Of a DNA stretch of 64,000 nucleotides, positions 1 through 64,000 are shown piece by piece (within the stretch, counting starts at the first letter, position 1; every line of letters starts with the position of its first letter). The notes below the pieces were generated by a model that was not told where the DNA came from, ran no database searches, and was given only the letters and a program-made list of their open reading frames with translations. The position numbers were made by a program, and so were the translations under genes. Origin of the DNA: Candidatus Woesearchaeota archaeon (GTDB lineage Archaea; Nanobdellota; Nanobdellia; Pacearchaeales; GW2011-AR1); contig CAZHCL010000001.1 in the NCBI GenBank assembly GCA_964530955.1, positions 4,630 through 68,629 on the forward strand, in the 5' to 3' direction.

Positions 1-936
1 GGATAGAGTTGTCCATCATATGCTGGTAAATGTTTTGGAGCCTATTTTTGAAAAAATATTCATTTTTGATTCCTACGCCAGCAGAAAAGACAAAGGAGCA
101 CATTTAGCAATAGAGAGATTTGACAGATTTAAGAGAAAAGTATCACAGAACGGAAGACTCGTTCGGGGGGGGGGCGTAGCAAAAATGAAGTTCAGGGTTA
201 TGTCCTAAAAGCAGATATCGCTCATTATTTTGATAGCGTTGACCATGAAATATTGTTAAATATAATAAAGAAGAAGGTTAAAGATGAAAAAATTATATGG
301 CTTACAAGAAAGATTTTAAACAATTTCAATACTGAAGTTAAAGGCAAGGGCATGCCTCTAGGAAATTACACATCTCAATTCTTTGCAAATGTTTATCTTA
401 CTGAATTGGATTATTTTGTTAAACATACGTTAAAAGCTAAATATTATATTAGATATGTAGATGACTTTGTAATATTGCATAGAAGCAAGAAAAGATTAGA
501 ATACTTCAAAAAGAGTATTATAGAATTTCTGAGAGAAATAAAATTAGAATTGCATCCTGACAAGTCAGATATAATTCCATTGCAAAAAGGAGTTAACTTT
601 TTAGGTTATAGAATTTTTTATAAATATAGATTATTGAGGAAAAGAAACAGAAATTACTTTCTAAAGAAATTTGAAAAATATCTAAAACTCTATAATGAAG
701 AAATTATTAGTGATGAACAATTAATATTCAGATTACAAGGTTGGTTTGGCTACGCTCAATGGGCTGATACTTATCTTTTCAGAAAAAAGATGATAGAAAA
801 AGCTGCAAATTCATTCAAAGCAAAAGGTTCTAAACTATTGGATGAATTATCTAAACTTAAGAAAATAACAAAACCGCAAGGTATAAAAGAAATAAAATGC
901 ATTCAAAGTGATAAAATAAGGGGAAAATGGACATAA
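1..936 (+). CDS. DGR-type reverse transcriptase, 5'-partial at the window edge and split by a frameshift in the G10 run at 165-174 (upstream part in frame 2 up to 208, downstream part ORF 253-936 in frame 1)
   Basis: Read from the sequence: DRVVHHML...[15 protein letters not shown] (RT motifs 1/2), [17 protein letters not shown] (motif 3), [21 protein letters not shown] (motif 4 with the DGR-typical SQ instead of group-II SP), [11 protein letters not shown] (YxDD catalytic motif), [23 protein letters not shown] (thumb). No VTG (retron), X/En (group II) or Abi motifs. The two halves are in different frames joined across a G10 homopolymer. Confidence 0.75.
165..174 (+). repeat. G10 homopolymer inside the RT gene causing the frame break
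   Basis: gttcGGGGGGGGGGcgtagc in an AT-rich genome. One extra G would fuse ...GRLVRGGG to [21 protein letters not shown]. Confidence 0.9.
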
Positions 937-1214
937 TTGTCATATCCGGCATTCTTGGAGGAATAGGTGGTTTGACTAGGGGAGTTGTTGGTTTGTTAAA
1001 GGCTCTTTCTCTTAGAAGAAGGATTATATGGACTTATTATGCTATTACTGTTCTTGTTGCAATGATTATAGGCGCTTTTGTAGGGATAATATTCAGCTTT
1101 GACAAACGTCTTTCTTTACTGGCAGGATATGCTGGTACCGATATATTAGAGGGAATTTACAAGTCTTTTGCAGTTCAGAAGGTCTATGTTTCATCTGCAA
1201 AAGCAAGCAAATAA
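927..1214 (+). CDS. small hydrophobic protein (95 aa), overlaps the RT 3' end
   Basis: ORF with G-rich hydrophobic segments (GILGGIGGLTRGVVGLLKAL; ITVLVAMIIGAFVGIIF); no recognisable family. Confidence 0.4.
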   Translation: MDIIVISGILGGIGGLTRGVVGLLKALSLRRRIIWTYYAITVLVAMIIGAFVGIIFSFDKRLSLLAGYAGTDILEGIYKSFAVQKVYVSSAKASK

Positions 1215-1215
1215 A

Positions 1216-1605
1216 ATGAATACCATTGATGAAAGACTTTTAACATTTATCAGTGAAGCAAGAAGGAGAGGTTACAGTGATTCTAAAATAAAACAGGCTC
1301 TTATTGAGAAGAGCTGGCCTGCTGATGAAGTTGAACAAGCATTTCATCTTGCTAAGCTGTCTGAGAGCGAGCAGAATTCTAAGAAAGAAGGAGGGAAATT
1401 CAAAATAGAAGTATATCTTGAAACTGAAGTTTTCAAAAATGTGGAAAAAAGAGCTAGGAAGAATATGCTCTCTGTTCCTGAACAGATTGAAGATATAGTA
1501 AGAAGAAGCTGCGTGCGTTCAAAATTGATTAAACCATTCCAAAGTGAAAAAATAGATGACTTGCTCATTAGTGTATTTTCAAGAAGAAAGTCAGGAAGAA
1601 AATAA
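1216..1605 (+). CDS. hypothetical protein (start taken at MNTIDERLL)
   Basis: ORF downstream of the RT; charged, no motif recognised. Confidence 0.4.
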   Translation: MNTIDERLLTFISEARRRGYSDSKIKQALIEKSWPADEVEQAFHLAKLSESEQNSKKEGGKFKIEVYLETEVFKNVEKRARKNMLSVPEQIEDIVRRSCVRSKLIKPFQSEKIDDLLISVFSRRKSGRK

Positions 1606-2358
1606 GGATAAATAATTATCAAAAACCTTTTTCTTTGCTTCCTCTAAACTTATTCCTTTTATTTCTGAGATTTTTTTGTAGCTCTCAATAACATTGGCTG
1701 GTTCATTTGGCCATTTTTTATCTGGGTGAAGGTAAGGAGAGTCTGTTTCACATAATAATCTTTCTATGCCTACTTCCTTTATTATTTTCTGAAAGTGCTC
1801 ACTGTTTTTTACTGAAGTTGGAATTGTAATAAACCAATTATTTTCAACAATTCTTTTGACAAGAGAAAATTTTCCAGAGAAACAGTGCATCACTACTTTT
1901 TTCGCATTGTTTTTTTCCAATATTTCAATACATTCAAGTTCTGCTTTTCTTGAATGAACTATTATTGGCTTGTCAAGCTCGATTGACAATCTTACGAATT
2001 TTTCAAATATATCTTTCTGTCTTTCTCTATCTTCTTCTTTTTCAGATTCCTTGAAATCGATTCCAACTTCTCCTATTGCAGTTAATTTACTTTTGTTTTT
2101 TCTGATGAATTCAATTTCATTATCTATCTCAGCAGCAGATAGGGCAAGAGCATCTATTGGATAAATACCCAGAGCAGATTTTACTTCAATATTTTTTGCA
2201 GAAAGTTCGAAAACTTTTCTGTTGCTTTGGGGATTAACGCCCTGTGTAATAATAATATTAACTCCTGCTTTCTTTGCTGATTCAATTACTTTTTCTACAT
2301 CCTCACACATATCAAGATGACAATGTGCATCTATAAAGCAGGTTTCCTTATTTTTCAT
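1591..2358 (-). CDS. tatD: TatD-family metal-dependent hydrolase / DNase
   Basis: N-terminal FIDAHCHLD motif and TIM-barrel hydrolase pattern (GVNIIITQG, MHCFSG, ETDSPYL). Confidence 0.85.
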   Translation of the reverse strand: MKNKETCFIDAHCHLDMCEDVEKVIESAKKAGVNIIITQGVNPQSNRKVFELSAKNIEVKSALGIYPIDALALSAAEIDNEIEFIRKNKSKLTAIGEVGIDFKESEKEEDRERQKDIFEKFVRLSIELDKPIIVHSRKAELECIEILEKNNAKKVVMHCFSGKFSLVKRIVENNWFITIPTSVKNSEHFQKIIKEVGIERLLCETDSPYLHPDKKWPNEPANVIESYKKISEIKGISLEEAKKKVFDNYLSLFSS

Positions 2359-2474
2359 CTTATGATAGGATGAGAAAATTGCTATTTTAAAGCCTATCGG
2401 GCAGGGATATAGAATTTAATTTGGACCTATACTTAATTAAATTTATAAGGATAGATTCAATCAAAGTAAGATGA

Positions 2475-3095
2475 TTGGAGTTAACTATGAATTTTAAATT
2501 ATGGCTTTCTGAAATAAGAAATAATAGGAAAAGATTACTTATAGCTTTATTATTTATTGTTCTCGCTAGTTTTGCATATTCCTTATCTGGGGATTATCTG
2601 ACAGACCATCAAGGATATGTTTCTGCGCAGGATTTGATATTAGACCATTTTGGGCCTTACAACCTTTCATTTATTTTTGTCTGGTTTTTCCTTTTTGTCG
2701 GATTTATTTTCTTTACTTATCCAATAATATTTAAGCCTCAGGAGCTGCATTATGTTCTAATAATGTTCAGTATGTTTGTTATAGTTAGGTCTGGATTTAT
2801 TATGTTCACTCATTTAGCAGTACCCGCAGATGCTATACTGCCTACATTCCCAGGTTATTTTCAGGTACTTAACTTTGCCAATGACCTTTTCTTTTCAGGA
2901 CATACGGGTTTTCCTTTTCTTGGATTTTTGGTATTTAGAAAAAATAAATTAATAAGTTACTTTATGCTATTTTCATCTATACTTCTTGGAATAACTGTGC
3001 TGTTAATGCACGTCCATTATTCGATTGATGTTTTTAGCGCATATTTCATAACTTATGGAATTTACGTTTTTGGAAACAAATTTGTAAAAAAATAA
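2475..3095 (+). CDS. polytopic membrane protein with sphingomyelin-synthase-like PAP2_C motifs (lipid phosphotransferase)
   Basis: FFSGHTGFPF (SMS D3-like C-G-D-x3-S-G-H-T) and HYSIDVFSAYFITYGIYVF (SMS D4-like H-Y-T-x-D-V-x3-Y); multiple TM segments. Confidence 0.55.
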   Translation: MELTMNFKLWLSEIRNNRKRLLIALLFIVLASFAYSLSGDYLTDHQGYVSAQDLILDHFGPYNLSFIFVWFFLFVGFIFFTYPIIFKPQELHYVLIMFSMFVIVRSGFIMFTHLAVPADAILPTFPGYFQVLNFANDLFFSGHTGFPFLGFLVFRKNKLISYFMLFSSILLGITVLLMHVHYSIDVFSAYFITYGIYVFGNKFVKK

Positions 3096-3108
3096 AAATT
3101 TAAATTTT

Positions 3109-3330
3109 TTAGTCGAAATAATCTCTAACTCTACTTGCAAAAGATTTTTTCTCTCTTCCTGCAACAGCATTAACAATCAAGGCCACCGCTGCTCCAACTC
3201 CTGCTGCAATGGCAACTGAAGTCCAAGGGTTTTTCTTCATGAAACTTTCTGTCTTGTCTTTGGCTTCCTCTACGTTTTCTCTTGCTTCACGCACTACATT
3301 TCTTGCAAAACTTATTCTTTTTTTTGGCAT
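3109..3330 (-). CDS. YqjD/ElaB-like (DUF883) C-tail-anchored small protein
   Basis: Charged N-terminal region plus a single C-terminal TM (WTSVAIAAGVGAAVALIV). Confidence 0.45.
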   Translation of the reverse strand: MPKKRISFARNVVREARENVEEAKDKTESFMKKNPWTSVAIAAGVGAAVALIVNAVAGREKKSFASRVRDYFD

Positions 3331-3342
3331 TTTCTTCTCCTT

Positions 3343-3633
3343 TCACCTTTTGAATTTTATTATTATCCCTACAAGAAGGACTATTATTGAAACTATGAGG
3401 AAAGAAAGGGTCTTGCTTAAACCAGTATATTCTATAAAGAAGAAAATTAGTGAGAACGCGAAGAATATTACTGCTGCTACAATTAGAAGCATTCCTGTAA
3501 TGTCTTTTATTATTTTTCTTATTGTTCTTTTTATTGCTAGATTAAATGATTCAAAAACATCATCTCTTGCATTTCTAAGAACTTTTCCCAATCCAACTTT
3601 AAGCAAATCTCCAAGATAATCAGTAAATCCCAT
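3343..3633 (-). CDS. small two-TM membrane protein (YqjE/holin-X-like)
   Basis: Two hydrophobic helices; adjacent to a YqjD-like gene as in yqjD-yqjE pairs. Confidence 0.4.
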   Translation of the reverse strand: MGFTDYLGDLLKVGLGKVLRNARDDVFESFNLAIKRTIRKIIKDITGMLLIVAAVIFFAFSLIFFFIEYTGLSKTLSFLIVSIIVLLVGIIIKFKR

Positions 3634-3709
3634 GTAATGTATAGGGGCTTCGCGTATAAAAACATATCCTGAGATTTTTCATCTTAATTGAGTAGTTAAT
3701 AAGATTAGT

Positions 3710-4954
3710 TTACTCATATCTCAAAGCATCAACTGGCTTGAGCTTCGAAGCACGGTAAGCTGGCCAGGCTCCTGAAATCATTCCAATTATTACTGAAAAA
3801 GCTAGGGAGAAGAAAAGCAATCCGAAGCTTACTGCGGTTGTCAGTCCACCTCTTGTTCCTGGAAGCCCTAAACTTGAGCCCAGAACAGAAGGCAATATGG
3901 TAGATATTCCCGCGCCTATTATTATGCCTATTAATCCTCCGACGAACCCCAGCATTCCAGAGTTTATTAAAAAGATAAACATTATATCTTTGTTCTTTGC
4001 TCCTATCGCCTTCATAATTCCTATGTCTTTTGTTTTTTCTAGAACAGAAGTAAACATGGTATTAGCTACACCTATGCCTCCAACAAGAAGAGAAACTCCT
4101 GCAATCATTCCCAGAAATAAGGTAATTGCAGAGGTTACTTGGCTAAATCTTTGTTGCAAAGCTAATGGAGAAGTTACTGAAAAATCTATTTTGTCTGACC
4201 TTGTATGCCTTTCATTTGTCAATGCATCAGTAATCTGATTAGTTGTATCATTGATATAATTAACATCCGAAACTTTAACCTCAATTGATGAATATTCGTT
4301 GCTTTTGATGTCGATTGTATCGCCCAATACATTTCTTGCATCCTTCTCTGACATGTATATTACATTATCAGAGCCTCCAAGGCCACTTGTGGGACTTAAA
4401 ATTCCGATTATCCTGTAGGGACGGTTATTTACCATAAGCATAGAGCCTACAGCTAAAGGACTGTTGAAAACACTGTTGGCAATTCGGTCTCCGATAATTA
4501 TTGAGCCAGACTCTCCATTGCTGAAAACTCTTCCAGATGCAATGGTCGTAGTAACAAAGTCTGAAAAAACTCCTGTATCGATGCCATCAACACTTGTTGA
4601 CGCATTTTGTGCATTGTAAGTTATTGTTGCCCTCCCGCTCACTATCGGATCTATGCTCTTTATTCCAGGAACAAGTTTAAGTGCGTCTGTATCTCTTGTT
4701 GACAAGGGAACAGCATTTAATGAACTTCCGCCCCCTCCCCCGAAGGCTCTTGCCGAACCAGCATTTATTGTAATAATATCCTGCCCTAAACCACCTATCT
4801 GTGACTGGACGCTCTGCTGCAAACCTTGTCCTATAGAAATTATTGCTACAACAGCTGCAACTCCAATAACTATTCCAATGATAGTAAGCCAGCTTCTCAA
4901 TTTACTATGAAGAAGCATATTAAGAGAAAGCTTTAGAGTTTTACTTGTTTTCAT
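3710..4954 (-). CDS. ABC transporter permease, MacB/FtsX family
   Basis: N-terminal TM, large periplasmic-type domain, C-terminal FtsX 3-TM bundle (GIMKAIGAKNKDIMFIFL...). Confidence 0.85.
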   Translation of the reverse strand: MKTSKTLKLSLNMLLHSKLRSWLTIIGIVIGVAAVVAIISIGQGLQQSVQSQIGGLGQDIITINAGSARAFGGGGGSSLNAVPLSTRDTDALKLVPGIKSIDPIVSGRATITYNAQNASTSVDGIDTGVFSDFVTTTIASGRVFSNGESGSIIIGDRIANSVFNSPLAVGSMLMVNNRPYRIIGILSPTSGLGGSDNVIYMSEKDARNVLGDTIDIKSNEYSSIEVKVSDVNYINDTTNQITDALTNERHTRSDKIDFSVTSPLALQQRFSQVTSAITLFLGMIAGVSLLVGGIGVANTMFTSVLEKTKDIGIMKAIGAKNKDIMFIFLINSGMLGFVGGLIGIIIGAGISTILPSVLGSSLGLPGTRGGLTTAVSFGLLFFSLAFSVIIGMISGAWPAYRASKLKPVDALRYE

Positions 4955-5939
4955 GTTTAGCGCCCTTCATCTTTCTTCTAACTACCATAACACCTACTCC
5001 TATTACTGCGCCTAGAATAATATACATTAATGTTGAAAAGTTAAAAGTGGATGAGCTTGAACTTGTTGATGTCCTTGAGAATGTTCCTGTTCCTCCGATT
5101 CTTGTGGAATTGAATGGTACTCCCATATCAATAGATACATTTTCTTCTTCAACAGTTCTAACATTTGCAGTATCTGTATAAGCAACATCCATTTTAATTG
5201 TTTTTACTCCATTCTGAGGTAGAATCTGGAATGTCACGGAAGTAAAATCTCCAGTATTAAGGTTTCCTATTATTGATGATTTAGGACCGCTAATTCTCAC
5301 GCCTTCTTGATCAGGAATGCTAACTATTACTGCACTGGCAGGATTTTCTCCAGTATTTGCTATTGCAAATGAAGTTCCCTGAGAGCTGGACTGCTGGGTG
5401 ATTAGGCTAAAGTCTGTTCTTGTTTTTGCTATTTCTATAGGTATCTGATATTGTGAATTTAGAACTGAATTATTATTAGTAGTCATCTGAAGATTTAATA
5501 TGCTTTGACCTTCAGGAGCATTATCTGCAACCTTTACCCTGAATTTCATTATTATCTGATTTGCCTCTATCTGAGTATCTCCCAGTTGCCTTTGATATTT
5601 ATAGGCGTTGTTTGTACCTGCAATCAATCCAAAATCTTTTGTTGGAGAATCAACATTCTCAAAAACTTTATCCGTCAAAAGATTAAATTCAACATTTGGA
5701 GCATCATTTTGTCCTGTGTTCTGAACTTTTACCCACAGATCAAACCATTGACCCGGATTTACTGGATAAGGTTCATACTGCAATGCTTCTACAACCAATT
5801 GAGGATAAGTCGTTGAAAAACCAGTATCTACCGAAAAGTTTGTCTGATTAGATGTTGCTGCCTGTGTCTGTGGAATAATTGAAAATAAACAAGTTACTAA
5901 AATTGCCGAAGCTAAAATAAACAAAAACTGCTTTTTCAT
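4941..5939 (-). CDS. secreted beta-rich (CARDB/S-layer-like) protein with C-terminal TM anchor
   Basis: Signal peptide [14 protein letters not shown]..., C-terminal TM plus basic tail; sandwiched between the ABC permease and ATPase. Confidence 0.5.
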   Translation of the reverse strand: MKKQFLFILASAILVTCLFSIIPQTQAATSNQTNFSVDTGFSTTYPQLVVEALQYEPYPVNPGQWFDLWVKVQNTGQNDAPNVEFNLLTDKVFENVDSPTKDFGLIAGTNNAYKYQRQLGDTQIEANQIIMKFRVKVADNAPEGQSILNLQMTTNNNSVLNSQYQIPIEIAKTRTDFSLITQQSSSQGTSFAIANTGENPASAVIVSIPDQEGVRISGPKSSIIGNLNTGDFTSVTFQILPQNGVKTIKMDVAYTDTANVRTVEEENVSIDMGVPFNSTRIGGTGTFSRTSTSSSSSTFNFSTLMYIILGAVIGVGVMVVRRKMKGAKHENK

Positions 5940-6742
5940 CTTTTGCTCCCTATGACTTGTCCGTCCGCAAGTCTTATTACTCTTTTGCTGTATTTTATTA
6001 GATTCATATCGTGAGTTATGAGTATAATTGTTTTGCCCTCTTTATTAAGCTTTTCAAATAAAAACATTATTTCTTTTCCCGTCTTGCTATCTAAATTTCC
6101 CGTGGGTTCATCTGCAAGAATAACCTCGGGGTCATTTGCCAAAGCGCGGGCAATTGCAACTCTTTGCTGTTGCCCTCCAGATAATTCCTTGGGTTTATGA
6201 TTTACTCTATCCTTAAGACCAACAAGATCCAAAGCATCAAGTGCTTTCCTTTTTGGATCTGGAGAATCTTGAAATTCCATTGGTAGCATCACATTTTCTA
6301 AAGCAGTGAGAGTGTTAATAAGATTAAACTGCTGAAAAACAAAGCCTATTTTCTTTCCTCTTATTACAGCAAGAGAAGACTCGCTCATTTTTGAAATATC
6401 CTTATTGTCTAGATAGATTGAACCTTTGGTAGGGAGGTCAAGCGCACCCACCATATTCATCATAGTGCTTTTTCCAGAACCAGAAGGACCTGTAATAGAA
6501 ACAAACTCACCTATTTGTATGTCTATATCTACTCCCCTTAGAGCTTCAACTTTTACGTCACCAACTTGATAAACTTTCCATAGGTTATCAAGTTTAATGA
6601 TTGTTTTTTGGTTTTTCACGAATATAATTGCAAAATTCTCTTTATAAACAGTATGGAAGATACGTCCATATATTATAAAAAGATTAAAAAACAGATTAAT
6701 ATTAGATAAAACATGATATTTGAAGCCAGACTCTTTAACCAA
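5936..6742 (-). CDS. ABC transporter ATP-binding protein (MacB/LolD-like)
   Basis: Walker [10 protein letters not shown], signature [15 protein letters not shown], Walker [12 protein letters not shown]. The true start is probably downstream of the annotated M. Confidence 0.9.
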
Positions 6743-7396
6743 TATGATTTATGGATTGACCTTACTTATTCTCTGATAGTCTCTATTTCATGCTTTTTGA
6801 TATACCTAAAAACTAAGGAACTTTATGATTTAAGTCAGTACAAAGGAATAAATTATTTCAGGAATACATTTTTATTTTTTGGAATTTCTGAGACTATAAG
6901 ACTTTTACTTCACTTGACTGCTAAATTCAGTGCCCCTTTATTACCCGTAAGACCCGAACTAGTTTTCATTTTTAATGCTTGTTCATTTTTAATGATCTAC
7001 GCCAGTTGCATGGCTCTGGTATATCTCCTGTTGAGTATATTCTGGAAAAGAATGAGCAATAAATCTCTTGGCAACGTATATCTCGCCCATTATATCTCTC
7101 TTATCGTAGCTTTTGTCAGCCTGCTTAAGGATAGACACCCTACATTTATAATATTTCAAGCTGGATTGTTTGTTCTTCTTATCATAGTCAGCTATCTTAA
7201 TTATAAAAAATCTAAACATGGAGAAAGTTTTTCTAATATTTATCTTATTTACCTGCTTATTTTCATTCTCTGGATAGTAAGCAATGTAATGGAATTCATC
7301 GTCATCTTTTCCCCAATTACTGCTTTTATAATATACTTCTCATCTATAATAATTTTCCTTCTTATTCTTATAAAAGTTATAGAAAGACTAAAATAA
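6713..7396 (+). CDS. polytopic membrane protein, unknown function
   Basis: About 6 hydrophobic helices. Confidence 0.4.
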   Translation: MIFEARLFNQYDLWIDLTYSLIVSISCFLIYLKTKELYDLSQYKGINYFRNTFLFFGISETIRLLLHLTAKFSAPLLPVRPELVFIFNACSFLMIYASCMALVYLLLSIFWKRMSNKSLGNVYLAHYISLIVAFVSLLKDRHPTFIIFQAGLFVLLIIVSYLNYKKSKHGESFSNIYLIYLLIFILWIVSNVMEFIVIFSPITAFIIYFSSIIIFLLILIKVIERLK

Positions 7397-7397
7397 A

Positions 7398-7670
7398 ATG
7401 GATAAAAAAAGGAGCAAATTAGAAGTCATATATGACATTCTTGATATAATAAAGAAAAATAAAAATTCGATTAAAATGACTCCTCTTCTTAGGCATTCCA
7501 ATCTTTCTTCAGAGAGATTTGGAAAATATTTTTCTGAATTGGTTGAAAAAGGATTTGTGAGGGAGATAGATGATGAAAATGGTAAGTCAGTTACACTTAC
7601 TGATAAGGGATTTACTTATCTTGAAAAGTATAGGACAATTGTTTCTTTTATTGATGAGTTTGATTTGTAA
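7398..7670 (+). CDS. small winged-helix DNA-binding protein (putative transcription regulator)
   Basis: 90 aa; KLEVIYDILDII...FSELVEKGFV...LTDKGFTYLEKY pattern typical of wHTH regulators. Confidence 0.45.
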   Translation: MDKKRSKLEVIYDILDIIKKNKNSIKMTPLLRHSNLSSERFGKYFSELVEKGFVREIDDENGKSVTLTDKGFTYLEKYRTIVSFIDEFDL

Positions 7671-7685
7671 TTAATGAGAATAATC

Positions 7686-7722
7686 GGGGGGATTTCTCCC
7701 CCCTAAAGGGTTTGATTTTTTT
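7686..7722 (+). terminator. GC-rich hairpin (GGGGGGA-TTTC-TCCCCCC) followed by a T7 tract
   Basis: Perfect 7-bp stem at 7686-7692/7697-7703, then ...ttgatttttttcc. Lies 16 bp after the stop of 7398-7670. Confidence 0.4.
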
Positions 7723-7872
7723 CCTTGTTAACATCACCTCCTTCACAGCGTGTTGGTTTAATTAATTATTTTAAAGAAATGATATATAAATGGATTGGGA
7801 AGAAAAAATCAGTAAAGTGAATAGGGAGCAATAATTCATAAATTTTAAAAAGACAATTCAGGTTATTCATTA

Positions 7873-8181
7873 ATGGCCGTTCAAAAAGCATCCTTCGCCG
7901 CAGGATGTTTCTGGGGTGTTGAATATGTTTTTTCTAAGTTTTCTGGAGTAACTAAGACTGATGTAGGTAATCAGTATCGTTCAGAGATATTTTATTATAA
8001 TGAAGAACAGAAGAAAGAAGCGGAGAACGCTAAGAAAGATTATGAGAAACTACTAGGCAAGAAAGTAGTGACTAAAATTGAAAAGGCGGGAAAATTTTAT
8101 TCTGCTGAAGACTATCATCAAAAGTATTATGAAAAGAAAGGCTCAGAGCCCTATTGTCATATTGTTCCTAGGGTAAGCTGA
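7873..8181 (+). CDS. msrA: peptide methionine sulfoxide reductase MsrA-like, abnormally short (internal about 55-aa segment absent)
   Basis: GCFWG catalytic motif, then TDVGNQYRSEIFYYNEEQ and C-terminal YHQKYY motifs. The region normally between VGYTGG and GTQYRS is missing. Confidence 0.6.
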   Translation: MAVQKASFAAGCFWGVEYVFSKFSGVTKTDVGNQYRSEIFYYNEEQKKEAENAKKDYEKLLGKKVVTKIEKAGKFYSAEDYHQKYYEKKGSEPYCHIVPRVS

Positions 8182-8188
8182 TAACTTC

Positions 8189-9166
8189 CTAATGCCAATT
8201 TACTTTTATGTCATCAGTTCTTTCTCTGGGAGAAATGTCTATTTTGTCATATTGAAATGAAATTCCTTTTTTGAAAATTATTTCTCCAGTATATGCTATC
8301 ATTGCTGCATTATCTACGAGCAAAGACTTTTCTGGGCAGAAGAATTTTGCCCCTCTCTCTTTACACATTATCTGACACATTTCCTGAAGTCTTTTATTGC
8401 AGGCAACTCCTCCTCCAAGCACCAGCTCTTTCTTTCCAGTATGAGCAAGAGCTCTCTCAGCAGCCTCAACTAGCATGGAAAAAGCAGTTTCTTGCAAAGA
8501 GAAAGAAAGGTCTTCAATTTTTTCTCCTTTATCAAGAAGTTGCTGAAATTTCGTCTGCAATCCTGAGAAAGAAACATCCATTCCTTTTATCATATAAGGC
8601 AATTCAATGTATTTTCCTTTCAAAGCAAGCTCTTCTATCTTAGGACCTCCTGGAAAGGGAATCCCTGCGTATCTTGCGCATTTATCTATGAAATTTCCTA
8701 CTCCTATGTCTAATGTTTCTCCAAATACGCGGTACTTTCCCCCCGCATATGCTATTATTTGGGTATTTGCTCCGCTGGCATATAGAAGAACAGGGTCTTT
8801 TGCCCCCTCATGTCTTCCTATTTCAAGATGAGCTATGCAATGATTAACTGGAATAATTTTTACACCCAACTGACTTGCTTTTTCTTTTGCAAATTTCATT
8901 CCGGCAAGCAAACATGGAGCTAGTCCGGGGGCATTTGAAAGAGCTATAGCTGTTATTTCTTGTTCTTTAATTCCGGATTTCGACAAAGAATCTTGATATA
9001 TTTTTTCTGCAACATCTTCGTGATGCTTGGCGCTTTCCATAGGTATAATTCCTTCCTTGGCTGGGCGGTACATATCTCTCACATTAGAAAGAATCTTTCC
9101 TTTACTACACAGACCTACTCCAAATGTATGAGCAGTGCATTCAATGCCTAAAATGATAGTTCTCAT
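8189..9166 (-). CDS. kae1: tRNA N6-threonylcarbamoyladenosine synthase Kae1
   Basis: GIECTAHTFGVGL..., HCIAHLE, GGGVACN motifs of the Kae1/TsaD family; 325 aa, no Bud32 fusion. Confidence 0.9.
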   Translation of the reverse strand: MRTIILGIECTAHTFGVGLCSKGKILSNVRDMYRPAKEGIIPMESAKHHEDVAEKIYQDSLSKSGIKEQEITAIALSNAPGLAPCLLAGMKFAKEKASQLGVKIIPVNHCIAHLEIGRHEGAKDPVLLYASGANTQIIAYAGGKYRVFGETLDIGVGNFIDKCARYAGIPFPGGPKIEELALKGKYIELPYMIKGMDVSFSGLQTKFQQLLDKGEKIEDLSFSLQETAFSMLVEAAERALAHTGKKELVLGGGVACNKRLQEMCQIMCKERGAKFFCPEKSLLVDNAAMIAYTGEIIFKKGISFQYDKIDISPRERTDDIKVNWH

Positions 9167-9295
9167 GATAAAACCTGCAGAACATATAATATAAACATTT
9201 TGAAAATGAGATAAAAAATAAAATTAATATAATAAAAAAAATAAAAAGTAAGAAGAATGACGACACGACCTCGGCTGAGTATCGAATATGATTAA

Positions 9296-9415
9296 TTATT
9301 TCTTCTTCTTTCTTCCACGAGCCATTTTGGCTTCGCATACATTGCCTTTTCCATCAACGTAATACAAATATCCTGGCTTGCGTTTTATTGCGTTCTTTAC
9401 AAGAATTGTCCCCAT
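9296..9415 (-). CDS. small basic protein (39 aa), not in the ORF track
   Basis: MGTILVKNAIKRKPGYLYYVDGKGNVCEAKMARGRKKKK in an otherwise empty interval; lysine tail. Confidence 0.3.
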   Translation of the reverse strand: MGTILVKNAIKRKPGYLYYVDGKGNVCEAKMARGRKKKK

Positions 9416-9441
9416 TTTTTTACCTCCTTTTATCAAGTATG

Positions 9442-9819
9442 TTAGTTTATCGAGGATTTAATATTTAAATGTTTCCTTCCGACGAATAAAGATATAATTT
9501 CCATGTTTTTATTATTTAGGGGTACTTCAAGAAGCTTTCTGAACTTATTTTTTGGTATAATTGAAGGGGTGAAAGAAGTAACTAGCTTATATTCAAGAAA
9601 GGCATTATCCTTATCAAGCCAAATAGCTAGAAAAGGAAAGAAGACAAAAAATGAATGAATTGAAATTCTGACATCCTTTTTGAATTCGAACAGCAAGTTG
9701 GCTGTTTTCTTTGATTTAAACATCAATCCTGTTATCTTTCCGATATTTGATAGTTTTTTAACATTATTTATTTCTATAATTTTAGTTTTATATCTTATTT
9801 TGAACTTATCAATCTCCAT
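9442..9819 (-). CDS. DUF192-family protein
   Basis: GLMF...LLFEF...IWLDKDN pattern resembling the DUF192/COG1430 core. Confidence 0.45.
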   Translation of the reverse strand: MEIDKFKIRYKTKIIEINNVKKLSNIGKITGLMFKSKKTANLLFEFKKDVRISIHSFFVFFPFLAIWLDKDNAFLEYKLVTSFTPSIIPKNKFRKLLEVPLNNKNMEIISLFVGRKHLNIKSSIN

Positions 9820-9902
9820 CTATGTAACTATGTGTTAAGCTTTATAAAATATGCTTGCTATAATCGGATAACTTTTTATACTACTTTAACTAAATTAATA
9901 TT

Positions 9903-10616
9903 ATGGTTATGGATGACAAACTGGAAGCAGAAAAGATAGGTGAATATTCTTCCTCTAAATCCGATTATCTTTCTGAACTTGAAAAAATAAGCCAAAGTGC
10001 TCAGCCATTTAGTGTTAAACTTAATCTGTTAGACGTTCTTGTTAAGGATTTCTTAAGAAAAAAGTTTCGCTTGCCTAGGGATGATGAATATTCTGAAATG
10101 ATTGATTTTTTTCTTCAGAAAAAAAAACCAGAAATAGCTATATTTTGTCATAATATGGTTAAGCTTATGTATTCAGGCGATTTAATTGATAATAATTCTG
10201 TGATGAGCTTAGTTGAAGAAGCTAAAAGTGTGATTGAATCAGAGTCTTCAGCACAAACAGTTTCTTCTAAGCATAAGAATGGTGGATTGTTTTCCTTTGG
10301 AAAGAAAAAGAAAATAGAGGCATTTGATATAAGAAAGGTCAGCAAGCCTACTGAAAAGCTGATAGATAAGGCATTGGTTCCTGAACAGGGAATTTTTGAG
10401 CCACTTACCAGAAAAAATACTTCTGAAGATGGGTCTGTTGATGAACTTAAATCAAAGCTTGACCTTTCAATGACTGAGTCTCCTGAAAAGATAATCTCTG
10501 ATGGAGACCATCAAGGAATAGAGAATATTGATAACCTTGAAAGAATAAAGGAAAAACTTAGGTATAGAAAGGTTGCTTCTGCAGAAAAAAATCTAGCACA
10601 AGCTCAAAATTACTAA
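9903..10616 (+). CDS. acidic hypothetical protein
   Basis: ORF with no motif. Confidence 0.35.
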   Translation: MVMDDKLEAEKIGEYSSSKSDYLSELEKISQSAQPFSVKLNLLDVLVKDFLRKKFRLPRDDEYSEMIDFFLQKKKPEIAIFCHNMVKLMYSGDLIDNNSVMSLVEEAKSVIESESSAQTVSSKHKNGGLFSFGKKKKIEAFDIRKVSKPTEKLIDKALVPEQGIFEPLTRKNTSEDGSVDELKSKLDLSMTESPEKIISDGDHQGIENIDNLERIKEKLRYRKVASAEKNLAQAQNY

Positions 10617-10657
10617 TTTAGATAATTTATAATTTTTGTGAAAGATAAATCTGTTAA

Positions 10658-11578
10658 TTAGGGGAATGTTCTGTAACGAGTGTTTATTAGTATATATTCT
10701 ATTAAAAATAAAAGAAGAGCAATAAGAAGAAGGTACTTCGAAACATCAATTGGAACGACTGCCTGTTTCTGATTCAATGCATTTTGGAAAGCTTGCGCAA
10801 GTTTATCTGAGTTTTCTGCGGTAGAATAATTACCTCCAGTGTTATAGGCGAGATACTGCAGAGACTGCTCATCAACTTGAGACAAACCATATGAAGTCTG
10901 GCCTCCCTGTCTTGTACCTATCGATATTGTGTTAATAATCGCATGATATCTATTCGCGTAATTAGCTGCGTATTCAAGAGAACCAGTGTTTATCTGCCCA
11001 TCACTTAAAATTATCAATGCTTTTGTGTCTTCATTAACTAATAAGTTTACTCCAGTCACGACTGGCTCATATATATCTGTTCCTCCAACGTCAGAAATGT
11101 TGATATTTATTATTGCTGCCCTAAGTAGGCCCTTATCATCAGTAACAGTCTGTTCTATTACCGAGCTGCCCGCGAAAGATAATATCCCTACCTTAGTACC
11201 GAATGGCAAAGAATCAAGAAAAGACAGAGCAGTGTTTTTCGCTGCGTCTAATCTAGTTGGATAAAAATCATTTGCCCCCATGCTTTGAGAGGAATCTATT
11301 GCTATCACAAAAGAAAATTTGCTGACTGTTTTTGTAATTACCATTGTTGTACCGGCCAGAGCAAGTACGGAAAGAACAACTATTATGCACGTTAGAGCTA
11401 ATATGGTGACGTTTTTTGAATATAAATCTAGGCCTGTAATTCTTGAGAGCGCATTGAAATTAGCAAATTTTAAAGTCCTTTTTTTTGTAATCTTTATTGA
11501 AATAAAATGTATTAGAATTATTATTGGAATAAAAAGAAGCAAGGCTAGATAAGCTGGTTGGGCGAATATTAAGTTCAT
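10658..11578 (-). CDS. von Willebrand factor A domain membrane protein (BatA-like)
   Basis: N-terminal TMs; VWA MIDAS-type motif VIAIDSSQSM; GILSFAGSS. Confidence 0.75.
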   Translation of the reverse strand: MNLIFAQPAYLALLLFIPIIILIHFISIKITKKRTLKFANFNALSRITGLDLYSKNVTILALTCIIVVLSVLALAGTTMVITKTVSKFSFVIAIDSSQSMGANDFYPTRLDAAKNTALSFLDSLPFGTKVGILSFAGSSVIEQTVTDDKGLLRAAIININISDVGGTDIYEPVVTGVNLLVNEDTKALIILSDGQINTGSLEYAANYANRYHAIINTISIGTRQGGQTSYGLSQVDEQSLQYLAYNTGGNYSTAENSDKLAQAFQNALNQKQAVVPIDVSKYLLLIALLLFLIEYILINTRYRTFP

Positions 11579-12489
11579 ATTGCAATCACCTTTTTTACTC
11601 TTCTTTTCATGAATTCAATTACATCAAATATGAATGGACTTGCTGTTGAAAGAGAAAGGTAGTCAATATTTGCTTCTTTGAATGATTGTTTTACAAATTC
11701 TTCCTGTTTTAATGCATGTTTTTCATAATTTTTTCTTGCGAGTCTTGGTTCAATCAGTAGCTGTTGGTGTGTAGACGGATCTTCAACTATATATTCTCCT
11801 CCAACGTCTGGCAAAGAAATATCTATGGGATCCTTTATCATGAATGCTATTGTCTCGTATTTATTTCCAAGTAATTCTAAGGAATGTTTTGTTCTTTTGT
11901 CAAAATTAATAAAGTCTGACACAAGCACAATTGCAGAAACGCCTTTCATTGGACTTTCAAGCATTAAATCAATCGCAGAGGAGATATTTGAACCACTCTT
12001 ATAATTATCTGGATTAGACAAAACGCTAACAAAGAGTTCGAACTGTTTTTTTCCTCTTTTTGGAGTTTCGATTCTGCTTACTTTGTCGTTAAATAAAATC
12101 AGGCCTGCGCGGTCATTTTCCTTTATAACCATATCAGCCATCGAAATCACAAGTTCTGCAGCGTATTCGCATTTTAACTTTTCTGTTGAACCAAAAAGCA
12201 TGTTCTCTCCCGTGTCAACAACAAAAAGTATCTTCTTTTCTTCCTCTTCCCTATATTTTCTTACCATTATTTTCTGCGACCTTCCGCTCGCTTTCCAGTC
12301 TACTGCAGAAAAATCATCCTCTCCATTATTAAAAGGTCTGAAACCGTCAAAATCAAAACTTTTTCCTCTGAAAAATATTTTATACGTCTTATTTCTTGTT
12401 TCAAATGACTTAAGAAAATGTCTGAGGGCAGATATGCTCTCACCTATTGACAGATTTAGCCTTCTTTCTTCTTTCATATTATTTGGCAA
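11575..12489 (-). CDS. DUF58 protein (MoxR-associated)
   Basis: VDWKASGRS...KYREEEE...LFVVDTGENM, typical DUF58 core. Confidence 0.75.
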   Translation of the reverse strand: MPNNMKEERRLNLSIGESISALRHFLKSFETRNKTYKIFFRGKSFDFDGFRPFNNGEDDFSAVDWKASGRSQKIMVRKYREEEEKKILFVVDTGENMLFGSTEKLKCEYAAELVISMADMVIKENDRAGLILFNDKVSRIETPKRGKKQFELFVSVLSNPDNYKSGSNISSAIDLMLESPMKGVSAIVLVSDFINFDKRTKHSLELLGNKYETIAFMIKDPIDISLPDVGGEYIVEDPSTHQQLLIEPRLARKNYEKHALKQEEFVKQSFKEANIDYLSLSTASPFIFDVIEFMKRRVKKVIAI

Positions 12490-13488
12490 TTATTTTGCAT
12501 GCACTTCCTTGAATATTTCTTCTATAATTATCTCAGGGGTTATTTTGTCAGCCTGCGCCTTATATGCTAAAATTATTCTATGACGGAGAATATCTTTTGC
12601 TACTGCCTTGACATCTGAGGGTATAACAAAATTTCTTCCATTGACTAGTGCCTCGGCTTTCGCTCCGATATATAATGCAATGCTTCCTCTGGGGGAGCAA
12701 CCCAAGTCTATATACTCTCCATATTTGAATTTCTTATCACGAGTTTTCTTTATTATTGCAAGAATATAATCCTTAATTTTTTCATCAAGATAAATTTCAT
12801 GCGTAAGTTGTTGCATAAGTTTTATTTTTTCTGCTGTGACTATTGAATTAATTTTGTAATCTTCAAATTTTTTAAAAGTTGCATTTTCTTCCATAACGTG
12901 CAGTTCACTTTTGTCATCAGGATATTCCATAAGTATTTTGAACAAAAACCTATCTATTTGCGCTTCTGGAAGGGCGTAGACTCCTTCAGTCTCAATTGGA
13001 TTCTGGTTCGCCATGACAAAGAACGGAGTTGGCAAGGGGTAGGTTGTAGAACCTATTGTAACTTGACCTTCCTGCATCGCTTCAATAAGAGCAGACTGTG
13101 TTTTAGGAGGACTTCTGTTTATTTCATCAGCTATTATAAAATTAGAAAAGATAGGACCTTTTATTACTTCAAATCCTTTCTTGGGATCATAGGCAGTAAT
13201 TCCTACTATGTCGCTAGGCAAAAGGTCTGCTGTAAACTGAATTCTTTTGAAACTGCATCCGCTTACTTCTGCTAGGGTTTTGATAAGAAGGGTCTTGGCT
13301 ATTCCTGGAACTCCTTCAAGCAATATGTGTCCATTGCAAAGTAATGCTCTCAAAAGAGAATCGACTATTTTTTCTTGACCAAAAAAGACTTTCGATATCT
13401 CTTTCCTCATTAGAGCAAGTGCTTTTGAAGCATCCTTTACCTTACCCATGTTGGCTTTTTTTACCACTTCTTTTTTATAAATTTCCAT
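12490..13488 (-). CDS. MoxR-family AAA+ ATPase
   Basis: LLEGVPGIAKT Walker A, ADEINRSPPKTQSALIEAMQE; about 330 aa. Confidence 0.9.
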   Translation of the reverse strand: MEIYKKEVVKKANMGKVKDASKALALMRKEISKVFFGQEKIVDSLLRALLCNGHILLEGVPGIAKTLLIKTLAEVSGCSFKRIQFTADLLPSDIVGITAYDPKKGFEVIKGPIFSNFIIADEINRSPPKTQSALIEAMQEGQVTIGSTTYPLPTPFFVMANQNPIETEGVYALPEAQIDRFLFKILMEYPDDKSELHVMEENATFKKFEDYKINSIVTAEKIKLMQQLTHEIYLDEKIKDYILAIIKKTRDKKFKYGEYIDLGCSPRGSIALYIGAKAEALVNGRNFVIPSDVKAVAKDILRHRIILAYKAQADKITPEIIIEEIFKEVHAK

Positions 13489-13560
13489 ATCAATTCTAAT
13501 AGGAAAAACACACCCTTACTTTTAAACCTTTCTTCAAAATCTCATTAATCAATAATAAAA

Positions 13561-16500
13561 TCACTCATAGCCCATCAAAGCTCTTCTGAGCTTAATTCTT
13601 TTGTACATGTAATACCCTATGCCCCCCACCAATGCAAGCCCGCTCGCCCAAATAGTATAATAGAATATATTGAAATTACTGTTTACCCCTAGTACTTTCT
13701 TAGAATTTATTTGTTCTATCGACTTTTTGCAAGCGTTTATTGCTTCATTGACTTTTGAATCTGCAAGCGAAAGATTTCCCTGAGCTAGGGCAATATCTGC
13801 TTGATTTACTATTTCTTTTACTTCGGCGCACTCAGGATTATCAACCAAAAGTTGGTCTGCAAAAAGAATATTTCTCTCTATACTTGCTCCTTCTTTAACG
13901 GTGAGGTATATTTTACCCCAGTCAGAGAATTTTGGATTTTCGACTGTTGCATTTATATTTATTTCGTATAATCCTTCAAGCAAAGTATCCACCTTAATTG
14001 TTAATGTGACATTTTTCATTTGACCGACTCCCAAAGAATCTATGAAATTTGTATCATATTGAGCAGTCACGCCAGGTATTGAACTTCCGTTAAGAAAAAC
14101 TGAACTGGATAAATTTATATGATTAAGTATTTCTCCGCCGTTATTGTAAACTGTGATGGGCACGACTATAAGATCTTTTTTATCGGCTGAAATTGGCCCT
14201 GGTAGGATTAATTTTAATTCTATAGGAGTTGTAACTGTTTGTGTGCCTCCTCCACCTCCTCCACCTCCGCCCCCGCTACTTGGAGAAGGAGTATTACTTG
14301 TTACTGAGATACTAACAGAAAAATTATTGCTTGAAATATTATTTATTACTGCATTAGATGAGTTATACTCGAGTGCTGTAATGCTGAAATTAGCTGATGC
14401 ATCAGAACTTGAACTGAAAGTTATTGAAGGAGCAGAATTATGTGTCCAGTTCACTGATGAAATTGAAATTCCTGTTCCTGAAAGATTAGTTACTAAAAAA
14501 ACAACTGTTTGATTTACGCAAAGGTCATTTACATCTAGGTCTGAGAAATAACTTGATAAGGAAAGTATTACTGGACTCCCTCCTGATTGGGTGGGAATTG
14601 GAGACGAAAGGGAGATGGGATAGTTAGTATGATTGATTATTGTTGACCAACTTGAAGAGTTACTAAACTCTGGATTTGAAACATTTAGGGTTAGATTTAC
14701 TGGGCCAGAGCAGGTTGTTTCATCTGTAAAATTAGTTGTAAAATTCCAGAAGAAAGAACTTCCGTTTCCATAGCTGGCTGTTTGATTTCTTAAGATATTA
14801 TTAAGATAAAATGAATAAATAAGTGGGTCTCCGGCAGTATGATTTGCAGTAAAATTAAGATAATATGTTTTATTTTCTGCAAGATTAAATGAAGTTGAAA
14901 ATGAAGGGGAGACTATATCTGGGTAATCATATATTCTCAAAGTAAAATTACTTGTTGAGTTCAGTCCGCTGCTGTCTTCAACCTGAACGCTGTAATTCCA
15001 AATTCCTGATTTTAAAAAAGAAGAATTTGTAATTATCCCTGTTTTGTTTGTTATATTTAGGAAATTTCCTAATGATGTGAGATTATATAGTGTATAAGTC
15101 AGGTTGCCCGTACTTTCATTTATGTCTTCAACATCTGTAGAATTAACGTCATAACTGAACTGCTGAACAAATGAAATATTCATGTCAGGTATTGGACTAA
15201 TGTTTGGACTGTGTTGGACAGAATTAATAATTATTGTAAAATTAAAAGCATCAGTATTATTTGTTAAGTCAGATACATTAGCTAGAACATTATATGTTCC
15301 AACATCACTCTTCTTAGATGTAAAATGAATTCCAAAAGAAGATTTATTACCTGAAATTATTGGAGAATCAGGAGAAAATAAATTTAGGTTGGGGCCACTT
15401 AAAATTGTAATATTTAGTTTTATTGATTCGTTATAAAAAGAGGGTTGCTTTATTAGAAGGTCATTATCTTCGGCGTTTATGTAAAAAAAGGTATAATTGT
15501 CTTCATATGCATGAATAGTTGAATCTTGGCTTATACTATAGTTAGATGACTGAGCATCTGAAGAATTTAGTCTCATTATGTAAACTTGGTCAGGTATATT
15601 ATCTATAGTAAGATTGACTGAAATTATATCGGATGATCCAGCATTGTCAGTTACATTCCATACTAATGCGTGAAATCCGACATCGCTATCATCTGGAGTG
15701 AAATTAACTATACCTGTTGTTGAATTTATGCTAAATGAAGGTAAAAAGGTATTACAATTTTGGTCACATGTGAAAGTAAAAGTCATATTGGTAATTCCAT
15801 CAGGGTCAGTAAAGTTTTTGCTAAGATTGAGATAAAAATTATTTCCCTCAGTTAGATTAAATGAAGTTAGCATGGTGGTATTCCATAGAGGGGGAGAGTT
15901 TTGGCTAACGATTATTGAAAATGTTTTTGAGTCGAAAGAAAAGTTATTTGCATCAGTTACATTAATCGTTGCGTTATAGGTACCTCCTGCAAGAGTCGAA
16001 TTAGGATATATCGCTATGGTAGCTTGTGTAATATTTGTATTATTTATTACCCTTTGAGATATTACTCTTACCCAATCAAGATTTGATCTGAAAGTAATAC
16101 TTTCATTGTAAACATATTTACTTATTATCAAAAGGTCATTATCACTTGCATTAACAAGCAAGGTTACATTTCCAGTGGTGTAAGCAGTTAAATTATCTAT
16201 TGTCTGAAGAGATACAGGGTCATTTGTATTAGCAATTGAAAGATTAATTACTGTTGAGTTTATTCCTGTTGGAACTCCAGTGTCTGTAATGCTTATATTA
16301 ATTGACCAGTTTCCTACGGCAGTATTATCTGGTGTGAAATTAACTATAAATGAAGCATTAAATCCTGTCGAAATATTTACCGGCAAGGTTATATGATTAG
16401 TATTGGTTCCGTTAAATAAAAACCAGCTCTGGTTTGCACTTATTGTGAGATTATTGACCTCGTCTAAATCAGTAACGTTAATTCTGCAATTAAAAATAGA

Positions 16501-17730
16501 CTTTTCTATGCCCGTGTTCTCATTATTACATGCATAGGTAAAATATGGTGGCTGATTTGCGTTATTCATTGAAAAGGTGACTATTTTACTTGTTGTTGCA
16601 TTAAAAGGCAATATCGTATTTCCAGAATCGGAAATAGTGAAATTAACTGTGTAATTTCCCACGTCATTTCTTGATGGAATGAAAGAAATATTGATTGTGC
16701 CAGTTGTATTGTCAAATGCATATTGAGTTGAATTAAAAAGATCACATTGAGTGCTATTTCTATTGCTCCACTGTGCTGTGGAACAATTAAGAAAAGTAAT
16801 GTTCAATTTGTAGGGAAAATTATTTTCCTCATCACTAGAAAAGATAGTATAGTTAAAAACAGAAGAACCAGTCACATTAAATGAAATATTATTCAAATTT
16901 GTGAACAAGGGAGGATCATTTATTGCGGTTGTGCTGATTGGGAGAGTTGCAAAATCTGTTCCTCCGCTGGAATCAGTTACTATGAATTGAAGCTGTTCAC
17001 TCGGAGTACTTTGATTCATTCTTGTTTTGTTGACAGTCAAAAATCCAGAGCTTGTAAAAGTGTAATTGTTATAGCTATCAGTTGGTAAAGTAGTATTTGC
17101 GCTTACAATTGAAAATGTGAGAGAATTTTTATCATTGAAATCATCATCAACAGTATTCGCAGATATATTAAATAAGCAAATACTGTCCTCATTACAAGAT
17201 AAAGTTGTCATAGTATTTCCGAATACTTTATTTATTTGGGGAGGACTATTCTGAATTGTGAAATTGTCTGATAAAGTAATATTCCCATAATTACTAGTGC
17301 AATTAATTCTAAAGCTTGAAGGTCCTTTGTAATTAAAACTTGAATTGGACTGCCAAAGAGAAATTCCTGAATTATATTCCATATATGCTGCTGGGCCGTA
17401 TGTCCCTGTGTTGTTGAATTGTATCGTACAATTTGCTCCTGTTCCGAGTCCAAGGGTGCTGTTTGTTGAATTTGTATAGTTTGCATAAAAATAGAAATTC
17501 CAATTTGATGCTGTCTTACTATTAGTCGAGCCGAATGTAAGGTTCGCACTTATCGCAGGCGTCTGCGTTAATGTTCCGTTAGTCCAAACAGAAAGTGTTG
17601 CATTTCCATTTGAAGATGAATTAATAGCTCTTATCGTGCCAATAAGCAAAATTATTGCTATAGAGATTAAAATAACTGTTAGAAAAGAGAAAAATCTTGC
17701 TCTGCCTGCTTTTTTTATATTCGATACCAT
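13561..17730 (-). CDS. giant (1389 aa) surface glycoprotein: N-terminal signal/TM, many N-x-S/T sequons, Gly10 linker, C-terminal TM anchor
   Basis: Dozens of NxT/NxS sequons; SGGGGGGGGGGT encoded by (CCN)n at about 14246-14278; C-terminal IWASGLALVGGIGYYMYKRIKLRR. Confidence 0.7.
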   Translation of the reverse strand: MVSNIKKAGRARFFSFLTVILISIAIILLIGTIRAINSSSNGNATLSVWTNGTLTQTPAISANLTFGSTNSKTASNWNFYFYANYTNSTNSTLGLGTGANCTIQFNNTGTYGPAAYMEYNSGISLWQSNSSFNYKGPSSFRINCTSNYGNITLSDNFTIQNSPPQINKVFGNTMTTLSCNEDSICLFNISANTVDDDFNDKNSLTFSIVSANTTLPTDSYNNYTFTSSGFLTVNKTRMNQSTPSEQLQFIVTDSSGGTDFATLPISTTAINDPPLFTNLNNISFNVTGSSVFNYTIFSSDEENNFPYKLNITFLNCSTAQWSNRNSTQCDLFNSTQYAFDNTTGTINISFIPSRNDVGNYTVNFTISDSGNTILPFNATTSKIVTFSMNNANQPPYFTYACNNENTGIEKSIFNCRINVTDLDEVNNLTISANQSWFLFNGTNTNHITLPVNISTGFNASFIVNFTPDNTAVGNWSINISITDTGVPTGINSTVINLSIANTNDPVSLQTIDNLTAYTTGNVTLLVNASDNDLLIISKYVYNESITFRSNLDWVRVISQRVINNTNITQATIAIYPNSTLAGGTYNATINVTDANNFSFDSKTFSIIVSQNSPPLWNTTMLTSFNLTEGNNFYLNLSKNFTDPDGITNMTFTFTCDQNCNTFLPSFSINSTTGIVNFTPDDSDVGFHALVWNVTDNAGSSDIISVNLTIDNIPDQVYIMRLNSSDAQSSNYSISQDSTIHAYEDNYTFFYINAEDNDLLIKQPSFYNESIKLNITILSGPNLNLFSPDSPIISGNKSSFGIHFTSKKSDVGTYNVLANVSDLTNNTDAFNFTIIINSVQHSPNISPIPDMNISFVQQFSYDVNSTDVEDINESTGNLTYTLYNLTSLGNFLNITNKTGIITNSSFLKSGIWNYSVQVEDSSGLNSTSNFTLRIYDYPDIVSPSFSTSFNLAENKTYYLNFTANHTAGDPLIYSFYLNNILRNQTASYGNGSSFFWNFTTNFTDETTCSGPVNLTLNVSNPEFSNSSSWSTIINHTNYPISLSSPIPTQSGGSPVILSLSSYFSDLDVNDLCVNQTVVFLVTNLSGTGISISSVNWTHNSAPSITFSSSSDASANFSITALEYNSSNAVINNISSNNFSVSISVTSNTPSPSSGGGGGGGGGGTQTVTTPIELKLILPGPISADKKDLIVVPITVYNNGGEILNHINLSSSVFLNGSSIPGVTAQYDTNFIDSLGVGQMKNVTLTIKVDTLLEGLYEININATVENPKFSDWGKIYLTVKEGASIERNILFADQLLVDNPECAEVKEIVNQADIALAQGNLSLADSKVNEAINACKKSIEQINSKKVLGVNSNFNIFYYTIWASGLALVGGIGYYMYKRIKLRRALMGYE
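14246..14278 (-). repeat. (GGN)11 coding microsatellite (poly-Gly linker)
   Basis: cctcctccacctcctccacctccgcccccgc on the + strand. Confidence 0.8.
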
Positions 17731-19694
17731 TTAAACTCCTCATTTGATCTCTTCTCTCTGAGAGAACGTATAAGCTTGATTATAGCGATAATAATTAATA
17801 TCAATATAATCAGAAGAATTAGTAAAAAGACATATATAAGACCTTGGTTTTTGCTTGCGTTACTTACGGGGCACTGCTTTGGGCAGGGACCTCCGCAATC
17901 GATTCCTTTCTCTCCTTGATTTTGGATTTTATCTGAGCAGGTTGCACAGGCGGAGCAGGGACCTCCGCAATCTGTTAATACTTCGCAACTTCCATCATGA
18001 CAGTTTTTTATTCCGTCTGAACAAGTTGGTTTTAAGGTGAATTCGCACATCTGGCTTTGGGGAAGAAAACTTTGGGTGAAGTTACAATAATGTAAATCAA
18101 GACAGTTTCTTGTTTGAAATCCACAATTATCGCTTACTAAACCTACTGATACACATGAACTCTTAAAACCTACGTAGTCATTGTTTTTGACAGTACTCTC
18201 TTTCAAAGAAGTGTCTAAATTTTGGCAGATATTCCAATTTCCGCAAACTTCTAAGGGAGCACAATTAATATTTGCTCCCCCGCCTCCAGCACCAGCACTT
18301 CCCCCGCCTACCGATGAAGGACAGATAACTTGAGTTACATTAATTGTCCAGATTAAACTTTTATTGAGAAGCCCATCTGTAATTTCAGATTTTATCGCGT
18401 GTATCCCACTTACTCCGCAACCTAAAATTTCTGTTATTGAAGAAAATGAATTGTTCAATGTCTTTGATAAACTCTTATTATCTAGGTACCAGTAAGTATC
18501 TGGAACATTTCCGTCGGGGTCTGCAGAAGTAGTATTAAAGTAAAGAATGTCGTTTCCCGAAATATTTAAATCAAAGAATGTCGGATACCAAGAAGTAAAG
18601 TAGGGAGCTCTATTTTCTTTTGTTACGGTGAGCGAAAAGTTCTTGCATGTCGTCTGAGCCAGACCTGTCTGCCCGCACAAACTGATATTAGGACTGATGC
18701 TAGACAAGGATTTATCAGTTGCGCACACGCTAAGATTATAATTGCCTAAAACGCTTTCATTGGCTGTAAAATTGATTACTCCCTTGCTGCTCATGCTGAA
18801 GAAAGGAGAGCCATTAAGAAAAGTTAAATTAAGAGTAAGGTTACCTACCATCGAATTTCCATCTTCAACATCTGTTACACTAATCTCTTTATAGAAATTT
18901 GAATTATCTCCATGGCTCCAGACCGTTTGAACACCTATATCAGCCATAACTGGAGGATTATTTATTTCTATTACAGTTATATTAGTGTTTACGGTATCTG
19001 CAAATTGTCCATCTGTGACTGAAATTGCTTCGGAATATTTTCCGATATTTGATTTTCCTAACAATCCTGAGAGTATAAATGATTTTGGATTTGTTTGAGC
19101 GATAAATGAATCAGGACTAAGAAAGAAAATACTTTGAGGGGAAATTGTTAAGCTTAGATTGTCTTCGTCAGGATTATAGACGTTGAATGGATAAACAAGA
19201 ACTCTTCTTTCACAGACATATATATCTGGGTCTATTCCTTGAATTAAAGGAGCTGAATTTGGGACATCAATATAGAATATTACGCTGCTGCTTCCAATCG
19301 TTCCGCTCGTGCTATTCGCAAAAACTGTCAGTTTATTACTCCAGCGGACAGCATTTAGGGTAGAGTTGGGGATAAAAGTTATATTGCTTGCGGCAACTGT
19401 GCCATGACGTAAATCTTCCAATGTGTACCACCAACTGTCTATATCTAAATTTGTTGTGGAAACATTAAGATCTAAAGTATAATTGCTGCCTATATTGAAG
19501 TTATAAGTTACGTTCAAAGGACTCCAAATAGTAACCACTACTTCTGGAGTTTTTATGAAAAGAGTTATACTCCCGATATTCGCAAATCCAGTAATGGGAA
19601 TTTTCATGGTTTGTGATAAAATGAAAAAAAACGATGTTCCAGCGATGAATATTAAGACTATGCTAATAGCTAAAAATAACTCCCTTTTTTGCAT
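17715..19694 (-). CDS. surface protein (659 aa) with Cys-rich C-terminal module and C-terminal TM anchor
   Basis: Signal/TM at the N-terminus; Gly-rich linker GGGSAGAGGGGANI; about 25 Cys in the last 150 aa before the TM (CGGPCSACATC...CGGPCPKQCP). Confidence 0.6.
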   Translation of the reverse strand: MQKRELFLAISIVLIFIAGTSFFFILSQTMKIPITGFANIGSITLFIKTPEVVVTIWSPLNVTYNFNIGSNYTLDLNVSTTNLDIDSWWYTLEDLRHGTVAASNITFIPNSTLNAVRWSNKLTVFANSTSGTIGSSSVIFYIDVPNSAPLIQGIDPDIYVCERRVLVYPFNVYNPDEDNLSLTISPQSIFFLSPDSFIAQTNPKSFILSGLLGKSNIGKYSEAISVTDGQFADTVNTNITVIEINNPPVMADIGVQTVWSHGDNSNFYKEISVTDVEDGNSMVGNLTLNLTFLNGSPFFSMSSKGVINFTANESVLGNYNLSVCATDKSLSSISPNISLCGQTGLAQTTCKNFSLTVTKENRAPYFTSWYPTFFDLNISGNDILYFNTTSADPDGNVPDTYWYLDNKSLSKTLNNSFSSITEILGCGVSGIHAIKSEITDGLLNKSLIWTINVTQVICPSSVGGGSAGAGGGGANINCAPLEVCGNWNICQNLDTSLKESTVKNNDYVGFKSSCVSVGLVSDNCGFQTRNCLDLHYCNFTQSFLPQSQMCEFTLKPTCSDGIKNCHDGSCEVLTDCGGPCSACATCSDKIQNQGEKGIDCGGPCPKQCPVSNASKNQGLIYVFLLILLIILILIIIAIIKLIRSLREKRSNEEFKWYRI

Positions 19695-19731
19695 TTAAAG
19701 CAAAACAAAACTCAATATAAAAATATTGCTT

Positions 19732-20175
19732 TTATCCAATTTTCCTCTGAATGCTAATTATTAGTTCTCCAGTGTAATTACCTAGAGGATAACTGGTTGG
19801 TATTGCTAGAGTTAAACCTACATTAACTGACTGGTTTTTTACTATCGAATAATCTGGTTGGAAAATCAGAATACCTTTCAAATTATCACTAGGATAAACT
19901 GTTGCCCTGATTGGAAAAGAATATTTGTTATTTATAACTAAAAACCTCTTAAGTGTCTCCCCAGGTAAAACATTCCCAAAAGTAAGAGCAGTCCTATTCA
20001 AATCAAGACCAATCTTATCTGTTACTGCGAAGCTGACTTTGACTTTCTCTAAACTTAAAGGAATAGAAGATAAAAAATAAAAGACTAAATAGGCAATTAA
20101 AATTAGCCAAATAATTATCAATCCTATAATTATCCTATTATTTTCCTTTTGACTTTTTATTTTCTTTCCTACCAA
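19732..20175 (-). CDS. membrane-anchored small protein
   Basis: N-terminal TM; co-oriented with the surface-protein cluster. Confidence 0.4.
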   Translation of the reverse strand: MVGKKIKSQKENNRIIIGLIIIWLILIAYLVFYFLSSIPLSLEKVKVSFAVTDKIGLDLNRTALTFGNVLPGETLKRFLVINNKYSFPIRATVYPSDNLKGILIFQPDYSIVKNQSVNVGLTLAIPTSYPLGNYTGELIISIQRKIG

Positions 20176-21286
20176 TTTTTCTCCTTACTCTTATTAAGTA
20201 TGCTATTAATGTTATTACTGCTATGAGAGCAATTGCAATTGCTGCCACAAGCCCTATTAGTAAATAATTATATTCTCTTTTGAAATTAATATTTACATAT
20301 TTTTCAGTTGTTTTGTTGGCATAATCTATCTCTATTCTCGCTCTGAAATTATCTTCTTGAATGCTAGTAGTGTCAAAATATCCTGTAAGAGTTGATTGTT
20401 CAAATCCCTTCAAATCTACTGATGGGGTCTTAAAGGTTATAGGATAACCTAGAATAGAAACTGTTGCATATACATTTTCAATTGGATCATTCCACAGACT
20501 TTCTATCTTTACGTCAAATCTATTTATCTTGTTTTTAGTAAGATCATTTGAGTAATTTACTATTGAAATTGCTAGCTCGCCTATTCTGAAAGGTATCTCG
20601 GATTTCAACTGACTTTCCCCACCATAACTAAGAAGAGCCAAAGCAGTATATTTTCCAGGATTATAGGAAGAAGTGTTCAATGTAAATTCTTGTGATATTG
20701 AATCCTGTGAGACTATATTGTCAAAAGATGCGGGTATTTTTTCAATTGATGCTTTATTCTGGTCGTAAATATAAATGAAACCATCTACCGATATAATTTC
20801 TTTTCCGAGATTATGAATAATCATACTAAACTTAACTGGTTCGCCCCTGTTTACATTAGTTGATGAAAAATCGATGGTAGCATATTTTCCTGGGAAAGGA
20901 ACATCTACTTTTATGTCTCCTCTTATCTTTCCGACTAGAGAAACTCCAGACGCTCCATTTCCTTCTTGGCTTGCCGATATATATATGTCATGTCTTCCAG
21001 GTATTTCTATGCTCCGAGGAAGCTGGAGAAGAGCATTCACTCCGCCCGCATCTGCGCCGAGGGAAGTTGTGCTTAGAGTTACATACTTTGCCAGATCTCC
21101 TTCTGCGCTTATTTTAAGTTGATAATCATTATCCTGTAGAAAGTCAAAATGAAAAACTTGTTTTAGTCCGGGCTGAAAATCAACCTGATAAGAAGCAGGA
21201 CTAACCCCTATAAATGCATCTGCTCTTGCCAAAATAATTAATAGGAAAAATGCAAAAATAAACGCACCTTTTTTAATCAAGTTCAT
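20138..21286 (-). CDS. secreted protein with C-terminal TM anchor
   Basis: Signal peptide; C-terminal TM plus RVRRKIGRKENKKSKGK tail. Confidence 0.5.
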   Translation of the reverse strand: MNLIKKGAFIFAFFLLIILARADAFIGVSPASYQVDFQPGLKQVFHFDFLQDNDYQLKISAEGDLAKYVTLSTTSLGADAGGVNALLQLPRSIEIPGRHDIYISASQEGNGASGVSLVGKIRGDIKVDVPFPGKYATIDFSSTNVNRGEPVKFSMIIHNLGKEIISVDGFIYIYDQNKASIEKIPASFDNIVSQDSISQEFTLNTSSYNPGKYTALALLSYGGESQLKSEIPFRIGELAISIVNYSNDLTKNKINRFDVKIESLWNDPIENVYATVSILGYPITFKTPSVDLKGFEQSTLTGYFDTTSIQEDNFRARIEIDYANKTTEKYVNINFKREYNYLLIGLVAAIAIALIAVITLIAYLIRVRRKIGRKENKKSKGK

Positions 21287-21335
21287 AAACTACCTCATTC
21301 TTCATTATTTTTATACGTTTCTAATCATTAAACAA

Positions 21336-21971
21336 TTAAAGCCCTGTTCCTGTTGCAGTTATTGTATCTGAAAGATTTCCTGTGACTGAGTCAGAAGGAA
21401 CACCTAGTTTTATATCTATTCTTATCTGGTTCTTTGTGCTTACAAAACTGAAGTTCATGCAAATATTTGTTCCGGGAGAAGTTGAATTAAGGTCATACCA
21501 TTGTCCGAGATTGAATACGGTAGTGTTCTGACAACTTGAAGCCTTCGAGTTTGAAACGTTGTACTGGTAGGAGGGACCTCCGCCGGCTGTTCCTCCTATG
21601 AATTGACTAGAATTCTTCCCAGATGATAAAGTAAGATTCACGTCATCATTTCCTATATTTTGAAGAATGAATCCTTGGGTGATGTTATTCCAACTACCAT
21701 TAATTACTGCTGTTGCGAGAGGGGTCGCAGTGCTTAGGACTGCTATTGTTGCTCCGGGATTAACCGCTCCGCTTCCCCAGTTAATATTATTTGTTGTAAA
21801 ATTAATTGCGACCTGAGAAGTAACCGTAATATTGACTGTTCCAGTACTTGTTGCATATCCAGTTAATATTTGTTCCTTGAAATGCGCTAAAGAATAATAA
21901 GTTGCACTAAATGCTATTCCTGAAATTAAGAATGCTACTAAAGCCAAAACTAAAACGATTTTTTCATTCAT
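21336..21971 (-). CDS. secreted/N-anchored Thr/Ser/Asn-rich protein
   Basis: N-terminal hydrophobic segment; NxT/S sequons. Confidence 0.45.
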   Translation of the reverse strand: MNEKIVLVLALVAFLISGIAFSATYYSLAHFKEQILTGYATSTGTVNITVTSQVAINFTTNNINWGSGAVNPGATIAVLSTATPLATAVINGSWNNITQGFILQNIGNDDVNLTLSSGKNSSQFIGGTAGGGPSYQYNVSNSKASSCQNTTVFNLGQWYDLNSTSPGTNICMNFSFVSTKNQIRIDIKLGVPSDSVTGNLSDTITATGTGL

Positions 21972-22183
21972 GGGGTTAGGTTAACCTCTTCTTTGGGTTG
22001 GTAAGGTTGAACACCTATATAAACTCCTCCGGCAGGAAGCCCCGAGCCCGATTCATTTTTGTAAGAGGCAGAACTATTTGTGATTTTTAAGTGCGACCAA
22101 GAAAGACTTATTATAATTGCTCCGACAGCTAACATTATTGATAAAATTAAAAGAACTGCAGTTATCCTCTTTGTCGAATTCAT
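21968..22183 (-). CDS. small N-anchored protein
   Basis: MNSTKRITAVLLILSIMLAVGAIII hydrophobic N-terminus. Confidence 0.35.
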   Translation of the reverse strand: MNSTKRITAVLLILSIMLAVGAIIISLSWSHLKITNSSASYKNESGSGLPAGGVYIGVQPYQPKEEVNLTP

Positions 22184-22300
22184 GTTATTCTATTTCTCTG
22201 CATTTCTATTATTTAAATCTTTTCTAGCTCCTCTTAATTGAAAATAAGTAGCAAAAAATTAGACAATCATATGTAAATTCTCCTCGTAAGTGCGCTTTAA

Positions 22301-22314
22301 TAAAGATTTAAAAA
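22301..22314 (+). promoter_or_regulatory. putative archaeal BRE/TATA (aaagaTTTAAAAA) about 24-30 bp upstream of tRNA-Lys
   Basis: TTTAAAAA at 22307-22314; tRNA 5' end at 22338. Confidence 0.4.
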
Positions 22315-22337
22315 CGCATATATTCATTTAGCTACGA

Positions 22338-22412
22338 GGCCTCGTAGCTCAGCCCGGTTAGAGTACTGGACTTTTAATCCAGGTGTCGCGGGTTCAAATC
22401 CCGTCGGGGCCA
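22338..22412 (+). tRNA. tRNA-Lys (anticodon UUU)
   Basis: Manual cloverleaf: acceptor GGCCTCG/CGGGGCC, D-stem GCTC/GAGT, anticodon stem CTGGA/TCCAG with loop CTTTTAA, T-arm GCGGG-TTCAAAT-CCCGT, discriminator A. Confidence 0.9.
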
Positions 22413-22454
22413 CTTTCTCTTTTAGATTATCCTCGATAGAAAAGATTTATAAAT

Positions 22455-22483
22455 ATAGGATATGAGTATAGGATATGAGTATA
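22455..22483 (+). repeat. 13-bp direct tandem repeat (ataggatatgagt x2.2) upstream of the pilin gene
   Basis: Exact duplication at 22455-22467 and 22468-22480; followed by a strong GGAGG ribosome-binding site. Confidence 0.8.
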
Positions 22484-22518
22484 AGCATAATTGCTTAAAC
22501 AACTAAAAGGAGGTTAAA

Positions 22519-22962
22519 ATGTATAATAAAAAGGCCATAAGTGATGTTATATCTACAGTTCTTATTATTCTGCTTGTCGTAGCTGCAATTGCAATAATTG
22601 GTGCTATCGTACTAAACACAGTCAATAAGGGAGCTACAGGAGTAAACAGCGCAGTATCGTGCCAGTCTTTGGATATCAAACCTACGAGATGCTCACTAGC
22701 AGGAGTTGCTTCAACATTTGCTGTTGCTCAAAGAGGAGCAAGCGGTTCTGATATACAAGTAAATTCAGTAACATTCTTATTCACTAAGAGTGATGGAACA
22801 ACTACTCAATTGAGTACTAGTTCATCAATTAATGCGGTAGGGAGCACAGTTACTGGAAACCAGTCTGGAGCTTTCACAAGCGTAGCTACTTTTGAGAATG
22901 TAACATTGTCAGATGGAAGTAATACTGTCTGTCCGGCATCTACACCAGTAAGCTGCTCTTAA
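22519..22962 (+). CDS. archaeal type IV pilin-like protein (class III signal peptide)
   Basis: MYNKKAISDVISTVLIILLVVAAIAIIGA: K-K-A-I-S followed by a hydrophobic helix, the classic prepilin-peptidase substrate; 147 aa. Confidence 0.65.
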   Translation: MYNKKAISDVISTVLIILLVVAAIAIIGAIVLNTVNKGATGVNSAVSCQSLDIKPTRCSLAGVASTFAVAQRGASGSDIQVNSVTFLFTKSDGTTTQLSTSSSINAVGSTVTGNQSGAFTSVATFENVTLSDGSNTVCPASTPVSCS

Positions 22963-23011
22963 TTAAATTTATTTTTTATTTTAATTCTATTTATTTTTAT
23001 AGAATCTTTTT

Positions 23012-23449
23012 TTATCTTAATTTTTTTGCAAGCCAATTAGTTAGTAAGAACTCTCTTCTGTAGAAAATATCTCTTTGTATCAAGTATATCAGGTCAAGGA
23101 AAGAATGGAAAACCATTCCAATAAAAACATAAATGAAAGGATCCCAGATTAATCCCAAGAGAAAAGTCAGAAGCAAAAATTCTATAGTGTGGAAAATATG
23201 AAAGTCTCCTCTTTTTCTTATTCCTTTTTCTCTTTCAATTAGTGCTATCTTTCCCTGCTGAATATGGTAGTCGAATGCCTTCTTTAAACTTAAAGAATGA
23301 TTCTTCATTACTGGTTCTAGGTAATGGTCAAAATCGATAAGAAAAGAAGACAAGAAAATTAGAATTGTTCCGTATATGGGAATTTTAAATGCCAGAAAAA
23401 CAATTAGGGAAAAAATAGCTCCTAGAATAATATGTGTTTTTGGAAGCAT
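23012..23449 (-). CDS. membrane protein, YdjM/DUF457-like (putative metal-dependent hydrolase)
   Basis: Hydrophobic helices with a DFDHY motif. Confidence 0.4.
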   Translation of the reverse strand: MLPKTHIILGAIFSLIVFLAFKIPIYGTILIFLSSFLIDFDHYLEPVMKNHSLSLKKAFDYHIQQGKIALIEREKGIRKRGDFHIFHTIEFLLLTFLLGLIWDPFIYVFIGMVFHSFLDLIYLIQRDIFYRREFLLTNWLAKKLR

Positions 23450-23451
23450 TG

Positions 23452-24978
23452 CTAATGATTCTCAAGTTTTCTTATCATTTCTGCGAATGCAGGTCTAGAG
23501 ATGAATACTCCTGCAGTTATCCCTATTATGGTAGTAACTGCAAATCCTTTGAGAAGACCTGCGCCTGCCCAATAGAGAGGAAGAAGAGAAGCAACTGCTG
23601 TCGCGTAGGATGCGAGGATTATGAAGATGGCTCTCTTAATTCTTTCACTTAAACTTGATTGTGAACCTCTTTTTGCTTCATCCAAGATTACTATCTGACT
23701 ATCAACTCCCGTGCCTATTGTTGCGAGTATTCCTGCTATAGAAGGCAAATCAAGATTCCATTTAATAAGAGCAGCTACTCCGAGAATTATAATTAGTTCA
23801 GAGAAAGAAGTGAAAAGCAATGCAAGAGAAGCCTTGACTTTTCTATACCTAATAAAGATTATTATGCTGACCGCAAGAAGTGATGCTATGCCTGCTAAAA
23901 TTAAAAGCCAAGTGAAACTGTTTCCCAGATTAGGCGAAATGGTGTCGAGCTTTACTATATTTAACTTATATGGCAAACTACCAGTTATAAGAATAGTCTG
24001 AAGTCTCTTCATGTTATCTAAAGCGTTGGACATCGCTTCATCCTGGGTGTTTCCTGTTCCCGGTCCTTGGATTGATATTTGGGTTGCTGCCTGTCCCTTC
24101 AAATCGGCGCCTATTGAAAGAGAATCAACTAATTTGCTGTCTACGTAAAGATCTAACTTCTGAGATAAATATTGAGGTGCGGAAGGGTCAATTGAAACGT
24201 TGCTCGTTATATCTGCCTGCCTTTGCGCGGCCTGTGCTGTTAAATATACTGTAAATCTAAACTCACAAAGGTATCCTCCTTGTTGTGCGGGATCACATGA
24301 AACTACTCCTGAGCAAGAGGCATCATTTCTGCATACATCGCTTATATCCTTTTTTCCTCCTTCAAATATAGTTGAATTTCCTATTTTTGCTTCAAACTTT
24401 CCCTGCTGAGATATTAAATCCTGTAAATCATTAGGAGTTGCTCCTGCAACTTCGACAAGCATATACTTATTTCCTGATAAATCACTGACACCACTTATCT
24501 GAACATCCGACAGACCGAAAACATTAAACCTATTTGTACTAACCTGAATTAAATCATCCAGTTGTTTGTCAGTAATAACTGTATCTGGTTGAACTAGTGC
24601 TCTTGCTCCTCCTCTTAAATCTAATCCTGTTTGAATTCTAGACTTAGGTATATCTTCAATCGTGATATTCGGAACCTGACTAGATAACAGAACGTAATCA
24701 TTCTTGTCCGTCTTTATATCTATGCGCTTTGATTCATTACTACCCGTTGTAAAAATAGAGCTTATGATATTAGAATAATCCTGAGCATTATTTATTGTCT
24801 GACTATTTATAGAACTTATAATTTCTCCTGAACGCATACCTTGATTAAAAGCAGATGAATTAGGCTCGACTGACTTTACAACAACTCCTTTTCCAAAGAA
24901 GTTAGGACCTATGGCTAATATGGATAATATCAGCACGATAATCAAAAGCCAGATTTTCCATCCCCAATTAAATTTCAT
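23452..24978 (-). CDS. secD: protein-export membrane protein SecD
   Basis: GLDLRGGARALVQ motif, C-terminal 6-TM SecD/F domain. Start chosen at MKFNWGW (24978), forming an ATGA overlap with the secF stop. Confidence 0.85.
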   Translation of the reverse strand: MKFNWGWKIWLLIIVLILSILAIGPNFFGKGVVVKSVEPNSSAFNQGMRSGEIISSINSQTINNAQDYSNIISSIFTTGSNESKRIDIKTDKNDYVLLSSQVPNITIEDIPKSRIQTGLDLRGGARALVQPDTVITDKQLDDLIQVSTNRFNVFGLSDVQISGVSDLSGNKYMLVEVAGATPNDLQDLISQQGKFEAKIGNSTIFEGGKKDISDVCRNDASCSGVVSCDPAQQGGYLCEFRFTVYLTAQAAQRQADITSNVSIDPSAPQYLSQKLDLYVDSKLVDSLSIGADLKGQAATQISIQGPGTGNTQDEAMSNALDNMKRLQTILITGSLPYKLNIVKLDTISPNLGNSFTWLLILAGIASLLAVSIIIFIRYRKVKASLALLFTSFSELIIILGVAALIKWNLDLPSIAGILATIGTGVDSQIVILDEAKRGSQSSLSERIKRAIFIILASYATAVASLLPLYWAGAGLLKGFAVTTIIGITAGVFISRPAFAEMIRKLENH

Positions 24979-26153
24979 GTTATGTGCTTGACCTCCATGT
25001 ACCACTTTAGCATTGAAGCATTTGATATCCATGTGTTTAGGATATCAAAGAATAAACCTATAAGAATAATTCCAAATATCTGTCTTAGAGTATCTGAAAA
25101 ACCATAAATTACTGTAAATGAAACTGCTACTGCTGCTATGGCAGTAAGAGTCATTGTAATTCCTGTTTTAAATGCCCCAAAAATTCTGTGATTTACATTG
25201 CCATCTTTACTTTTAAGTAAACGGGTAGTTAACAAAATGTCTGTATCAACAGAATATCCTATAAGCATAAGGAATGCAACTATTCCTGCTGTTGACAACT
25301 GCATCTTGAGAATATCAGCCACAACAACAGTCATAATTATGTCTGCAAATGCGGAGAGAATTACTGCAAAGCTAGGTATTGAATAAAATACATATATGAA
25401 AATCAATGCAGCTGCAATTGGTATCAGAATTATTGGATTTGGATAAATGAAGAAGAGTAGCACTGATACTACAAAAATTGAAAATGAAATTAGGTAATCA
25501 TTTCTGACTTTATTTTTAGAAGTAAGACAAATTATTAAACCGCAAAACATCGCAAGCAGAGAAAGCATATTTATTGCAGGTATAGCTGGGAGCAATATGC
25601 TTAGACCTAAAAAAGAAAGTATAGTTGCGATTCCTTTCATTTTTCTTGACTCTGCGAAAATAATAAAGACAACCCAACCCATAAGCAAAAAAGCTGCGAA
25701 AACGGCGTTTTTCAGCTGTGAATAAAATCCGCTTGAAAGATTGCTCCCTGAAAACTCAACAGATGAATTATCGCTCGTCAGATTATAGCCAATAACCTTT
25801 TCTATTGCTGCCTTTGCAGTATTTGCATCTGCCTTCGTTTCTACAAAGAAACCTACCTGCTTCTGAGTTCTGAAATCTGATATGGACCTTACGATGACAT
25901 CAGGGAATTGAGTTTTGAGTTCTGTTTGAAGAGAAGCTATATTTACGTGAGAGTCAGATATGGTTATAGTTGTTCCTCCTGTGAGAGAAACGTCTTTGTA
26001 AATAATGTCTTGATTAGTACTATAAAAATTAAACAAATAGACTAAAGAGAATAGTATTAAGATTGCAGGAATTAAAAGAAGCCACTTGTAATGTCTATCG
26101 TACCATCCTCTTACATGTGTGGATTGTTCAGTCTGATGTTGCTGGTTTTCCAT
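24975..26153 (-). CDS. secF: protein-export membrane protein SecF
   Basis: SLTGGTTITI (SecF tGGt motif) and C-terminal TM bundle; archaeal secF-secD order. Confidence 0.85.
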   Translation of the reverse strand: MENQQHQTEQSTHVRGWYDRHYKWLLLIPAILILFSLVYLFNFYSTNQDIIYKDVSLTGGTTITISDSHVNIASLQTELKTQFPDVIVRSISDFRTQKQVGFFVETKADANTAKAAIEKVIGYNLTSDNSSVEFSGSNLSSGFYSQLKNAVFAAFLLMGWVVFIIFAESRKMKGIATILSFLGLSILLPAIPAINMLSLLAMFCGLIICLTSKNKVRNDYLISFSIFVVSVLLFFIYPNPIILIPIAAALIFIYVFYSIPSFAVILSAFADIIMTVVVADILKMQLSTAGIVAFLMLIGYSVDTDILLTTRLLKSKDGNVNHRIFGAFKTGITMTLTAIAAVAVSFTVIYGFSDTLRQIFGIILIGLFFDILNTWISNASMLKWYMEVKHIT

Positions 26154-26205
26154 TATAAATAAATATATTTAAGGCGCTTTTAAACCTAATCTTTAATTGC
26201 CTTGA

Positions 26206-26306
26206 TGCGCGATACGAGAATCGAACTCGTGTATATTGGTTTTTTCCTCTCAGAATTAACTGAGGTGCGATGGAAACCAATCATTCTGCCATTAAATTAA
26301 TCGCGC
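26206..26306 (-). tRNA. tRNA-Gly (anticodon UCC) with a roughly 30-nt intron at the canonical 37/38 position
   Basis: Manual fold on the minus strand: acceptor GCGCGAT/ATCGCGC, D-stem ATTT/GAAT, anticodon stem ATTGG/CCAAT, loop TTTCCA|intron|A, T-arm ACGAG-TTCGATT-CTCGT. Central TTTCC/GGAAA helix plus AAA bulge is consistent with a relaxed bulge-helix-bulge. 101 nt in total. Confidence 0.6.
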
Positions 26307-26362
26307 TTGAATTTATGATTAAAATAGAGGTTTTAAAGGTTTTTATTCTTTATACTTATTAA

Positions 26363-26743
26363 TTATCCTGTTTGATTATATCTTCCAGACCTATAGCCCA
26401 TCATTCCGCTAAAATTCATTATTTCTCTACATATACTCTGATTACTTAAATTCCTGCAGTAATAAAAACAATAACCTCTGTTTTGGGAGCAATAACTTGT
26501 TATTTTGTCTGGACTTGGATTTGAATCAAAGAAAGAATTTATCTCATTAATCTGTTGCGAGCTTAGTTGGAAAGCAGTTCTATCTCCCCTCATCATTCCC
26601 ATGAAATAATTATTAGAATTGCCAGAATAATTATTTTTATTGAATGCTCCTGAAAAATAGAGGTATCCTGCAACTATAGCAATTACTAAAAAAATAGAAA
26701 CCACTATAATCATCGTTATTTTTCCTTTCTTCATAAACATCAA
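26363..26743 (-). CDS. small secreted Asn/Tyr/Gly-rich protein
   Basis: Signal peptide, then low-complexity sequence. Confidence 0.4.
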   Translation of the reverse strand: MMFMKKGKITMIIVVSIFLVIAIVAGYLYFSGAFNKNNYSGNSNNYFMGMMRGDRTAFQLSSQQINEINSFFDSNPSPDKITSYCSQNRGYCFYYCRNLSNQSICREIMNFSGMMGYRSGRYNQTG

Positions 26744-26800
26744 TAAAAAATTTGACTTTTAAACCTAATGCAATTTGCGTCCATATCTAGAAAGGTATAA

Positions 26801-26877
26801 CGCTCCCGGCAGGATTTGAACCTGCGACCCCTGCCTTAGGAGGGCAGTGCTCTAAATCCAGGCTGAGCTACGGAAGC
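26801..26877 (-). tRNA. tRNA-Arg (anticodon CCU)
   Basis: Acceptor GCTTCCG/CGGGAGC, anticodon stem CTGCC/GGCAG with loop CTCCTAA, T-arm GCAGG-TTCAAAT-CCTGC, discriminator G. Confidence 0.85.
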
Positions 26878-26926
26878 ATAACAATAAAGAACTTGTATCG
26901 TTTTAAAAAGTATCTATCTAAATAAG

Positions 26927-27742
26927 TTAATTGAAAAGAGAATAATTTACCCAGTCAGCCTTTTGTCTTAATGGCTCTATCCTATCATAGAGAGAAGAAG
27001 GAAGAAGTTGCTTCAATCTTTCCGTACCATCAATGATTTCTTTTTCCTCTTTTACTCTGGCAAATCTTAGTGCAACTATTCCTTGTAGAGTCCTATCTAA
27101 AAAGTCGGGCTCTGCAACTTTTGCATATCCTTCTCCAAAGCTGCAAAAATCAGAACGCAACAAAGCATAGGCAACTAAAAAGTCGCTTCTTACTTTATCT
27201 TGTCTGAACATTCCATTTGCCAACATATTTTCATTTTGAAATTCAGAAAATAAAGTATGTTTTTTCCAAAGATATTCTTGGTCATGCAATCCAGGCCAAT
27301 ATAGTTCTCTAACAATGGAAATGTCAGATAATAATAAGGGTTCACGTATTCCTGTTGTATGCCCTATGCTAGTTGACCCGTTAACTTCTGCATAATTTCT
27401 TAAATCCAAAATCTTTAATAATTCTCCAAGAGCCTTATTTCTTCTTTCTCTATCCAAAAAAGGATAAACTGCGCCAATGGAATTATACAATGCCCAAGGA
27501 ACTGTTTCAGCAGGACCTCCTGCGGTGGCTTCTATAAATGCCCTAGTTTTTCCGTCTTCTTCACTATGATATGCATCGTCTAACGCATTATTGTAAGTTG
27601 CTACTATCTGAGAAATAGCTTTATCAGGATCATCTTGAATAAGCCTCGCTAAGGGTTCTACATGAATTGCAGCTGCTGCTTCATGAGCCGCAAATGCTCC
27701 TCTAATGCCTGCCATTATTCTTTTTAAATCATTTTCGTTCAT
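26927..27742 (-). CDS. hypothetical protein (271 aa), Ala-rich with atypical higher-GC codon usage
   Basis: Long ORF, clearly less AT-rich than its neighbours; no family recognised by eye. Confidence 0.5.
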   Translation of the reverse strand: MNENDLKRIMAGIRGAFAAHEAAAAIHVEPLARLIQDDPDKAISQIVATYNNALDDAYHSEEDGKTRAFIEATAGGPAETVPWALYNSIGAVYPFLDRERRNKALGELLKILDLRNYAEVNGSTSIGHTTGIREPLLLSDISIVRELYWPGLHDQEYLWKKHTLFSEFQNENMLANGMFRQDKVRSDFLVAYALLRSDFCSFGEGYAKVAEPDFLDRTLQGIVALRFARVKEEKEIIDGTERLKQLLPSSLYDRIEPLRQKADWVNYSLFN

Positions 27743-27874
27743 TGAAATATCAAAGAAAGAGTCTTTTTAACATTAATCTGCAATATTCATCTAAATTAGT
27801 AGTGACTTTACTGCAATAAAGACTAGCAAATCTATCACGACAAAGCTTAAATATTATTTGCCCTTATTTTAATA

Positions 27875-28423
27875 ATGAGAAAAAATATTTATCTTGCTGT
27901 TTTTGCTGTTTTCTTTCTGGCACTGACTCTTGGACTTGCTTCTGCAGCTGACAGCTATTCAAGTTATTGGAATGGCAATAGTTATTCAGGTGGCTCTTTT
28001 GGAATAAATTATCCAAGTTACACTTATACACCCACAGTAAACAGTCAAGCTTCTGATATGATCCAGCAGTCAAGCTATTCAAATGCAAATTATAATGGAC
28101 CTTTAATAGAAAAAGTCTTCACTTACGACTCTTCTCTTGATGTAATTAATAGAGATAGATTCAAACAAACTCTTTCAGTGAAAATGAATGAGTATTATTC
28201 TGGTGGTTCATCTTATTCTAACTCTGGAAGCAACAGCAACGAGCAGCACACTAATAATTATAATTCATATTCTCCAAACCCTAATTCATATAATGGTGGA
28301 TCTTACTGGGGAAAGGCTCCAGATTATGACTCATCTAATTATAGAAGTAGTTCCTATTCCAACCCTTACTATTACTCTCCAAGATATGACTCTAGTTCTG
28401 GATATTACAACTGGAGATATTAA
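27875..28423 (+). CDS. secreted Ser/Tyr/Asn-rich low-complexity protein
   Basis: Signal peptide, then S/Y/N repeats (SYSNSGSNSNEQ..., YYYSPRYDSSSGYYNWRY). Confidence 0.5.
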   Translation: MRKNIYLAVFAVFFLALTLGLASAADSYSSYWNGNSYSGGSFGINYPSYTYTPTVNSQASDMIQQSSYSNANYNGPLIEKVFTYDSSLDVINRDRFKQTLSVKMNEYYSGGSSYSNSGSNSNEQHTNNYNSYSPNPNSYNGGSYWGKAPDYDSSNYRSSSYSNPYYYSPRYDSSSGYYNWRY

Positions 28424-29077
28424 TTAAGAAGATTCTTTTTTAAACAAACTTATTTTATTTGTTATAAGCACGTAAATACAAAGAAGGAATATTCCAAGTG
28501 CAAATGAACCTAGCACATCTGAGAACCAGTGAACATTTAAAATCAATCGTGAAACGCCTATGAGCAATACAAGTAAGGCTGCTAAGACAATCAATATTCT
28601 TTTGGCACTTCTAGACTTAATATGATGCTCAAATAAATAAACAAGAGTTCCAAAAAAGACAAGAGCCATCAAAGCATGACCGCTTGGGAAAGAAAAATCA
28701 GTTTCTGTTATAAGAGAATTGAGGGGTCTTGGCCTATGAACTAGTATCTTTATTCCTTGACTTATAATTGAAGTTATTATTGTTAATATAGTCAGAGAAA
28801 TCGCCTCTAATTTTCTCTTCTTGTAAAAAAGAAAACAAATTACTACTAAGAATAGGATTATAAAAATACTCGGCTCAAAAGAATAATGAATTATTTTCGA
28901 TATTTCAATAAAAAAGTTGTTTCTTATTTCAGGAATAGAAAGATTAATTTTTGTATCAAAATTGCTAAGCCATGAGTTCGAGAGACTTTGTAGAATTAAT
29001 ATAAAGGAAATTAATGATACAAATGAAATTAGGTAAATAACTTGTTTTTCTCCTGATGTCAACTCTTTTTCAATCAT
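28424..29077 (-). CDS. PAP2-family phosphatase (membrane)
   Basis: Canonical PSGH and SRLILNVHWFSD (SRx5Hx3D) motifs. Confidence 0.8.
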   Translation of the reverse strand: MIEKELTSGEKQVIYLISFVSLISFILILQSLSNSWLSNFDTKINLSIPEIRNNFFIEISKIIHYSFEPSIFIILFLVVICFLFYKKRKLEAISLTILTIITSIISQGIKILVHRPRPLNSLITETDFSFPSGHALMALVFFGTLVYLFEHHIKSRSAKRILIVLAALLVLLIGVSRLILNVHWFSDVLGSFALGIFLLCIYVLITNKISLFKKESS

Positions 29078-29118
29078 TTGAATTTATGGAACTATTATGT
29101 ATTTAAACTTTGACAGAA

Positions 29119-29340
29119 TTATTTCTTCTGAGTGAACTCAGTATAATGGCACTTGCCACAGTAAACTCTGTCCTTATGCTTTGCCAAAAATATGCCTGGT
29201 CCGCATCTTGGGCAAAATCCATTTCTGTTTGCTTTCTCACCATCTACTTTATAATGAGAATATTTCTTGCTTGTGGGCTTGTTCTTATGCGGCTTCTTTC
29301 CTTGCCTGTCTTTTCCTGTTCCGCCTGTTGTTGCTGCCAT
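29119..29340 (-). CDS. rps27ae: 30S ribosomal protein S27ae
   Basis: Lys-rich N-terminus, then the C4 zinc ribbon [25 protein letters not shown]. Confidence 0.7.
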
Positions 29341-29622
29341 TTACTTTGCCCCTCCGGCTGCGGCATCTTTTTTAACTTTTTTCTTAGGTTCTATTAATTC
29401 CTTATCCTTCACTGAATCATATATAAAAGCGTCAATTAGAAATGTATTTCTTCCAAATTTGCTTTTAACTTCTTTTACTGCTATTGAATCTTCTGACGCC
29501 TTAAACTGGTCTGCAATCATCTTAATTGAATTCTGGAATCCTGGATTTGATGGAGATTCAACTACCACTTTTACTTCCCTTCTTTTTAGTAGACTATTTT
29601 TAAAATCGTTCATTGTTTTCAT
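29341..29622 (-). CDS. rps24e: 30S ribosomal protein S24e
   Basis: NSLLKRREVKVVVESP...IKMIADQFKA...FGRNTFLIDAFIYDS pattern of S24e; in the conserved S24e-S27ae pair. Confidence 0.8.
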   Translation of the reverse strand: MKTMNDFKNSLLKRREVKVVVESPSNPGFQNSIKMIADQFKASEDSIAVKEVKSKFGRNTFLIDAFIYDSVKDKELIEPKKKVKKDAAAGGAK

Positions 29623-29810
29623 CCTAGCTTTATCGCATAAGCGCCCTTGTCTTTAATTTTCAGATTTTTAGAGACTTCTGATTGGTCTGGATTAAGAACT
29701 ACTATCTTTCCTTTTGAATTTTCAGCTATTTCTTCTGAGCCACACTTAGAGCACTTCGTTCCCTCGGTGACTATACTTTTGCATTGCTTGCATGCTTTCT
29801 GAGGAGCCAT
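29619..29810 (-). CDS. spt4: transcription elongation factor Spt4 (RpoE'')
   Basis: 63 aa with a CKQC...CSKCGS zinc ribbon, directly downstream of rpoE'. Confidence 0.75.
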   Translation of the reverse strand: MAPQKACKQCKSIVTEGTKCSKCGSEEIAENSKGKIVVLNPDQSEVSKNLKIKDKGAYAIKLG

Positions 29811-30412
29811 TATTTCTTGCCCCCTTTCTTTTCGCCCTTTTCAGATTTCTTGGCTGCTGCCTTAGCTGCATGTTCTTTTTTCTTTTTATCTTCATTTATC
29901 CAGTCGACTTTTCCAAGTCCTGGCTGTCTCATTGTAAGACCTATTTTTGGCTCACCTGACTTATAACTTATCGCGACAATTCTAGCAAGGCATTCGTCAC
30001 CCTTTGAAATTACTCTCTTGCTTGCTTTTCCAGATAGTGTTCCAGTCTTGCTAAGAGAGACATAATCTTCCATTGTCTGAGAAATATGTATCATTCCCTG
30101 TGCAGGACCCATTTGGATAAATGCTCCAAAACTTGTTATTTCACTTATTGTTCCATAAACTAATTCATGTAATTCAGGTCTCCAAGTAAGAAGCTTGAAA
30201 ATTGACTTATAGAAAGGAGCCCCATCTCCTGGAATTATTATTCCATCATCGACTACTTGTGCAGATATCACTTTTACTACAAAGCCTAATTCTTTTGTGA
30301 CTTTCCCTACATAAGTCTCGTTCAACTGCTTTTCAACTGCTTCTTTTGTCTGAAGGCCAAAAAGCCTAGGCTCGACTCTTACATGATCTTCTACTTCTAA
30401 GATATAGAACAT
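29810..30412 (-). CDS. rpoE: DNA-directed RNA polymerase subunit E' (Rpb7 homologue) with S1 domain
   Basis: N-terminal Rpb7-like domain (MFYILEVEDHVRVEP), S1 fold (GTISEITSFGAFIQMG), Lys-rich tail. Confidence 0.85.
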   Translation of the reverse strand: MFYILEVEDHVRVEPRLFGLQTKEAVEKQLNETYVGKVTKELGFVVKVISAQVVDDGIIIPGDGAPFYKSIFKLLTWRPELHELVYGTISEITSFGAFIQMGPAQGMIHISQTMEDYVSLSKTGTLSGKASKRVISKGDECLARIVAISYKSGEPKIGLTMRQPGLGKVDWINEDKKKKEHAAKAAAKKSEKGEKKGGKK

Positions 30413-30475
30413 AGTCTCATGAGAAAAAATTGCTTTAAAAAGCTTTGCTTGAAATCAGAAAGGGCTTATTTTGGC

Positions 30476-31018
30476 CTATTTAATGTCAACAGACAATATG
30501 AAGATAGTGAGTATTATTAACGGTAGGGTAGAATGATAAAGATTCAAAATGTAGAAACCTAGAAAAGTTGATTCATAACCAAATAGTGCTAGAGCTAGAG
30601 CAGATATGGCGAATATAATTAAACCCAATAATTGAGTATAAACAAGTATTTTATTAAAAGAATGCACTTTTTTATTCTCCTTTCGGTCATTTATCTTGAA
30701 GAAAAAATAATTAATGAAAAACATGGCTATTACGGCGATGCCCCAAACAAACAAAGCAGGCACTTTTGAACTTGAAACAGGATTCAGCCCCACCATCGCC
30801 CCGATCTTGTACATTCCCATCTCAAGAGTTGTTAAGTCTCCCAGCCAAAGGCCTATAAGGAAAAAGAGGCCAAATATGGGGGCGAGAGGGTTAATCTTTA
30901 TATCTTTTATTTTCTTCTTTCTTTTAATCACGTAATAAATTGTTGACAATAGTAAAGCAAGAATTGTTAAAAATAGTAAATAAGTAAATATGCTGCTGGA
31001 ATCCATGTTTATGCTCAT
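30476..31018 (-). CDS. polytopic membrane protein
   Basis: Hydrophobic ORF. Confidence 0.4.
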   Translation of the reverse strand: MSINMDSSSIFTYLLFLTILALLLSTIYYVIKRKKKIKDIKINPLAPIFGLFFLIGLWLGDLTTLEMGMYKIGAMVGLNPVSSSKVPALFVWGIAVIAMFFINYFFFKINDRKENKKVHSFNKILVYTQLLGLIIFAISALALALFGYESTFLGFYILNLYHSTLPLIILTIFILSVDIK

Positions 31019-31293
31019 TTTATTGCCTTCCTATATACAAAATAGATAACGATAGTAATTATGACTGCAAAGATAAAAGTTAATGCTATTATTTGAATGT
31101 TTGAGAATGTTGACTCGGACATATTGAAAAACTTTTGCTGGACTCTGCCCAAAGAAAGAATTACAAAAGATATAGAATAAATAACTACTAGAATTAAAGA
31201 CTCAATTAACAACTCTTTATCTCTATTTTTCATCCTTTTTCTTGTAAATGGCAATCTTATCCTGTCTAAAAGAGATCCTTTTTTTATTTTCAC
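31015..31293 (-). CDS. small membrane protein
   Basis: Two TM segments. Confidence 0.35.
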   Translation of the reverse strand: MKIKKGSLLDRIRLPFTRKRMKNRDKELLIESLILVVIYSISFVILSLGRVQQKFFNMSESTFSNIQIIALTFIFAVIITIVIYFVYRKAIK

Positions 31294-31458
31294 ATCTATG
31301 AGTGGAATATCTTATATAAAAATCTATTTAAGAGATTAATCTGAGATTTTTCAGGAAAGCATAATTTTATAAATACCTCTTTCCACAAAAAAGTATAGAG
31401 AAAATGAATGCGATTGCATCAAGTTTTTTTCTTGAAGATGAAAGGAGTATAGAATTTA

Positions 31459-31797
31459 ATGGGAAAGAAATTGTATGTCGGAAATTTACCTTTTTCTGTA
31501 ACATCAGAGAAATTGAAAGAAATCTTTTCTGCTTATGGCGAAGTTGAAGCGGAAGTTATTTCATTCAAAGACACAGGCAAATCAAAGGGATTTGGTTTTG
31601 TAACTGTAGCTGATGACATTCAAGCTGAGAAAGCTAAGCAAGAAATGAACGGAAAGGAACTCGAAGGAAGGAAAGTGCTTGTTAATGAAGCAGCGCCTTT
31701 CGATCCGAATAAGCCAAGAAGACCTAGAAGAGATTTTGGGGATAGAAGATTTGGCGGCGGCGGACGAGGAAGATTCGACAGAAGAGACGACGATTAA
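31459..31797 (+). CDS. RRM-domain RNA-binding protein with RGG/Arg-Asp-rich tail
   Basis: RNP-2 LYVGNL and RNP-1 KGFGFVTV motifs; C-terminal RRPRRDFGDRRFGGGGRGRFDRRDDD. Confidence 0.8.
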   Translation: MGKKLYVGNLPFSVTSEKLKEIFSAYGEVEAEVISFKDTGKSKGFGFVTVADDIQAEKAKQEMNGKELEGRKVLVNEAAPFDPNKPRRPRRDFGDRRFGGGGRGRFDRRDDD

Positions 31798-31867
31798 GAA
31801 ATCGAGCTCTTCAAATAAGTTATTTTATTTTTTTATTTAACGTTTTGTTTTTTACTTGAAATGGCAG

Positions 31868-34800
31868 TCACAAGCCATAGACATATTCATTACAGAATTC
31901 ACAGTTCTTTTCTATTGGACAGGGAGAAAAGCCATTCTTGTAGCATTCCTGTATCTTTAATGCTATATCAATAATTTCCTTCTTGACTTCTTTTATATTA
32001 AATCCATCTATGAATTTTGATGAAGTACAAACAGCATTTCCGTCATTGTCTATTTCAAATTCTATTGGTCTTTCCTGCCTTAACATATCAAGAATTACTT
32101 TTCTAACTAGCCCGTACTTCTCCTCTGCAGCGAGAGCATAAAATCCTAGCTGCCAATTTCTCTCCTTGGGGCCTATATTTGACTTACCTGTTTTGTAATC
32201 AACTATCTGCGCCCCTCCATTTATAAAATCAATTCTGTCAGCAAAACCTATAAAATCTATTCCTCCAATTTTTAGGTTTAAGAATTGCTCCGTCTTGCTG
32301 TTTGAATCATATCTTCCTTTGTGCCTTTCAAAAAATACTCTCACCATTGTCTGCGCTTCGGAAAGTTCGACAGATTCCCATTCATCGTCAAGATTTAGCT
32401 CTTTAGCAAGCTGAAGGAATTCATCCAGAGAAGAAAAACCACTTTTTACTCCTTTTTCTAGAACGAGATGAACAAAAGAGCCGAGGCGCATAGCTTCCCA
32501 GGAAATTTTTTTTCTTTCAGGCATATTAAATACATATTTGTATTCGAATTCTTTCTGGCAGTTAGAGAAGAGAATTAATGCAGAAGGAGAAAGCCTTTTG
32601 TTTTCCTTCTTTTTTTCAACAACGCTATTTGAGCTTACAATCTCATTAAGGACTTCTGGAAAATTCTGATATTGCAAAGCCGTTGAAAATTCAGGAATGT
32701 TTTTTTCATTTTTTCTTTCTTCTTGAGTATATTTTTGGTCCAAATCCTTTTCGAATGAAAAATCTGTGTTTGATTTATAATTAACTTCATTAAGAAACTG
32801 CGAAGGTAAAAATTCCTTTCCAGAATATTCCTTTGAATAGGTGAAAACTAATTTTTCCTTTGCTCTTGTAAAAGAGACGTAGGCAAGCCTTCTCTCTTCC
32901 TGCATTTGGTGATGTTTTTCATAGCTGACAAGAAAATCTTTCTTTTCCTCATCACTAAATCTCTTTATTTCTTCCTTTATGTCTGGGAAAAGCTCTGTTG
33001 GTATAAGGCTGTTGTTCACATATCTTTCAATTGGAAATCTTCCCTGTGCCATGTTGGTTATAATTACCGTTCTAAATTCAAGTCCTTTAGTTGAATGGCA
33101 ACTCATTAGCCTTACCCCCTCTTCCTCAAGCTGTGCTGCATCAATTTCTATGTCTAAATCTTCAAGCACCTGAAGATAATACAAAAAATTGTAAAGATCG
33201 GAATCGTAAAGTTCTTCGTGAGACTTGGCTATTTCATAAAACTTTGAGAGATTTAGCATAATCTCTTTCTCCTCTATTGTTTTCTGTTCATTTGCAAGTC
33301 CAGATATTCTATAAACTTCCTGCAATAGAGCTGAGATGGGTTTATCTAGAAAACCAAGCATTAATTTTATTCTTTCAATCAAAATCTTGGCTGCTAATTT
33401 TCCATCATCACTTAAATCAATTTCCATTATATTATTAAAGAGATAAACTGAAGGAAGTTCTTTTCCATTTACTTCTTCAATTTCCAAAGAACCATTACCC
33501 TTATTTCTTGCGCGAGATTTTGAAAGAGATTTAATCATCTTTCCTATTTTTATTAAATCTTCCTGCTGGAAGTTTAACTGATAAGCTAAATCCCACCATG
33601 CCTGTTCACCCCCTTTTTCCTTTCTTTTTAGTTTGTTTAGAATAGTCAAGTAATCTACGACTGTCTTAACTGACTTTTGTTTGAGCAAAGAAGATTTTGA
33701 AACTGAATGGTATGGAATTCCTGCTTGTTCAAGAGCAATTTTTATTATTCTTCCATATTGATGTGCTCTAAACATTACACATATTTCCTCAAGTGGAACC
33801 TGATTTTGTTGCTCATGTTTTATTAATTCAACTACTTTTCTTGCTTCTTCCTGCGCATTTTTCATTTCATAAACTTTTATTTTTTCCCCTTCTAAATTAT
33901 GTGCATTTTCAACAAAGAATAAGTCTTCCTCGTTATCATAATTATTTGAAATTAATTTATGAGCTGCTTTTAATACAGTATTTGGAGAACGGTATGATTT
34001 TTTTAGATTAAATATATCTTTTTCTGAAACAGAGAATTGTTTTTTAAAATAAGAAAGATTGTCCTTATATGCTCCTCTGAATCTATATATGCTTTGATTT
34101 ATGTCTCCGACTATGGTGATATTTTTATGAGGGGCTAGTCTTGCTAGAAAATCAAGTTGTAACTTGTTTGTATCTTGGAATTCATCTACTATAATATAGT
34201 CAAAATTAACTGCAACTTCAGGGTTTTTGTCAAATAATGAAATGGCAAGAATGTTAAGGTCAGAATAGTCCAGATAGTTTCCTTTTGATTTTAATTTTTC
34301 ATAGGCATTCCAACAATTTGAGAACTTTTTCATCTCAATTATATCTTTAATATTTTTTATCTCCTTGACAAGTTCCTTTTTGTCTACTTTTGATTTACTC
34401 AAATGAATTGTTTGCAATTCGAAATTTAAATTTTCAAATCTTTTTTCTATATCTATTACTTCATATTTTTTCATTCTGTCAGAAATAAAATTCTGCATTT
34501 CGTTTAGAGTTATACCTAAATCTTTTGCTGAGCCTATTGCTGAAATATACCTGTGGCAGTTAATGGGGTTTATTTTTAGGTTTCTGTGCAAAACTACTTT
34601 AGCCTGGTCGGGATCAAGAATTTTAAATTCTTTTGATATTCCTATTTCCGAACCATATTTTCTAAGCAAATCAGCTGAAAATCCGTGAAAAGTTCTTATA
34701 ATTGCTGAACTCTGGCCAACAATCTTGCTCACTCTTAATGAAAGGTTGTTTGCTGCCTCGTTTGAAAAGGTTATACAAACTATTTTTTCAGGTGGATATA

Positions 34801-34915
34801 TTTTATTCTCGATGAGATATTTTATTTTTTCAACAATAGTATAGGTTTTTCCTGTACCTGCCCCAGCAAGAATAACACATGGACCCGTTGTCTTTTTAAT
34901 CGCCTCTGAATTCAT
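31868..34915 (-). CDS. UvrD/PcrA-type SF1 helicase fused to a C-terminal Cas4/RecB-like PD-(D/E)XK nuclease with a 4-Cys cluster
   Basis: Walker A AGAGTGKTYT at the N-terminus, UvrD motifs (VDEFQDTN, helicase C-terminal motifs). C-terminal IVDYKTGK nuclease motif and C...C...CxxC (CPIEKNCEFC). Confidence 0.8.
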   Translation of the reverse strand: MNSEAIKKTTGPCVILAGAGTGKTYTIVEKIKYLIENKIYPPEKIVCITFSNEAANNLSLRVSKIVGQSSAIIRTFHGFSADLLRKYGSEIGISKEFKILDPDQAKVVLHRNLKINPINCHRYISAIGSAKDLGITLNEMQNFISDRMKKYEVIDIEKRFENLNFELQTIHLSKSKVDKKELVKEIKNIKDIIEMKKFSNCWNAYEKLKSKGNYLDYSDLNILAISLFDKNPEVAVNFDYIIVDEFQDTNKLQLDFLARLAPHKNITIVGDINQSIYRFRGAYKDNLSYFKKQFSVSEKDIFNLKKSYRSPNTVLKAAHKLISNNYDNEEDLFFVENAHNLEGEKIKVYEMKNAQEEARKVVELIKHEQQNQVPLEEICVMFRAHQYGRIIKIALEQAGIPYHSVSKSSLLKQKSVKTVVDYLTILNKLKRKEKGGEQAWWDLAYQLNFQQEDLIKIGKMIKSLSKSRARNKGNGSLEIEEVNGKELPSVYLFNNIMEIDLSDDGKLAAKILIERIKLMLGFLDKPISALLQEVYRISGLANEQKTIEEKEIMLNLSKFYEIAKSHEELYDSDLYNFLYYLQVLEDLDIEIDAAQLEEEGVRLMSCHSTKGLEFRTVIITNMAQGRFPIERYVNNSLIPTELFPDIKEEIKRFSDEEKKDFLVSYEKHHQMQEERRLAYVSFTRAKEKLVFTYSKEYSGKEFLPSQFLNEVNYKSNTDFSFEKDLDQKYTQEERKNEKNIPEFSTALQYQNFPEVLNEIVSSNSVVEKKKENKRLSPSALILFSNCQKEFEYKYVFNMPERKKISWEAMRLGSFVHLVLEKGVKSGFSSLDEFLQLAKELNLDDEWESVELSEAQTMVRVFFERHKGRYDSNSKTEQFLNLKIGGIDFIGFADRIDFINGGAQIVDYKTGKSNIGPKERNWQLGFYALAAEEKYGLVRKVILDMLRQERPIEFEIDNDGNAVCTSSKFIDGFNIKEVKKEIIDIALKIQECYKNGFSPCPIEKNCEFCNEYVYGL

Positions 34916-34955
34916 CTAATTTTACAATAGAAGGGATATTAAAAGATTATGTAAA

Positions 34956-35348
34956 TTAGAAAGATGTAAAATTATAATCCTCATGTAATTTATCAACTAT
35001 TTTTCTACTTATATCTGAGAGAGGATATTGCTGGCTTTCATTATAATTAATCCAAGTAACATCATCTATTTCTGCAGATGGACTTTTTAACTCCCCATTT
35101 AATGAGCAAAAATAAACTCTTGCTTCTAAAATATCTCCTTTGTGTGGAGTTTTTCCCCTAAAAGTAGAATAAAATCTTTGTATCTTTATCTTTGTCCCAG
35201 AAAGTTCTTCCATTACTTCTCTTTCCAGACAACCACTATCTTTTTCTCCTTCTTCGGGCTTACCTCCAGGAAGAATCCACACTTCTCTTTTCTTTACTAC
35301 TAGAAGTCTACCAGAATTAATTATTGCTGCGTTTACAGCAGTTCTCAT
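34956..35348 (-). CDS. NUDIX hydrolase
   Basis: Nudix box LPGGKPEEGEKDSGCLEREVMEELSG. Confidence 0.8.
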   Translation of the reverse strand: MRTAVNAAIINSGRLLVVKKREVWILPGGKPEEGEKDSGCLEREVMEELSGTKIKIQRFYSTFRGKTPHKGDILEARVYFCSLNGELKSPSAEIDDVTWINYNESQQYPLSDISRKIVDKLHEDYNFTSF

Positions 35349-36554
35349 TTACAAAACTTCTCCGTAGCCGATTAAACGCCAGTGATTATTTATATTTCTT
35401 GCAATGCCTACATTTTCTCCTTTGCTAGGAACAATAGGTATTTTCAAAGACAATTCAATATCATTCTTACTTATTTTTTTTAACACGCCGACGGTCATAG
35501 AGGTGTTTATGCTTAACATTAACATTTCAGAAGCTTTCAAAGGGTCTACTTTTTTAGCGCCTAGCTGAGTGAATATTTCAGGAAAAAGAGTATATTTTAG
35601 TTTTATCGATTGGGTTATCTCTGGAAGCTTTCCAGTATAGGAAGCTACACATCCCGCAAGTGCGTCTGACTTTCCTAAGGACATATCAAGAGTAGTTTCA
35701 ATTGAAACGCTTCCCCCGGGAGTTAAAGACTGAACTTCCTTTGAGCCATTAAATAATTTTAGAATTTTTGCCTTTACTGTCTTGTAATGATATTGATTAG
35801 CTTCTTTTATTACTCTTCCAGGCTTTATCTCTATTTCATCCCCTATATTGAGTTTGCCTTGCTTTAGGGTTCCGCCTAATACTGCTCCGTGAAGTTTATC
35901 AGGAGTTGTTCCAGGTTTGTTAATATCGAAACTTCTTGCAATAAGGAAAAGAGGATTTCCTGATAAGTTTCTTTCTGGTATTGGAATTTCCATTATGGCC
36001 TGGTATATTTCATTAATGTTTACTTCCTGTTGTGCTGAAACTGGAATTATTGGAGCTGAGTCATATCTTCCCTTAAGAAGTTCTTTTATTTCAGAATAGT
36101 TTTTCTTTGCTTGAGCAGAATCAACAAGATCAATTTTATTTTGCACAACAATAAGATTCTTAATTTTCTTTGCCTGTAAAGCCATCAAATGTTCCCTAGT
36201 CTGAGGCTTTATTCCTTCATTTGCTGCAACAACTAATATTGCAGCATCGATTATAGCGGCTCCGCTTAACATGGTAGCCATAAGCATTTCATGACCTGGA
36301 GAATCAACAAAAGAAACATGTCTGACTGGAGTGCCTTTTTTCTCTCGGTTATAACTACCATCAGAATCCTTGCAAAGAGTTATATCTGCATATCCTAATT
36401 TTATTGTAATTCCTCTTTTCAACTCTTCTGAATGTGTATCTGTCCATTTTCCGCTGAGTTTGTAAAGAAGAGTTGTTTTCCCATGGTCAATATGCCCTAC
36501 TATTCCAACATTTAATGTTTCAAGTTCAGGTAATTCATTAGTAATCTTATTCAT
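35349..36554 (-). CDS. eif2g: translation initiation factor aIF2 gamma subunit
   Basis: GTPase G1 GHIDHGKTT; zinc knuckle absent or degenerate; EF-Tu-like domains; 401 aa. Confidence 0.9.
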   Translation of the reverse strand: MNKITNELPELETLNVGIVGHIDHGKTTLLYKLSGKWTDTHSEELKRGITIKLGYADITLCKDSDGSYNREKKGTPVRHVSFVDSPGHEMLMATMLSGAAIIDAAILVVAANEGIKPQTREHLMALQAKKIKNLIVVQNKIDLVDSAQAKKNYSEIKELLKGRYDSAPIIPVSAQQEVNINEIYQAIMEIPIPERNLSGNPLFLIARSFDINKPGTTPDKLHGAVLGGTLKQGKLNIGDEIEIKPGRVIKEANQYHYKTVKAKILKLFNGSKEVQSLTPGGSVSIETTLDMSLGKSDALAGCVASYTGKLPEITQSIKLKYTLFPEIFTQLGAKKVDPLKASEMLMLSINTSMTVGVLKKISKNDIELSLKIPIVPSKGENVGIARNINNHWRLIGYGEVL

Positions 36555-36589
36555 ATAAACTCGTAGAATAAAGGTTTTTTAAAGATATC

Positions 36590-37018
36590 TTAAGCTGCTG
36601 CCGGCTCTGCGGGCTTGGCTTCTTTTTTCTTCTTTTCCTTAGGCTTGTTTTGCTCAGGGAAAACCTCTGTGAGTGATTTTGAACCTGATTTTACAATAGA
36701 AAGGTTAATCTGAGAAGTTGCTTGGGAAAGAACTTTTCCTCTCACTGTCTTTCTAAGTCTAATTCCTTCACGTGCATCGTGCATTCCCCAGCCTTTTGTT
36801 AATAGTAGTCCTTTAAGTCCAAGACCTTCAACATCGTTTGAATGTGGAAAACCAGCAGAATCGCTAGCTCCAGTTATTTCAAGCTCATAACCTTCAAGTT
36901 CAGGCTTTATATCTTTTCCAGATATCTTATCACCTATGCTCTTTCCCATAAGTGATTCTGACTCTGTTTCAACTTTCCAGGCTTTTCCTTTCTCTGATAT
37001 GTTCAATTTGAATGGCAT
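36590..37018 (-). CDS. rps6e: 30S ribosomal protein S6e
   Basis: MPFKLNISEKGKAWKVE...GFPHSNDVEG...LLLTKGWGMHD matches S6e; conserved aIF2gamma-S6e neighbourhood. Confidence 0.85.
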   Translation of the reverse strand: MPFKLNISEKGKAWKVETESESLMGKSIGDKISGKDIKPELEGYELEITGASDSAGFPHSNDVEGLGLKGLLLTKGWGMHDAREGIRLRKTVRGKVLSQATSQINLSIVKSGSKSLTEVFPEQNKPKEKKKKEAKPAEPAAA

Positions 37019-37123
37019 ATCTTTTCTTAAGAAATTGGCTTTTTAAACGTATCTTTGATTAAAATTTATCTGTAATAATTAAGGTTTACAAAGATTTATA
37101 AGCCAGAATTAAAGGCTTATTTT

Positions 37124-37441
37124 ATGAAAGATAGTTCAGATAGTAGAATAGAAGAAATGATTAGAGTAACGAAAAGACTTTTTTATGAACAGATGGGTGT
37201 AGAATGGATGCAAGAACAAGTTACACATAAGGGCCTTAGTCGTATTATTGACATGGGATATATTGCGATAATATTAGGGACACCTTTCGCGGCGTATCAT
37301 GATATAAGACAGATACATCCTTCGCATTCAAGTCATTCTCAAGTTATCAGAACTGCCGAAATAAGAAAAGAAAGCAGCAAAACAGCAGAGGTATATCATT
37401 TGCCAAACAAGGCAGATTATGCGATAAATGAAAAGCGTTAA
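37124..37441 (+). CDS. hypothetical protein (weak call)
   Basis: ORF only; no support beyond length. Confidence 0.25.
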   Translation: MKDSSDSRIEEMIRVTKRLFYEQMGVEWMQEQVTHKGLSRIIDMGYIAIILGTPFAAYHDIRQIHPSHSSHSQVIRTAEIRKESSKTAEVYHLPNKADYAINEKR

Positions 37442-39162
37442 TCGCTAAACTTCTTTATCAAAGAGATTTCATGTAGTACCTTAAGTTCTGAAGCTGAAAG
37501 AAGCTCCTTGTTATCCTTAAATTTCTTAAATTGCTTTTCTGAAATGTCTGCATAGAGATATTTAATATCCTTAAGTCTTCTATCAAACATTATTCCTGGA
37601 ATTGCAAGTGCAAGCTCCTGACCTTCCTTAGCTTCTTCTACTCCGCTTTTATCAACCTGCAGCGACTTAATTCTCCCTACATGCTCTCCCCTATCATCTA
37701 TCAAAGGAAGATTGACTTTCGCTCTCCCGCCTGCAATTTTTACTCCAAATATTGCTGGATTAGAATTTCTGAAGACATAATTATGTAATATTTCTATCTT
37801 ACATACTGTGGCAAGATCCATCATCTTTTCTTTTTCTATTTCTGCCTGTTTATTCTTTCTCCAGAGCTGCAAATCTTCTATTAACTTGTATATTACATCG
37901 TTAGTAATTACTTTTATATTTCCTTTTTCGACTCCTTCCTCTAACTCAACATTGAAACCGATAACTACTGAGTCAAGAGGAGAGTTCTCTGAATTTGCCT
38001 TTGCTGAAGTCATATCTGATTTTCCTATGGGCCCTATTCCTGCCTTGATAATTTGAATATTTTCTTGCTTAAGCAAAGTTATGAGTGCTTCGAGACTTCC
38101 CAGAGATTCTGCCTTGATTATTATTCCTTGCTTGTCTAGTTGTAAAGCTGTTGAGATTTCTTTCTTGAACTGAAGTTTTGCTTTTTCTAAATCCATCTTG
38201 CTTTTTACCTGCTGGAAAGGCATTCCTGGGAGAACTCCTTCATTATTTGTTAATTGCATTCTAACTCCTGTTGCTGCAAGTGCGTACTTAACACTTGCAA
38301 ACTTGCTCTGCAGAGGTAGGATTTCCTGAATTGCTCTTACTTTAGCCATAATAGGCTCAGAAAGGCTCGCAATGACCAACTCATCACCTTCATCAAGTCT
38401 TCCTTCATAAAGTATTGCCTCACCATAGTGCATTGATTTATCTTTTTTGACTTCAAGAATTACTCCTTTAGCCTCTTCAGACACTTTCAATCTTTCTTTA
38501 AGAAATTTCTGACAGAGACCACAGAGAACAAATAATAGTTCCGATATTCCTTGTTTTGTTCTAGCTGAACATGGAACAAGAGCAATCTTCTTTGTAAAAT
38601 CAGTGACCTCAAAAAATAAGTCTGAATCAAATCCGTGCTCTCTTAAAGAACCCTGAAAAGTTAGAAGAGATTCCTGAAATTCATCGTTAACATTTTGTGC
38701 TTGTCCTTGCACTGACTCTTTTACTGAGCCAAGGTCTTTCCAACCTGAAATAGTGTCTATTTTATTAAGCGCAATTAAAAAAGGAGTTTTGTTAGCTTTT
38801 AATATCTGCAAAACTTCTGCTGTTTGAGGCTTTATTCCTTCCTTTATACTGACTACAAGAATTGCAAGGTCGGCAAGAGCGCCTCCCCTCTTTCTTAGAT
38901 TGGTAAATGCTGCATGACCTGGAGTGTCAATAAATAGAAATCCTGGAATCTCAAGAGATATATTATTCTTTTCAATAAGAGGACATGTTTCCTTAATCAT
39001 CTCATAGGTATATTTTGTAAATGATATCTTTTGCGTTATGCCTCCCGCTTCTCCCTGCTGAAGGGAAGTGCCTCTAAAACAGTCCAAGATGCTTGTTTTG
39101 CCGTGGTCTACATGCCCGCATACGGTTACGATTGGACTGCGGAGTTGGTTCTTTTCAATCAT
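37438..39162 (-). CDS. infB: translation initiation factor aIF5B (IF-2)
   Basis: SPIVTVCGHVDHGKTSILD G1 motif, DTPGH, NKID; 574 aa, no intein. Confidence 0.9.
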   Translation of the reverse strand: MIEKNQLRSPIVTVCGHVDHGKTSILDCFRGTSLQQGEAGGITQKISFTKYTYEMIKETCPLIEKNNISLEIPGFLFIDTPGHAAFTNLRKRGGALADLAILVVSIKEGIKPQTAEVLQILKANKTPFLIALNKIDTISGWKDLGSVKESVQGQAQNVNDEFQESLLTFQGSLREHGFDSDLFFEVTDFTKKIALVPCSARTKQGISELLFVLCGLCQKFLKERLKVSEEAKGVILEVKKDKSMHYGEAILYEGRLDEGDELVIASLSEPIMAKVRAIQEILPLQSKFASVKYALAATGVRMQLTNNEGVLPGMPFQQVKSKMDLEKAKLQFKKEISTALQLDKQGIIIKAESLGSLEALITLLKQENIQIIKAGIGPIGKSDMTSAKANSENSPLDSVVIGFNVELEEGVEKGNIKVITNDVIYKLIEDLQLWRKNKQAEIEKEKMMDLATVCKIEILHNYVFRNSNPAIFGVKIAGGRAKVNLPLIDDRGEHVGRIKSLQVDKSGVEEAKEGQELALAIPGIMFDRRLKDIKYLYADISEKQFKKFKDNKELLSASELKVLHEISLIKKFSD

Positions 39163-39307
39163 AGCTATGACAGAAAAGGCGTGTTTAAAAAGATTTATAA
39201 ATGAAAAATGCCTTTACTTGTTATACTTCTGATGAATACTGGTTAGAAAATAGACTCAAGACAAAGGTTAAAAAGCTTATTTTGACTCTTCTGATTAAGA
39301 GGAAAAA

Positions 39308-41098
39308 TTGACTAATCCACGTAAAAGTAAAAAGGTAGAAATTAGACCTACAATACGGTTGTATTGGAGTTTCCTAAAACCGTATAAATGGCTTTTTTTA
39401 GTTTTGGTTGTGGCCATTTTAATCTGGCAAAGTCTCTTTATTGTTGACAGATACTTATTCAAAATTTTAATCGACCAAGGTTCTCTCTTTGCAAGCAAGA
39501 GCATAAGCTCTCAGGTCTTTTTATTGTATATTAAAGTTTTGGCAATTTCTTTTATAACTGTTGTTTTAGCCCGTATAGGATTGAGATATGGAATAAGAAA
39601 GCAAATAAGGAATCTAGAAGGAAATATTTCATTTGACTTTAAAAAAAGGTTCTTTAACCACATTATATCTCTTTCAAATAGTTTTCACTCTAAAAATAAA
39701 CCTGGATCTTTGATTGTGAGAATGAGCAGGGGCGAAGATTCAATTGAAGATATAACTGACTTCTTCTTGCAGCTGGCTTTTCCCTTTATTATACAAATAG
39801 TTATTGTGAGCTTATCAATCTTCTATTTTGACAAGATTTCTGCGATAGTTGTTATTGGAGTTACAATTGTTTTTACAATATATGGTCTTTTCATACAGAA
39901 TCTACAAAGAAAAGCCACTCTTTCATTAAATAATACGATAGATAAGGAAAAGGATTTCATTGCAGGTTCAATAACCAATATAGACTCAATCAAGTATTTC
40001 GGCAAAGATAACTTTATTAAAGAAAATTATTTTGGGTATGGAAACTCTTCACTTAGAGCATTGCTAAAACATAGAAAGTATTATGAGTTTATGACGATAG
40101 GTAACATGATTCTCATGGCTATTGGTGTGCTTTTAGTAATATATTTTCCACTTAGACAGTTTTTGGTTGGCGCTATATCTATAGGTACTGTGGCTTTTAT
40201 TTATACTTCATATCTAAGCTTTTATGGAACCGTTGGAGACTTCGTCAGAAATTTGAGGCAGTTTTATAAATTTACAGCTGATTTTCATTCTATAATAGAT
40301 TATTTCAAAGTCAAGAATGAGATAAAAGATAGCCCAAACAGTAGAACAATGGAAGTTATTAAAGGAGAAATTAATTTCAAAGATATATCTTTTAGTTATA
40401 ATAAAAGAAAAATAATAAAAAACCTTAACTTAGAAATAAAACCTGGTGAGAAATTGGCTTTGGTTGGACATTCAGGTTCAGGTAAAACTACCTTGGTTAA
40501 ACTGCTATATCGGCTTTATGATGTGGATAAAGGAGAAATATTGATTGATAACAATAATATTACCGAATACAAGCAGGAATCATTACGTTCAGAGTTAAGT
40601 ATTGTTCCTCAGGAATGTGTCCTGTTCAATGATTCTATTTATAACAATGTCAAATTCTCCAATCCTAAAGCAAGTAGAGAGCAAGTATTAAAAGCGATAA
40701 AATTTGCGCAACTTGATAAATTCATTGAAAATCTTCCAAAAAAAGAAAACACGATAGTAGGAGAAAGAGGAATCAAACTCTCTGGAGGTGAAAAACAGAG
40801 AGTTTCGATTGCTAGGGCTCTCTTGGCAGATAAAAAAATAATTGTTTTGGATGAAGCTACCTCTTCTTTGGATTCCCAGACAGAACACGAAATTCAAAAT
40901 GATTTAGAGAACCTTCTCAAAGGTAGAACATCAATTATAATAGCACACCGATTGTCAACAATCATGAAAGCAGATAAGATAGTCGTTCTGAATAAAGGAA
41001 AGATTGTACAGGCTGGAACTCACAGGAGTCTGATTAATGAACCTGGATTGTATAGAAAACTCTGGAATTTACAAAAAGGCGGATATATTGGTGAGTAA
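39308..41098 (+). CDS. ABC transporter, fused permease/ATPase (type I exporter, MsbA-like)
   Basis: 6-TM N-terminal domain; GHSGSGKTT, LSGGEKQRVSIARAL, VLDEATSSLD. Confidence 0.9.
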   Translation: MTNPRKSKKVEIRPTIRLYWSFLKPYKWLFLVLVVAILIWQSLFIVDRYLFKILIDQGSLFASKSISSQVFLLYIKVLAISFITVVLARIGLRYGIRKQIRNLEGNISFDFKKRFFNHIISLSNSFHSKNKPGSLIVRMSRGEDSIEDITDFFLQLAFPFIIQIVIVSLSIFYFDKISAIVVIGVTIVFTIYGLFIQNLQRKATLSLNNTIDKEKDFIAGSITNIDSIKYFGKDNFIKENYFGYGNSSLRALLKHRKYYEFMTIGNMILMAIGVLLVIYFPLRQFLVGAISIGTVAFIYTSYLSFYGTVGDFVRNLRQFYKFTADFHSIIDYFKVKNEIKDSPNSRTMEVIKGEINFKDISFSYNKRKIIKNLNLEIKPGEKLALVGHSGSGKTTLVKLLYRLYDVDKGEILIDNNNITEYKQESLRSELSIVPQECVLFNDSIYNNVKFSNPKASREQVLKAIKFAQLDKFIENLPKKENTIVGERGIKLSGGEKQRVSIARALLADKKIIVLDEATSSLDSQTEHEIQNDLENLLKGRTSIIIAHRLSTIMKADKIVVLNKGKIVQAGTHRSLINEPGLYRKLWNLQKGGYIGE

Positions 41099-41118
41099 AT
41101 TTTTAAGGTCAAATTATT

Positions 41119-41379
41119 TTAATAAACATCATCATGGTGTGCGTAATCAAGAAGACGGACAAGGTTTTCATTTTCAAGAAATTCATAAGTAAGAACAAAA
41201 TTTCGAATATGAACTCTTCTTTGCCCAACCATATTTGCTGTGAGCGGCTTTCCAATCCATGGATTTTCAATAATTTCTTTTATTTTTCTACTTAATATCT
41301 CAAATTGCAATTTATCTCTTTTAGAAATTTTGTTAAATATCCTGTCTAGATTTTCAGAAACTTCCAGTTTATAAGTCAA
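41119..41379 (-). CDS. relE: RelE/ParE-family toxin
   Basis: 86 aa with ...NPWIGKPL...GQRRVHIRNFVLTYEF..., the RelE/StbE signature. Confidence 0.7.
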   Translation of the reverse strand: MTYKLEVSENLDRIFNKISKRDKLQFEILSRKIKEIIENPWIGKPLTANMVGQRRVHIRNFVLTYEFLENENLVRLLDYAHHDDVY

Positions 41380-41381
41380 TT

Positions 41382-41609
41382 TTATTGGTACCTTTTCTCA
41401 AAATCTTTATATGCACCTATCTTAATAAATTCAGCTTTTCTAATTGCATCAAGCTTCTTCAGATATTCTTCTCTGACTTTAGGCTCAGTCTCAACTTGAG
41501 CTTTGATAAAAGTATTAATTTGGTTGCTCATGCTAATTCCATTTTCCTTGCAAAACTGAGAATACTTTTCATAGATGCTCTCTTCTACATTAAATGTTTT
41601 CAATACCAT
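41382..41609 (-). CDS. putative antitoxin partner of RelE
   Basis: 75-aa ORF immediately upstream (3-bp gap) in the same orientation. Confidence 0.5.
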   Translation of the reverse strand: MVLKTFNVEESIYEKYSQFCKENGISMSNQINTFIKAQVETEPKVREEYLKKLDAIRKAEFIKIGAYKDFEKRYQ

Positions 41610-41676
41610 ATTAAATAAAGTTATTTAATCCTATTTAAGCCTTTTGCTGGTCGATTAAAGTGCCAAAAGTGTGGAA

Positions 41677-41760
41677 TGCGGGGAGAAGGGTTCGAACCTT
41701 CGTAGGCACTAAGCCAATGCGTCTTGAGCGCATCCCGTTTGACCACTCCGGCATCCCCGC
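41677..41760 (-). tRNA. tRNA-Leu (anticodon CAA), long variable arm
   Basis: Acceptor GCGGGGA/TCCCCGC, anticodon stem ATGCG/CGCAT with loop CTCAAGA, variable arm TGGCTTAGTGCCTAC, T-arm GAAGG-TTCGAAC-CCTTC. Confidence 0.85.
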
Positions 41761-41853
41761 TTAAAATAGTGATACAAGAAGATGTTTTAAATTTTAGTAT
41801 TTACAAAAATAGGAGATATTAACATTTTTATACCTCCTGCCTCTATAAAAAAT

Positions 41854-43668
41854 ATGAAAAGTAAAGAAAAATTTTACATTACGACTGCAATAGATTATGT
41901 AAACTCCAGACCGCATTGTGGGCATGCATTTGAGAAAACCTTAGCTGATACTCTGGCTCGTTATAAAAGGCTGCATGGATATAAAGTATTCTTCCTTACT
42001 GGTGTAGATGAAAACGCTCAAAAGAACGTTCAGGCCGCCGAAAAGGCAGGCGTTCCAGTCAAAGAGTTTATTGATAAAAATACCTCTTTTTTCATAGAAT
42101 TATGCAAGAAGCTCAATTTGAGCCATGATGATTTTGTTAGAACAACTGCTAAAGAGCACGCAGTTGTAGTCCAAAAGCTGGTAAAAAAGATGATAGATAA
42201 AGGAGATATTTACAAGGGAACTTACGAAGGACTTTACTGTGTTGGCTGTGAAGCATATTATACTGAAAAAGACCTGATTGACGGCAAATGCCCAGAACAT
42301 AATACCAAACCAGAACTCAGAAAAGAAGATGCTTACTTCTTCAAATTGAGCAAATATAAATCTAAGCTCTTAAAACTAATTCCAAAATATGTAGTGCCTA
42401 AATCCAAAGCCAACGAAGTTATCGCTAGGATAAAAGAAGAGTTAAGTGACATCTGCGTAAGTAGGAAAGGCGCAAAATGGGGAATAGATTTCCCTAACGA
42501 CTCTAATTTTAAAGTTTGGGTCTGGATTGACGCTCTCATAAATTATATTTCGGGTCTTAAAGGGAAGGAGAAAGAATATTGGCCTGCAGACGTTCATGTA
42601 ATCGGAAAAGGTATAAATTGGTTTCATTCTGTTATTTGGCCAGCATTGCTAATATCTGCAGAATACGAATTGCCTAAGACTCTTTTGGTTCATGGCTATC
42701 TTACTATAGGAGATAAAAAAATGTCAAAGTCATTAGGAAATATAATAGATCCTTTGGTCTTGCTCGAAAAATACTCTGCGGATAGCATGAGATATTCTCT
42801 GTTAAAATGCTCTGTTTTTGAAGATTCTGATTATTCTGAAGATATACTTGTCAGAAGGAATAATGATGAGCTTGCAAATAAATTAGGCAACCTCATAAGC
42901 AGAGTTTCGACTTTAGCTGAAAAATATGGTTTGGAAAAGACAAAGCCTCTTGACAGTTCAAAAACGGTCAAGTCTGTGGAGAAACATATGGATAATTATG
43001 AATTTGATAAAGCATTAAACGAAATATTTTCATTTGTTGATAAGAGTAATGAATACGCACAGACAAAAAAGCCCTGGGAAAATGGAGATAAGAAAGTAAT
43101 TTACGAGCTGGCAAGTGCAATAAAGGATATTGCAATATTACTCAGCCCATTCATGCCTGAATCTGCTGAGAAGATAGCTAGAACATTCAAATTTGAAATC
43201 TCCCTAGAGGCATTAAAGTCTCCTCTTAAAATAAATAAAATAGTCAAGGCAGATATTTTGTTCAATAAAATAGAAGGCAAGGAAAAAGAATCTGAAAATC
43301 AAAAAGTTAATAAATCTCCTAAGATTGAGGGAATTATGTCAACAATAGAATTTCCTGATTGGGAGAAAATAGATCTTAGAGTTGGGAAGATAGAGAAAGC
43401 TGAAGATATAGAAGGAGCCGACAAACTCTACAAGCTAACTATTAATCTTGGTTCAGAAAAAAGAACTATCTGCGCGGGAATAAAGAAATTTTATTCAAAG
43501 GATGAGTTGAAAAATAGGAAATGTGTTATTTTTGTTAACCTAGCTCCTAGAAAAATGAAGGGAGTTGAGTCTCAGGGAATGCTTCTGGCTGCTGTTTCAG
43601 ATGACCAGTCACAGGTAGTTCTTTTGCAGCCTGAAAAAGAGATAAAAGAAGGCAGTAAAATAAGATAA
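41854..43668 (+). CDS. metG: methionine--tRNA ligase with C-terminal tRNA-binding (EMAP/Trbp111-like) domain
   Basis: Class I motifs PHCGHA (HxGH) and KMSKS; zinc knuckle CVGCEAYY...CPEH; C-terminal DLRVGKIEKAE...GMLLAA. Confidence 0.9.
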   Translation: MKSKEKFYITTAIDYVNSRPHCGHAFEKTLADTLARYKRLHGYKVFFLTGVDENAQKNVQAAEKAGVPVKEFIDKNTSFFIELCKKLNLSHDDFVRTTAKEHAVVVQKLVKKMIDKGDIYKGTYEGLYCVGCEAYYTEKDLIDGKCPEHNTKPELRKEDAYFFKLSKYKSKLLKLIPKYVVPKSKANEVIARIKEELSDICVSRKGAKWGIDFPNDSNFKVWVWIDALINYISGLKGKEKEYWPADVHVIGKGINWFHSVIWPALLISAEYELPKTLLVHGYLTIGDKKMSKSLGNIIDPLVLLEKYSADSMRYSLLKCSVFEDSDYSEDILVRRNNDELANKLGNLISRVSTLAEKYGLEKTKPLDSSKTVKSVEKHMDNYEFDKALNEIFSFVDKSNEYAQTKKPWENGDKKVIYELASAIKDIAILLSPFMPESAEKIARTFKFEISLEALKSPLKINKIVKADILFNKIEGKEKESENQKVNKSPKIEGIMSTIEFPDWEKIDLRVGKIEKAEDIEGADKLYKLTINLGSEKRTICAGIKKFYSKDELKNRKCVIFVNLAPRKMKGVESQGMLLAAVSDDQSQVVLLQPEKEIKEGSKIR

Positions 43669-43692
43669 ATCTAAAGAATATAAAAGATAAAA

Positions 43693-44448
43693 TTATCTTC
43701 CCAGAAGAACATCCATGAAGGTAACTTTTTCCTTGTAGGAGCCATTGCCAATTATTCTAGCGGCTATTTCTCTATATGCTCTTGAAGCTTTGCTCTTTGG
43801 ATGAGTATGAATTAATGCATTTTTCATAAGAAGAGCTTTTTGCATGTTTTTATCATCAGGCACAACACCAAGAATAGGCAGTTCAAGCATATCTCTTATA
43901 TTTCTTATCGGCATTTCAGTTTTGAGACCGCGGTACTTGTTGACTATCACTCCTTTTACTCTCTTTCCCATTTGTTCTATCACTTTGCTTGTTTTCAAAG
44001 CATCCGTGACTGCAGGTATCTCTGGGTTTGTTACAATAATAAGTTCGTCAGCAGATTCAATCGCAGCAATTGCTTCTTCCCCCAGACCTGCAGCAGAGTC
44101 GTAAAGAATGTAGTCAGCCATCTTTCTTAACTTTTTACCTACTTCTTTGAGTCGACCATGATTAAGTCTTCTAAGTTCTCTTACTGATAATGAACTTGGA
44201 ATTATTTTTGTGCCTGATTCGTGCTCGTAAATTGCATCAGCAATCTTAGCTTTTCCCAAAAGAACATGATTCAAGCTGACTGGAACAATGGGCGCGCCTA
44301 GATGAAGCCCAACGTTAGGAGTTGTCAAATTGGCATCAAGAATAATAACTTCTTTACCGAAAGAATTTAAGGCTGCTCCTAAATTAATAGTGGTTGTCGT
44401 CTTGCCTACTCCCCCTTTTCCCGATGTAATCGTGATTAACTTAGCCAT
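43693..44448 (-). CDS. minD: MinD/ParA-family ATPase
   Basis: Deviant Walker A SGKGGVGKTTTT; 251 aa. Confidence 0.85.
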   Translation of the reverse strand: MAKLITITSGKGGVGKTTTTINLGAALNSFGKEVIILDANLTTPNVGLHLGAPIVPVSLNHVLLGKAKIADAIYEHESGTKIIPSSLSVRELRRLNHGRLKEVGKKLRKMADYILYDSAAGLGEEAIAAIESADELIIVTNPEIPAVTDALKTSKVIEQMGKRVKGVIVNKYRGLKTEMPIRNIRDMLELPILGVVPDDKNMQKALLMKNALIHTHPKSKASRAYREIAARIIGNGSYKEKVTFMDVLLGR

Positions 44449-44488
44449 ATTTTCCCAGGTGAATAAAATAACACCTGAATAAAGAGAA

Positions 44489-44914
44489 CTATTTCAAAGC
44501 ACTTATAAACCTTTCTAAGATAACTGAATACTCTTTCAACTTATCAAGATTTATATTAATAACCTGAGCCTTATAATTTACTCTGAGATTTACTCCTTTT
44601 CTAAATTCATTCTCTCTTACTTTTTCCAGAGTTTCTATATCTCTGAATAAATCATACAGATTTAAAGTATCAAGAATATCTTTATTATTTGAATAAATCT
44701 GCTTTAGTTGCACAAGTTTTGCTCTTGGAGCGTTTGGAACTGGTTTCCACTTCTTACTCTTCTTCGAGTCTTCAACTAACTTATCCATTCCCATCTCTAT
44801 CATTATCTTCCACCTTAGCAAAAGGTTTATGATTACGTCACACGTCTTTGTATACTTCAGGCTGACGTACAGCAGATGGTCGGCACTGATTTTTTCCTTT
44901 ATTATCGATTCCAT
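44489..44914 (-). CDS. hypothetical protein
   Basis: ORF only. Confidence 0.35.
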   Translation of the reverse strand: MESIIKEKISADHLLYVSLKYTKTCDVIINLLLRWKIMIEMGMDKLVEDSKKSKKWKPVPNAPRAKLVQLKQIYSNNKDILDTLNLYDLFRDIETLEKVRENEFRKGVNLRVNYKAQVININLDKLKEYSVILERFISALK

Positions 44915-45029
44915 TTAAGACAAATACCTAGCTTGAAAAGTAATAATCTGGAATAATTTCTCCTATTTATATCTTTCTGATTAGAAAAATAATATATATT
45001 TTACATTAGTATAATAAGTTCGCTTTAAT

Positions 45030-45512
45030 TTAATAATGCTGGGATATTTTATTACGAAAATCAAAAAGCAACTTCTTTAATAGAATTATGAACTCATTCA
45101 TCTGTTCAGTTGTAAGCTCGTTCATTTCTAAATTATCATCTAGGATTATAGCTTTTCTTTTGTGTGAAAATTCAAAGCCCGACTGTTTATGTTTTTTTCC
45201 AAGAAAAATAATTTTCTTTAAGTTATCCTGCTCAGACTTAGTCAGATTATATATTGCTGCACACTTTTCAAAAAAGATTTCAAAATTTTTATCTTTTTCT
45301 TTAGAAAGTTCTATTCTTTTAGAAATATACTCATACTTCAGTATTGCAGAAATTAAGGAAACTGCCTCTTTATGCAATAACTCTAAAACCTTTATTAAAA
45401 TTCTAGAATCTCCCGTATTAGGAAGTATTGAATTTGTAATATTTTGAGCGTCGCCGAGATTTTTTTCTGCGCTTATTATTGAATCAGCAAATTTTTTTTC
45501 AAATGGAACCAT
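45030..45512 (-). CDS. hypothetical protein
   Basis: ORF only. Confidence 0.35.
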   Translation of the reverse strand: MVPFEKKFADSIISAEKNLGDAQNITNSILPNTGDSRILIKVLELLHKEAVSLISAILKYEYISKRIELSKEKDKNFEIFFEKCAAIYNLTKSEQDNLKKIIFLGKKHKQSGFEFSHKRKAIILDDNLEMNELTTEQMNEFIILLKKLLFDFRNKISQHY

Positions 45513-45517
45513 TTTTA

Positions 45518-45853
45518 TTAAGACAAACTCACGATAGCTTCAGCGATATCACCATTTGCTTTTTCTAAAGCAGACTTAGATTCTTCTTCTGATTTGCCTG
45601 TTTTTTCCATAACCAGATTAATATCTTCTTGCTTTATTCCTTCTTCTTTTGATTCTTCTCTTATTTCTCCAGCTATCTGAAAAGTGGTTTGGCCTTGCAT
45701 AATTATCTTCTGAACGCTTGCAGGCTCTATTACGATATTTTTTTCAGAACCTTCGATTACCACTCTAAGTGCATCTACTTCCTCATTTTTTATACCCATT
45801 TGCTTCATCATAGCCTGCATTTTTTTTGGGTCTAATCCGCCGAACATGTTCAT
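45518..45853 (-). CDS. nac: nascent polypeptide-associated complex protein (archaeal NAC alpha)
   Basis: NAC domain plus C-terminal UBA-like (ESKSALEKANGDIAEAIVSL). Confidence 0.8.
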   Translation of the reverse strand: MNMFGGLDPKKMQAMMKQMGIKNEEVDALRVVIEGSEKNIVIEPASVQKIIMQGQTTFQIAGEIREESKEEGIKQEDINLVMEKTGKSEEESKSALEKANGDIAEAIVSLS

Positions 45854-45896
45854 TGGAAAAATAAAGACTATAAATAGATTTCGAATTTGTCAAAAA

Positions 45897-46061
45897 TTAG
45901 CCAGTGATTGGCCAGAATACCTTCAATCCTATTACTAGCAGGATCAAAACAACTATAAAAGCCACTACGTGAGCTGGCTTAAGCATTACCTTACTATCAT
46001 ACTCTTCATCGTATCTCATCAAGCCGCCAAAACCTGGCAAGCTTATTTTGTCATCAGCCAT
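45897..46061 (-). CDS. secG: preprotein translocase subunit Sec61beta/SecG (54 aa), absent from the ORF track
   Basis: MADDKISLPGFGGLMRYDEEYDSKVMLKPAHVVAFIVVLILLVIGLKVFWPITG, with the conserved GGLxRY...single C-terminal TM architecture. Confidence 0.6.
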   Translation of the reverse strand: MADDKISLPGFGGLMRYDEEYDSKVMLKPAHVVAFIVVLILLVIGLKVFWPITG

Positions 46062-46091
46062 ACTCTAAAAGAACAAAAATAGTATAAAAAC

Positions 46092-46736
46092 TTATCTCTC
46101 ATCCAATTTTTCTAAAAACCTTTTCTTTTCTCTTCCAGGAACTTCCTTACCCCAAAGAACAAAAACACGATTAATTCTTGACCAATAGTTTTTGGGAGCT
46201 ATTTTCATCAGTTCAAACTCTGTCTCTGTGGGATTTTTAGTTTTTACAATATTTAATACATTTGAAATTCTATGGACATGGGTGTCTACTGTGATGCTGT
46301 CTTTATTATGTATTTCGCTTAAGACAAGATTCGCTGTTTTTCTACCTACCCCTGGAATCTGAACAAGAAGTTCTATCTCATCAGGAACTTTAGAATTAAA
46401 ATTTTCTACCATAAATTTGGCAGCTTCAATCACATTCTTTGCCTTAGTTCTATTATAGTTAAGACTTTTAAAAATTAAAAGCACTTCTTCGTATTTTGCC
46501 TTTGAAAGAGATTCTAAAGAATGATATTTTCCGAATAGAGATTCGGCAATGGGTATTGTTGTTTCATCCCTGCTTTGAGCGCTCATTATTGTTGCAATAA
46601 GAGTCTGCCAATCCTCTTTCCATCCCTCTCCAGCAAGCCTTTTCGTATCTTTGCTGTATTTTTTCTCAGCTCTTTTAAATATTTTTAGAAAGAAATCTCT
46701 TTTTTCTTGTAGATTCATAAGCATATTAGGTAACAA
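46092..46736 (-). CDS. HhH-GPD superfamily DNA glycosylase (endonuclease III-like, no Fe-S Cys cluster)
   Basis: LVQIPGVGRKTANLVLSEI helix-hairpin-helix; VDTHVHRI catalytic Asp region; no C-terminal Cys4. Confidence 0.7.
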   Translation of the reverse strand: MLPNMLMNLQEKRDFFLKIFKRAEKKYSKDTKRLAGEGWKEDWQTLIATIMSAQSRDETTIPIAESLFGKYHSLESLSKAKYEEVLLIFKSLNYNRTKAKNVIEAAKFMVENFNSKVPDEIELLVQIPGVGRKTANLVLSEIHNKDSITVDTHVHRISNVLNIVKTKNPTETEFELMKIAPKNYWSRINRVFVLWGKEVPGREKKRFLEKLDER

Positions 46737-46777
46737 TGTTATAAAAAAGTTTGCTAATTGTTTTTTGGAGAGTTATA

Positions 46778-47176
46778 CTATGCCTTTTCTGATATAGGTA
46801 TTTGAGCTAAAGAGTATATATGTGATATCATTTTGTCCAAAGTTTCAGAAGCGGCGACTAAATAAGCAACGTCTGAAAATTTTTGGGCAGCAGGTTCAGC
46901 TACAGACTGACTATCGTAAAATTTCCTAGCACCTCTAAGACAATGAACTAGCTCACCAGCCAATGTTCTTGATCTTTCTGGACGATCTTCAACTAAAGAG
47001 AATAAAGGCAGAATAGCACTATTAAGTGCGTAATGCGCATCTGCAAGCTGTGCAGGGTTCAATCCAGGAAGAGAATTGAGATGCCTTACTGATAACTCAT
47101 AGGCAGGTAAAATTATTTTTCTTAGAGAGGGACGTATTGAGTCCGCTTCATCCTCTGCTGTGAATTGTCTTGCCAT
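46778..47176 (-). CDS. hypothetical protein, higher-GC composition
   Basis: Ala/Leu/Arg-rich 132-aa ORF with GC-rich codons unlike its neighbours. Confidence 0.4.
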   Translation of the reverse strand: MARQFTAEDEADSIRPSLRKIILPAYELSVRHLNSLPGLNPAQLADAHYALNSAILPLFSLVEDRPERSRTLAGELVHCLRGARKFYDSQSVAEPAAQKFSDVAYLVAASETLDKMISHIYSLAQIPISEKA

Positions 47177-47307
47177 TTTAATCTTCTATAAAAACAAATA
47201 GTGCGTATTTAAACCATTGCCCTATTAAAAATAAAAAAGTTTTAACGAGATATTAGTAGTGAAAAATTAGATACAAGATTTAAATAAACATTTAATTTAA
47301 ATTTCCT

Positions 47308-47694
47308 ATGGAAAACGAATATATCGGAAGGGAGATTCGCATTGCTGGCCCGGATCATAGAGGTTGCACTAACCCTCACATAGAGGTCATTGTTGACGGC
47401 TCAGCTGATTGTTTGGTGTATTTAAGAACAGATTTTAATCCTGGAAGAGGTCCACCTAAATTTGAAGAATCATTAGATAAAAAAGTTAATCTTGAAGCAA
47501 GTAGGGAAGACATTAGAGCTTGGAGTGGCAATAATCCTCTCTTTGAAAATATTCCTCGTCAAAGAGCAGATAAAGTTGCTCTTGAAGAAGCTAAAAGAAG
47601 AAAATTAGTGCTATATAGAACAGTTCATGAACCAAGGTATAGCACCATTGTTGCTTGGTGTCCAGATGATTGGCAGCCTCATGAGGAGAGATAA
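47308..47694 (+). CDS. hypothetical protein, higher-GC composition
   Basis: 128-aa ORF, divergent from 46778-47176; Pro/Arg/Trp-rich. Confidence 0.4.
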   Translation: MENEYIGREIRIAGPDHRGCTNPHIEVIVDGSADCLVYLRTDFNPGRGPPKFEESLDKKVNLEASREDIRAWSGNNPLFENIPRQRADKVALEEAKRRKLVLYRTVHEPRYSTIVAWCPDDWQPHEER

Positions 47695-47740
47695 TTCTTC
47701 CCACCCTAAAATTTAAAACATCTTCTTTCTTACTGAAAAC

Positions 47741-50116
47741 ATGACTATGCCTAGATTTAAGGATATTAAGAATTGGTCCCCTGAAATAGAGAAACAAATA
47801 ACTTCTGAATGGGTTAAGTCTGATAAATTTAAGTTCAATGAAAAAACGAAAAAAAAGATTTATTCCATAGATACTCCTCCGCCTTATGTTAACACTCCAG
47901 TACATATCGGTCAGACAGTAACTTACTGCTACATGGATTTTTTTGCCCGCTACAGAAGAATGAAAGGATTTGAAGTCATTTTCCCTCTTGGACTTGATAG
48001 GAATGGTCTTCCGATCGAGATGGCTGCTGAGAAAAAGTTCAATGTTTCGCCATTTTTAATCGGAAGAGATAAGTTTATTGAATATTGCGAGCAACTTCTT
48101 AAACAAACTTCTTCTGAGACAACAAACACGTTTGAGAAGTTGGGAATTTCATTCACCTCTTACAAGCAAGGCGAACATATTGGAGCAGTTTACTTTACAG
48201 ATTCTCCAGAATATAGGGCGGTTACCCAGGCAACATTTATTGAACTATATAAAAAAGGATTAGTATATGAGGATACTAGAATAAATAACTGGGATCCTAG
48301 GTTGCAGACTACTATTGCTGATTCTGAAATAGAATATAAAGAAGTACCTTCTAATTTTAATCACGTTAAATGGCAAATAAAGGAAACTGGTGAGGAAATA
48401 ATAATTGCTACAACCCGCCCAGAACTTATATGTACATGCGGAATGATTATATATAATCCAAAAGATGAAAAATATGTAAATTTAAAGGGTAAAACGGCTG
48501 TTTCCCCCATATTTAACAAAGAAATACCTATCCAACCCCATCCATTGGCACAAATTGATAAAGGTTCAGGTCTTGTAATGATGTGTTCTGCTGGAGACTT
48601 ATCCGATATTCAATTTTTTAGAGAGATGAATCTAAAACCAAAAATAGCGATTGAAAAAGATGGCAGAATGAATGAATATGCTGGCAAATTTAAAGGATTA
48701 AAAGTTAAGGAAGCAAGACAGAAAATTATTGAAGAACTGAAATCAGAAGGATTGCTGATAAAGCAAGAACAGATAATGCACCGAACTCCAATATCTGAGC
48801 GTTCTGGCGCAGAGATAGAGTTCATAGAAATGCCTGAATTTTATCTTACACAGTTAAATATAAAAAATAAGATAAAAAAAATTTCCAGGGAAGTTGATTT
48901 TTACCCTCCAGAATCAAGAAAGATTCTTGATGATTGGATAGATTCAATCTCGATTGACTGGCCTATTTCAAGAAGAAGATATTACGCTACCCCGATACCA
49001 ATCTGGCATAGTAAAGATAGAAAAAAGATAGCATTGCCTTCTGCAGGAAATTACTATATTCCTTGGAAAGAATCTCCACCAAAAGATGCAGAAGTATATG
49101 AAAAAGGAAAATTAATAGGAAAATTAAAAGATTTTAAGGAAGAATGGTCTGGAGAAGAGAGAGTGTTTGATACATGGATGGACTCTTCAATTTCTGAGCT
49201 GGTCATGCTAAAATATAAATCAAATCCTGAATTCTTTAAGAAAGCATATCCTGCATCTCTCCGCCCACAGGGTAAGGAGATAATTAGAACTTGGCTTTAT
49301 TATACTCTTCTCAGAGGTTATCTGGAGACTGAAAAAGCATGCTTTAAAGATGTATGGATAAATCAACATATTGTTGATGAAAAGGGCAAGAAAATGTCAA
49401 AGTCAGTTGGAAATGTGGTTGATCCTCAGGAATTATTGAAAAAATTTGGTGGAGAAGCAATAAGACTCTGGGCATCTATAGAAGGAAATCTTGCTAAGCA
49501 GGACTTAAAATGCTCAGAAGATAAAATAAGAGCTGAAACAAAAACAATTAACAAACTTATAAATCTCACAAAATTCGTTTTGCAATTTAAAAGACCAAAA
49601 AAAGCAGATACTACTGCTCTTGACTCTCTGTTCATTGATTATATTGAAGACTTGACAGATTTTGCAGACAGACAATATGAAGAATATAATTTTTACCAGC
49701 CGGCGTTAAAGATAAGACAATTCCTTTGGGAAATATTTGCATCTCATTACATTGAGATAGTCAAAAATAGGGTCTATAATCAGGAAAAAAGATTCACACA
49801 ACGCGAGCAAGAATCTGCGCAATACACATTGTACTACCTTTTGGAAAGAATGCTCCTACTCCTTCATCCTATTGCACCACAAATAACTTCGGTTATTCTG
49901 GAAGAGTTGAATGTTGAAATAGAAGATTTTCCAAAGCCTAAAAAAATAAAGAGCGATTTGGGTTTGATTGAAAAGATAATGCAATTTAACAGCGAAGTAT
50001 GGAAGACTAAAAAAGATAAGGGCATTTCTTTGCGGGACCCTATATCTAATATGACCATTCCAAATGAAATAAAAATATTTGAATCAGATCTTAAAGCGTG
50101 CCATAACCTAGTTTAG
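47741..50116 (+). CDS. valS: valine--tRNA ligase (compact form)
   Basis: IDTPPPYVNTPVHIGQ (ValRS-type PPP...H-x-G-x) and KMSKSVGNVVDP; CP1 editing region; 791 aa. Confidence 0.75.
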   Translation: MTMPRFKDIKNWSPEIEKQITSEWVKSDKFKFNEKTKKKIYSIDTPPPYVNTPVHIGQTVTYCYMDFFARYRRMKGFEVIFPLGLDRNGLPIEMAAEKKFNVSPFLIGRDKFIEYCEQLLKQTSSETTNTFEKLGISFTSYKQGEHIGAVYFTDSPEYRAVTQATFIELYKKGLVYEDTRINNWDPRLQTTIADSEIEYKEVPSNFNHVKWQIKETGEEIIIATTRPELICTCGMIIYNPKDEKYVNLKGKTAVSPIFNKEIPIQPHPLAQIDKGSGLVMMCSAGDLSDIQFFREMNLKPKIAIEKDGRMNEYAGKFKGLKVKEARQKIIEELKSEGLLIKQEQIMHRTPISERSGAEIEFIEMPEFYLTQLNIKNKIKKISREVDFYPPESRKILDDWIDSISIDWPISRRRYYATPIPIWHSKDRKKIALPSAGNYYIPWKESPPKDAEVYEKGKLIGKLKDFKEEWSGEERVFDTWMDSSISELVMLKYKSNPEFFKKAYPASLRPQGKEIIRTWLYYTLLRGYLETEKACFKDVWINQHIVDEKGKKMSKSVGNVVDPQELLKKFGGEAIRLWASIEGNLAKQDLKCSEDKIRAETKTINKLINLTKFVLQFKRPKKADTTALDSLFIDYIEDLTDFADRQYEEYNFYQPALKIRQFLWEIFASHYIEIVKNRVYNQEKRFTQREQESAQYTLYYLLERMLLLLHPIAPQITSVILEELNVEIEDFPKPKKIKSDLGLIEKIMQFNSEVWKTKKDKGISLRDPISNMTIPNEIKIFESDLKACHNLV

Positions 50117-50153
50117 CGCATAGCTTTATTAATCATTCTTATATTTTATAATT

Positions 50154-51254
50154 ATGGAAATCGACCAAAAGAAAAGACAGGAACTTGAAGAACTTGTAAG
50201 CTTACTTGGAAGCATCAGAGGAAGTCATACTGAACTCGTAACTGTTCTTATTCCTGCAGGTACTAATATTCATCAAGTTTCAAACCAGCTCGCTGCAGAA
50301 GCAGGAACTGCTGAAAACATAAAATCCAAGTCAACAAGAACAGCAGTAGTCACTGCTCTTGAAACGATTATAAGAAAATTAAAAGACTATAAACAGACTC
50401 CTCCTCATGGACTTGCTATTTTCTGCGGAAATATTTCTGAGAAAGAAGGCGTTCAGGATGTGAAAATATGGTCCTATGAGCCTCCAAGACCCTTGAACGT
50501 AAGAATTTATAGATGCGATAAAACATTTGTCGTTGAACCTTTAAAAGAAATGCTTGAAGTTCAGGAGGTTTATGGTTTACTTGCAATAGACAGACAGGAA
50601 GCGACTATCGGAGTTCTTGAGGGTAAGCAAATTAAGGTCATAAGAAAGCTTAGCTCTGGAGTTCCAGGAAAAGTTAGGGCGGGAGGGCAGTCATCCCAAA
50701 GATTTGCTAGAATAACAGAAGGACTTGCAAAAGAGTTTTTTAGGAGGGTCTCGGATTCTATGAAAGAAATATTTTTTGACATGCCAAAGCTAAAGGGAAT
50801 ACTTGTTGGCGGACCAATTCCTACAAAAGAAGAATTTCTTGAGTTAGGAGATTTGGTTACAAAGTTAAAAGAAAAAGTAATTGCTGTTAAGGATATAGGA
50901 TACACTGATGAGCATGGTCTAAGATTACTTGTTGAGGCATCTCAGGAAGATTTGTCAGAGCAAGAGTTGATGAAGGAGAAAGATATAGTAAATAAATTCC
51001 TTGAGACTCTTGGAAAGCACAGAGAAAAGGCATCCTATGGTCTTGAAAAAACATCTTTGGCATTGGAAAGGGGAGCAGTTGAAAAACTCCTTTTATCGAA
51101 AAAACTTGATAAAAGAGAGACTCTGGAATTAGAGAAGAAAGCTGAGAATATTGGTTCTGAAGTTTTTATAATTTCTACTGAAACTGAAGAGGGTGAGCAA
51201 TTTTATAATATAACCAAGGGGATAGGCGCCATTTTAAGATTTCAAATTGAATAA
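50154..51254 (+). CDS. prf1: peptide chain release factor aRF1
   Basis: GGQS motif (VRAGGQSSQRFAR); eRF1 domains 1-3. Confidence 0.85.
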   Translation: MEIDQKKRQELEELVSLLGSIRGSHTELVTVLIPAGTNIHQVSNQLAAEAGTAENIKSKSTRTAVVTALETIIRKLKDYKQTPPHGLAIFCGNISEKEGVQDVKIWSYEPPRPLNVRIYRCDKTFVVEPLKEMLEVQEVYGLLAIDRQEATIGVLEGKQIKVIRKLSSGVPGKVRAGGQSSQRFARITEGLAKEFFRRVSDSMKEIFFDMPKLKGILVGGPIPTKEEFLELGDLVTKLKEKVIAVKDIGYTDEHGLRLLVEASQEDLSEQELMKEKDIVNKFLETLGKHREKASYGLEKTSLALERGAVEKLLLSKKLDKRETLELEKKAENIGSEVFIISTETEEGEQFYNITKGIGAILRFQIE

Positions 51255-51340
51255 TAGCTGATTAGAATTGATTTTGAGTAATATTAAAGATGATATCTAA
51301 AAACAACAAACCATTTAAACGTAAATTACAATAGAATCCA

Positions 51341-53368
51341 ATGGAACCTGTCCTTCAAAAGAAAAAAAAGCAGGAAGAACTGCTGCTAGAGGCAAAGAAC
51401 TTTTTTGATGCTTATAAGAAAGAAATAAGCGATTCTTTAAGAGAGGGAGATAAAATTGTTCATTTAATCTTCCAAAATCTTATTGAGCATTCTCCAACAC
51501 TATCCGATGCAGTTATAGAAGACCCTCAACAAACTCTTGCTATATTAGAGACCGCACTGGATGAAGCAGGATTCATAAAAAATCCAAGAGTGAGACTGCA
51601 GGAGCTCCCTATTTCAGTCAAAATAAAGATAAGAGAGATAAGAGCTAAACATCTTGACCAGCTTCTTTGGATTGAAGGAATAATCAGGCAGGCTTCTGAA
51701 GTTAGACCGCAGGTTGTGAATGCTAAATTTGAATGCCCAAACTGCGGAGCTTTACTTTCAGTTTTACAAATAGATAATAAATTTAGGGAACCTTCTAGAT
51801 GTACCTGCGGATGGAAGAGTGCATTCAGACTTATATCTAAAGAAATGGTTGACACTCAGAGATTAGTAATTGAAGAGTCTCCAGATTCACTTGATGGAGG
51901 AGAACAGCCAAGAAGAATCAATGTATTCCTTCAGGAGGATCTTGTTGACCCAAAAATGGAAGAAAGAACTACTCCTGGAAGTAAGGTTAAAATATTTGGT
52001 ATTTTGAAAGAAGTTCCAATACCGTTGAAGACAGGCTCAATTTCAACAAGATATGACATTGCAGTGGAAGCGAATAATATAATCCCCTTGGAAGAATCAT
52101 TTGAAGATCTTAATATAACTGAAGAAGAGGAAGACCAAATAATTCAAATGGCTGCTGATCCAATTATATACGACCGCCTGGCAAAAAGCATTGCTCCAAG
52201 TATTTATGGATTTGATAAAATAAAAGAAGCAGTACTTCTTCAAATGTTTGGTGGAATAAAAAAGTCAAAATCTGATGGAGGAAGCACCAGAGGGGATATT
52301 CACATACTTCTTGTCGGAGATCCGGGAGTTGCAAAGTCAGTAATGCTTAAATTTATCTCAATAATTGCCCCTAAAGGAAGATATGTTTCTGGTAAAGCGG
52401 CAACTTCTGCAGGCCTGACTGCTGCCGTCGTGAAAGACGAGTTCCTTAGGGGATGGAGCTTAGAGGCAGGAGCTATGGTATTGTCTAATAAGGGAACTGT
52501 CTGTATAGATGAAATAGAAAAGATGAATGAGCAAGATAGAAGCGCGATGCATGAGGCGATGGAACAGCAAACAGTTACTATTTCGAAAGCGAATATTCAC
52601 GCAAGCCTTAGAGCTGAAACTACTGTTCTTGCTGCGGGAAACCCTAAAATGGGAAGATTTAATCCCTATGTTCCAATTCCTGAGCAGATAGATATCTCTC
52701 CAGCTTTACTTAGCAGATTTGATGTTATTTTTGTAATAAAAGACTTGCCTAATAAAATTCAGGATGAAGCAATTGCTTCACACGTTTTGGAAGAACACAA
52801 GCAGGAAGTTATCAGAGATACGATTCCTCCAAAACTTTTAAGAAAATATATTTCATATGCTAAACAAAAATTTAAACCTAAATTAACTGATGAAGCAATA
52901 GAGGAAATAAAGGATTTTTATGTCAAATTAAGGGGACAATCGGTTAACAGTGATGCTGCAATAAAGCCAATCCCTATTACTGCTAGACAATTAGAAGGAA
53001 TAATCAGATTATCAGAAGCACGAGCTAAAGTAAGATTAAGCAAGGAAGTTAAAAGAGAGGATGCAAAAATAGCTATTGAACTTTTGAAGACTTCTTTAAC
53101 ACAGGTAGGTTATGATGAAGAAACCAAGACATTTGACATTGACAAAATAACCTCTGGTATTTCAGCAGGTAAAAGAAATAAAATAATGATAGTAAGAGAG
53201 ACTATTGCTCAGCTTGAAACACGTCTAGGAAAGCTGATTCCTACGGAGGAACTTGAAAAAGCCATCCAGGGAAAGATGTCTTCTCTTGAATTAGAGGATG
53301 CTATAAATCAACTTTCTAAATCAGGAGATATATTTAAACCTAAAAAGGGATTCATACAGAAATTATAA
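51341..53368 (+). CDS. mcm: MCM replicative helicase
   Basis: Zinc finger CPNCG...CTCG, Walker A GDPGVAKS, Walker B CIDEIEKM, arginine finger SRFD, C-terminal wH. Confidence 0.9.
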   Translation: MEPVLQKKKKQEELLLEAKNFFDAYKKEISDSLREGDKIVHLIFQNLIEHSPTLSDAVIEDPQQTLAILETALDEAGFIKNPRVRLQELPISVKIKIREIRAKHLDQLLWIEGIIRQASEVRPQVVNAKFECPNCGALLSVLQIDNKFREPSRCTCGWKSAFRLISKEMVDTQRLVIEESPDSLDGGEQPRRINVFLQEDLVDPKMEERTTPGSKVKIFGILKEVPIPLKTGSISTRYDIAVEANNIIPLEESFEDLNITEEEEDQIIQMAADPIIYDRLAKSIAPSIYGFDKIKEAVLLQMFGGIKKSKSDGGSTRGDIHILLVGDPGVAKSVMLKFISIIAPKGRYVSGKAATSAGLTAAVVKDEFLRGWSLEAGAMVLSNKGTVCIDEIEKMNEQDRSAMHEAMEQQTVTISKANIHASLRAETTVLAAGNPKMGRFNPYVPIPEQIDISPALLSRFDVIFVIKDLPNKIQDEAIASHVLEEHKQEVIRDTIPPKLLRKYISYAKQKFKPKLTDEAIEEIKDFYVKLRGQSVNSDAAIKPIPITARQLEGIIRLSEARAKVRLSKEVKREDAKIAIELLKTSLTQVGYDEETKTFDIDKITSGISAGKRNKIMIVRETIAQLETRLGKLIPTEELEKAIQGKMSSLELEDAINQLSKSGDIFKPKKGFIQKL

Positions 53369-53397
53369 TTGAATACCTAAAAACTTAAAAGGCCTGA

Positions 53398-54051
53398 TTG
53401 TTAAATCAAATAAAAATGGAAAACACACAAGTTCAACCAAGCACTTCACCTAAAAGAAATACTGCCTACAAGTTAAGAGTAGGAACAATAATGTCGGCAA
53501 AGCAGAATCTTGAAGGTGAAAAGCTAAAAAATATTCAAATAGCTGATAAAATGATAGTGAGAGTCAATGTTATAGCTAATGTGACTGACAAATATATTCA
53601 GGAAGGCGAGAAGAAATTTGGTTCCATAACTCTCGACGATGGAACTGGTCAGATAAAGGCTAAAGCTTTTGGGGATGATGTTGAGTCCTTCTTTTCAGAG
53701 CTTAATCAGGGAGACACGACGATGGTCTTAGGTCTTTTACGCTCTTGGAATAATGAATTGTACATTTCTCCAGAGATAATAAAGAAAAAAGATCCTTCTT
53801 TTCTCCTTGTCAGAAAGCTTGAAGCGGAGTCTGAGGAAGTAAAAGTTCAGGATAAGGTGCAAATGACCGTACTTAAAGATAAGATACTTAGTATGATAAA
53901 AGAGGCTGAAAAGGACGGAGGAATAGATACTGAAAAAATTTCCAGAGAACTTAAAGAAAATCCAGATGTAGTAAATCAGGAAATAAAGAAATTCCTTGAA
54001 GAAGGAATAGCTTATGAGCCAAGACCTGGAAAAGTCAGATATCTTGGTTAA
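53398..54051 (+). CDS. OB-fold plus C-terminal winged-helix protein (RPA32-like ssDNA-binding candidate)
   Basis: OB-like GSITLDDGTGQIKAKAFGDD...; C-terminal wH-like region; immediately downstream of mcm. Confidence 0.4.
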   Translation: MLNQIKMENTQVQPSTSPKRNTAYKLRVGTIMSAKQNLEGEKLKNIQIADKMIVRVNVIANVTDKYIQEGEKKFGSITLDDGTGQIKAKAFGDDVESFFSELNQGDTTMVLGLLRSWNNELYISPEIIKKKDPSFLLVRKLEAESEEVKVQDKVQMTVLKDKILSMIKEAEKDGGIDTEKISRELKENPDVVNQEIKKFLEEGIAYEPRPGKVRYLG

Positions 54052-54582
54052 ATGTACCACAGAAAATTTAATAGTGTAATGTCTCAGTTAAACGAAATTT
54101 GGGCGGCGAATGCCCTAAATATGAATGTTAATCTCCATCCAGGTATTGATCTGCTGGGAGAAGAAAAAAATGTTGAAGTAAAATTTAATCTCCAAGCCAG
54201 AGGCATTTATAGGCACCGCTCATGGAGAGTATTAGACCATGAATTAGCTTATCAAAATGGAAAATCTTGTTTTTGGGCTCTTGGTTTCTATTGGTTAACC
54301 GATGATGTTGCAAATATTAATGTGCAGACTCAACTGGCTCTTGAAAGAAGAGTTACCGAAAGAGAATTGTTTATTGTTGGATGGGATTGGATGAATAGAT
54401 TTGATAGGTATCACGAATCCGGAGAAACAAGAAAATCAAAATGGAATAACTGTTTAAGGTTTCCCAAATATAACCAATTGCCTTCAGTAGTGAATACTTA
54501 CAAAGTAAAAAATGGAAGAGTTCACTTGACAGAAGGAGTTGACCCTAGTTTTTTCAAAGATATGAAAATAATTTCACCTTAA
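54052..54582 (+). CDS. hypothetical protein, possible PD-(D/E)XK nuclease-like
   Basis: GIDLLGEEKNVEVKF resembles D...(D/E)xK; higher GC than its neighbours. Confidence 0.3.
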   Translation: MYHRKFNSVMSQLNEIWAANALNMNVNLHPGIDLLGEEKNVEVKFNLQARGIYRHRSWRVLDHELAYQNGKSCFWALGFYWLTDDVANINVQTQLALERRVTERELFIVGWDWMNRFDRYHESGETRKSKWNNCLRFPKYNQLPSVVNTYKVKNGRVHLTEGVDPSFFKDMKIISP

Positions 54583-55164
54583 CTTTTTCAGTGCAAGATA
54601 TATTGCAGCAATAACTAACAGGGCAAGAACTATTATTACTGCCAATTTGTCGTCAAAATTCTTAACTGCTGCCTCTATAACCAAAATAGCTCCTGCGGGA
54701 AGTGCAATTATTTGAAGCAGAAGTGTTGGAATGAAAAGCCCTAAAACGACAAGAATAAAGCCTATTATCGCAAAAATAAAGAAGCTTACTCTATTGTAAC
54801 TCTTTGTGTCCGTATCTAGTTGTTTTGCACAGAAGTCACATTGCTTAAGAGCAACAGTACATCCATTATCATTATACTGATAAATAGGCGAACCTCCTTG
54901 AGCAGTACAAGAATCAACCTGATTATTTAAAGTCGAATTGAAAAAACAAGAGGCATTTGTTTCTGGCTGAGGAAGGTAGGGTTTTGCAGGATAGGAATAA
55001 TAATAGTTGGAAGAAGAATTACAGTATTTGTTATACTCTGGAGCAGGATAGGAATAGCTTACAATTAGATTTACCAGAGTTATCACCATTATTGCAATAA
55101 AAATTCCTACAATTATTGTCAGAGCAAGTGTTCGGCCATGTATTGGATGTTTGTTCTCAGGCAT
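54574..55164 (-). CDS. membrane protein with Cys-rich extracytoplasmic segment
   Basis: N-terminal TM, 8 Cys, two C-terminal TMs. Confidence 0.4.
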   Translation of the reverse strand: MPENKHPIHGRTLALTIIVGIFIAIMVITLVNLIVSYSYPAPEYNKYCNSSSNYYYSYPAKPYLPQPETNASCFFNSTLNNQVDSCTAQGGSPIYQYNDNGCTVALKQCDFCAKQLDTDTKSYNRVSFFIFAIIGFILVVLGLFIPTLLLQIIALPAGAILVIEAAVKNFDDKLAVIIVLALLVIAAIYLALKKLR

Positions 55165-55214
55165 CTAATTATTAGATAAATAAAGCTTATAAACCTTATT
55201 TTACGCAGAGTATT

Positions 55215-55625
55215 ATGGAATCTTATGACTCATTGCTTGAGAAAGCTTATTCTAAAGTAAAAGTGGTCAAATCTTCAGGTGAAAGATTTGAAATACCTAA
55301 AGTTACTGGGCAAGTTCAGGGTAAAAATACAATAATAACTAATATAACTTCTATAGCAAATTATCTTAGACGCCCTGTTGACCAAATTTCAAAATTCCTT
55401 CAGAAGGAACTAGCTGCTTCAGGTAAAATAGAAAACGAGAGGCTTATCTTAAATACTAAATTGGGTTCAGATAAAGTAAATGACAAAGTTGCTCTTTACA
55501 CCAAAGAATTTGTTATCTGCCCTGAATGTTCAAAGCCAGATACTGAAATTATAGTCGATAAAGGAGTAAAATTCAAGCATTGCCTTGCATGCGGGGCTAA
55601 ATCACCCATAAAAAGGAAATTATAA
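55215..55625 (+). CDS. eif2b: translation initiation factor aIF2 beta subunit
   Basis: Helical N-domain plus C4 zinc ribbon CPEC...CLAC. Confidence 0.85.
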   Translation: MESYDSLLEKAYSKVKVVKSSGERFEIPKVTGQVQGKNTIITNITSIANYLRRPVDQISKFLQKELAASGKIENERLILNTKLGSDKVNDKVALYTKEFVICPECSKPDTEIIVDKGVKFKHCLACGAKSPIKRKL

Positions 55626-55924
55626 TGATATCAGTAAAAATACATAAATCCTACAGAACGGTAGTGGCAATGTGTGATTCTGAGCTGTTAGGGAAAAAAT
55701 TTGAGGAAGGAATAAGACAGCTTGATGTTAGGACAAATTTTTACAATGGGGAAGAAGTTAGTGAAGAAAAGGCTTTAGAAATAATGCAAAATTACGGCAT
55801 AGAGGACGCAACCTTCAATATAGTGGGAGATAATTCTGTTAGACTTGCAATACAAGCAGGAATTATTGGAGAAGAATCTTCTGCTAAAATTCAGAATATA
55901 CCTTTTGCTTTAAAATTACTTTAA
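55625..55924 (+). CDS. DUF424-family protein
   Basis: 99-aa ORF overlapping the aIF2beta stop (ATGA-like), the usual DUF424 position. Confidence 0.45.
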   Translation: MISVKIHKSYRTVVAMCDSELLGKKFEEGIRQLDVRTNFYNGEEVSEEKALEIMQNYGIEDATFNIVGDNSVRLAIQAGIIGEESSAKIQNIPFALKLL

Positions 55925-55926
55925 AA

Positions 55927-56829
55927 TTAATTTCTTTTGAGTGCCTGTAATCTCAAAGCATTCTTCTTTTTCTTATTTCTTGATCTGATTACGAGCCAAA
56001 CAATGATGCCTATTACTATTAGCAATACAATTATGAAGGTATAATTTGTACTTTTTTGGTCTTTTATTCTTCCGGTGAATAACTCTGGATCAAAATTAAC
56101 TGCCTTTGTTAATTCTCTTCTGACTCCGATATTATCATTGTATTTAATGTCTAAGGAAATAGCTCCTTTCTTTGGAATTCCCTCGAAGGTGAATGAAGTA
56201 TCATCTCCACTATTAAAACTGCCCAAGATATTTCTTGTATTGCCCTTAACACTGAAGTTTTCCTGATTAGGTAAATCAACAGTCAATCCTTCAACATTAT
56301 TTTTTCCTATGTTCAGAATTTCAAAAGTTGCGGTCTGAGTAGTATAGTCATAGTCTTTTATTGAAACTTCAAAATCACTTTTTGTATCATTTACCGCTAA
56401 GTTTAATTTCTTAAGAAAATATGTTGGCTGGGCTACTTGATTGTTTGGAGAGTATTTTACCCATAATTCGTTATCTCCGTTTAGTGCTGTTTCATTGACT
56501 CTTACTTTAAATGGAACAAGTGCAAAAGAACCATAATTACTTACATATGTACCTGATTGCAGAATCAGGCTGGTATTTGCTCCAGGATCAAAACTTATAG
56601 GATAATCGTTAATTAGTTCGAAATAAAAATTTCCGCAATTTGAATTATCAAGACCATCTACCTGAAATACAAGTTTTACATACTCTCCAGGTATTGCTGG
56701 ATAGGGATCTTGATTAAGAAGACTTATTGAAGGATTACATGCACCTACATTTGCCTGAGAAGCGCCAGTCATCCCAATCAACATTGCAGTTGCAATAAAT
56801 ATAATTGCGAAATTTATCACCTTTTTCAT
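55927..56829 (-). CDS. secreted beta-rich protein with C-terminal TM anchor and basic tail
   Basis: Signal peptide; C-terminal IIVLLIVIGIIVWLVIRSRNKKKK. Confidence 0.5.
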   Translation of the reverse strand: MKKVINFAIIFIATAMLIGMTGASQANVGACNPSISLLNQDPYPAIPGEYVKLVFQVDGLDNSNCGNFYFELINDYPISFDPGANTSLILQSGTYVSNYGSFALVPFKVRVNETALNGDNELWVKYSPNNQVAQPTYFLKKLNLAVNDTKSDFEVSIKDYDYTTQTATFEILNIGKNNVEGLTVDLPNQENFSVKGNTRNILGSFNSGDDTSFTFEGIPKKGAISLDIKYNDNIGVRRELTKAVNFDPELFTGRIKDQKSTNYTFIIVLLIVIGIIVWLVIRSRNKKKKNALRLQALKRN

Positions 56830-56898
56830 ATATTAATTTAGATAATAATTGTTTTAAACCTTTCTATGACTTATATTGACGACAAAAATAAAATTTGT

Positions 56899-58458
56899 TT
56901 AAGCCTTCGTGTTATTTATATAGGCTATTTCGGCAGCAGGCAAGACTTTGTTGTAAATTCTTATCTGGTCAATTGTTCCATTGAAATATTCACTTCCAAA
57001 GTTCGTTCTTCCTATCATCAAATAGGCACTAGAATCGATAGGAGGTGAATTTGTTAATGAAGAATTAGCTACATTGACTCCGTCGAGGTAAAACTGCACT
57101 GCTGAAGAGCTGACTACCCATGCTCCATGATGCCAAACTCCTATACTCGGACTTACGCCTGATTCTTTCCACCCGTTAGGAGAAGAGTCCCAGTAATCAA
57201 AGAAGTTACCTATAGCATTTCTTCTCGCAATGAAGTTGACTCTGTTTTTAGTTGAGCCACCAGCTATTGAAAGAAGACCATAATGCTGATTTTGTATTCC
57301 AGAATTGATTCTGAACCAAATTGATACTGTAAAATTACTCTGCCCTAAGTTCGAAAACACCGGAGAAGATGACACGTTTATGTACTGATCTACTCCATTG
57401 AAATAATATGTCCCACCAGATATTCCTCCTCCGAATGGAAGGCTCGTTATTCCTGTGTTATTGTATGTTGAGCCATTAATTCCATTTCCGGAATAATCAG
57501 TTACTGTTGATGAACCTAAGTCTTCAGGGTAATAGGCAACCAGTGAACTCGTTAAATCGTATAGTGAATATGTTGTACTACCTACGCCAGAAGCAATTTG
57601 GAAAAGAGTATTATTAGTGGAACTCGTTGCAATTACTTCAAAAGTGTAATTGGTTCCATTCTTCAATCCTATTATTCTAGCTGGTAAAAATGATGACAAG
57701 GGCAACATGTTTCCAAAGGTCTGTACGCTCATATTTGGAGTTGATAAATAATGTACTCCACCGTCAGTGGAAAGATAAATGTCATAGGTATCTGCGCCAG
57801 TTGCGTTGTTCCAAGTCAGATCAATTTCAGAAGCTGAAACATTTGTTGCTACTAAACCGAATGGATTTGTTCCTGGTCCATTCCCGCTTTGATTGGTGTT
57901 ATTCCCTCCATTATTACTTCCATTGTTAGGAGGATTAGGATTTCCTTGAGGATTATTATTTGTTAGTGAAAGACTGGGATTACAATTTATTTTCTGTGAT
58001 TGAGGACAGTTGATGATATTTCCATTTGTTCCTCTGAGAGTTACTGTGACGGCAACTGAATCAGGACTTGAAGTAGAACCAAGATATCCTCCTGCAACCT
58101 GTAAGGGATCAGACAAATCATAACTTCTAGTGTCCAAAATATTTGGCAAGGAAAGAACGCTCCTCACTTCAGTTATTGATGATTTGTAGAATATAAGACT
58201 TAAATTAATTATATTTCCGGGTGCGCTGTTTCTTTTTACAAGGACTACTGGGTTGGCAGGACCAGGAGAAGTAGAATTATATGAACATTTAGAGGTGACA
58301 ACTTGAATTTGCTGGCACGAAACTGAAGATGAAATTTGGTTTGCTCCTTTATTGACTGTATTTAAAACAACAACACCGATTATCGCAATAGCGACAACAA
58401 CAAGCAAGATTACCAATACTGTAGAAATTACACTACTTATCCCCTTTTTTGACATCAT
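56899..58458 (-). CDS. type IV pilin-like protein (class III signal peptide) with C-terminal concanavalin-A/LamG-like lectin domain
   Basis: MMSKKGISSVISTVLVILLVVVAIAIIG N-terminus; C-terminal FNGTIDQIRIYNKVLPAAEI LamG-type motif; poly-Asn/Gly/Pro linker. Confidence 0.65.
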   Translation of the reverse strand: MMSKKGISSVISTVLVILLVVVAIAIIGVVVLNTVNKGANQISSSVSCQQIQVVTSKCSYNSTSPGPANPVVLVKRNSAPGNIINLSLIFYKSSITEVRSVLSLPNILDTRSYDLSDPLQVAGGYLGSTSSPDSVAVTVTLRGTNGNIINCPQSQKINCNPSLSLTNNNPQGNPNPPNNGSNNGGNNTNQSGNGPGTNPFGLVATNVSASEIDLTWNNATGADTYDIYLSTDGGVHYLSTPNMSVQTFGNMLPLSSFLPARIIGLKNGTNYTFEVIATSSTNNTLFQIASGVGSTTYSLYDLTSSLVAYYPEDLGSSTVTDYSGNGINGSTYNNTGITSLPFGGGISGGTYYFNGVDQYINVSSSPVFSNLGQSNFTVSIWFRINSGIQNQHYGLLSIAGGSTKNRVNFIARRNAIGNFFDYWDSSPNGWKESGVSPSIGVWHHGAWVVSSSAVQFYLDGVNVANSSLTNSPPIDSSAYLMIGRTNFGSEYFNGTIDQIRIYNKVLPAAEIAYINNTKA

Positions 58459-58566
58459 CTTACTATTTTTTATGGACTATTCTCTTTATAAAACTTTCTC
58501 AGAAGCTAGTCTTGTTGAATTTAATGCCTTCAAAAGCTATTTAAAAGTTCTTTTGCTTCAATTATT

Positions 58567-59115
58567 ATGGAATCATTTTATTTCAACAGAATTAAGGAAT
58601 TAAAAAAGGAAAAAGACGAACTGGAAAGAAAACTTCAGGTAGTTATAACTATTACAGGTAAAAAGGTCGAAATTGAGGGGTCTGCAGTAAATGAGTATGA
58701 AGCAGGTATTATTTTGGAAGCCATGCAATTCGGCTTTTCATCTAAAAAGGCACTTCTACTTCTTAATGATGATATAATATTCAAGAAGGTGCCTATAAGA
58801 AGTTTTACAAGAAGAAAGGATATGAAGGAAGTAAGAGGAAGAGTCATAGGAAAGCAGGGAAAAACAAAAAGTACGTTAGAAGAAATATCTGGCTGCGATA
58901 TATTAGTTAATGAGGAGCAAAATCAGATAGGAATTATAGGTTCTGCTCTGGAAATGGATGAAGCTACGGCAGCAATAGAGAAACTTATAAGAGGCTCAAA
59001 ACAAGCGAATGTTTACAGATATTTAGAGAGAATGAATGCGGAAAAGAAAAAGATGGATTCTGACCTCGGCCTTAAGTTAAAGAAGAAGGAAGAGAAAAAG
59101 TATTCTGAAGAATAA
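58567..59115 (+). CDS. KH-domain RNA-binding protein (Dim2/Pno1-like)
   Basis: KH GxxG loop VIGKQGKT; about 180 aa with two KH-like halves. Confidence 0.6.
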   Translation: MESFYFNRIKELKKEKDELERKLQVVITITGKKVEIEGSAVNEYEAGIILEAMQFGFSSKKALLLLNDDIIFKKVPIRSFTRRKDMKEVRGRVIGKQGKTKSTLEEISGCDILVNEEQNQIGIIGSALEMDEATAAIEKLIRGSKQANVYRYLERMNAEKKKMDSDLGLKLKKKEEKKYSEE

Positions 59116-59171
59116 TCTTTCGTGCTTCAAGCTATATAGCAATATTTATATGATTTTTAGAGAGATAGCAA

Positions 59172-59182
59172 TATTTAAATAA
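59172..59182 (+). promoter_or_regulatory. putative TATA box (TTTAAATAA) about 24-30 bp upstream of tRNA-Asn
   Basis: 59174-59182; tRNA 5' end at 59205. Confidence 0.4.
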
Positions 59183-59204
59183 CATTTTTATCTGACAAAA
59201 GTAA

Positions 59205-59354
59205 GTCCCCTTAGCTCAGACCTTCCGAGACGCTAATTAACGTTAGGATGGGAGCAATCGGTAGAGCATCTGACTGTTAGAGATTAACAGCAGCTTTCCG
59301 TTGGAAGGCCCTATAGAAATCAGAGGGTCGCTGGTTCGAGTCCAGCAGGGGACG
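59205..59354 (+). tRNA. tRNA-Asn (anticodon GUU) interrupted by two introns: about 38 nt in the D-loop (about 59221-59258) and about 39 nt at 37/38 (about 59280-59318)
   Basis: Exons reassemble into a perfect cloverleaf: acceptor GTCCCCT/AGGGGAC, D-arm GCTC-AGA^CGGTA-GAGC, anticodon arm TCTGA-CTGTTA^A-TCAGA, variable loop GGGTC, T-arm GCTGG-TTCGAGT-CCAGC, discriminator G. Confidence 0.7.
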
Positions 59355-59355
59355 T

Positions 59356-59571
59356 TTATTTTTTAAGAAGAATATAACCTAAAATTAATAATATAACCAG
59401 TGCAACAATTATCCAGAAAATGGTTTTACTTTTCTTTTCTCTCTTTTTTCTTTCGTCAGCCTCTGCATAACCTTGTTCTATTGCATCTTTTCTATCCGGA
59501 TCTAATCCTGCCTGTTTCTGACCTTCATATCTGAACTGCATAACTCCGCCAGTCTGAACTTGTTCTGCCAT
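59356..59571 (-). CDS. small tail-anchored membrane protein
   Basis: Charged N-terminus plus C-terminal TM. Confidence 0.35.
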   Translation of the reverse strand: MAEQVQTGGVMQFRYEGQKQAGLDPDRKDAIEQGYAEADERKKREKKSKTIFWIIVALVILLILGYILLKK

Positions 59572-59611
59572 GTAATAAAATAAAATCAGACCATTATAAA
59601 TATTATGAAAA

Positions 59612-59998
59612 TTAGTCTATTAATCCAGCTTCTCTTGCTTTTTCAGCAGAAAGCCTTTCTCTCCAAATAATTGATACCCTAGAAGAATCTTCTCCATATG
59701 AATGACTCCCATAGGCAGTCCATATGGTTCTATTTCTCTTATAGATGTAGTGGTTATCGGAAGAACCATACATTGCATCAAGTTCTGTACTAGCAGTGAA
59801 TACTAAACCTACCTTAGATAGTAAATCATCCATCCCTTCGTTATCTAATGGTCCTTTAGCTCTATTTGAAATCTGAATTTCCAAAGCGCTTGCCCCGCTA
59901 TTAGACACCATGCTAGTCACTCTTATTCCCTCAGGAGATTCGATTTTACTTTTTAATGCTGCTACTTTTCTTTGATTTAAGATAGGATATTTTACCAT
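59612..59998 (-). CDS. hypothetical protein (higher GC)
   Basis: ORF only. Confidence 0.35.
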   Translation of the reverse strand: MVKYPILNQRKVAALKSKIESPEGIRVTSMVSNSGASALEIQISNRAKGPLDNEGMDDLLSKVGLVFTASTELDAMYGSSDNHYIYKRNRTIWTAYGSHSYGEDSSRVSIIWRERLSAEKAREAGLID

Positions 59999-60078
59999 CT
60001 ATTTCTTCCTTAAGAGCAATTTATAAGAATATGTGTATTAGGAAATACAAATAAATAGTCAACTTTCATTATAAGATT

Positions 60079-61161
60079 ATGAAAAATAATGACCAACAAA
60101 AGACCGTAGTAATAGGTCTTTCTGGAGGAGTTGATTCGAGCGTGGCTGCTCTTCTACTCAAAAGAAAAGGTTATAGAGTTATAGGCGCTTTCATGAAAAA
60201 CTTTTCAGACACCAAAAACCCATATACTGGTGAATGCTCATATCTTGAAGACAAAAGAATGGCTCAAAGAGTGGCTGCTCTTTTGGGAATTAGGTTTGTT
60301 GTTTTTGATTTTGAAAAAGTCTATAAAAAAGAAGTTATAGAACCAATGTTTAAAGCATATGCTAAAGGATTAACTCCTAATCCTGATATTTTATGTAATA
60401 CTATTGTGAAATTTCCTCTATTCTGGAAAGAAGCTCATAAATTAGGAGCTAATTATATTGCGATGGGACATTATGCAAGAATAATAAAGAAGAAGGGGTA
60501 TGAACTTTTTTCTGGCAAAGATAAAACGAAGGACCAGTCATATTTTCTTTCTGACTTGAGCCAAAGCGACCTTGAGCATACTTTATTTCCTCTTGGAAAT
60601 TTAAGCAAGAAAGAAGTAAGAAAGATAGCTAAGAAAAATAATCTTCCGAATTGGAACAAACACGGAACTGTGGGTATCTGTTTTGTCGGAAAGGTGCACA
60701 TGCAATCATTTCTCAAAAATAGAATAAAAGCAAGGGAAGGAATAGTAAAAGACCCAGAGGGAAATATTATAGGAAAGCATAATGGAATTCAGTTTTACAC
60801 TATTGGACAGAAGGTAGGAGAGCATATAGGTATAGAAATTAAAAAGCCTAAAGAATATTCCCAAAAAAGATTTTACGTTGCAGATAAAATAAAACCAAAC
60901 GTACTCATTGTTGCCCCCGAAAACCATCCTACTCTGAAAAAAAAGAAAGTGGAGATAAAAAAAATCCATATCATTAATCCAAAAGAAAAGATTCCGAATA
61001 ATGGCCTAAAAGCAAGGATAAGACACCTTGGTCAGCTACATTCTGGAAAACTGATAAAGAATCAATTTATTTTTGAAAGAGAAGTTGAGTCGATTGCTCC
61101 CGGTCAGTATATTGTAATTTACAATAAAGATAAAGTTATTGCTAGTGGTGAGATAAAGTAA
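60079..61161 (+). CDS. mnmA: tRNA-specific 2-thiouridylase MnmA
   Basis: PP-loop GLSGGVDSS, Cys motifs CNT...GICF. Confidence 0.85.
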   Translation: MKNNDQQKTVVIGLSGGVDSSVAALLLKRKGYRVIGAFMKNFSDTKNPYTGECSYLEDKRMAQRVAALLGIRFVVFDFEKVYKKEVIEPMFKAYAKGLTPNPDILCNTIVKFPLFWKEAHKLGANYIAMGHYARIIKKKGYELFSGKDKTKDQSYFLSDLSQSDLEHTLFPLGNLSKKEVRKIAKKNNLPNWNKHGTVGICFVGKVHMQSFLKNRIKAREGIVKDPEGNIIGKHNGIQFYTIGQKVGEHIGIEIKKPKEYSQKRFYVADKIKPNVLIVAPENHPTLKKKKVEIKKIHIINPKEKIPNNGLKARIRHLGQLHSGKLIKNQFIFEREVESIAPGQYIVIYNKDKVIASGEIK

Positions 61162-61164
61162 TAA

Positions 61165-62166
61165 TTAATTTTTAGCGAAGCTTTCTGCAACTAAAAGCGG
61201 AAAAACAATAGTGGCATCCGCAAAAAGCTTAACGCTCCTGGCGTTTGGAAGTATCTTTCCCCAGGAAACTGCTTCCTCTGGCAATGCGCCCGAATCGCTT
61301 CCATCATATTCTTGAGAAGTATTAATATAAACTGCATAATCTGCTCCGTTTCTAAGCATGTTTGCATTGAGTATGCTGTGCTTCACGACTCCTGCTCCAA
61401 GAATAATGACTCCGCTTTTACTCAATCCTATTGTTGTATCATTCAATCTCTTAGTATCTTCTGCAACATCAATAATAAAATCATTATGCTTAAATTTGAA
61501 AAAATAGATGTTATCTCCTAATGCTCCGTCCGTGATTGTAGGACAAAAAACTCTTATCTTATTTTTCCACGCCCAGTAATAAATACTTTTTTCATTATTT
61601 ATTTTTTCTCCCAATTTCCAGATGATGTCGCTTGGAGTGTGAAATATTCCTTTTTCTTTCTGCTCAACATAAAGCTCTTCAAGAATTGGCTGAACAAATT
61701 CTTCAAATTCCACATATCTATTGTTTGAAGCAAAAATATTTCCTATCCTGTTTATTCCTTTATTTCTTAATTCAGCTCCTGGCGCTCTGAAATCTCCAAG
61801 AACAAAATCTCCTAGACATTTTATTATGTCTTCTTCTACTCCTCCGCCTGTTGTGACTAATACATTGACCTTTTTATTTTGAGCTAAATATCGAATAACA
61901 TCTCTTAATCCAGAACTTACCATGTTTGAAGTGTATCCTAAAAAAATAAAAGAATTGTCTTTTATCATTTCATTTGTTATTGATATTGCTTTTGAAAGAT
62001 GAGATGCCTGAAAACCTGTGCTTTCAAAACTTTTGATTATTTCTTTGTAATTAATTCCTTCATTGAAATCATATCCTTTTATGACCACGCCTTTTGCCTC
62101 TTCGCTCTTTCTTAAAAGAGATTCTCGAGCTTTTTTCTCATTATCTTTGCTATTGTTCTTAACCAT
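61165..62166 (-). CDS. dys: deoxyhypusine synthase
   Basis: GYTSNMVSSGLRD...VLVTTGGGVEEDIIK...; NAD-binding DHS fold. Confidence 0.9.
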   Translation of the reverse strand: MVKNNSKDNEKKARESLLRKSEEAKGVVIKGYDFNEGINYKEIIKSFESTGFQASHLSKAISITNEMIKDNSFIFLGYTSNMVSSGLRDVIRYLAQNKKVNVLVTTGGGVEEDIIKCLGDFVLGDFRAPGAELRNKGINRIGNIFASNNRYVEFEEFVQPILEELYVEQKEKGIFHTPSDIIWKLGEKINNEKSIYYWAWKNKIRVFCPTITDGALGDNIYFFKFKHNDFIIDVAEDTKRLNDTTIGLSKSGVIILGAGVVKHSILNANMLRNGADYAVYINTSQEYDGSDSGALPEEAVSWGKILPNARSVKLFADATIVFPLLVAESFAKN

Positions 62167-62264
62167 GAAAAACTCAATTTTTTTAGCTATAAAAGCCTTC
62201 TTATTTTGCTTTAATTGAGAAATAAAAAAGAAAGATATAAAAGCAGAGATACATAATAATTTTC

Positions 62265-62462
62265 ATGAATTTCTCTTTTACAAAAGCAAAAACAATTACA
62301 TCAGTAATTATAGGAATAATTTTAGCTGTTTATCAAAATTTCGTTTCAACTATTTTAGGTCAGCCTACCCAATATTATCTTTATTCAACAATGATTCTGG
62401 CAGGAATAATAGGTATGATAGTTGTTTATTTAATCTGGAGCTTAATCCAGAAGAAGAAATAA
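62265..62462 (+). CDS. small membrane protein
   Basis: Two TM segments. Confidence 0.3.
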   Translation: MNFSFTKAKTITSVIIGIILAVYQNFVSTILGQPTQYYLYSTMILAGIIGMIVVYLIWSLIQKKK

Positions 62463-62467
62463 AATTT

Positions 62468-63553
62468 TTATTTTAGTTTCTTCCTTTCAAAATCTCTTCT
62501 GGAAGTCCCGCCAAAACGCCTTGTTCTTTCTGAGAAGTTTCTGATTGCTTTTCTAAGTTCATCTGCTCCGAATTCTGGAAAATAAACATCAGCAAAGTAA
62601 AGCTCTGCGTAAGTTGCCTGATAAGGCATTGCTCCGCTTGTTCTCATTTCTCCTGAAGTCCTTATTATCAAATCTGGGTCGGGAATATCTGCTGAGTCAA
62701 GATAATTTTTGAATTTTTCCTCGTCTATCTTTCTAACTCCTGATTTCAGCATCTTGTTAACTGCCCTTATTATTTCATCTCTTCCCCCATAATCAAGCAT
62801 TAGTTGAACATTTAGATCGGAGTATTCTTTTGTTTCTTCTTCGAGCTCATGCAGTTCTTTGATAAGATTTTTTGGAAGTCTATCTTTTCTTCCAATATGT
62901 CTGAATCTAATTCTATGCTTATGTGCTTCTTCCTTTAATTTGTCAATTTTCTTCAAAACGAGATTGAAAATTGCTTTAATTTCAGAACTATCTCTCTTCC
63001 AGTTTTCAGTTGAAAAACCCCAGAGTGAAAGATATTTTACCCCCAATCTTTTTGCTTCGAGAAAAATTTCCATAATTCTTTCGTCACTCGCTGAAGTATA
63101 ATGCCCGAAACTTGCATTCAATCCTCTTTCTCTTGCCCATCTTCTGTTTCCATCGGGAATAATCACAACATGTACTGGGACACTCTTTTTGCTATCGATA
63201 ACTAAAGACTTTCCAAGATTCAAAAGGCTTTTTGCCTTATCAATTACAAAGCTGTCTTCCTTTATTATATCAAATGCCGAATATCTCGCTCTTGGATTTT
63301 TCCAGAAATAATTAATTTCCTCAACGTTTGAAAAGCCAGGACTTTCCTTAAGCCAAGAAATAACATCTTCTAGCTGTTCTTTCATCCCCTGCGCAACAAC
63401 AAGAACAGAACCATCTTTTCTGTTCATTACATATCCTCTTAAATTCAGTGAATCAGCATAATTTTTTATAATGCGTCTGAAGTTTACCCCTTGAACTCTT
63501 CCTAATAACTCTATTTCTACTTCGCTCTCTATCTTTTTATAATTATTTTCCAT
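62468..63553 (-). CDS. uppS: acylphosphatase-like domain fused to undecaprenyl/cis-prenyl diphosphate synthase (UppS)
   Basis: N-terminal GRVQGVNFRR and GYVMNRKDGSV acylphosphatase motifs. C-terminal IIPDGNRRWA, LSLWGFSTENW and RTSGE...S cis-IPTase motifs. Start set at MENNYKK because the upstream convergent DHH gene stops at 63543. Confidence 0.8.
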   Translation of the reverse strand: MENNYKKIESEVEIELLGRVQGVNFRRIIKNYADSLNLRGYVMNRKDGSVLVVAQGMKEQLEDVISWLKESPGFSNVEEINYFWKNPRARYSAFDIIKEDSFVIDKAKSLLNLGKSLVIDSKKSVPVHVVIIPDGNRRWARERGLNASFGHYTSASDERIMEIFLEAKRLGVKYLSLWGFSTENWKRDSSEIKAIFNLVLKKIDKLKEEAHKHRIRFRHIGRKDRLPKNLIKELHELEEETKEYSDLNVQLMLDYGGRDEIIRAVNKMLKSGVRKIDEEKFKNYLDSADIPDPDLIIRTSGEMRTSGAMPYQATYAELYFADVYFPEFGADELRKAIRNFSERTRRFGGTSRRDFERKKLK

Positions 63554-64000
63554 TTTTTTCAGCTTCCTTTTCAAAGGCCTCCCTAAATTTTGCAAGATCA
63601 TCTGTCCTTATTCTTGCTCCCGCCGCGTCATCATGTCCTCCGCCTGTTGCATTTGAAAAATTTCCAATTATATTAGATAGAATTAATTTAACATTCTTTC
63701 CTCTTAGTGAAATATTAGAAATTCCTCCTTTAATAAAAGCAGCAGCAATATACTTTTCTGGATAAAGGAAACATAATTCATTGGCTATCTCTGCGCTTAT
63801 ACTCAAATCACCAGTATAATCAAAGAATACTACTTTTCCGGATACCTCTTCCTTTGCTTTTTGAACAAGATAGTCATATTTCTTTTTTATTTCCGAATAT
63901 CTGTTTCTAAAACTTGAGTTTGAATCAATCTCTTGGAAAATGTCTGCTGGGCCTTTGCTATTGATTAAGAAATTTTGCAGCTGAACTACATGGGTTATTG
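63543..64000 (-). CDS. DHH-family phosphoesterase, C-terminal DHHA1 domain (gene continues beyond the window)
   Basis: Open frame to the window edge; GGGHDDAAGA DHHA1 motif near the C-terminus. Confidence 0.6.
   Translation of the reverse strand, partial: ITHVVQLQNFLINSKGPADIFQEIDSNSSFRNRYSEIKKKYDYLVQKAKEEVSGKVVFFDYTGDLSISAEIANELCFLYPEKYIAAAFIKGGISNISLRGKNVKLILSNIIGNFSNATGGGHDDAAGARIRTDDLAKFREAFEKEAEKNGK

Follow-up and report, generated by a model that had tools for sequence, protein, structure and literature searches.

What do two genes encode that lie 33.9 kb apart on an archaeal chromosome fragment and begin with almost the same residues? ORF A (22519-22962, plus strand) encodes 147 aa and ORF B (56899-58458, minus strand) 519 aa. 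An earlier, sequence-only reading of this DNA had placed two paralogous, pilin-like genes at these coordinates, 34 kb apart, and both ORFs were found there. The window, by which is meant the whole 64-kb stretch of DNA analysed, encodes MCM, aIF2-gamma, aIF5B, aRF1, deoxyhypusine synthase, Kae1, and SecD/SecF and has a GC content of ~34%; it is therefore archaeal. Few DPANN archaea such as Woesearchaeota have been cultivated; their genomes are reduced, and they are believed to depend on hosts. The best explanation, in which we have good confidence, is that both genes of this DPANN (Woesearchaeota-type) archaeon encode type IV pilin-like subunits, A a stand-alone and probably major pilin and B a modular lectin pilin.

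How far does the likeness between A and B extend? In a single BLASTP comparison the two are 48% identical over 95 aa (E=9e-13), and 37 of their first 58 residues are identical. The sequence-only reading had limited the sharing to about 50 N-terminal residues; it described the N-terminal motif correctly, but the homology spans all of A, since residues 1-165 of B correspond to the whole of A in an alignment of 14 sequences that includes 13 database homologues, all of them full-length homologues of A. Four cysteines are invariant in this alignment (C48, C58, C138, and C146 in A; C48, C58, C151, and C159 in B). The N-terminal motifs, in which a slash marks the predicted cleavage point here and below, are KKA/ISDVISTVL followed by AVSCQ in A and KKG/ISSVISTVL followed by SVSCQ in B. 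Thus, the supposedly conserved SVSCQ is present as such in B and as AVSCQ in A, but only its cysteine is kept across the family.

Have the near-identical N-termini arisen by recent duplication or gene conversion rather than being held by functional constraint? One locus speaks for such a process in the family at large. In L036, a 160-aa pilin gene lies 3.6 kb from a pilin-LamG fusion (P0023), and the two pilin modules are 55% alike, above any member from another genome (43% at most across genomes); some within-genome homogenisation or re-derivation therefore occurs among these pilins. In the window, by contrast, identity over the first 174 nt of A and B is only 62%, and the 37 shared residues use the same codon at 18 positions and a different one at 19. 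Furthermore, A is far closer to its orthologues P0002 and P0004 (59-63% identity) than to B (42%). A recent conversion between A and B was rejected on this synonymous divergence, and recent copying of any kind is very improbable as the source of their identity. The comparison indicates an old N-terminal similarity that selection has preserved. Since one peptidase, one platform, and one filament core must accommodate both proteins, purifying selection presumably keeps their alpha1 helices nearly identical.

Both proteins begin with the pattern M-x-x-K-K-[A/G]/I-S, which leads into a hydrophobic stretch of ~27 residues; this is the signal of archaeal class III (prepilin) type. The leader of A is MYNKKA/ISDV, with cleavage predicted after A6, and that of B is MMSKKG/ISSV, with cleavage predicted after G6; written out beyond the cleavage point, the sequences are MYNKKA/ISDVISTVLIILLVVAAIAIIGAIVL for A and MMSKKG/ISSVISTVLVILLVVVAIAIIGVVVL for B. 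Each thus has a short basic leader, [KRDE][GA] at positions -2/-1, and an unbroken hydrophobic stretch thereafter. The motif [KR][GA]/[ILV]S, at a distance of 5-6 residues from the start and ahead of a long hydrophobic helix, is kept in 126 of the 155 family members scanned, as expected of the prepilin-peptidase cleavage motif that had been proposed. When every start codon in the six frames of the window was put through a FlaFind-like scan, A and B were the sole genes returned; a third match, inside SecF, is a false positive.

To which family do these proteins belong? The NCBIfam model TIGR02537 (archaellin/type IV pilin N-terminal domain) scores B at 23.6 bits, above its cutoff of 20, and A at 16.4 bits, below it. 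Pfam Pilin_N (PF07790) gives 17.6 bits for A and 19.1 bits for B, both below the gathering score (GA) of 25.2. Arch_flagellin (PF01917) matches neither protein at E<=1 in Pfam; an identity as archaellins was rejected for this reason and because the four-cysteine sandwich head is unlike that of archaellins. The bacterial prepilin N-terminal family (IPR012902) likewise has no match to A or B at E<=1 in Pfam or NCBIfam.

The predicted structures point in the same direction as the pilin model passed by B. The AlphaFold2 (AF2) model of A (pLDDT 83) consists of a helix at residues 4-50 and seven strands; together with the alignments, it divides the protein into an alpha1 helix that reaches to about residue 50 and a seven-stranded beta-sandwich, with cysteines at the four positions given above. 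The pilin module of B is predicted to have the same fold (helix 8-51 and a beta-sandwich), with pLDDT mostly at least 90 over residues 11-160 and dips to 81 and 85. A long N-terminal helix and a beta-rich head are therefore predicted for both. A Foldseek search of the PDB with the model of A found generic Ig-like sandwiches (ApaG, FN3; best E=2e-3) and no solved archaeal pilin, so the structural argument is one of overall topology and not of a match to a solved pilin.

A family profile built from the 14-sequence alignment was searched against 1.84 billion database entries. It retrieved 2,943 cluster representatives at E<=1e-3, 704 of them at E<=1e-10, and nearly all were matched end to end. 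At 50% identity, the family forms about 2,900 clusters, mostly labelled 'hypothetical'. The signature of the top 155 members is M-x-N-K-[KR]-[GA]/[LVI]-S-D-V-V-[TS]-T-V-L-I-I-L. Of the 155, 126 match the anchoring pattern, and all of these have serine at position +2; the pilin module has exactly four cysteines in 132 of 148. Most members are small proteins of ~150 aa with no binding domain, and ~20% of the top members exceed 200 aa. The only Pfam family that recurs among them is Pilin_N, found in 27 of 117 short members (best E 5.8e-8) and in 7 of 32 long ones, and no competitor recurs. The PDB sequence matches of the family profiles are all weak and comprise archaeal type IV filament subunits only: 9myg_A, an 'Archaeal Type IV pilin N-terminal domain-containing protein' (E=0.11), 8fk7_A (E=0.014), and Iho670. 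As members usually fall below the Pfam thresholds, a dedicated profile would improve the annotation of such genomes. All 23 loci with genes for relatives of A, in GTDB species-representative genomes, come from MAGs titled Candidatus Woesearchaeota, Pacearchaeota, or Nanoarchaeota, which are DPANN lineages.

Might A and B instead be Sec-dependent type II membrane-anchored or secreted surface proteins that share a signal anchor and are not pilins at all? Such a reading would account for the failure of either protein to reach the curated Pfam thresholds, for the generic Ig-like folds returned by the structure search, and for a window that holds no assembly machinery. However, the charged residues and the G/A stand immediately before the hydrophobic stretch and not after it, and a Sec h-region would be shorter than the ~27-residue hydrophobic segment, which forms part of a 45-residue helix. 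Across thousands of proteins, the first 30 residues are also conserved far beyond the needs of a signal anchor. The TIGR02537 score of B, the recurrence of Pilin_N as the sole family, and the linkage of relatives to T2SSE/T2SSF operons (see below) likewise argue against a plain Sec anchor, which we consider highly unlikely. The pilin-like character suggested at the outset is thus upheld by the NCBIfam score of B, the AlphaFold fold, and the T2SSE operons of relatives.

What does the remainder of B add to the pilin module? The module itself (aa 1-165; 57964..58458, minus strand, as for all parts of B) carries the class III signal, the helix at 8-51, and Cys 48/58/151/159. It is joined by a low-complexity linker rich in N, G, and P (aa ~166-197; 57868..57963; AF2 pLDDT <50) to a putative FN3-like (Ig-like) spacer (aa ~198-290; 57589..57867). 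The spacer matches Pfam fn3 at E=2.8e-4 and 21.5 bits, below the GA of 25, and matches locally the FN3-repeat protein P0024 (E=3.9e-11); its assignment is tentative because AF2 confidence is low in this segment. A LamG/concanavalin A-like lectin-fold domain follows (aa ~300-519; 56902..57561), in agreement with the earlier description of the second copy as fused to a LamG domain. Laminin_G_3 (PF13385) matches aa 355-512 at E=3.8e-25, with 89.2 bits against a GA of 27.6, and pLDDT is mostly 80-95. The best Foldseek match in the PDB is 5hon_A, the arabinan-binding domain 4 of AbnA (TM 0.76, E=2e-12); further matches are to clostridial neurotoxin Hc, a trans-sialidase lectin domain, and CBM40.

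The score above GA and the beta-jelly-roll fold place this domain in the LamG/concanavalin A-like lectin-glucanase superfamily, and it is predicted to be a ligand-binding module. B also has the layout of a modular pilin, namely a whole pilin module that a linker connects to a non-pilus domain. By analogy with Streptococcus sanguinis PilC (PMC9934059), B is likely to be a pilus adhesin that, most plausibly, sits at the pilus tip and presents a carbohydrate-binding module. That the ligand would be a glycan is suggested by the likeness of the fold to carbohydrate-binding domains and by the glycan-binding modular pilin described in PMC9934059.

Is the fusion of a pilin module to a lectin a peculiarity of B? 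Among 32 long members of the family that were examined, LamG_3 is present in 8, and Big_7, fn3, Ig, NosD beta-helix, or Flg_new repeats occur in others. Two or three family members stand in tandem arrays in L013 and L017-L020, and the pairing of a small pilin with a pilin-LamG protein recurs in L036 and L009. B and P0023 align in their pilin parts only; their LamG domains are not detectably related. The pattern suggests that the small-pilin/pilin-LamG pairs are independent, genome-matched fusions. A broader proposal, which we put forward tentatively and hold to have somewhat less than an even chance of being right, is that the four-cysteine module is a display scaffold of Woesearchaeales/Pacearchaeales, onto which LamG, Ig/Big, FN3, and beta-helix domains have been grafted repeatedly and independently, and that the module may track the small pilin of its genome.

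Which machinery would assemble these subunits? A pilus ATPase and a platform gene were said to be absent from the window, and both lines of search agree. No T2SSE, T2SSF, or Peptidase_A24 match was found by Pfam in 46 window ORFs, which comprise every ORF of at least 176 aa and both unannotated multi-TM ORFs, and tblastn of Woesearchaeal ATPase and platform proteins against the 64-kb window gave no match. About 20 window ORFs of 90-160 aa stood outside the Pfam scan and none meets the multi-TM criterion; among the small ORFs, 3209-3619 has two TM-type segments and 9442-9819 one, and 7398-7670, 7873-8181, and 31459-31797 were covered by the six-frame tblastn only. Where the search was extended off the left end of the window (L033), retroelement and AAA_5 genes were found and no pilus genes.

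Related MAGs provide a more informative picture. In three Woesearchaeota MAGs (L021, L022, and L025), a relative of the family is placed between further pilin-like genes, immediately upstream of a T2SSE ATPase (PF00437, 5e-34), in an operon that also holds two T2SSF genes, a HerA-like ATPase, and several pilin-like genes. The relative at L021:10001-10501 matches the family profile with an hhalign probability of 97.9%. Two further loci, L029 and L030, have pilin-like genes and an ATPase with no platform-gene match, and L030 ends within the ATPase. Hence, a relative is found in a pilus operon in five Woesearchaeota MAGs, with both platform genes in the three named first. No arl/fla accessory genes were identified in the operons that hold relatives. 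A search for a prepilin peptidase found no A24-like candidate among the multi-TM ORFs of all fetched loci; the multi-TM proteins encountered were rhomboid-like, presenilin-like (GxGD), SecF, and PAP2, none of them A24-like. Family members are also scattered over other contigs of MAGs that have the pilus operon (L023, L026, and L027). Stand-alone pilin genes distant from the machinery are therefore normal in this lineage, and they have been noted in other archaea (PMC4858521; preprint 10.64898/2026.04.22.720090).

Do A and B form long pili at all? They might be class III surface proteins that build a short pseudopilus or a bindosome-like raft, or that are anchored in the membrane by alpha1, with the LamG domain held at the cell surface for the capture of substrates or host glycans. 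Bindosome-like display has been proposed for Sulfolobus sugar-binding proteins. A and the L021 relative match BasA and BasC (0.038 and 5.3e-5), but these matches are weak, lie far below the cutoffs, and cover mainly the shared N-terminal helix. No machinery adjoins A or B, and binding domains on class III signal-peptide proteins are widespread in archaea (preprint 10.64898/2026.04.22.720090), both of which would fit simple membrane display. The operons of the relatives tell against it, as they combine several pilin-like genes with an ATPase and split platform genes (both present in L021, L022, and L025) in the manner of System 1 and 4A pilus systems. Moreover, the prevalence of small members that lack a binding domain is what would be expected of filament subunits. 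Membrane display is, on balance, unlikely, and assembly into a pilus is preferred.

The surroundings of A bear on its role as a pilin subunit. Its orthologues keep a gene order in which the pilin gene converges on a run of YdjM-like, SecD, and SecF genes that point towards it. This order is conserved in about four MAG lineages (L006/L007/L014, L008/L009, L010, and L031), where the orthologues of A are 40-57% identical compared with 70-73% for SecD. Judged by this behaviour, A appears to be a core but fast-evolving surface protein. As the genes are convergent, A is not co-transcribed with the YdjM-like/SecD/SecF genes; a functional tie to them was rejected, and the arrangement is treated as conserved gene order only. 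A functional tie to the divergent six-gene surface-protein cluster at 13561-22183 was also rejected, because that cluster is not conserved and the orthologues have a Glu/Gln-tRNA synthetase gene upstream instead.

How is A likely to be expressed? The region upstream (22440..22518, plus strand), as read from the sequence, contains a TATA-like box rich in A/T (aaagatttataaata), a tandem repeat of 13 nt (TAGGATATGAGTA, twice), and, 5 nt ahead of the ATG, the Shine-Dalgarno sequence GGAGGT; downstream of the stop codon is an oligo-T tract (22963-23010). These elements, with the oligo-T tract as a terminator, are likely to be the expression signals of A. Its small size, conserved position, monocistronic arrangement, and strong Shine-Dalgarno sequence make A the likely major, or at least an abundant, subunit.

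A model of assembly can be drawn from these observations. The precursors of A and B would insert in the membrane through the N-terminal hydrophobic helix, and a class III signal (prepilin) peptidase would cut off the 6-residue leader (MYNKKA/I in A, MMSKKG/I in B). The subunits would then be extruded into a filament by a T2SSE-family ATPase and two TadB/C-like platform proteins whose genes would lie elsewhere in the genome; alpha1 helices would pack in its core, and disulfide-stabilised beta-sandwich heads would form its surface. Both proteins would thus be cleaved and assembled together, with B incorporated at low copy, most plausibly at the tip, where its LamG module could mediate attachment to surfaces or host cells.

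What follows if this is correct? A and B are a new example of an established concept, as type IV pilins of archaea, pilin genes that stand alone, and modular lectin pilins are all known. A positionally conserved small pilin together with lectin-bearing modular pilins would provide concrete candidates for a DPANN attachment apparatus. If the four-cysteine module does serve as a display scaffold, host-dependent DPANN archaea may carry an evolvable repertoire of pilus-tip adhesins for the recognition of hosts or surfaces, an archaeal counterpart of the bacterial modular pilins. We know of no survey of the archaeal modular-pilin repertoire so far.

With which known systems do A and B compare? By sequence, their closest homologous family appears to be that of the archaeal Pilin_N/DUF1628 pilins (PF07790; TIGR02537). 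Examples from this family are Haloferax volcanii PilA1-6, adhesion pilins with a common conserved hydrophobic domain (cf. PMC4371748, PMC4858521). Like the Pilin_N/DUF1628 pilins, A and B have a short basic leader, the [KR][GA]/ motif, serine at +2, a long hydrophobic alpha1, and a beta-rich head; there are several paralogues per genome with near-identical N-termini, and the genes often stand alone, away from the ATPase/platform locus. The A/B family differs in having D (or S) at +3 for the usual P and a lineage-specific head with four invariant cysteines. So far it has also been seen only in MAGs of Woesearchaeota, Pacearchaeota, and Nanoarchaeota, and most of its members, A and B included, score below the Pfam gathering threshold.

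Archaeal type IV filament loci of 'System 1' (Epd-like) and pilus loci of subsystem 4A have two platform genes and are found in methanogens and DPANN (preprint 10.64898/2026.04.22.720090). The operon of L021, L022, and L025 resembles these in its single T2SSE ATPase, two T2SSF genes, and several pilin-like genes, unlike the 64-kb window, which holds no such operon. Archaeal class III proteins with binding domains have also been noted before, in the bindosome and in a galactose-binding-domain protein of the M. maripaludis Epd locus (preprint 10.64898/2026.04.22.720090). B shares with the bindosome proteins a class III signal, here a predicted one, followed by a large, predicted ligand-binding domain. 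In contrast, the bindosome consists of ABC-transporter solute-binding proteins, whereas B has a pilin head, FN3, and LamG and no adjacent transporter.

The modular type IV pilin is an established concept, for which the published survey covers bacteria only (PMC8179133). The closest functional analogue of B would be Streptococcus sanguinis PilC, in which a pilin moiety is joined to Ig-like and concanavalin A-like lectin modules; its glycan binding was determined by experiment, and it has been modelled at the tip (PMC9934059). PilC has a bacterial class III signal with an N-methylation motif, whereas the signal of B is archaeal, and B is for this reason not a member of the bacterial modular-pilin family. 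The two are thus analogues and not homologues, and any detectable similarity would be that of a generic lectin fold only. Nevertheless, B matches PilC in the order of its modules (pilin, Ig-like/FN3 spacer, and ConA/LamG-like lectin fold) and in size (519 aa compared with 52.8 kDa for PilC), and it coexists with a small pilin, as PilC does with small major pilins.

Which genes accompany the small pilin in related genomes? ORF A, the 147-aa type IV pilin-like protein of the window (22519-22962, + strand), faces a convergent block at 23012-26153 (- strand) encoding a 145-aa membrane protein, SecD and SecF; the membrane protein is YdjM-like by a sub-threshold match to PF04307. The small pilin gene keeps these three convergent neighbours in contig loci L006/L007/L014, L008/L009, L010 and L031, which represent about four Woesearchaeota lineages; the conservation is taken as one of gene order only. 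By precomputed Pfam matches, L008/L009 also encode, at about 15100-15778, a GyrB interrupted by an intein that bears a LAGLIDADG endonuclease. Multi-TM ORFs, putatively rhomboid-like from inspection of their N-terminal sequences by eye, lie near genes for relatives of the ORF A pilin module in two further loci (L011:10639-11259 and L015:7620-8282) and about 7 kb from one in a third (L028:364-933); this proximity may be a coincidence.

Upstream of ORF A, the interval from a TATA-like box to the start codon contains a 13-nt tandem repeat (TAGGATATGAGTA x2). A tRNA-Lys(UUU) gene (22338-22413, + strand), 105 bp upstream, separates ORF A from a divergent cluster of six surface-protein genes in a row (13561-22183, - strand). 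Their products (71, 211, 382, 147, 659 and 1389 aa) all have an N-terminal signal or anchor, and among them are several with C-terminal TM anchors, Ig/cadherin-like repeats and a Cys-rich region. No significant family match was obtained for any of the six, and the cluster is not kept beside orthologues of ORF A. Directly downstream of it is a Bat-like operon encoding a MoxR AAA+ ATPase, a DUF58 protein and a VWA/BatA protein (10658-13488, - strand).

The 519-aa modular pilin ORF B (56899-58458, - strand) is followed after 70 bp, on the same strand, by a gene for a 300-aa protein that starts with a signal peptide and carries a TM anchor at its C-terminus (55927-56829); the two genes may be co-transcribed. 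Next to a MacB/FtsX ABC transporter, 4941-5939 encodes a paralogue with a CARDB match. In the pilus locus L029, a homologue with 48% identity is encoded about 6 kb downstream of the ATPase gene. Both kinds of pilin also occur together in L036, from a Woesearchaeote-like MAG (GCA_041643215.1), where 3.6 kb lie between the genes for a pilin-LamG fusion, P0023 (9221-10402), and a 160-aa small pilin (13988-14470). Their pilin modules share 55% identity, exceeding that with any cross-genome relative.

A diversity-generating retroelement lies at the left edge of the window, where its RT ORF (253-936, + strand) matches RVT_1 (2.9e-13). The parts beyond the window's end are found in L033, a contig of the same population (3912-3998 and 5760-7343). 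There, the RT has a template repeat upstream, matched by an 87-nt variable repeat at the 3' end of each of two adjoining genes; template-adenine positions account for 17 of 18 mismatches in one variable repeat and 21 of 22 in the other. The RT ORF differs between strains: its length is 272 aa in L033 and 227 aa in both the window and locus L034.

Follow-up and report, generated by a model that had tools for sequence, protein, structure and literature searches.

The presence of two introns in a single archaeal tRNA, one of them lying in the D-loop, has been described for the pre-tRNA-Glu(UUC) of M. kandleri. In the assays performed with this precursor, a D-loop intron at 20b/21 (HBh' motif) and a second intron at 37/38 are both removed by the splicing endonuclease EndA, the D-loop site being the harder substrate (Kaneta et al. 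2018, PMC5829648). In Aeropyrum pernix, the BHB intron of the pre-tRNA-Thr2(UGU) D-loop is removed in vivo, in cells, as well as in vitro by recombinant EndA acting alone, and it is hardly cut by an EndA of narrow specificity (Hirata et al. 2011, PMC3241643). According to later papers that cite the original reports, the tRNAs of Thermoproteales carry up to three BHB introns each, at many non-canonical positions, with a rapid turnover between related species (Sugahara 2008 and Fujishima 2010, cited in PMC4090602 and PMC4033280). Disrupted tRNA genes have already been reported in DPANN archaea as well (PMC5829648, PMC3239211). The gene studied here, a tRNA-Asn(GUU) interrupted twice in a DPANN archaeon, is therefore another example of a known phenomenon, since M. 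kandleri, A. pernix, ARMAN-2 and Thermoproteales already provide multi-intron tRNAs with introns in the D-loop. However, non-canonical tRNA introns are usually described as random-seeming and fast-changing, whereas here the same site of the same gene is occupied in a very wide archaeal radiation.

Like the pre-tRNA-Glu of M. kandleri, the tRNA-Asn has two introns, a relaxed HBh' one in the D-loop and one at 37/38. It differs from it by the D-loop site (15/16 instead of 20b/21), by the amino acid (Asn instead of Glu) and by the 37/38 motif, which is relaxed too. Moreover, the host is a DPANN archaeon, mesophilic and low in GC, and not a hyperthermophilic euryarchaeon, and a single alpha-type EndA with the DPANN insert is expected in place of the loop-less (alpha-beta)2 enzyme of M. 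kandleri. The pre-tRNA-Thr2(UGU) of A. pernix shares a BHB intron in the D-loop, but has a single intron with a full BHB motif and is processed by a crenarchaeal (alpha-beta)2 EndA with a Crenarchaea-specific loop; conservation of its intron across phyla has not been reported, unlike that of the D-loop intron type described here. The closest systems by taxonomy are those of ARMAN-2, Micrarchaeota and other DPANN, which belong to the same superphylum and combine many non-canonical or multiple introns, relaxed motifs and EndAs with lineage-specific inserts (Fujishima et al. 2011, PMC3239211; PMC5829648). However, the examples given in the main texts of these papers concern T-loop introns (53/54, 59/60) and a three-unit epsilon2 enzyme. 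In these two main texts, we came across no account of an intron at 15/16 of tRNA-Asn, nor of one conserved over many lineages. Finally, multiple BHB introns at non-canonical sites and intron turnover between relatives are common to our case and, as far as the citing papers relate, to Thermoproteales. In the latter, again from these secondary accounts, introns resembling one another turn up in several tRNA species, a pattern interpreted as transposition, whereas here one intron keeps to a single site of a single tRNA gene throughout a broad radiation, diverging together with it, and the turnover observed consists mostly of loss.

The gene lies in a 64-kb stretch of DNA that we analysed as a whole (hereafter, the window). 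The host is a tiny archaeon of the DPANN group, of Woesearchaeota/Pacearchaeota type. A preliminary description had proposed a tRNA-Asn(GUU) at 59205-59354, with a perfect 73-nt cloverleaf interrupted by introns of about 38 and 39 nt. We confirmed this gene, whose three exons give a 73-nt body once both introns are removed. After deletion of 59220-59257 (38 nt) and 59280-59318 (39 nt), ARAGORN calls the remaining 73 nt tRNA-Asn(gtt); the acceptor stem is 7/7 paired, the D-stem has 4 bp, and the anticodon and T-stems have 5 bp each. The spliced product also keeps U8, A14, G18G19, U33, the T-loop TTCGAGT and the discriminator G. The elements of the locus are as follows:

59174..59181, + strand: putative archaeal TATA box TTTAAATA, probably a promoter element judging from its sequence, with its centre some 27 nt upstream of tRNA position 1
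59205..59219, + strand: exon 1, tRNA positions 1-15, with the acceptor 5' strand GTCCCCT, U8 A9, the D-stem 5' strand GCTC, A14 and G15
59220..59257, + strand: intron 1, 38 nt, ACCTTCCGAGACGCTAATTAACGTTAGGATGGGAGCAA, between tRNA positions 15/16 in the D-loop; precisely missing from the syntenic orthologues L007 and L182
59258..59279, + strand: exon 2, tRNA positions 16-37, with the 3' part of the D-loop, the D-stem 3' strand GAGC, the anticodon stem 5' strand TCTGA and the loop CTGTTA with the anticodon GTT
59280..59318, + strand: intron 2, 39 nt, GAGATTAACAGCAGCTTTCCGTTGGAAGGCCCTATAGAA, at the canonical position 37/38; missing from the intronless orthologues L182 and L206
59319..59354, + strand: exon 3, tRNA positions 38-73, with the anticodon stem 3' strand, the variable loop, the T-arm GCTGG-TTCGAGT-CCAGC, the acceptor 3' strand AGGGGAC and the discriminator G
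59355..59364, + strand: T-rich tract TTTATTTTTT directly 3' of the gene, a likely archaeal transcription terminator

CCA is not encoded at the 3' end of exon 3. The three exons are contiguous and colinear on one strand within 150 nt, an organization distinct from the split or permuted tRNA genes of the N. equitans, Caldivirga or Thermofilum type. The locus is not an assembly artefact, since its sequence is identical in independent ENA and JGI assemblies (L001, L003) and the adjacent gene is present in six contigs (ENA, JGI, Logan). The precursor folds better than dinucleotide shuffles of its own sequence (z = -3.55). The upstream block ATAGCAA..TTTAAATAACA is kept at equal distance in an alignment with L007, and a similar box is found in L182 and L206; the comparisons with these three orthologues show conservation of the T-tract as well as of the TATA-like box.

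The exon/intron boundaries are fixed by orthologues. The syntenic L182 lacks both introns, and its uninterrupted tRNA-Asn matches the product expected from splicing at 73/73 positions, so that every junction is set. The syntenic L007 lacks exactly the 38 nt of intron 1 and has a 28-nt intron in place of intron 2. Both comparisons set at 15/16 the D-loop intron that had been recognized as non-canonical, and the orthologue boundaries agree with the cloverleaf on the size of the two introns and on the 37/38 position of the second. L206 is intronless and 68/73 identical. Gene order around the tRNA is aIF2b-DUF424-KH-tRNA-MnmA in L182 and L206, and the tRNA-Asn of the window occupies this conserved syntenic slot where relatives keep a tRNA-Asn. 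On sequence alone, the junctions of intron 1 are unique and those of intron 2 are ambiguous by 1 nt (36/37 or 37/38); the BHB geometry picks 37/38.

Four intron states were observed in close relatives: both introns, the 37/38 intron only, one large intron, expanded and shifted to 35/36, and none. All four occur within one family-level group, in syntenic orthologues with nearly identical exons, and this set constitutes a clean natural series for the loss, expansion and shift of protein-spliced introns. The key orthologues L182, L206, L179, L149 and L215 were obtained in a metagenome scan with GGTAGAGCATCTGACTGTTA, a 20-mer common to many bacterial tRNA-Asn genes; among the matches listed (at least 120), most were intronless bacterial genes. 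Exon 1 is unchanged in L007, L013, L010 and L182, and exon 2 differs from that of L007 only at position 16 (T here, C in L007). The T-stem of L013 (GGAGG/CCTCC) has two compensatory double changes relative to the window gene, and alongside this comparison 5/38 positions of intron 1 differ and none of the flanking exons 1 and 2. The exons are therefore under selection, as indicated by the compensatory changes and by an intron 1 that diverges beside unchanged exons. Intron 2 is almost unchanged in L013 and L179.

Both junctions consist of a 3-nt bulge, a 4-bp helix and a second 3-nt bulge, with the cuts predicted between bulge nucleotides 2 and 3. Neither intron has the strict hBHBh' form with both outer helices: intron 1 is HBh' and intron 2 is hBH, two accepted relaxed members of the BHB family that need a broad-specificity enzyme (PMC3239211, PMC6379350). 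Deleting one intron leaves the BHB motif of the other intact. A bare scan for the BHB geometry returned dozens of chance 4-bp/3-nt configurations inside the 150 nt; geometry alone is thus not selective and carries weight only in combination with the cloverleaf and the orthologues. The motif of intron 1 is composed of the following elements, the arrow marking the predicted cut:

59214..59217 (GCTC, D-stem 5' strand) with 59252-59255 (GAGC), + strand: BHB-1 central helix, 4/4 Watson-Crick
59218..59220, + strand: BHB-1 5' bulge AG↓A, predicted cut after 59219
59221..59251, + strand: intron 1 hairpin, with helix h' formed by 59221-59226 (CCTTCC) and 59246-59251 (GGATGG), and an inner stem GACG/CGUU in the MFE fold
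59256..59258, + strand: BHB-1 3' bulge AA↓T, predicted cut after 59257

The intronic GAGC at 59252-59255 copies the 3' strand of the D-stem, and the central helix appears in the unconstrained MFE fold. BHB-1 is of the relaxed HBh' type, since the exon-side helix beyond the 3' bulge is missing (h = 0). Among 53 homologues of intron 1 (see later in the text), the first base is A in 48 and the last two are AA in 47. Helix h' contains one U-U mismatch in the window and two in L013. This helix covaries: over 53 distinct sequences, 89.6% of the cells are paired, and 53 cells are changed on both sides, versus 12.8 +/- 3.4 in shuffles (0/500 as high) and ∼20 in slid registers, in a test that covers helix h' only, the BHB-1 central helix being fixed by the search pattern.

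The corresponding elements of intron 2 are the following:

59274..59277 (C32-U35, CTGT) with 59313-59316 (ATAG), + strand: BHB-2 central helix (H = 4, h = 5, h' = 2)
59278-59280 (TA↓G) and 59317-59319 (AA↓A), + strand: BHB-2 bulges, with the anticodon stem (59269-59273 with 59320-59324) as exon-side helix
59294-59308, + strand: intron 2 internal hairpin, CUUUCC-GUU-GGAAGG

The BHB-2 design (AA↓A bulge and central helix) recurs in 35 distinct homologues, in which covariation is limited to one-sided changes, one strand being the anticodon loop. The intron-side helix has only 2 bp and is weak in the homologues too, which gives the relaxed hBH form. Forcing both BHB motifs yields -49.6 versus -57.4 kcal/mol for the MFE, from which BHB-2 is absent; the splicing-competent fold of intron 2 is predicted to lie 7.8 kcal/mol above the MFE, owing to an alternative pairing of C32-A37 with an intronic UAACAG. 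The CTTCCG and CTTTCCG elements and small hairpins previously noticed in the introns proved to be parts of the same structures, each element forming the 5' side of the stem in a hairpin (for intron 1, CCUUCC/GGAUGG; for intron 2, CUUUCC-GUU-GGAAGG). We looked for a kinship of introns 1 and 2 through this CTTCCG-like element and found nothing beyond a shared pyrimidine-rich stem strand.

These results indicate that the locus is, with high probability, a functional DPANN tRNA-Asn(GUU) gene, expressed as a precursor of ∼150 nt with two protein-spliced BHB introns. In such a precursor, the D-stem 5' strand GCUC would pair with the intronic decoy GAGC and not with the exonic GAGC. The decoy 4-bp helix, flanked by the 3-nt bulges AG↓A and AA↓U, would stack on the intron hairpin and offer an HBh' motif to EndA. 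At intron 2, the anticodon stem, the AA↓A bulge and the 4-bp helix C32-U35/AUAG would form an hBH (bulge-helix-loop) motif. EndA would then make four cuts, and an RtcB-type ligase would join the three exons. After ligation, the D-stem 5' strand would be able to re-pair with the exonic GAGC, and trimming of the ends and addition of CCA would give the 73-nt body plus CCA.

The need for a relaxed-specificity endonuclease, suggested beforehand from the non-canonical intron site, is supported by the motifs, both of which are relaxed: relaxed or ectopic motifs are cut efficiently only by broad-specificity EndAs (PMC3241643, PMC5829648, PMC6379350). A search of the 64-kb window with an M. jannaschii bait sequence, able to find EndA elsewhere, returned no host EndA. 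In L114 and L052, a single alpha-type EndA (PF02778 + PF01974) adjoins a tRNA-Asn with a D-loop intron; homologues of this EndA are labelled Aenigmarchaeota or Nanoarchaeota. An EndA of this type contains a 6-residue Lys-rich insert that is missing in the M. jannaschii enzyme, and the insert region aligns gap-free to the broad-specificity alpha subunit of N. equitans. The insert is kept in all the DPANN EndA homologues aligned (8/8), and we infer that the host enzyme belongs to the same type. Within DPANN, an association of more disrupted tRNA genes with alpha4-type EndAs that bear an extra loop has been described (PMC5829648), and a broad specificity of insert-bearing DPANN alpha-type EndAs has been proposed in the literature from this kind of correlation. 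As both motifs of the tRNA-Asn are relaxed and the EndA of the lineage is apparently a single alpha-type enzyme with a small insert, the proposal that the insert broadens specificity becomes directly testable with a defined substrate.

Intron 1 is homologous across DPANN. An intron at 15/16 was found in the tRNA-Asn of at least 53 MAGs (53 distinct genes and sequences), which are labelled as Woesearchaeota/Pacearchaeota type and also as Aenigmatarchaeota, Iainarchaeum and Micrarchaeota. In this survey, tRNA identity was assigned by position-based parsing in place of ARAGORN, which gave many Asn genes with two introns a wrong label (Ser, Tyr, Thr or Ala). The survey pattern sees Asn-type D-arms only; a specificity of the 15/16 intron for tRNA-Asn, deduced from 53/53 validated matches, was withdrawn, no other tRNA in those loci having the required D-arm. 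Matches in MAGs of Hadarchaeota, Bathyarchaeota and Hyperthermus were rejected as chance matches in GC-rich coding DNA. The homologues share the intron ends (ACUUUUC...GGAGCAA) and the fold, the divergence of introns correlates with that of exons (Mantel r = 0.37, 0/2000 permutations), and the intron 1 of the window is a slightly degenerate copy of the consensus. Relatives with and without the intron are intermingled, whether near or distant, and such patchiness is better accounted for by repeated loss than by the same intron being gained repeatedly at the same site. As judged from these comparisons, intron 1 is very probably old in this radiation and transmitted along with its gene, and both introns have very probably been lost, precisely and repeatedly, in close relatives.

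A functional gene could also have gained intron 1 recently, by intron transposition or duplication, the intron-less relatives then representing the ancestral state. L007, the closest sampled relative by KH identity (75%), indeed lacks intron 1, the intron 3' end GAGCAA resembles the exonic GAGCAT and could suggest a local duplication, and a CTTCC-like stem strand is found in both introns; moreover, intron transposition is documented in Thermoproteales, at least as cited in PMC4090602. However, same-site introns with the same ends and fold in at least 53 MAGs of several DPANN groups, divergence that tracks the exons, the degenerate consensus copy in the window and a patchiness better explained by loss all speak against a recent gain, and we judge it very unlikely. 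An old intron 1 being preferred, a more far-reaching claim may be formulated: the 15/16 intron would be ancestral to the split of Woesearchaeota/Pacearchaeota, Aenigmatarchaeota, Iainarchaeota and Micrarchaeota, vertically inherited and kept by selection and not by inertia, possibly because holding G15 (the archaeosine site of archaeal tRNAs) in the BHB bulge, or delaying the folding of the D-arm, controls tRNA modification or maturation. We put forward this joint claim tentatively and consider it rather doubtful, as the same distribution may be due to transfer of the whole gene from one DPANN group to another, to MAGs with wrong labels or to neutral persistence. If true, an ancient and vertically inherited 15/16 intron would provide a molecular marker of a rare kind, relevant to the monophyly of DPANN, which is disputed.

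Less probable still is a decaying tRNA pseudogene, with inserts that are junk never removed and another gene that supplies tRNA-Asn. Such a view could invoke the failure of standard finders to call the locus, the h' mismatch in the window, a BHB-2 that is not part of the predicted MFE, the intronless orthologues of relatives and a gene inventory that covers the 64-kb window only. In this window, a structure-only scan of both strands (acceptor stem and T-arm both perfect, U8, spans of whatever length up to ∼280 nt) returned the four known tRNAs, the locus at 59205-59354 and one AT-rich false positive. The search for a separate intact tRNA-Asn, which the preliminary description had named as a possible refutation, thus gave none within the 64 kb, and the locus is the sole Asn-type gene there, in the conserved syntenic slot. 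Moreover, decay is hardly compatible with perfect exons (73/73 with a functional-looking intronless orthologue, compensatory changes in L013), with inserts located exactly where the BHB geometry sets the cuts, with an intron 1 conserved and covarying in 53 distinct sequences, or with a conserved promoter box and T-tract.

Finally, inserts that are not EndA substrates but self-splicing group I/II introns, a C/D-box guide RNA, a mobile-element remnant or retained expansions have a negligible probability: nothing positive speaks for them, whereas 38 and 39 nt are far too short for group I/II introns (∼200 nt or more with a conserved core for group I), Rfam gives no group I or group II match at the gathering score or at E <= 10, inspection of both introns revealed neither C (RUGAUGA) nor D (CUGA) boxes, the junctions have the 3-4-3 BHB geometry with symmetric cut positions, and the retention of 38 nt after G15 and before U16 would break up the D-loop/T-loop core, an established feature of tRNA structure. 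The sole snoRNA-like Rfam match at the locus is on the opposite strand (E = 8.7).

The unspliced locus is called neither by ARAGORN nor by Rfam at the gathering score. At a permissive threshold, the Rfam tRNA model matches positions 9-63 only (19.5 bits), so that a 40-nt insert is passed over and the 5' exon is left out. In intron mode, ARAGORN reports on the unspliced 150 nt a tRNA-Gly(tcc) with a 67-nt intron, which we rejected as spurious, and the singly spliced forms give mis-parsed Asn or Val calls. Genes of this kind thus escape both ARAGORN and the tRNA model of Rfam, and a tRNA can look absent from DPANN genomes as a result. Apparently, the standard archaeal tRNA finder copes with the tRNA-Asn of this lineage, since one is recorded for each of the 208 complete Nanobdellota genomes (preprint 10.64898/2026.05.13.725050). 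The window also contains an intron-bearing tRNA-Gly(UCC), at 26206-26306.

The 150-nt locus that the preliminary description had proposed as a tRNA-Asn(GUU) gene with two introns was borne out on the forward strand, and both inserts can be removed from it:

Window 59205-59219, 59258-59279 and 59319-59354 (+), the three exons of the tRNA-Asn(GUU) gene (59205-59354)
Window 59220-59257 (+), intron 1, 38 nt, at the D-loop site 15/16
Window 59280-59318 (+), intron 2, 39 nt, at site 37/38

The product left after removal of both inserts is 73 nt long (GTCCCCTTAGCTCAGTCGGTAGAGCATCTGACTGTTAATCAGAGGGTCGCTGGTTCGAGTCCAGCAGGGGACG), and ARAGORN identifies this spliced form as tRNA-Asn(gtt) with all stems perfect, in line with the perfect cloverleaf claimed for it. 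The unspliced gene is missed by ARAGORN and by Rfam at the gathering score; with a permissive cut-off, Rfam's tRNA model covers model positions 9-63 only (19.5 bits), passing over a 40-nt insert of the anticodon loop and leaving out the 5' exon, as expected for a gene interrupted in the D-loop. When both strands of the window were scanned for tRNA structure alone (perfect acceptor stem of 7 bp, perfect T-arm whose loop reads TTCRA, U8, span of at most ~280 nt), the matches were four known tRNAs, the tRNA-Asn locus, one AT-rich false positive and nothing else; no second Asn-type anticodon arm was found in the 64 kb. The precursor fold is more stable than dinucleotide shuffles (z = -3.55), and an assembly artefact is ruled out, since the identical locus sequence occurs in independent ENA and JGI assemblies. 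The gene does not encode CCA. A TTTAAATA box lies ~27 nt 5' of it and is kept in orthologues, and a T-tract follows directly 3'. Further 5', the 13-mer ATAGCAATATTTA is present twice, 29 nt apart (window 59136-59148 and 59165-59177, +), its second copy extending into the putative TATA box, so that a promoter-like element appears to be duplicated.

The junctions of intron 1 are unique on sequence alone. In the unconstrained minimum free energy (MFE) fold, G10-C13 (GCUC, the 5' strand of the D-stem) forms a helix with the GAGC at the intron's 3' end. A 3-nt bulge lies on either side of this helix (A14 G15|A and A A|U16), which continues on its intron side into CC.UCC/GGA.GG and an inner stem. 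In both bulges, the predicted cut separates nucleotides 2 and 3. Because the geometry check for a bulge-helix-bulge (BHB) found no exon-side helix beyond the 3' bulge, the motif is of the relaxed HBh' form. In this model, the intronic GAGC is a decoy for the true 3' strand of the D-stem (G22-C25); with intron 1 excised, the D-arm is predicted to fold normally. The junctions of intron 2 are ambiguous by one base from sequence, and BHB geometry picks 37/38. Its motif combines the anticodon stem with the bulge AA|A38 and a 4-bp helix of C32-U35 with AUAG; the intron-side helix is no longer than 2 bp, and a loop adjoining an internal hairpin (CUUUCC-GUU-GGAAGG) holds the 5' site. As modelled, it is a relaxed hBH, i.e. 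bulge-helix-loop, form. It is not the predicted ground state: with both motifs forced, the fold has -49.6 kcal/mol versus -57.4 for the MFE, because C32-A37 can pair instead with UAACAG inside intron 2. A CTTCCG-like element had been described in both introns; it is present as a pyrimidine-rich stem strand in each, and no sign of kinship between introns 1 and 2 was seen beyond this shared strand.

The window has a GC content of ~34%, and the genes flanking the tRNA encode aIF2-beta, a DUF424 protein, a KH/PNO1-type (KH) protein, a bacterial-type MnmA and deoxyhypusine synthase. Where KH-protein homologues bear a name, it is Nanoarchaeota, Pacearchaeota or Nanoarchaeia, which places the host among DPANN archaea of the Woesearchaeota/Pacearchaeota kind. 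Three further features of the window are as follows:

Window 60079-61161 (+), bacterial-type tRNA 2-thiouridylase (MnmA family, Pfam tRNA_Me_trans), adjoining the tRNA gene and syntenic in relatives
Window 62468-63601 (-), ORF; its counterpart in L012, a relative, combines the Pfam domains of acylphosphatase and undecaprenyl-diphosphate-synthase (Prenyltransf) in a single product
Window 26206-26306 (-), tRNA-Gly(UCC), intron of 30 nt at the canonical site 37/38 (Rfam 55.7 bits; missed by ARAGORN)

With the tRNA-Gly, whose intron motif has a central helix UUUC/GAAA and bulges CA|U and AA|A, two of the five tRNA genes in the window bear introns.

By following the gene order aIF2b-DUF424-KH-tRNA-MnmA, we reached the tRNA-Asn of relatives, and a metagenome scan added further loci.

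Intron states of tRNA-Asn in relatives (percentages, identity of the KH protein to that of the window)
L007/L008, 75%: D-loop uninterrupted (GCTCAG-C-CGGTAGAGC); 28-nt intron at 37/38
L012, 71%: intronless; stems diverged
L013, 70%: both introns; five positions differ in intron 1, the first base only in intron 2
L010, 67%: exons identical to the window; no D-loop intron; one ~190-nt intron, at 35/36 by its junctions
L182, metagenome scan, syntenic orthologue, 51%: intronless; 73 of 73 positions equal to the predicted spliced product
L179 and L149, metagenome scan: both introns
L215 and L247, metagenome scan: 37/38 intron only
L206, metagenome scan: intronless

The exons of L007/L008 differ from those of the window solely at position 16, and these loci, together with L182, fix the junctions of both introns, the one in the D-loop and the one at 37/38. 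In L013, the T-stem carries two compensatory double changes (GCTGG/CCAGC to GGAGG/CCTCC). The L010 gene (ENA ERZ27254767 k141_590129, 3529-3791, +) has its junctions inside the anticodon (CTGACTGT|GAACG...GGTCG|TAATCAGAG); since the 5' end of its intron resembles that of intron 2 of the window, it looks like an expanded 37/38 intron shifted by 2 nt. Directly 3' of the L182 gene, 4 nt apart, the final 25 nt of gene plus trailer (TTCGAGTCCAGCAGGGGACGTTCTA) recur as a tandem repeat (Ga0194131_10001122, ~11172-11230, +), which could be a small duplication or a scar left where integration or excision took place at the 3' end of the tRNA.

To define the distribution of the 15/16 intron, the pattern TAGCTCAG-N20-50-GAGC-NNNN-GGTAGAGC was scanned in species-representative genomes, giving at least 119 loci. 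At least 53 of these pass an independent tRNA test, all 53 with anticodon GTT, a uniformity that says nothing on 15/16 introns in other tRNAs, as the pattern sees only the Asn-type D-arm, found in no other tRNA of the listed loci. Among the 53 validated loci listed, a 37/38 intron (11-88 nt) is also present in 36 and absent from 17. Most of the 53 come from MAGs labelled Woesearchaeota, Pacearchaeota or Nanoarchaeota; other labels among the matches listed are Aenigmatarchaeota (L100, L122), Iainarchaeum (L121, L123) and Micrarchaeota (L031), and two loci sit in bins with bacterial labels. Most other listed loci match the pattern by chance within coding DNA of bacteria; three listed matches in non-DPANN archaea are chance matches too. 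The 15/16 introns among the matches listed measure 26-53 nt, typically starting with ACUUUUC and ending with GAAAGGGAGCAA. Their central helix is fixed by the search pattern and carries no evidential weight. Across 53 distinct sequences in a junction-anchored alignment, pairing in the helix beside the 5' bulge reaches 89.6%, with 53 cells changed on both sides versus 12.8 +/- 3.4 after shuffling (0/500) and ~20 whenever the register is slid. Divergences of intron and exon are correlated (Mantel r = 0.37, 0/2000 permutations), as expected for an intron inherited with its gene. Given this wide distribution, the absence of intron 1 from L007, L215, L010, L012, L182 and L206 is best read, from sequence comparison, as repeated precise loss; a recent gain in the window's lineage is less likely.

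BHB recognition is usually described as sequence-independent. Among the homologues listed, intron 1 starts with A in 48/53 and ends with AA in 47/53, and intron 2 ends with AA before A38 in most of 35 distinct homologues; these conserved bulge bases may reflect a preference of the DPANN enzyme. That enzyme, the splicing endonuclease EndA, was not found in the 64-kb window with an M. jannaschii EndA query, a meaningful negative since the same query matches EndA in other loci. In L114 and L052, a single alpha-type EndA (PF02778 and PF01974; 183 aa in L114) directly adjoins a tRNA-Asn with the D-loop intron. Between its catalytic Tyr and His, it carries a Lys-rich insert of 6 residues that is absent from the M. 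jannaschii alpha4 enzyme (1A79); with the N. equitans alpha subunit (3IEY_A), it aligns without gaps. Every homologue is a single-unit protein of ~175-220 aa under the label Aenigmarchaeota or Nanoarchaeota, and the insert is kept in 8/8 aligned. In DPANN, alpha4-type EndAs with a 'Nanoarchaea/ARMAN-2 specific loop' (L3) are associated with more disrupted tRNA genes (Kaneta et al., PMC5829648), and the Lys-rich insert would correspond to this loop. Splicing of both introns, and an enzyme performing it, we infer for the window's organism.

The gene belongs to an already known type, as tRNAs with several introns have been described from Crenarchaeota, N. equitans, M. kandleri, Korarchaeum and ARMAN-1/2 (PMC4033280). 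Experimental work on D-loop introns exists for A. pernix tRNA-Thr2, which a narrow-specificity EndA barely cuts (PMC3241643), and for M. kandleri tRNA-Glu (PMC5829648). The latter resembles the window gene in combining an HBh' D-loop intron with one at 37/38, but its D-loop site is 20b/21 instead of 15/16. The open-ended list of non-canonical sites in a review (20/21, 22/23, 25/26, 29/30, 30/31, 45/46, 53/54, 56/57, 59/60 'etc.', and 3/4; PMC4090602), which is not a primary catalogue, does not name 15/16, and our literature search, to which primary intron catalogues were out of reach, found no published description of a conserved 15/16 intron in DPANN tRNA-Asn. For its BHB intron models, tRNAscan-SE 2.0 used crenarchaeal/euryarchaeal and thaumarchaeal introns as training data (PMC8450103); nevertheless, it is reported to find all amino acids except Trp and Val across 208 complete Nanobdellota genomes (2026 preprint, 10.64898/2026.05.13.725050), so the tRNA-Asn of this lineage is detected by a standard tool. 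We consider the original observation confirmed, and its interpretation, as a lineage hallmark requiring a relaxed-specificity endonuclease, supported. The interest lies in the breadth of 15/16 intron conservation in DPANN tRNA-Asn and in the natural series that close relatives form by their intron states.

Some loci depart from the common pattern. An additional T-loop intron accompanies the D-loop intron in the Woesearchaeota MAGs L020 and L126 (~30 nt) and in L114 (~190 nt; tRNA-Asn at ~4132-4400, +), and the anticodon arm of L020 may also be interrupted in an unusual way. Two short contigs in bacterial bins, L080 (labelled Omnitrophota) and L083 (labelled Chthoniobacterales), carry a DPANN-type two-intron tRNA-Asn; intron 1 of L083 is identical to that of the Woesearchaeota MAG L045, and both labels are probably binning errors in public MAGs. 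To our knowledge, EndA is not expected in bacteria. A contig labelled Candidatus Nomurabacteria (L104, MNVN01000004.1) is bacterial by its 23S and 5S rRNA genes (Rfam), and between them lies a tRNA-like element (~5100-5236, -) whose CCA end is encoded, whose odd anticodon arm measures 6 bp/6 nt and whose D-loop is interrupted at the same site by an insert of 53 nt (TAGCTCAG-53 nt ending GGAGCAG-GAGGTAGAGC).
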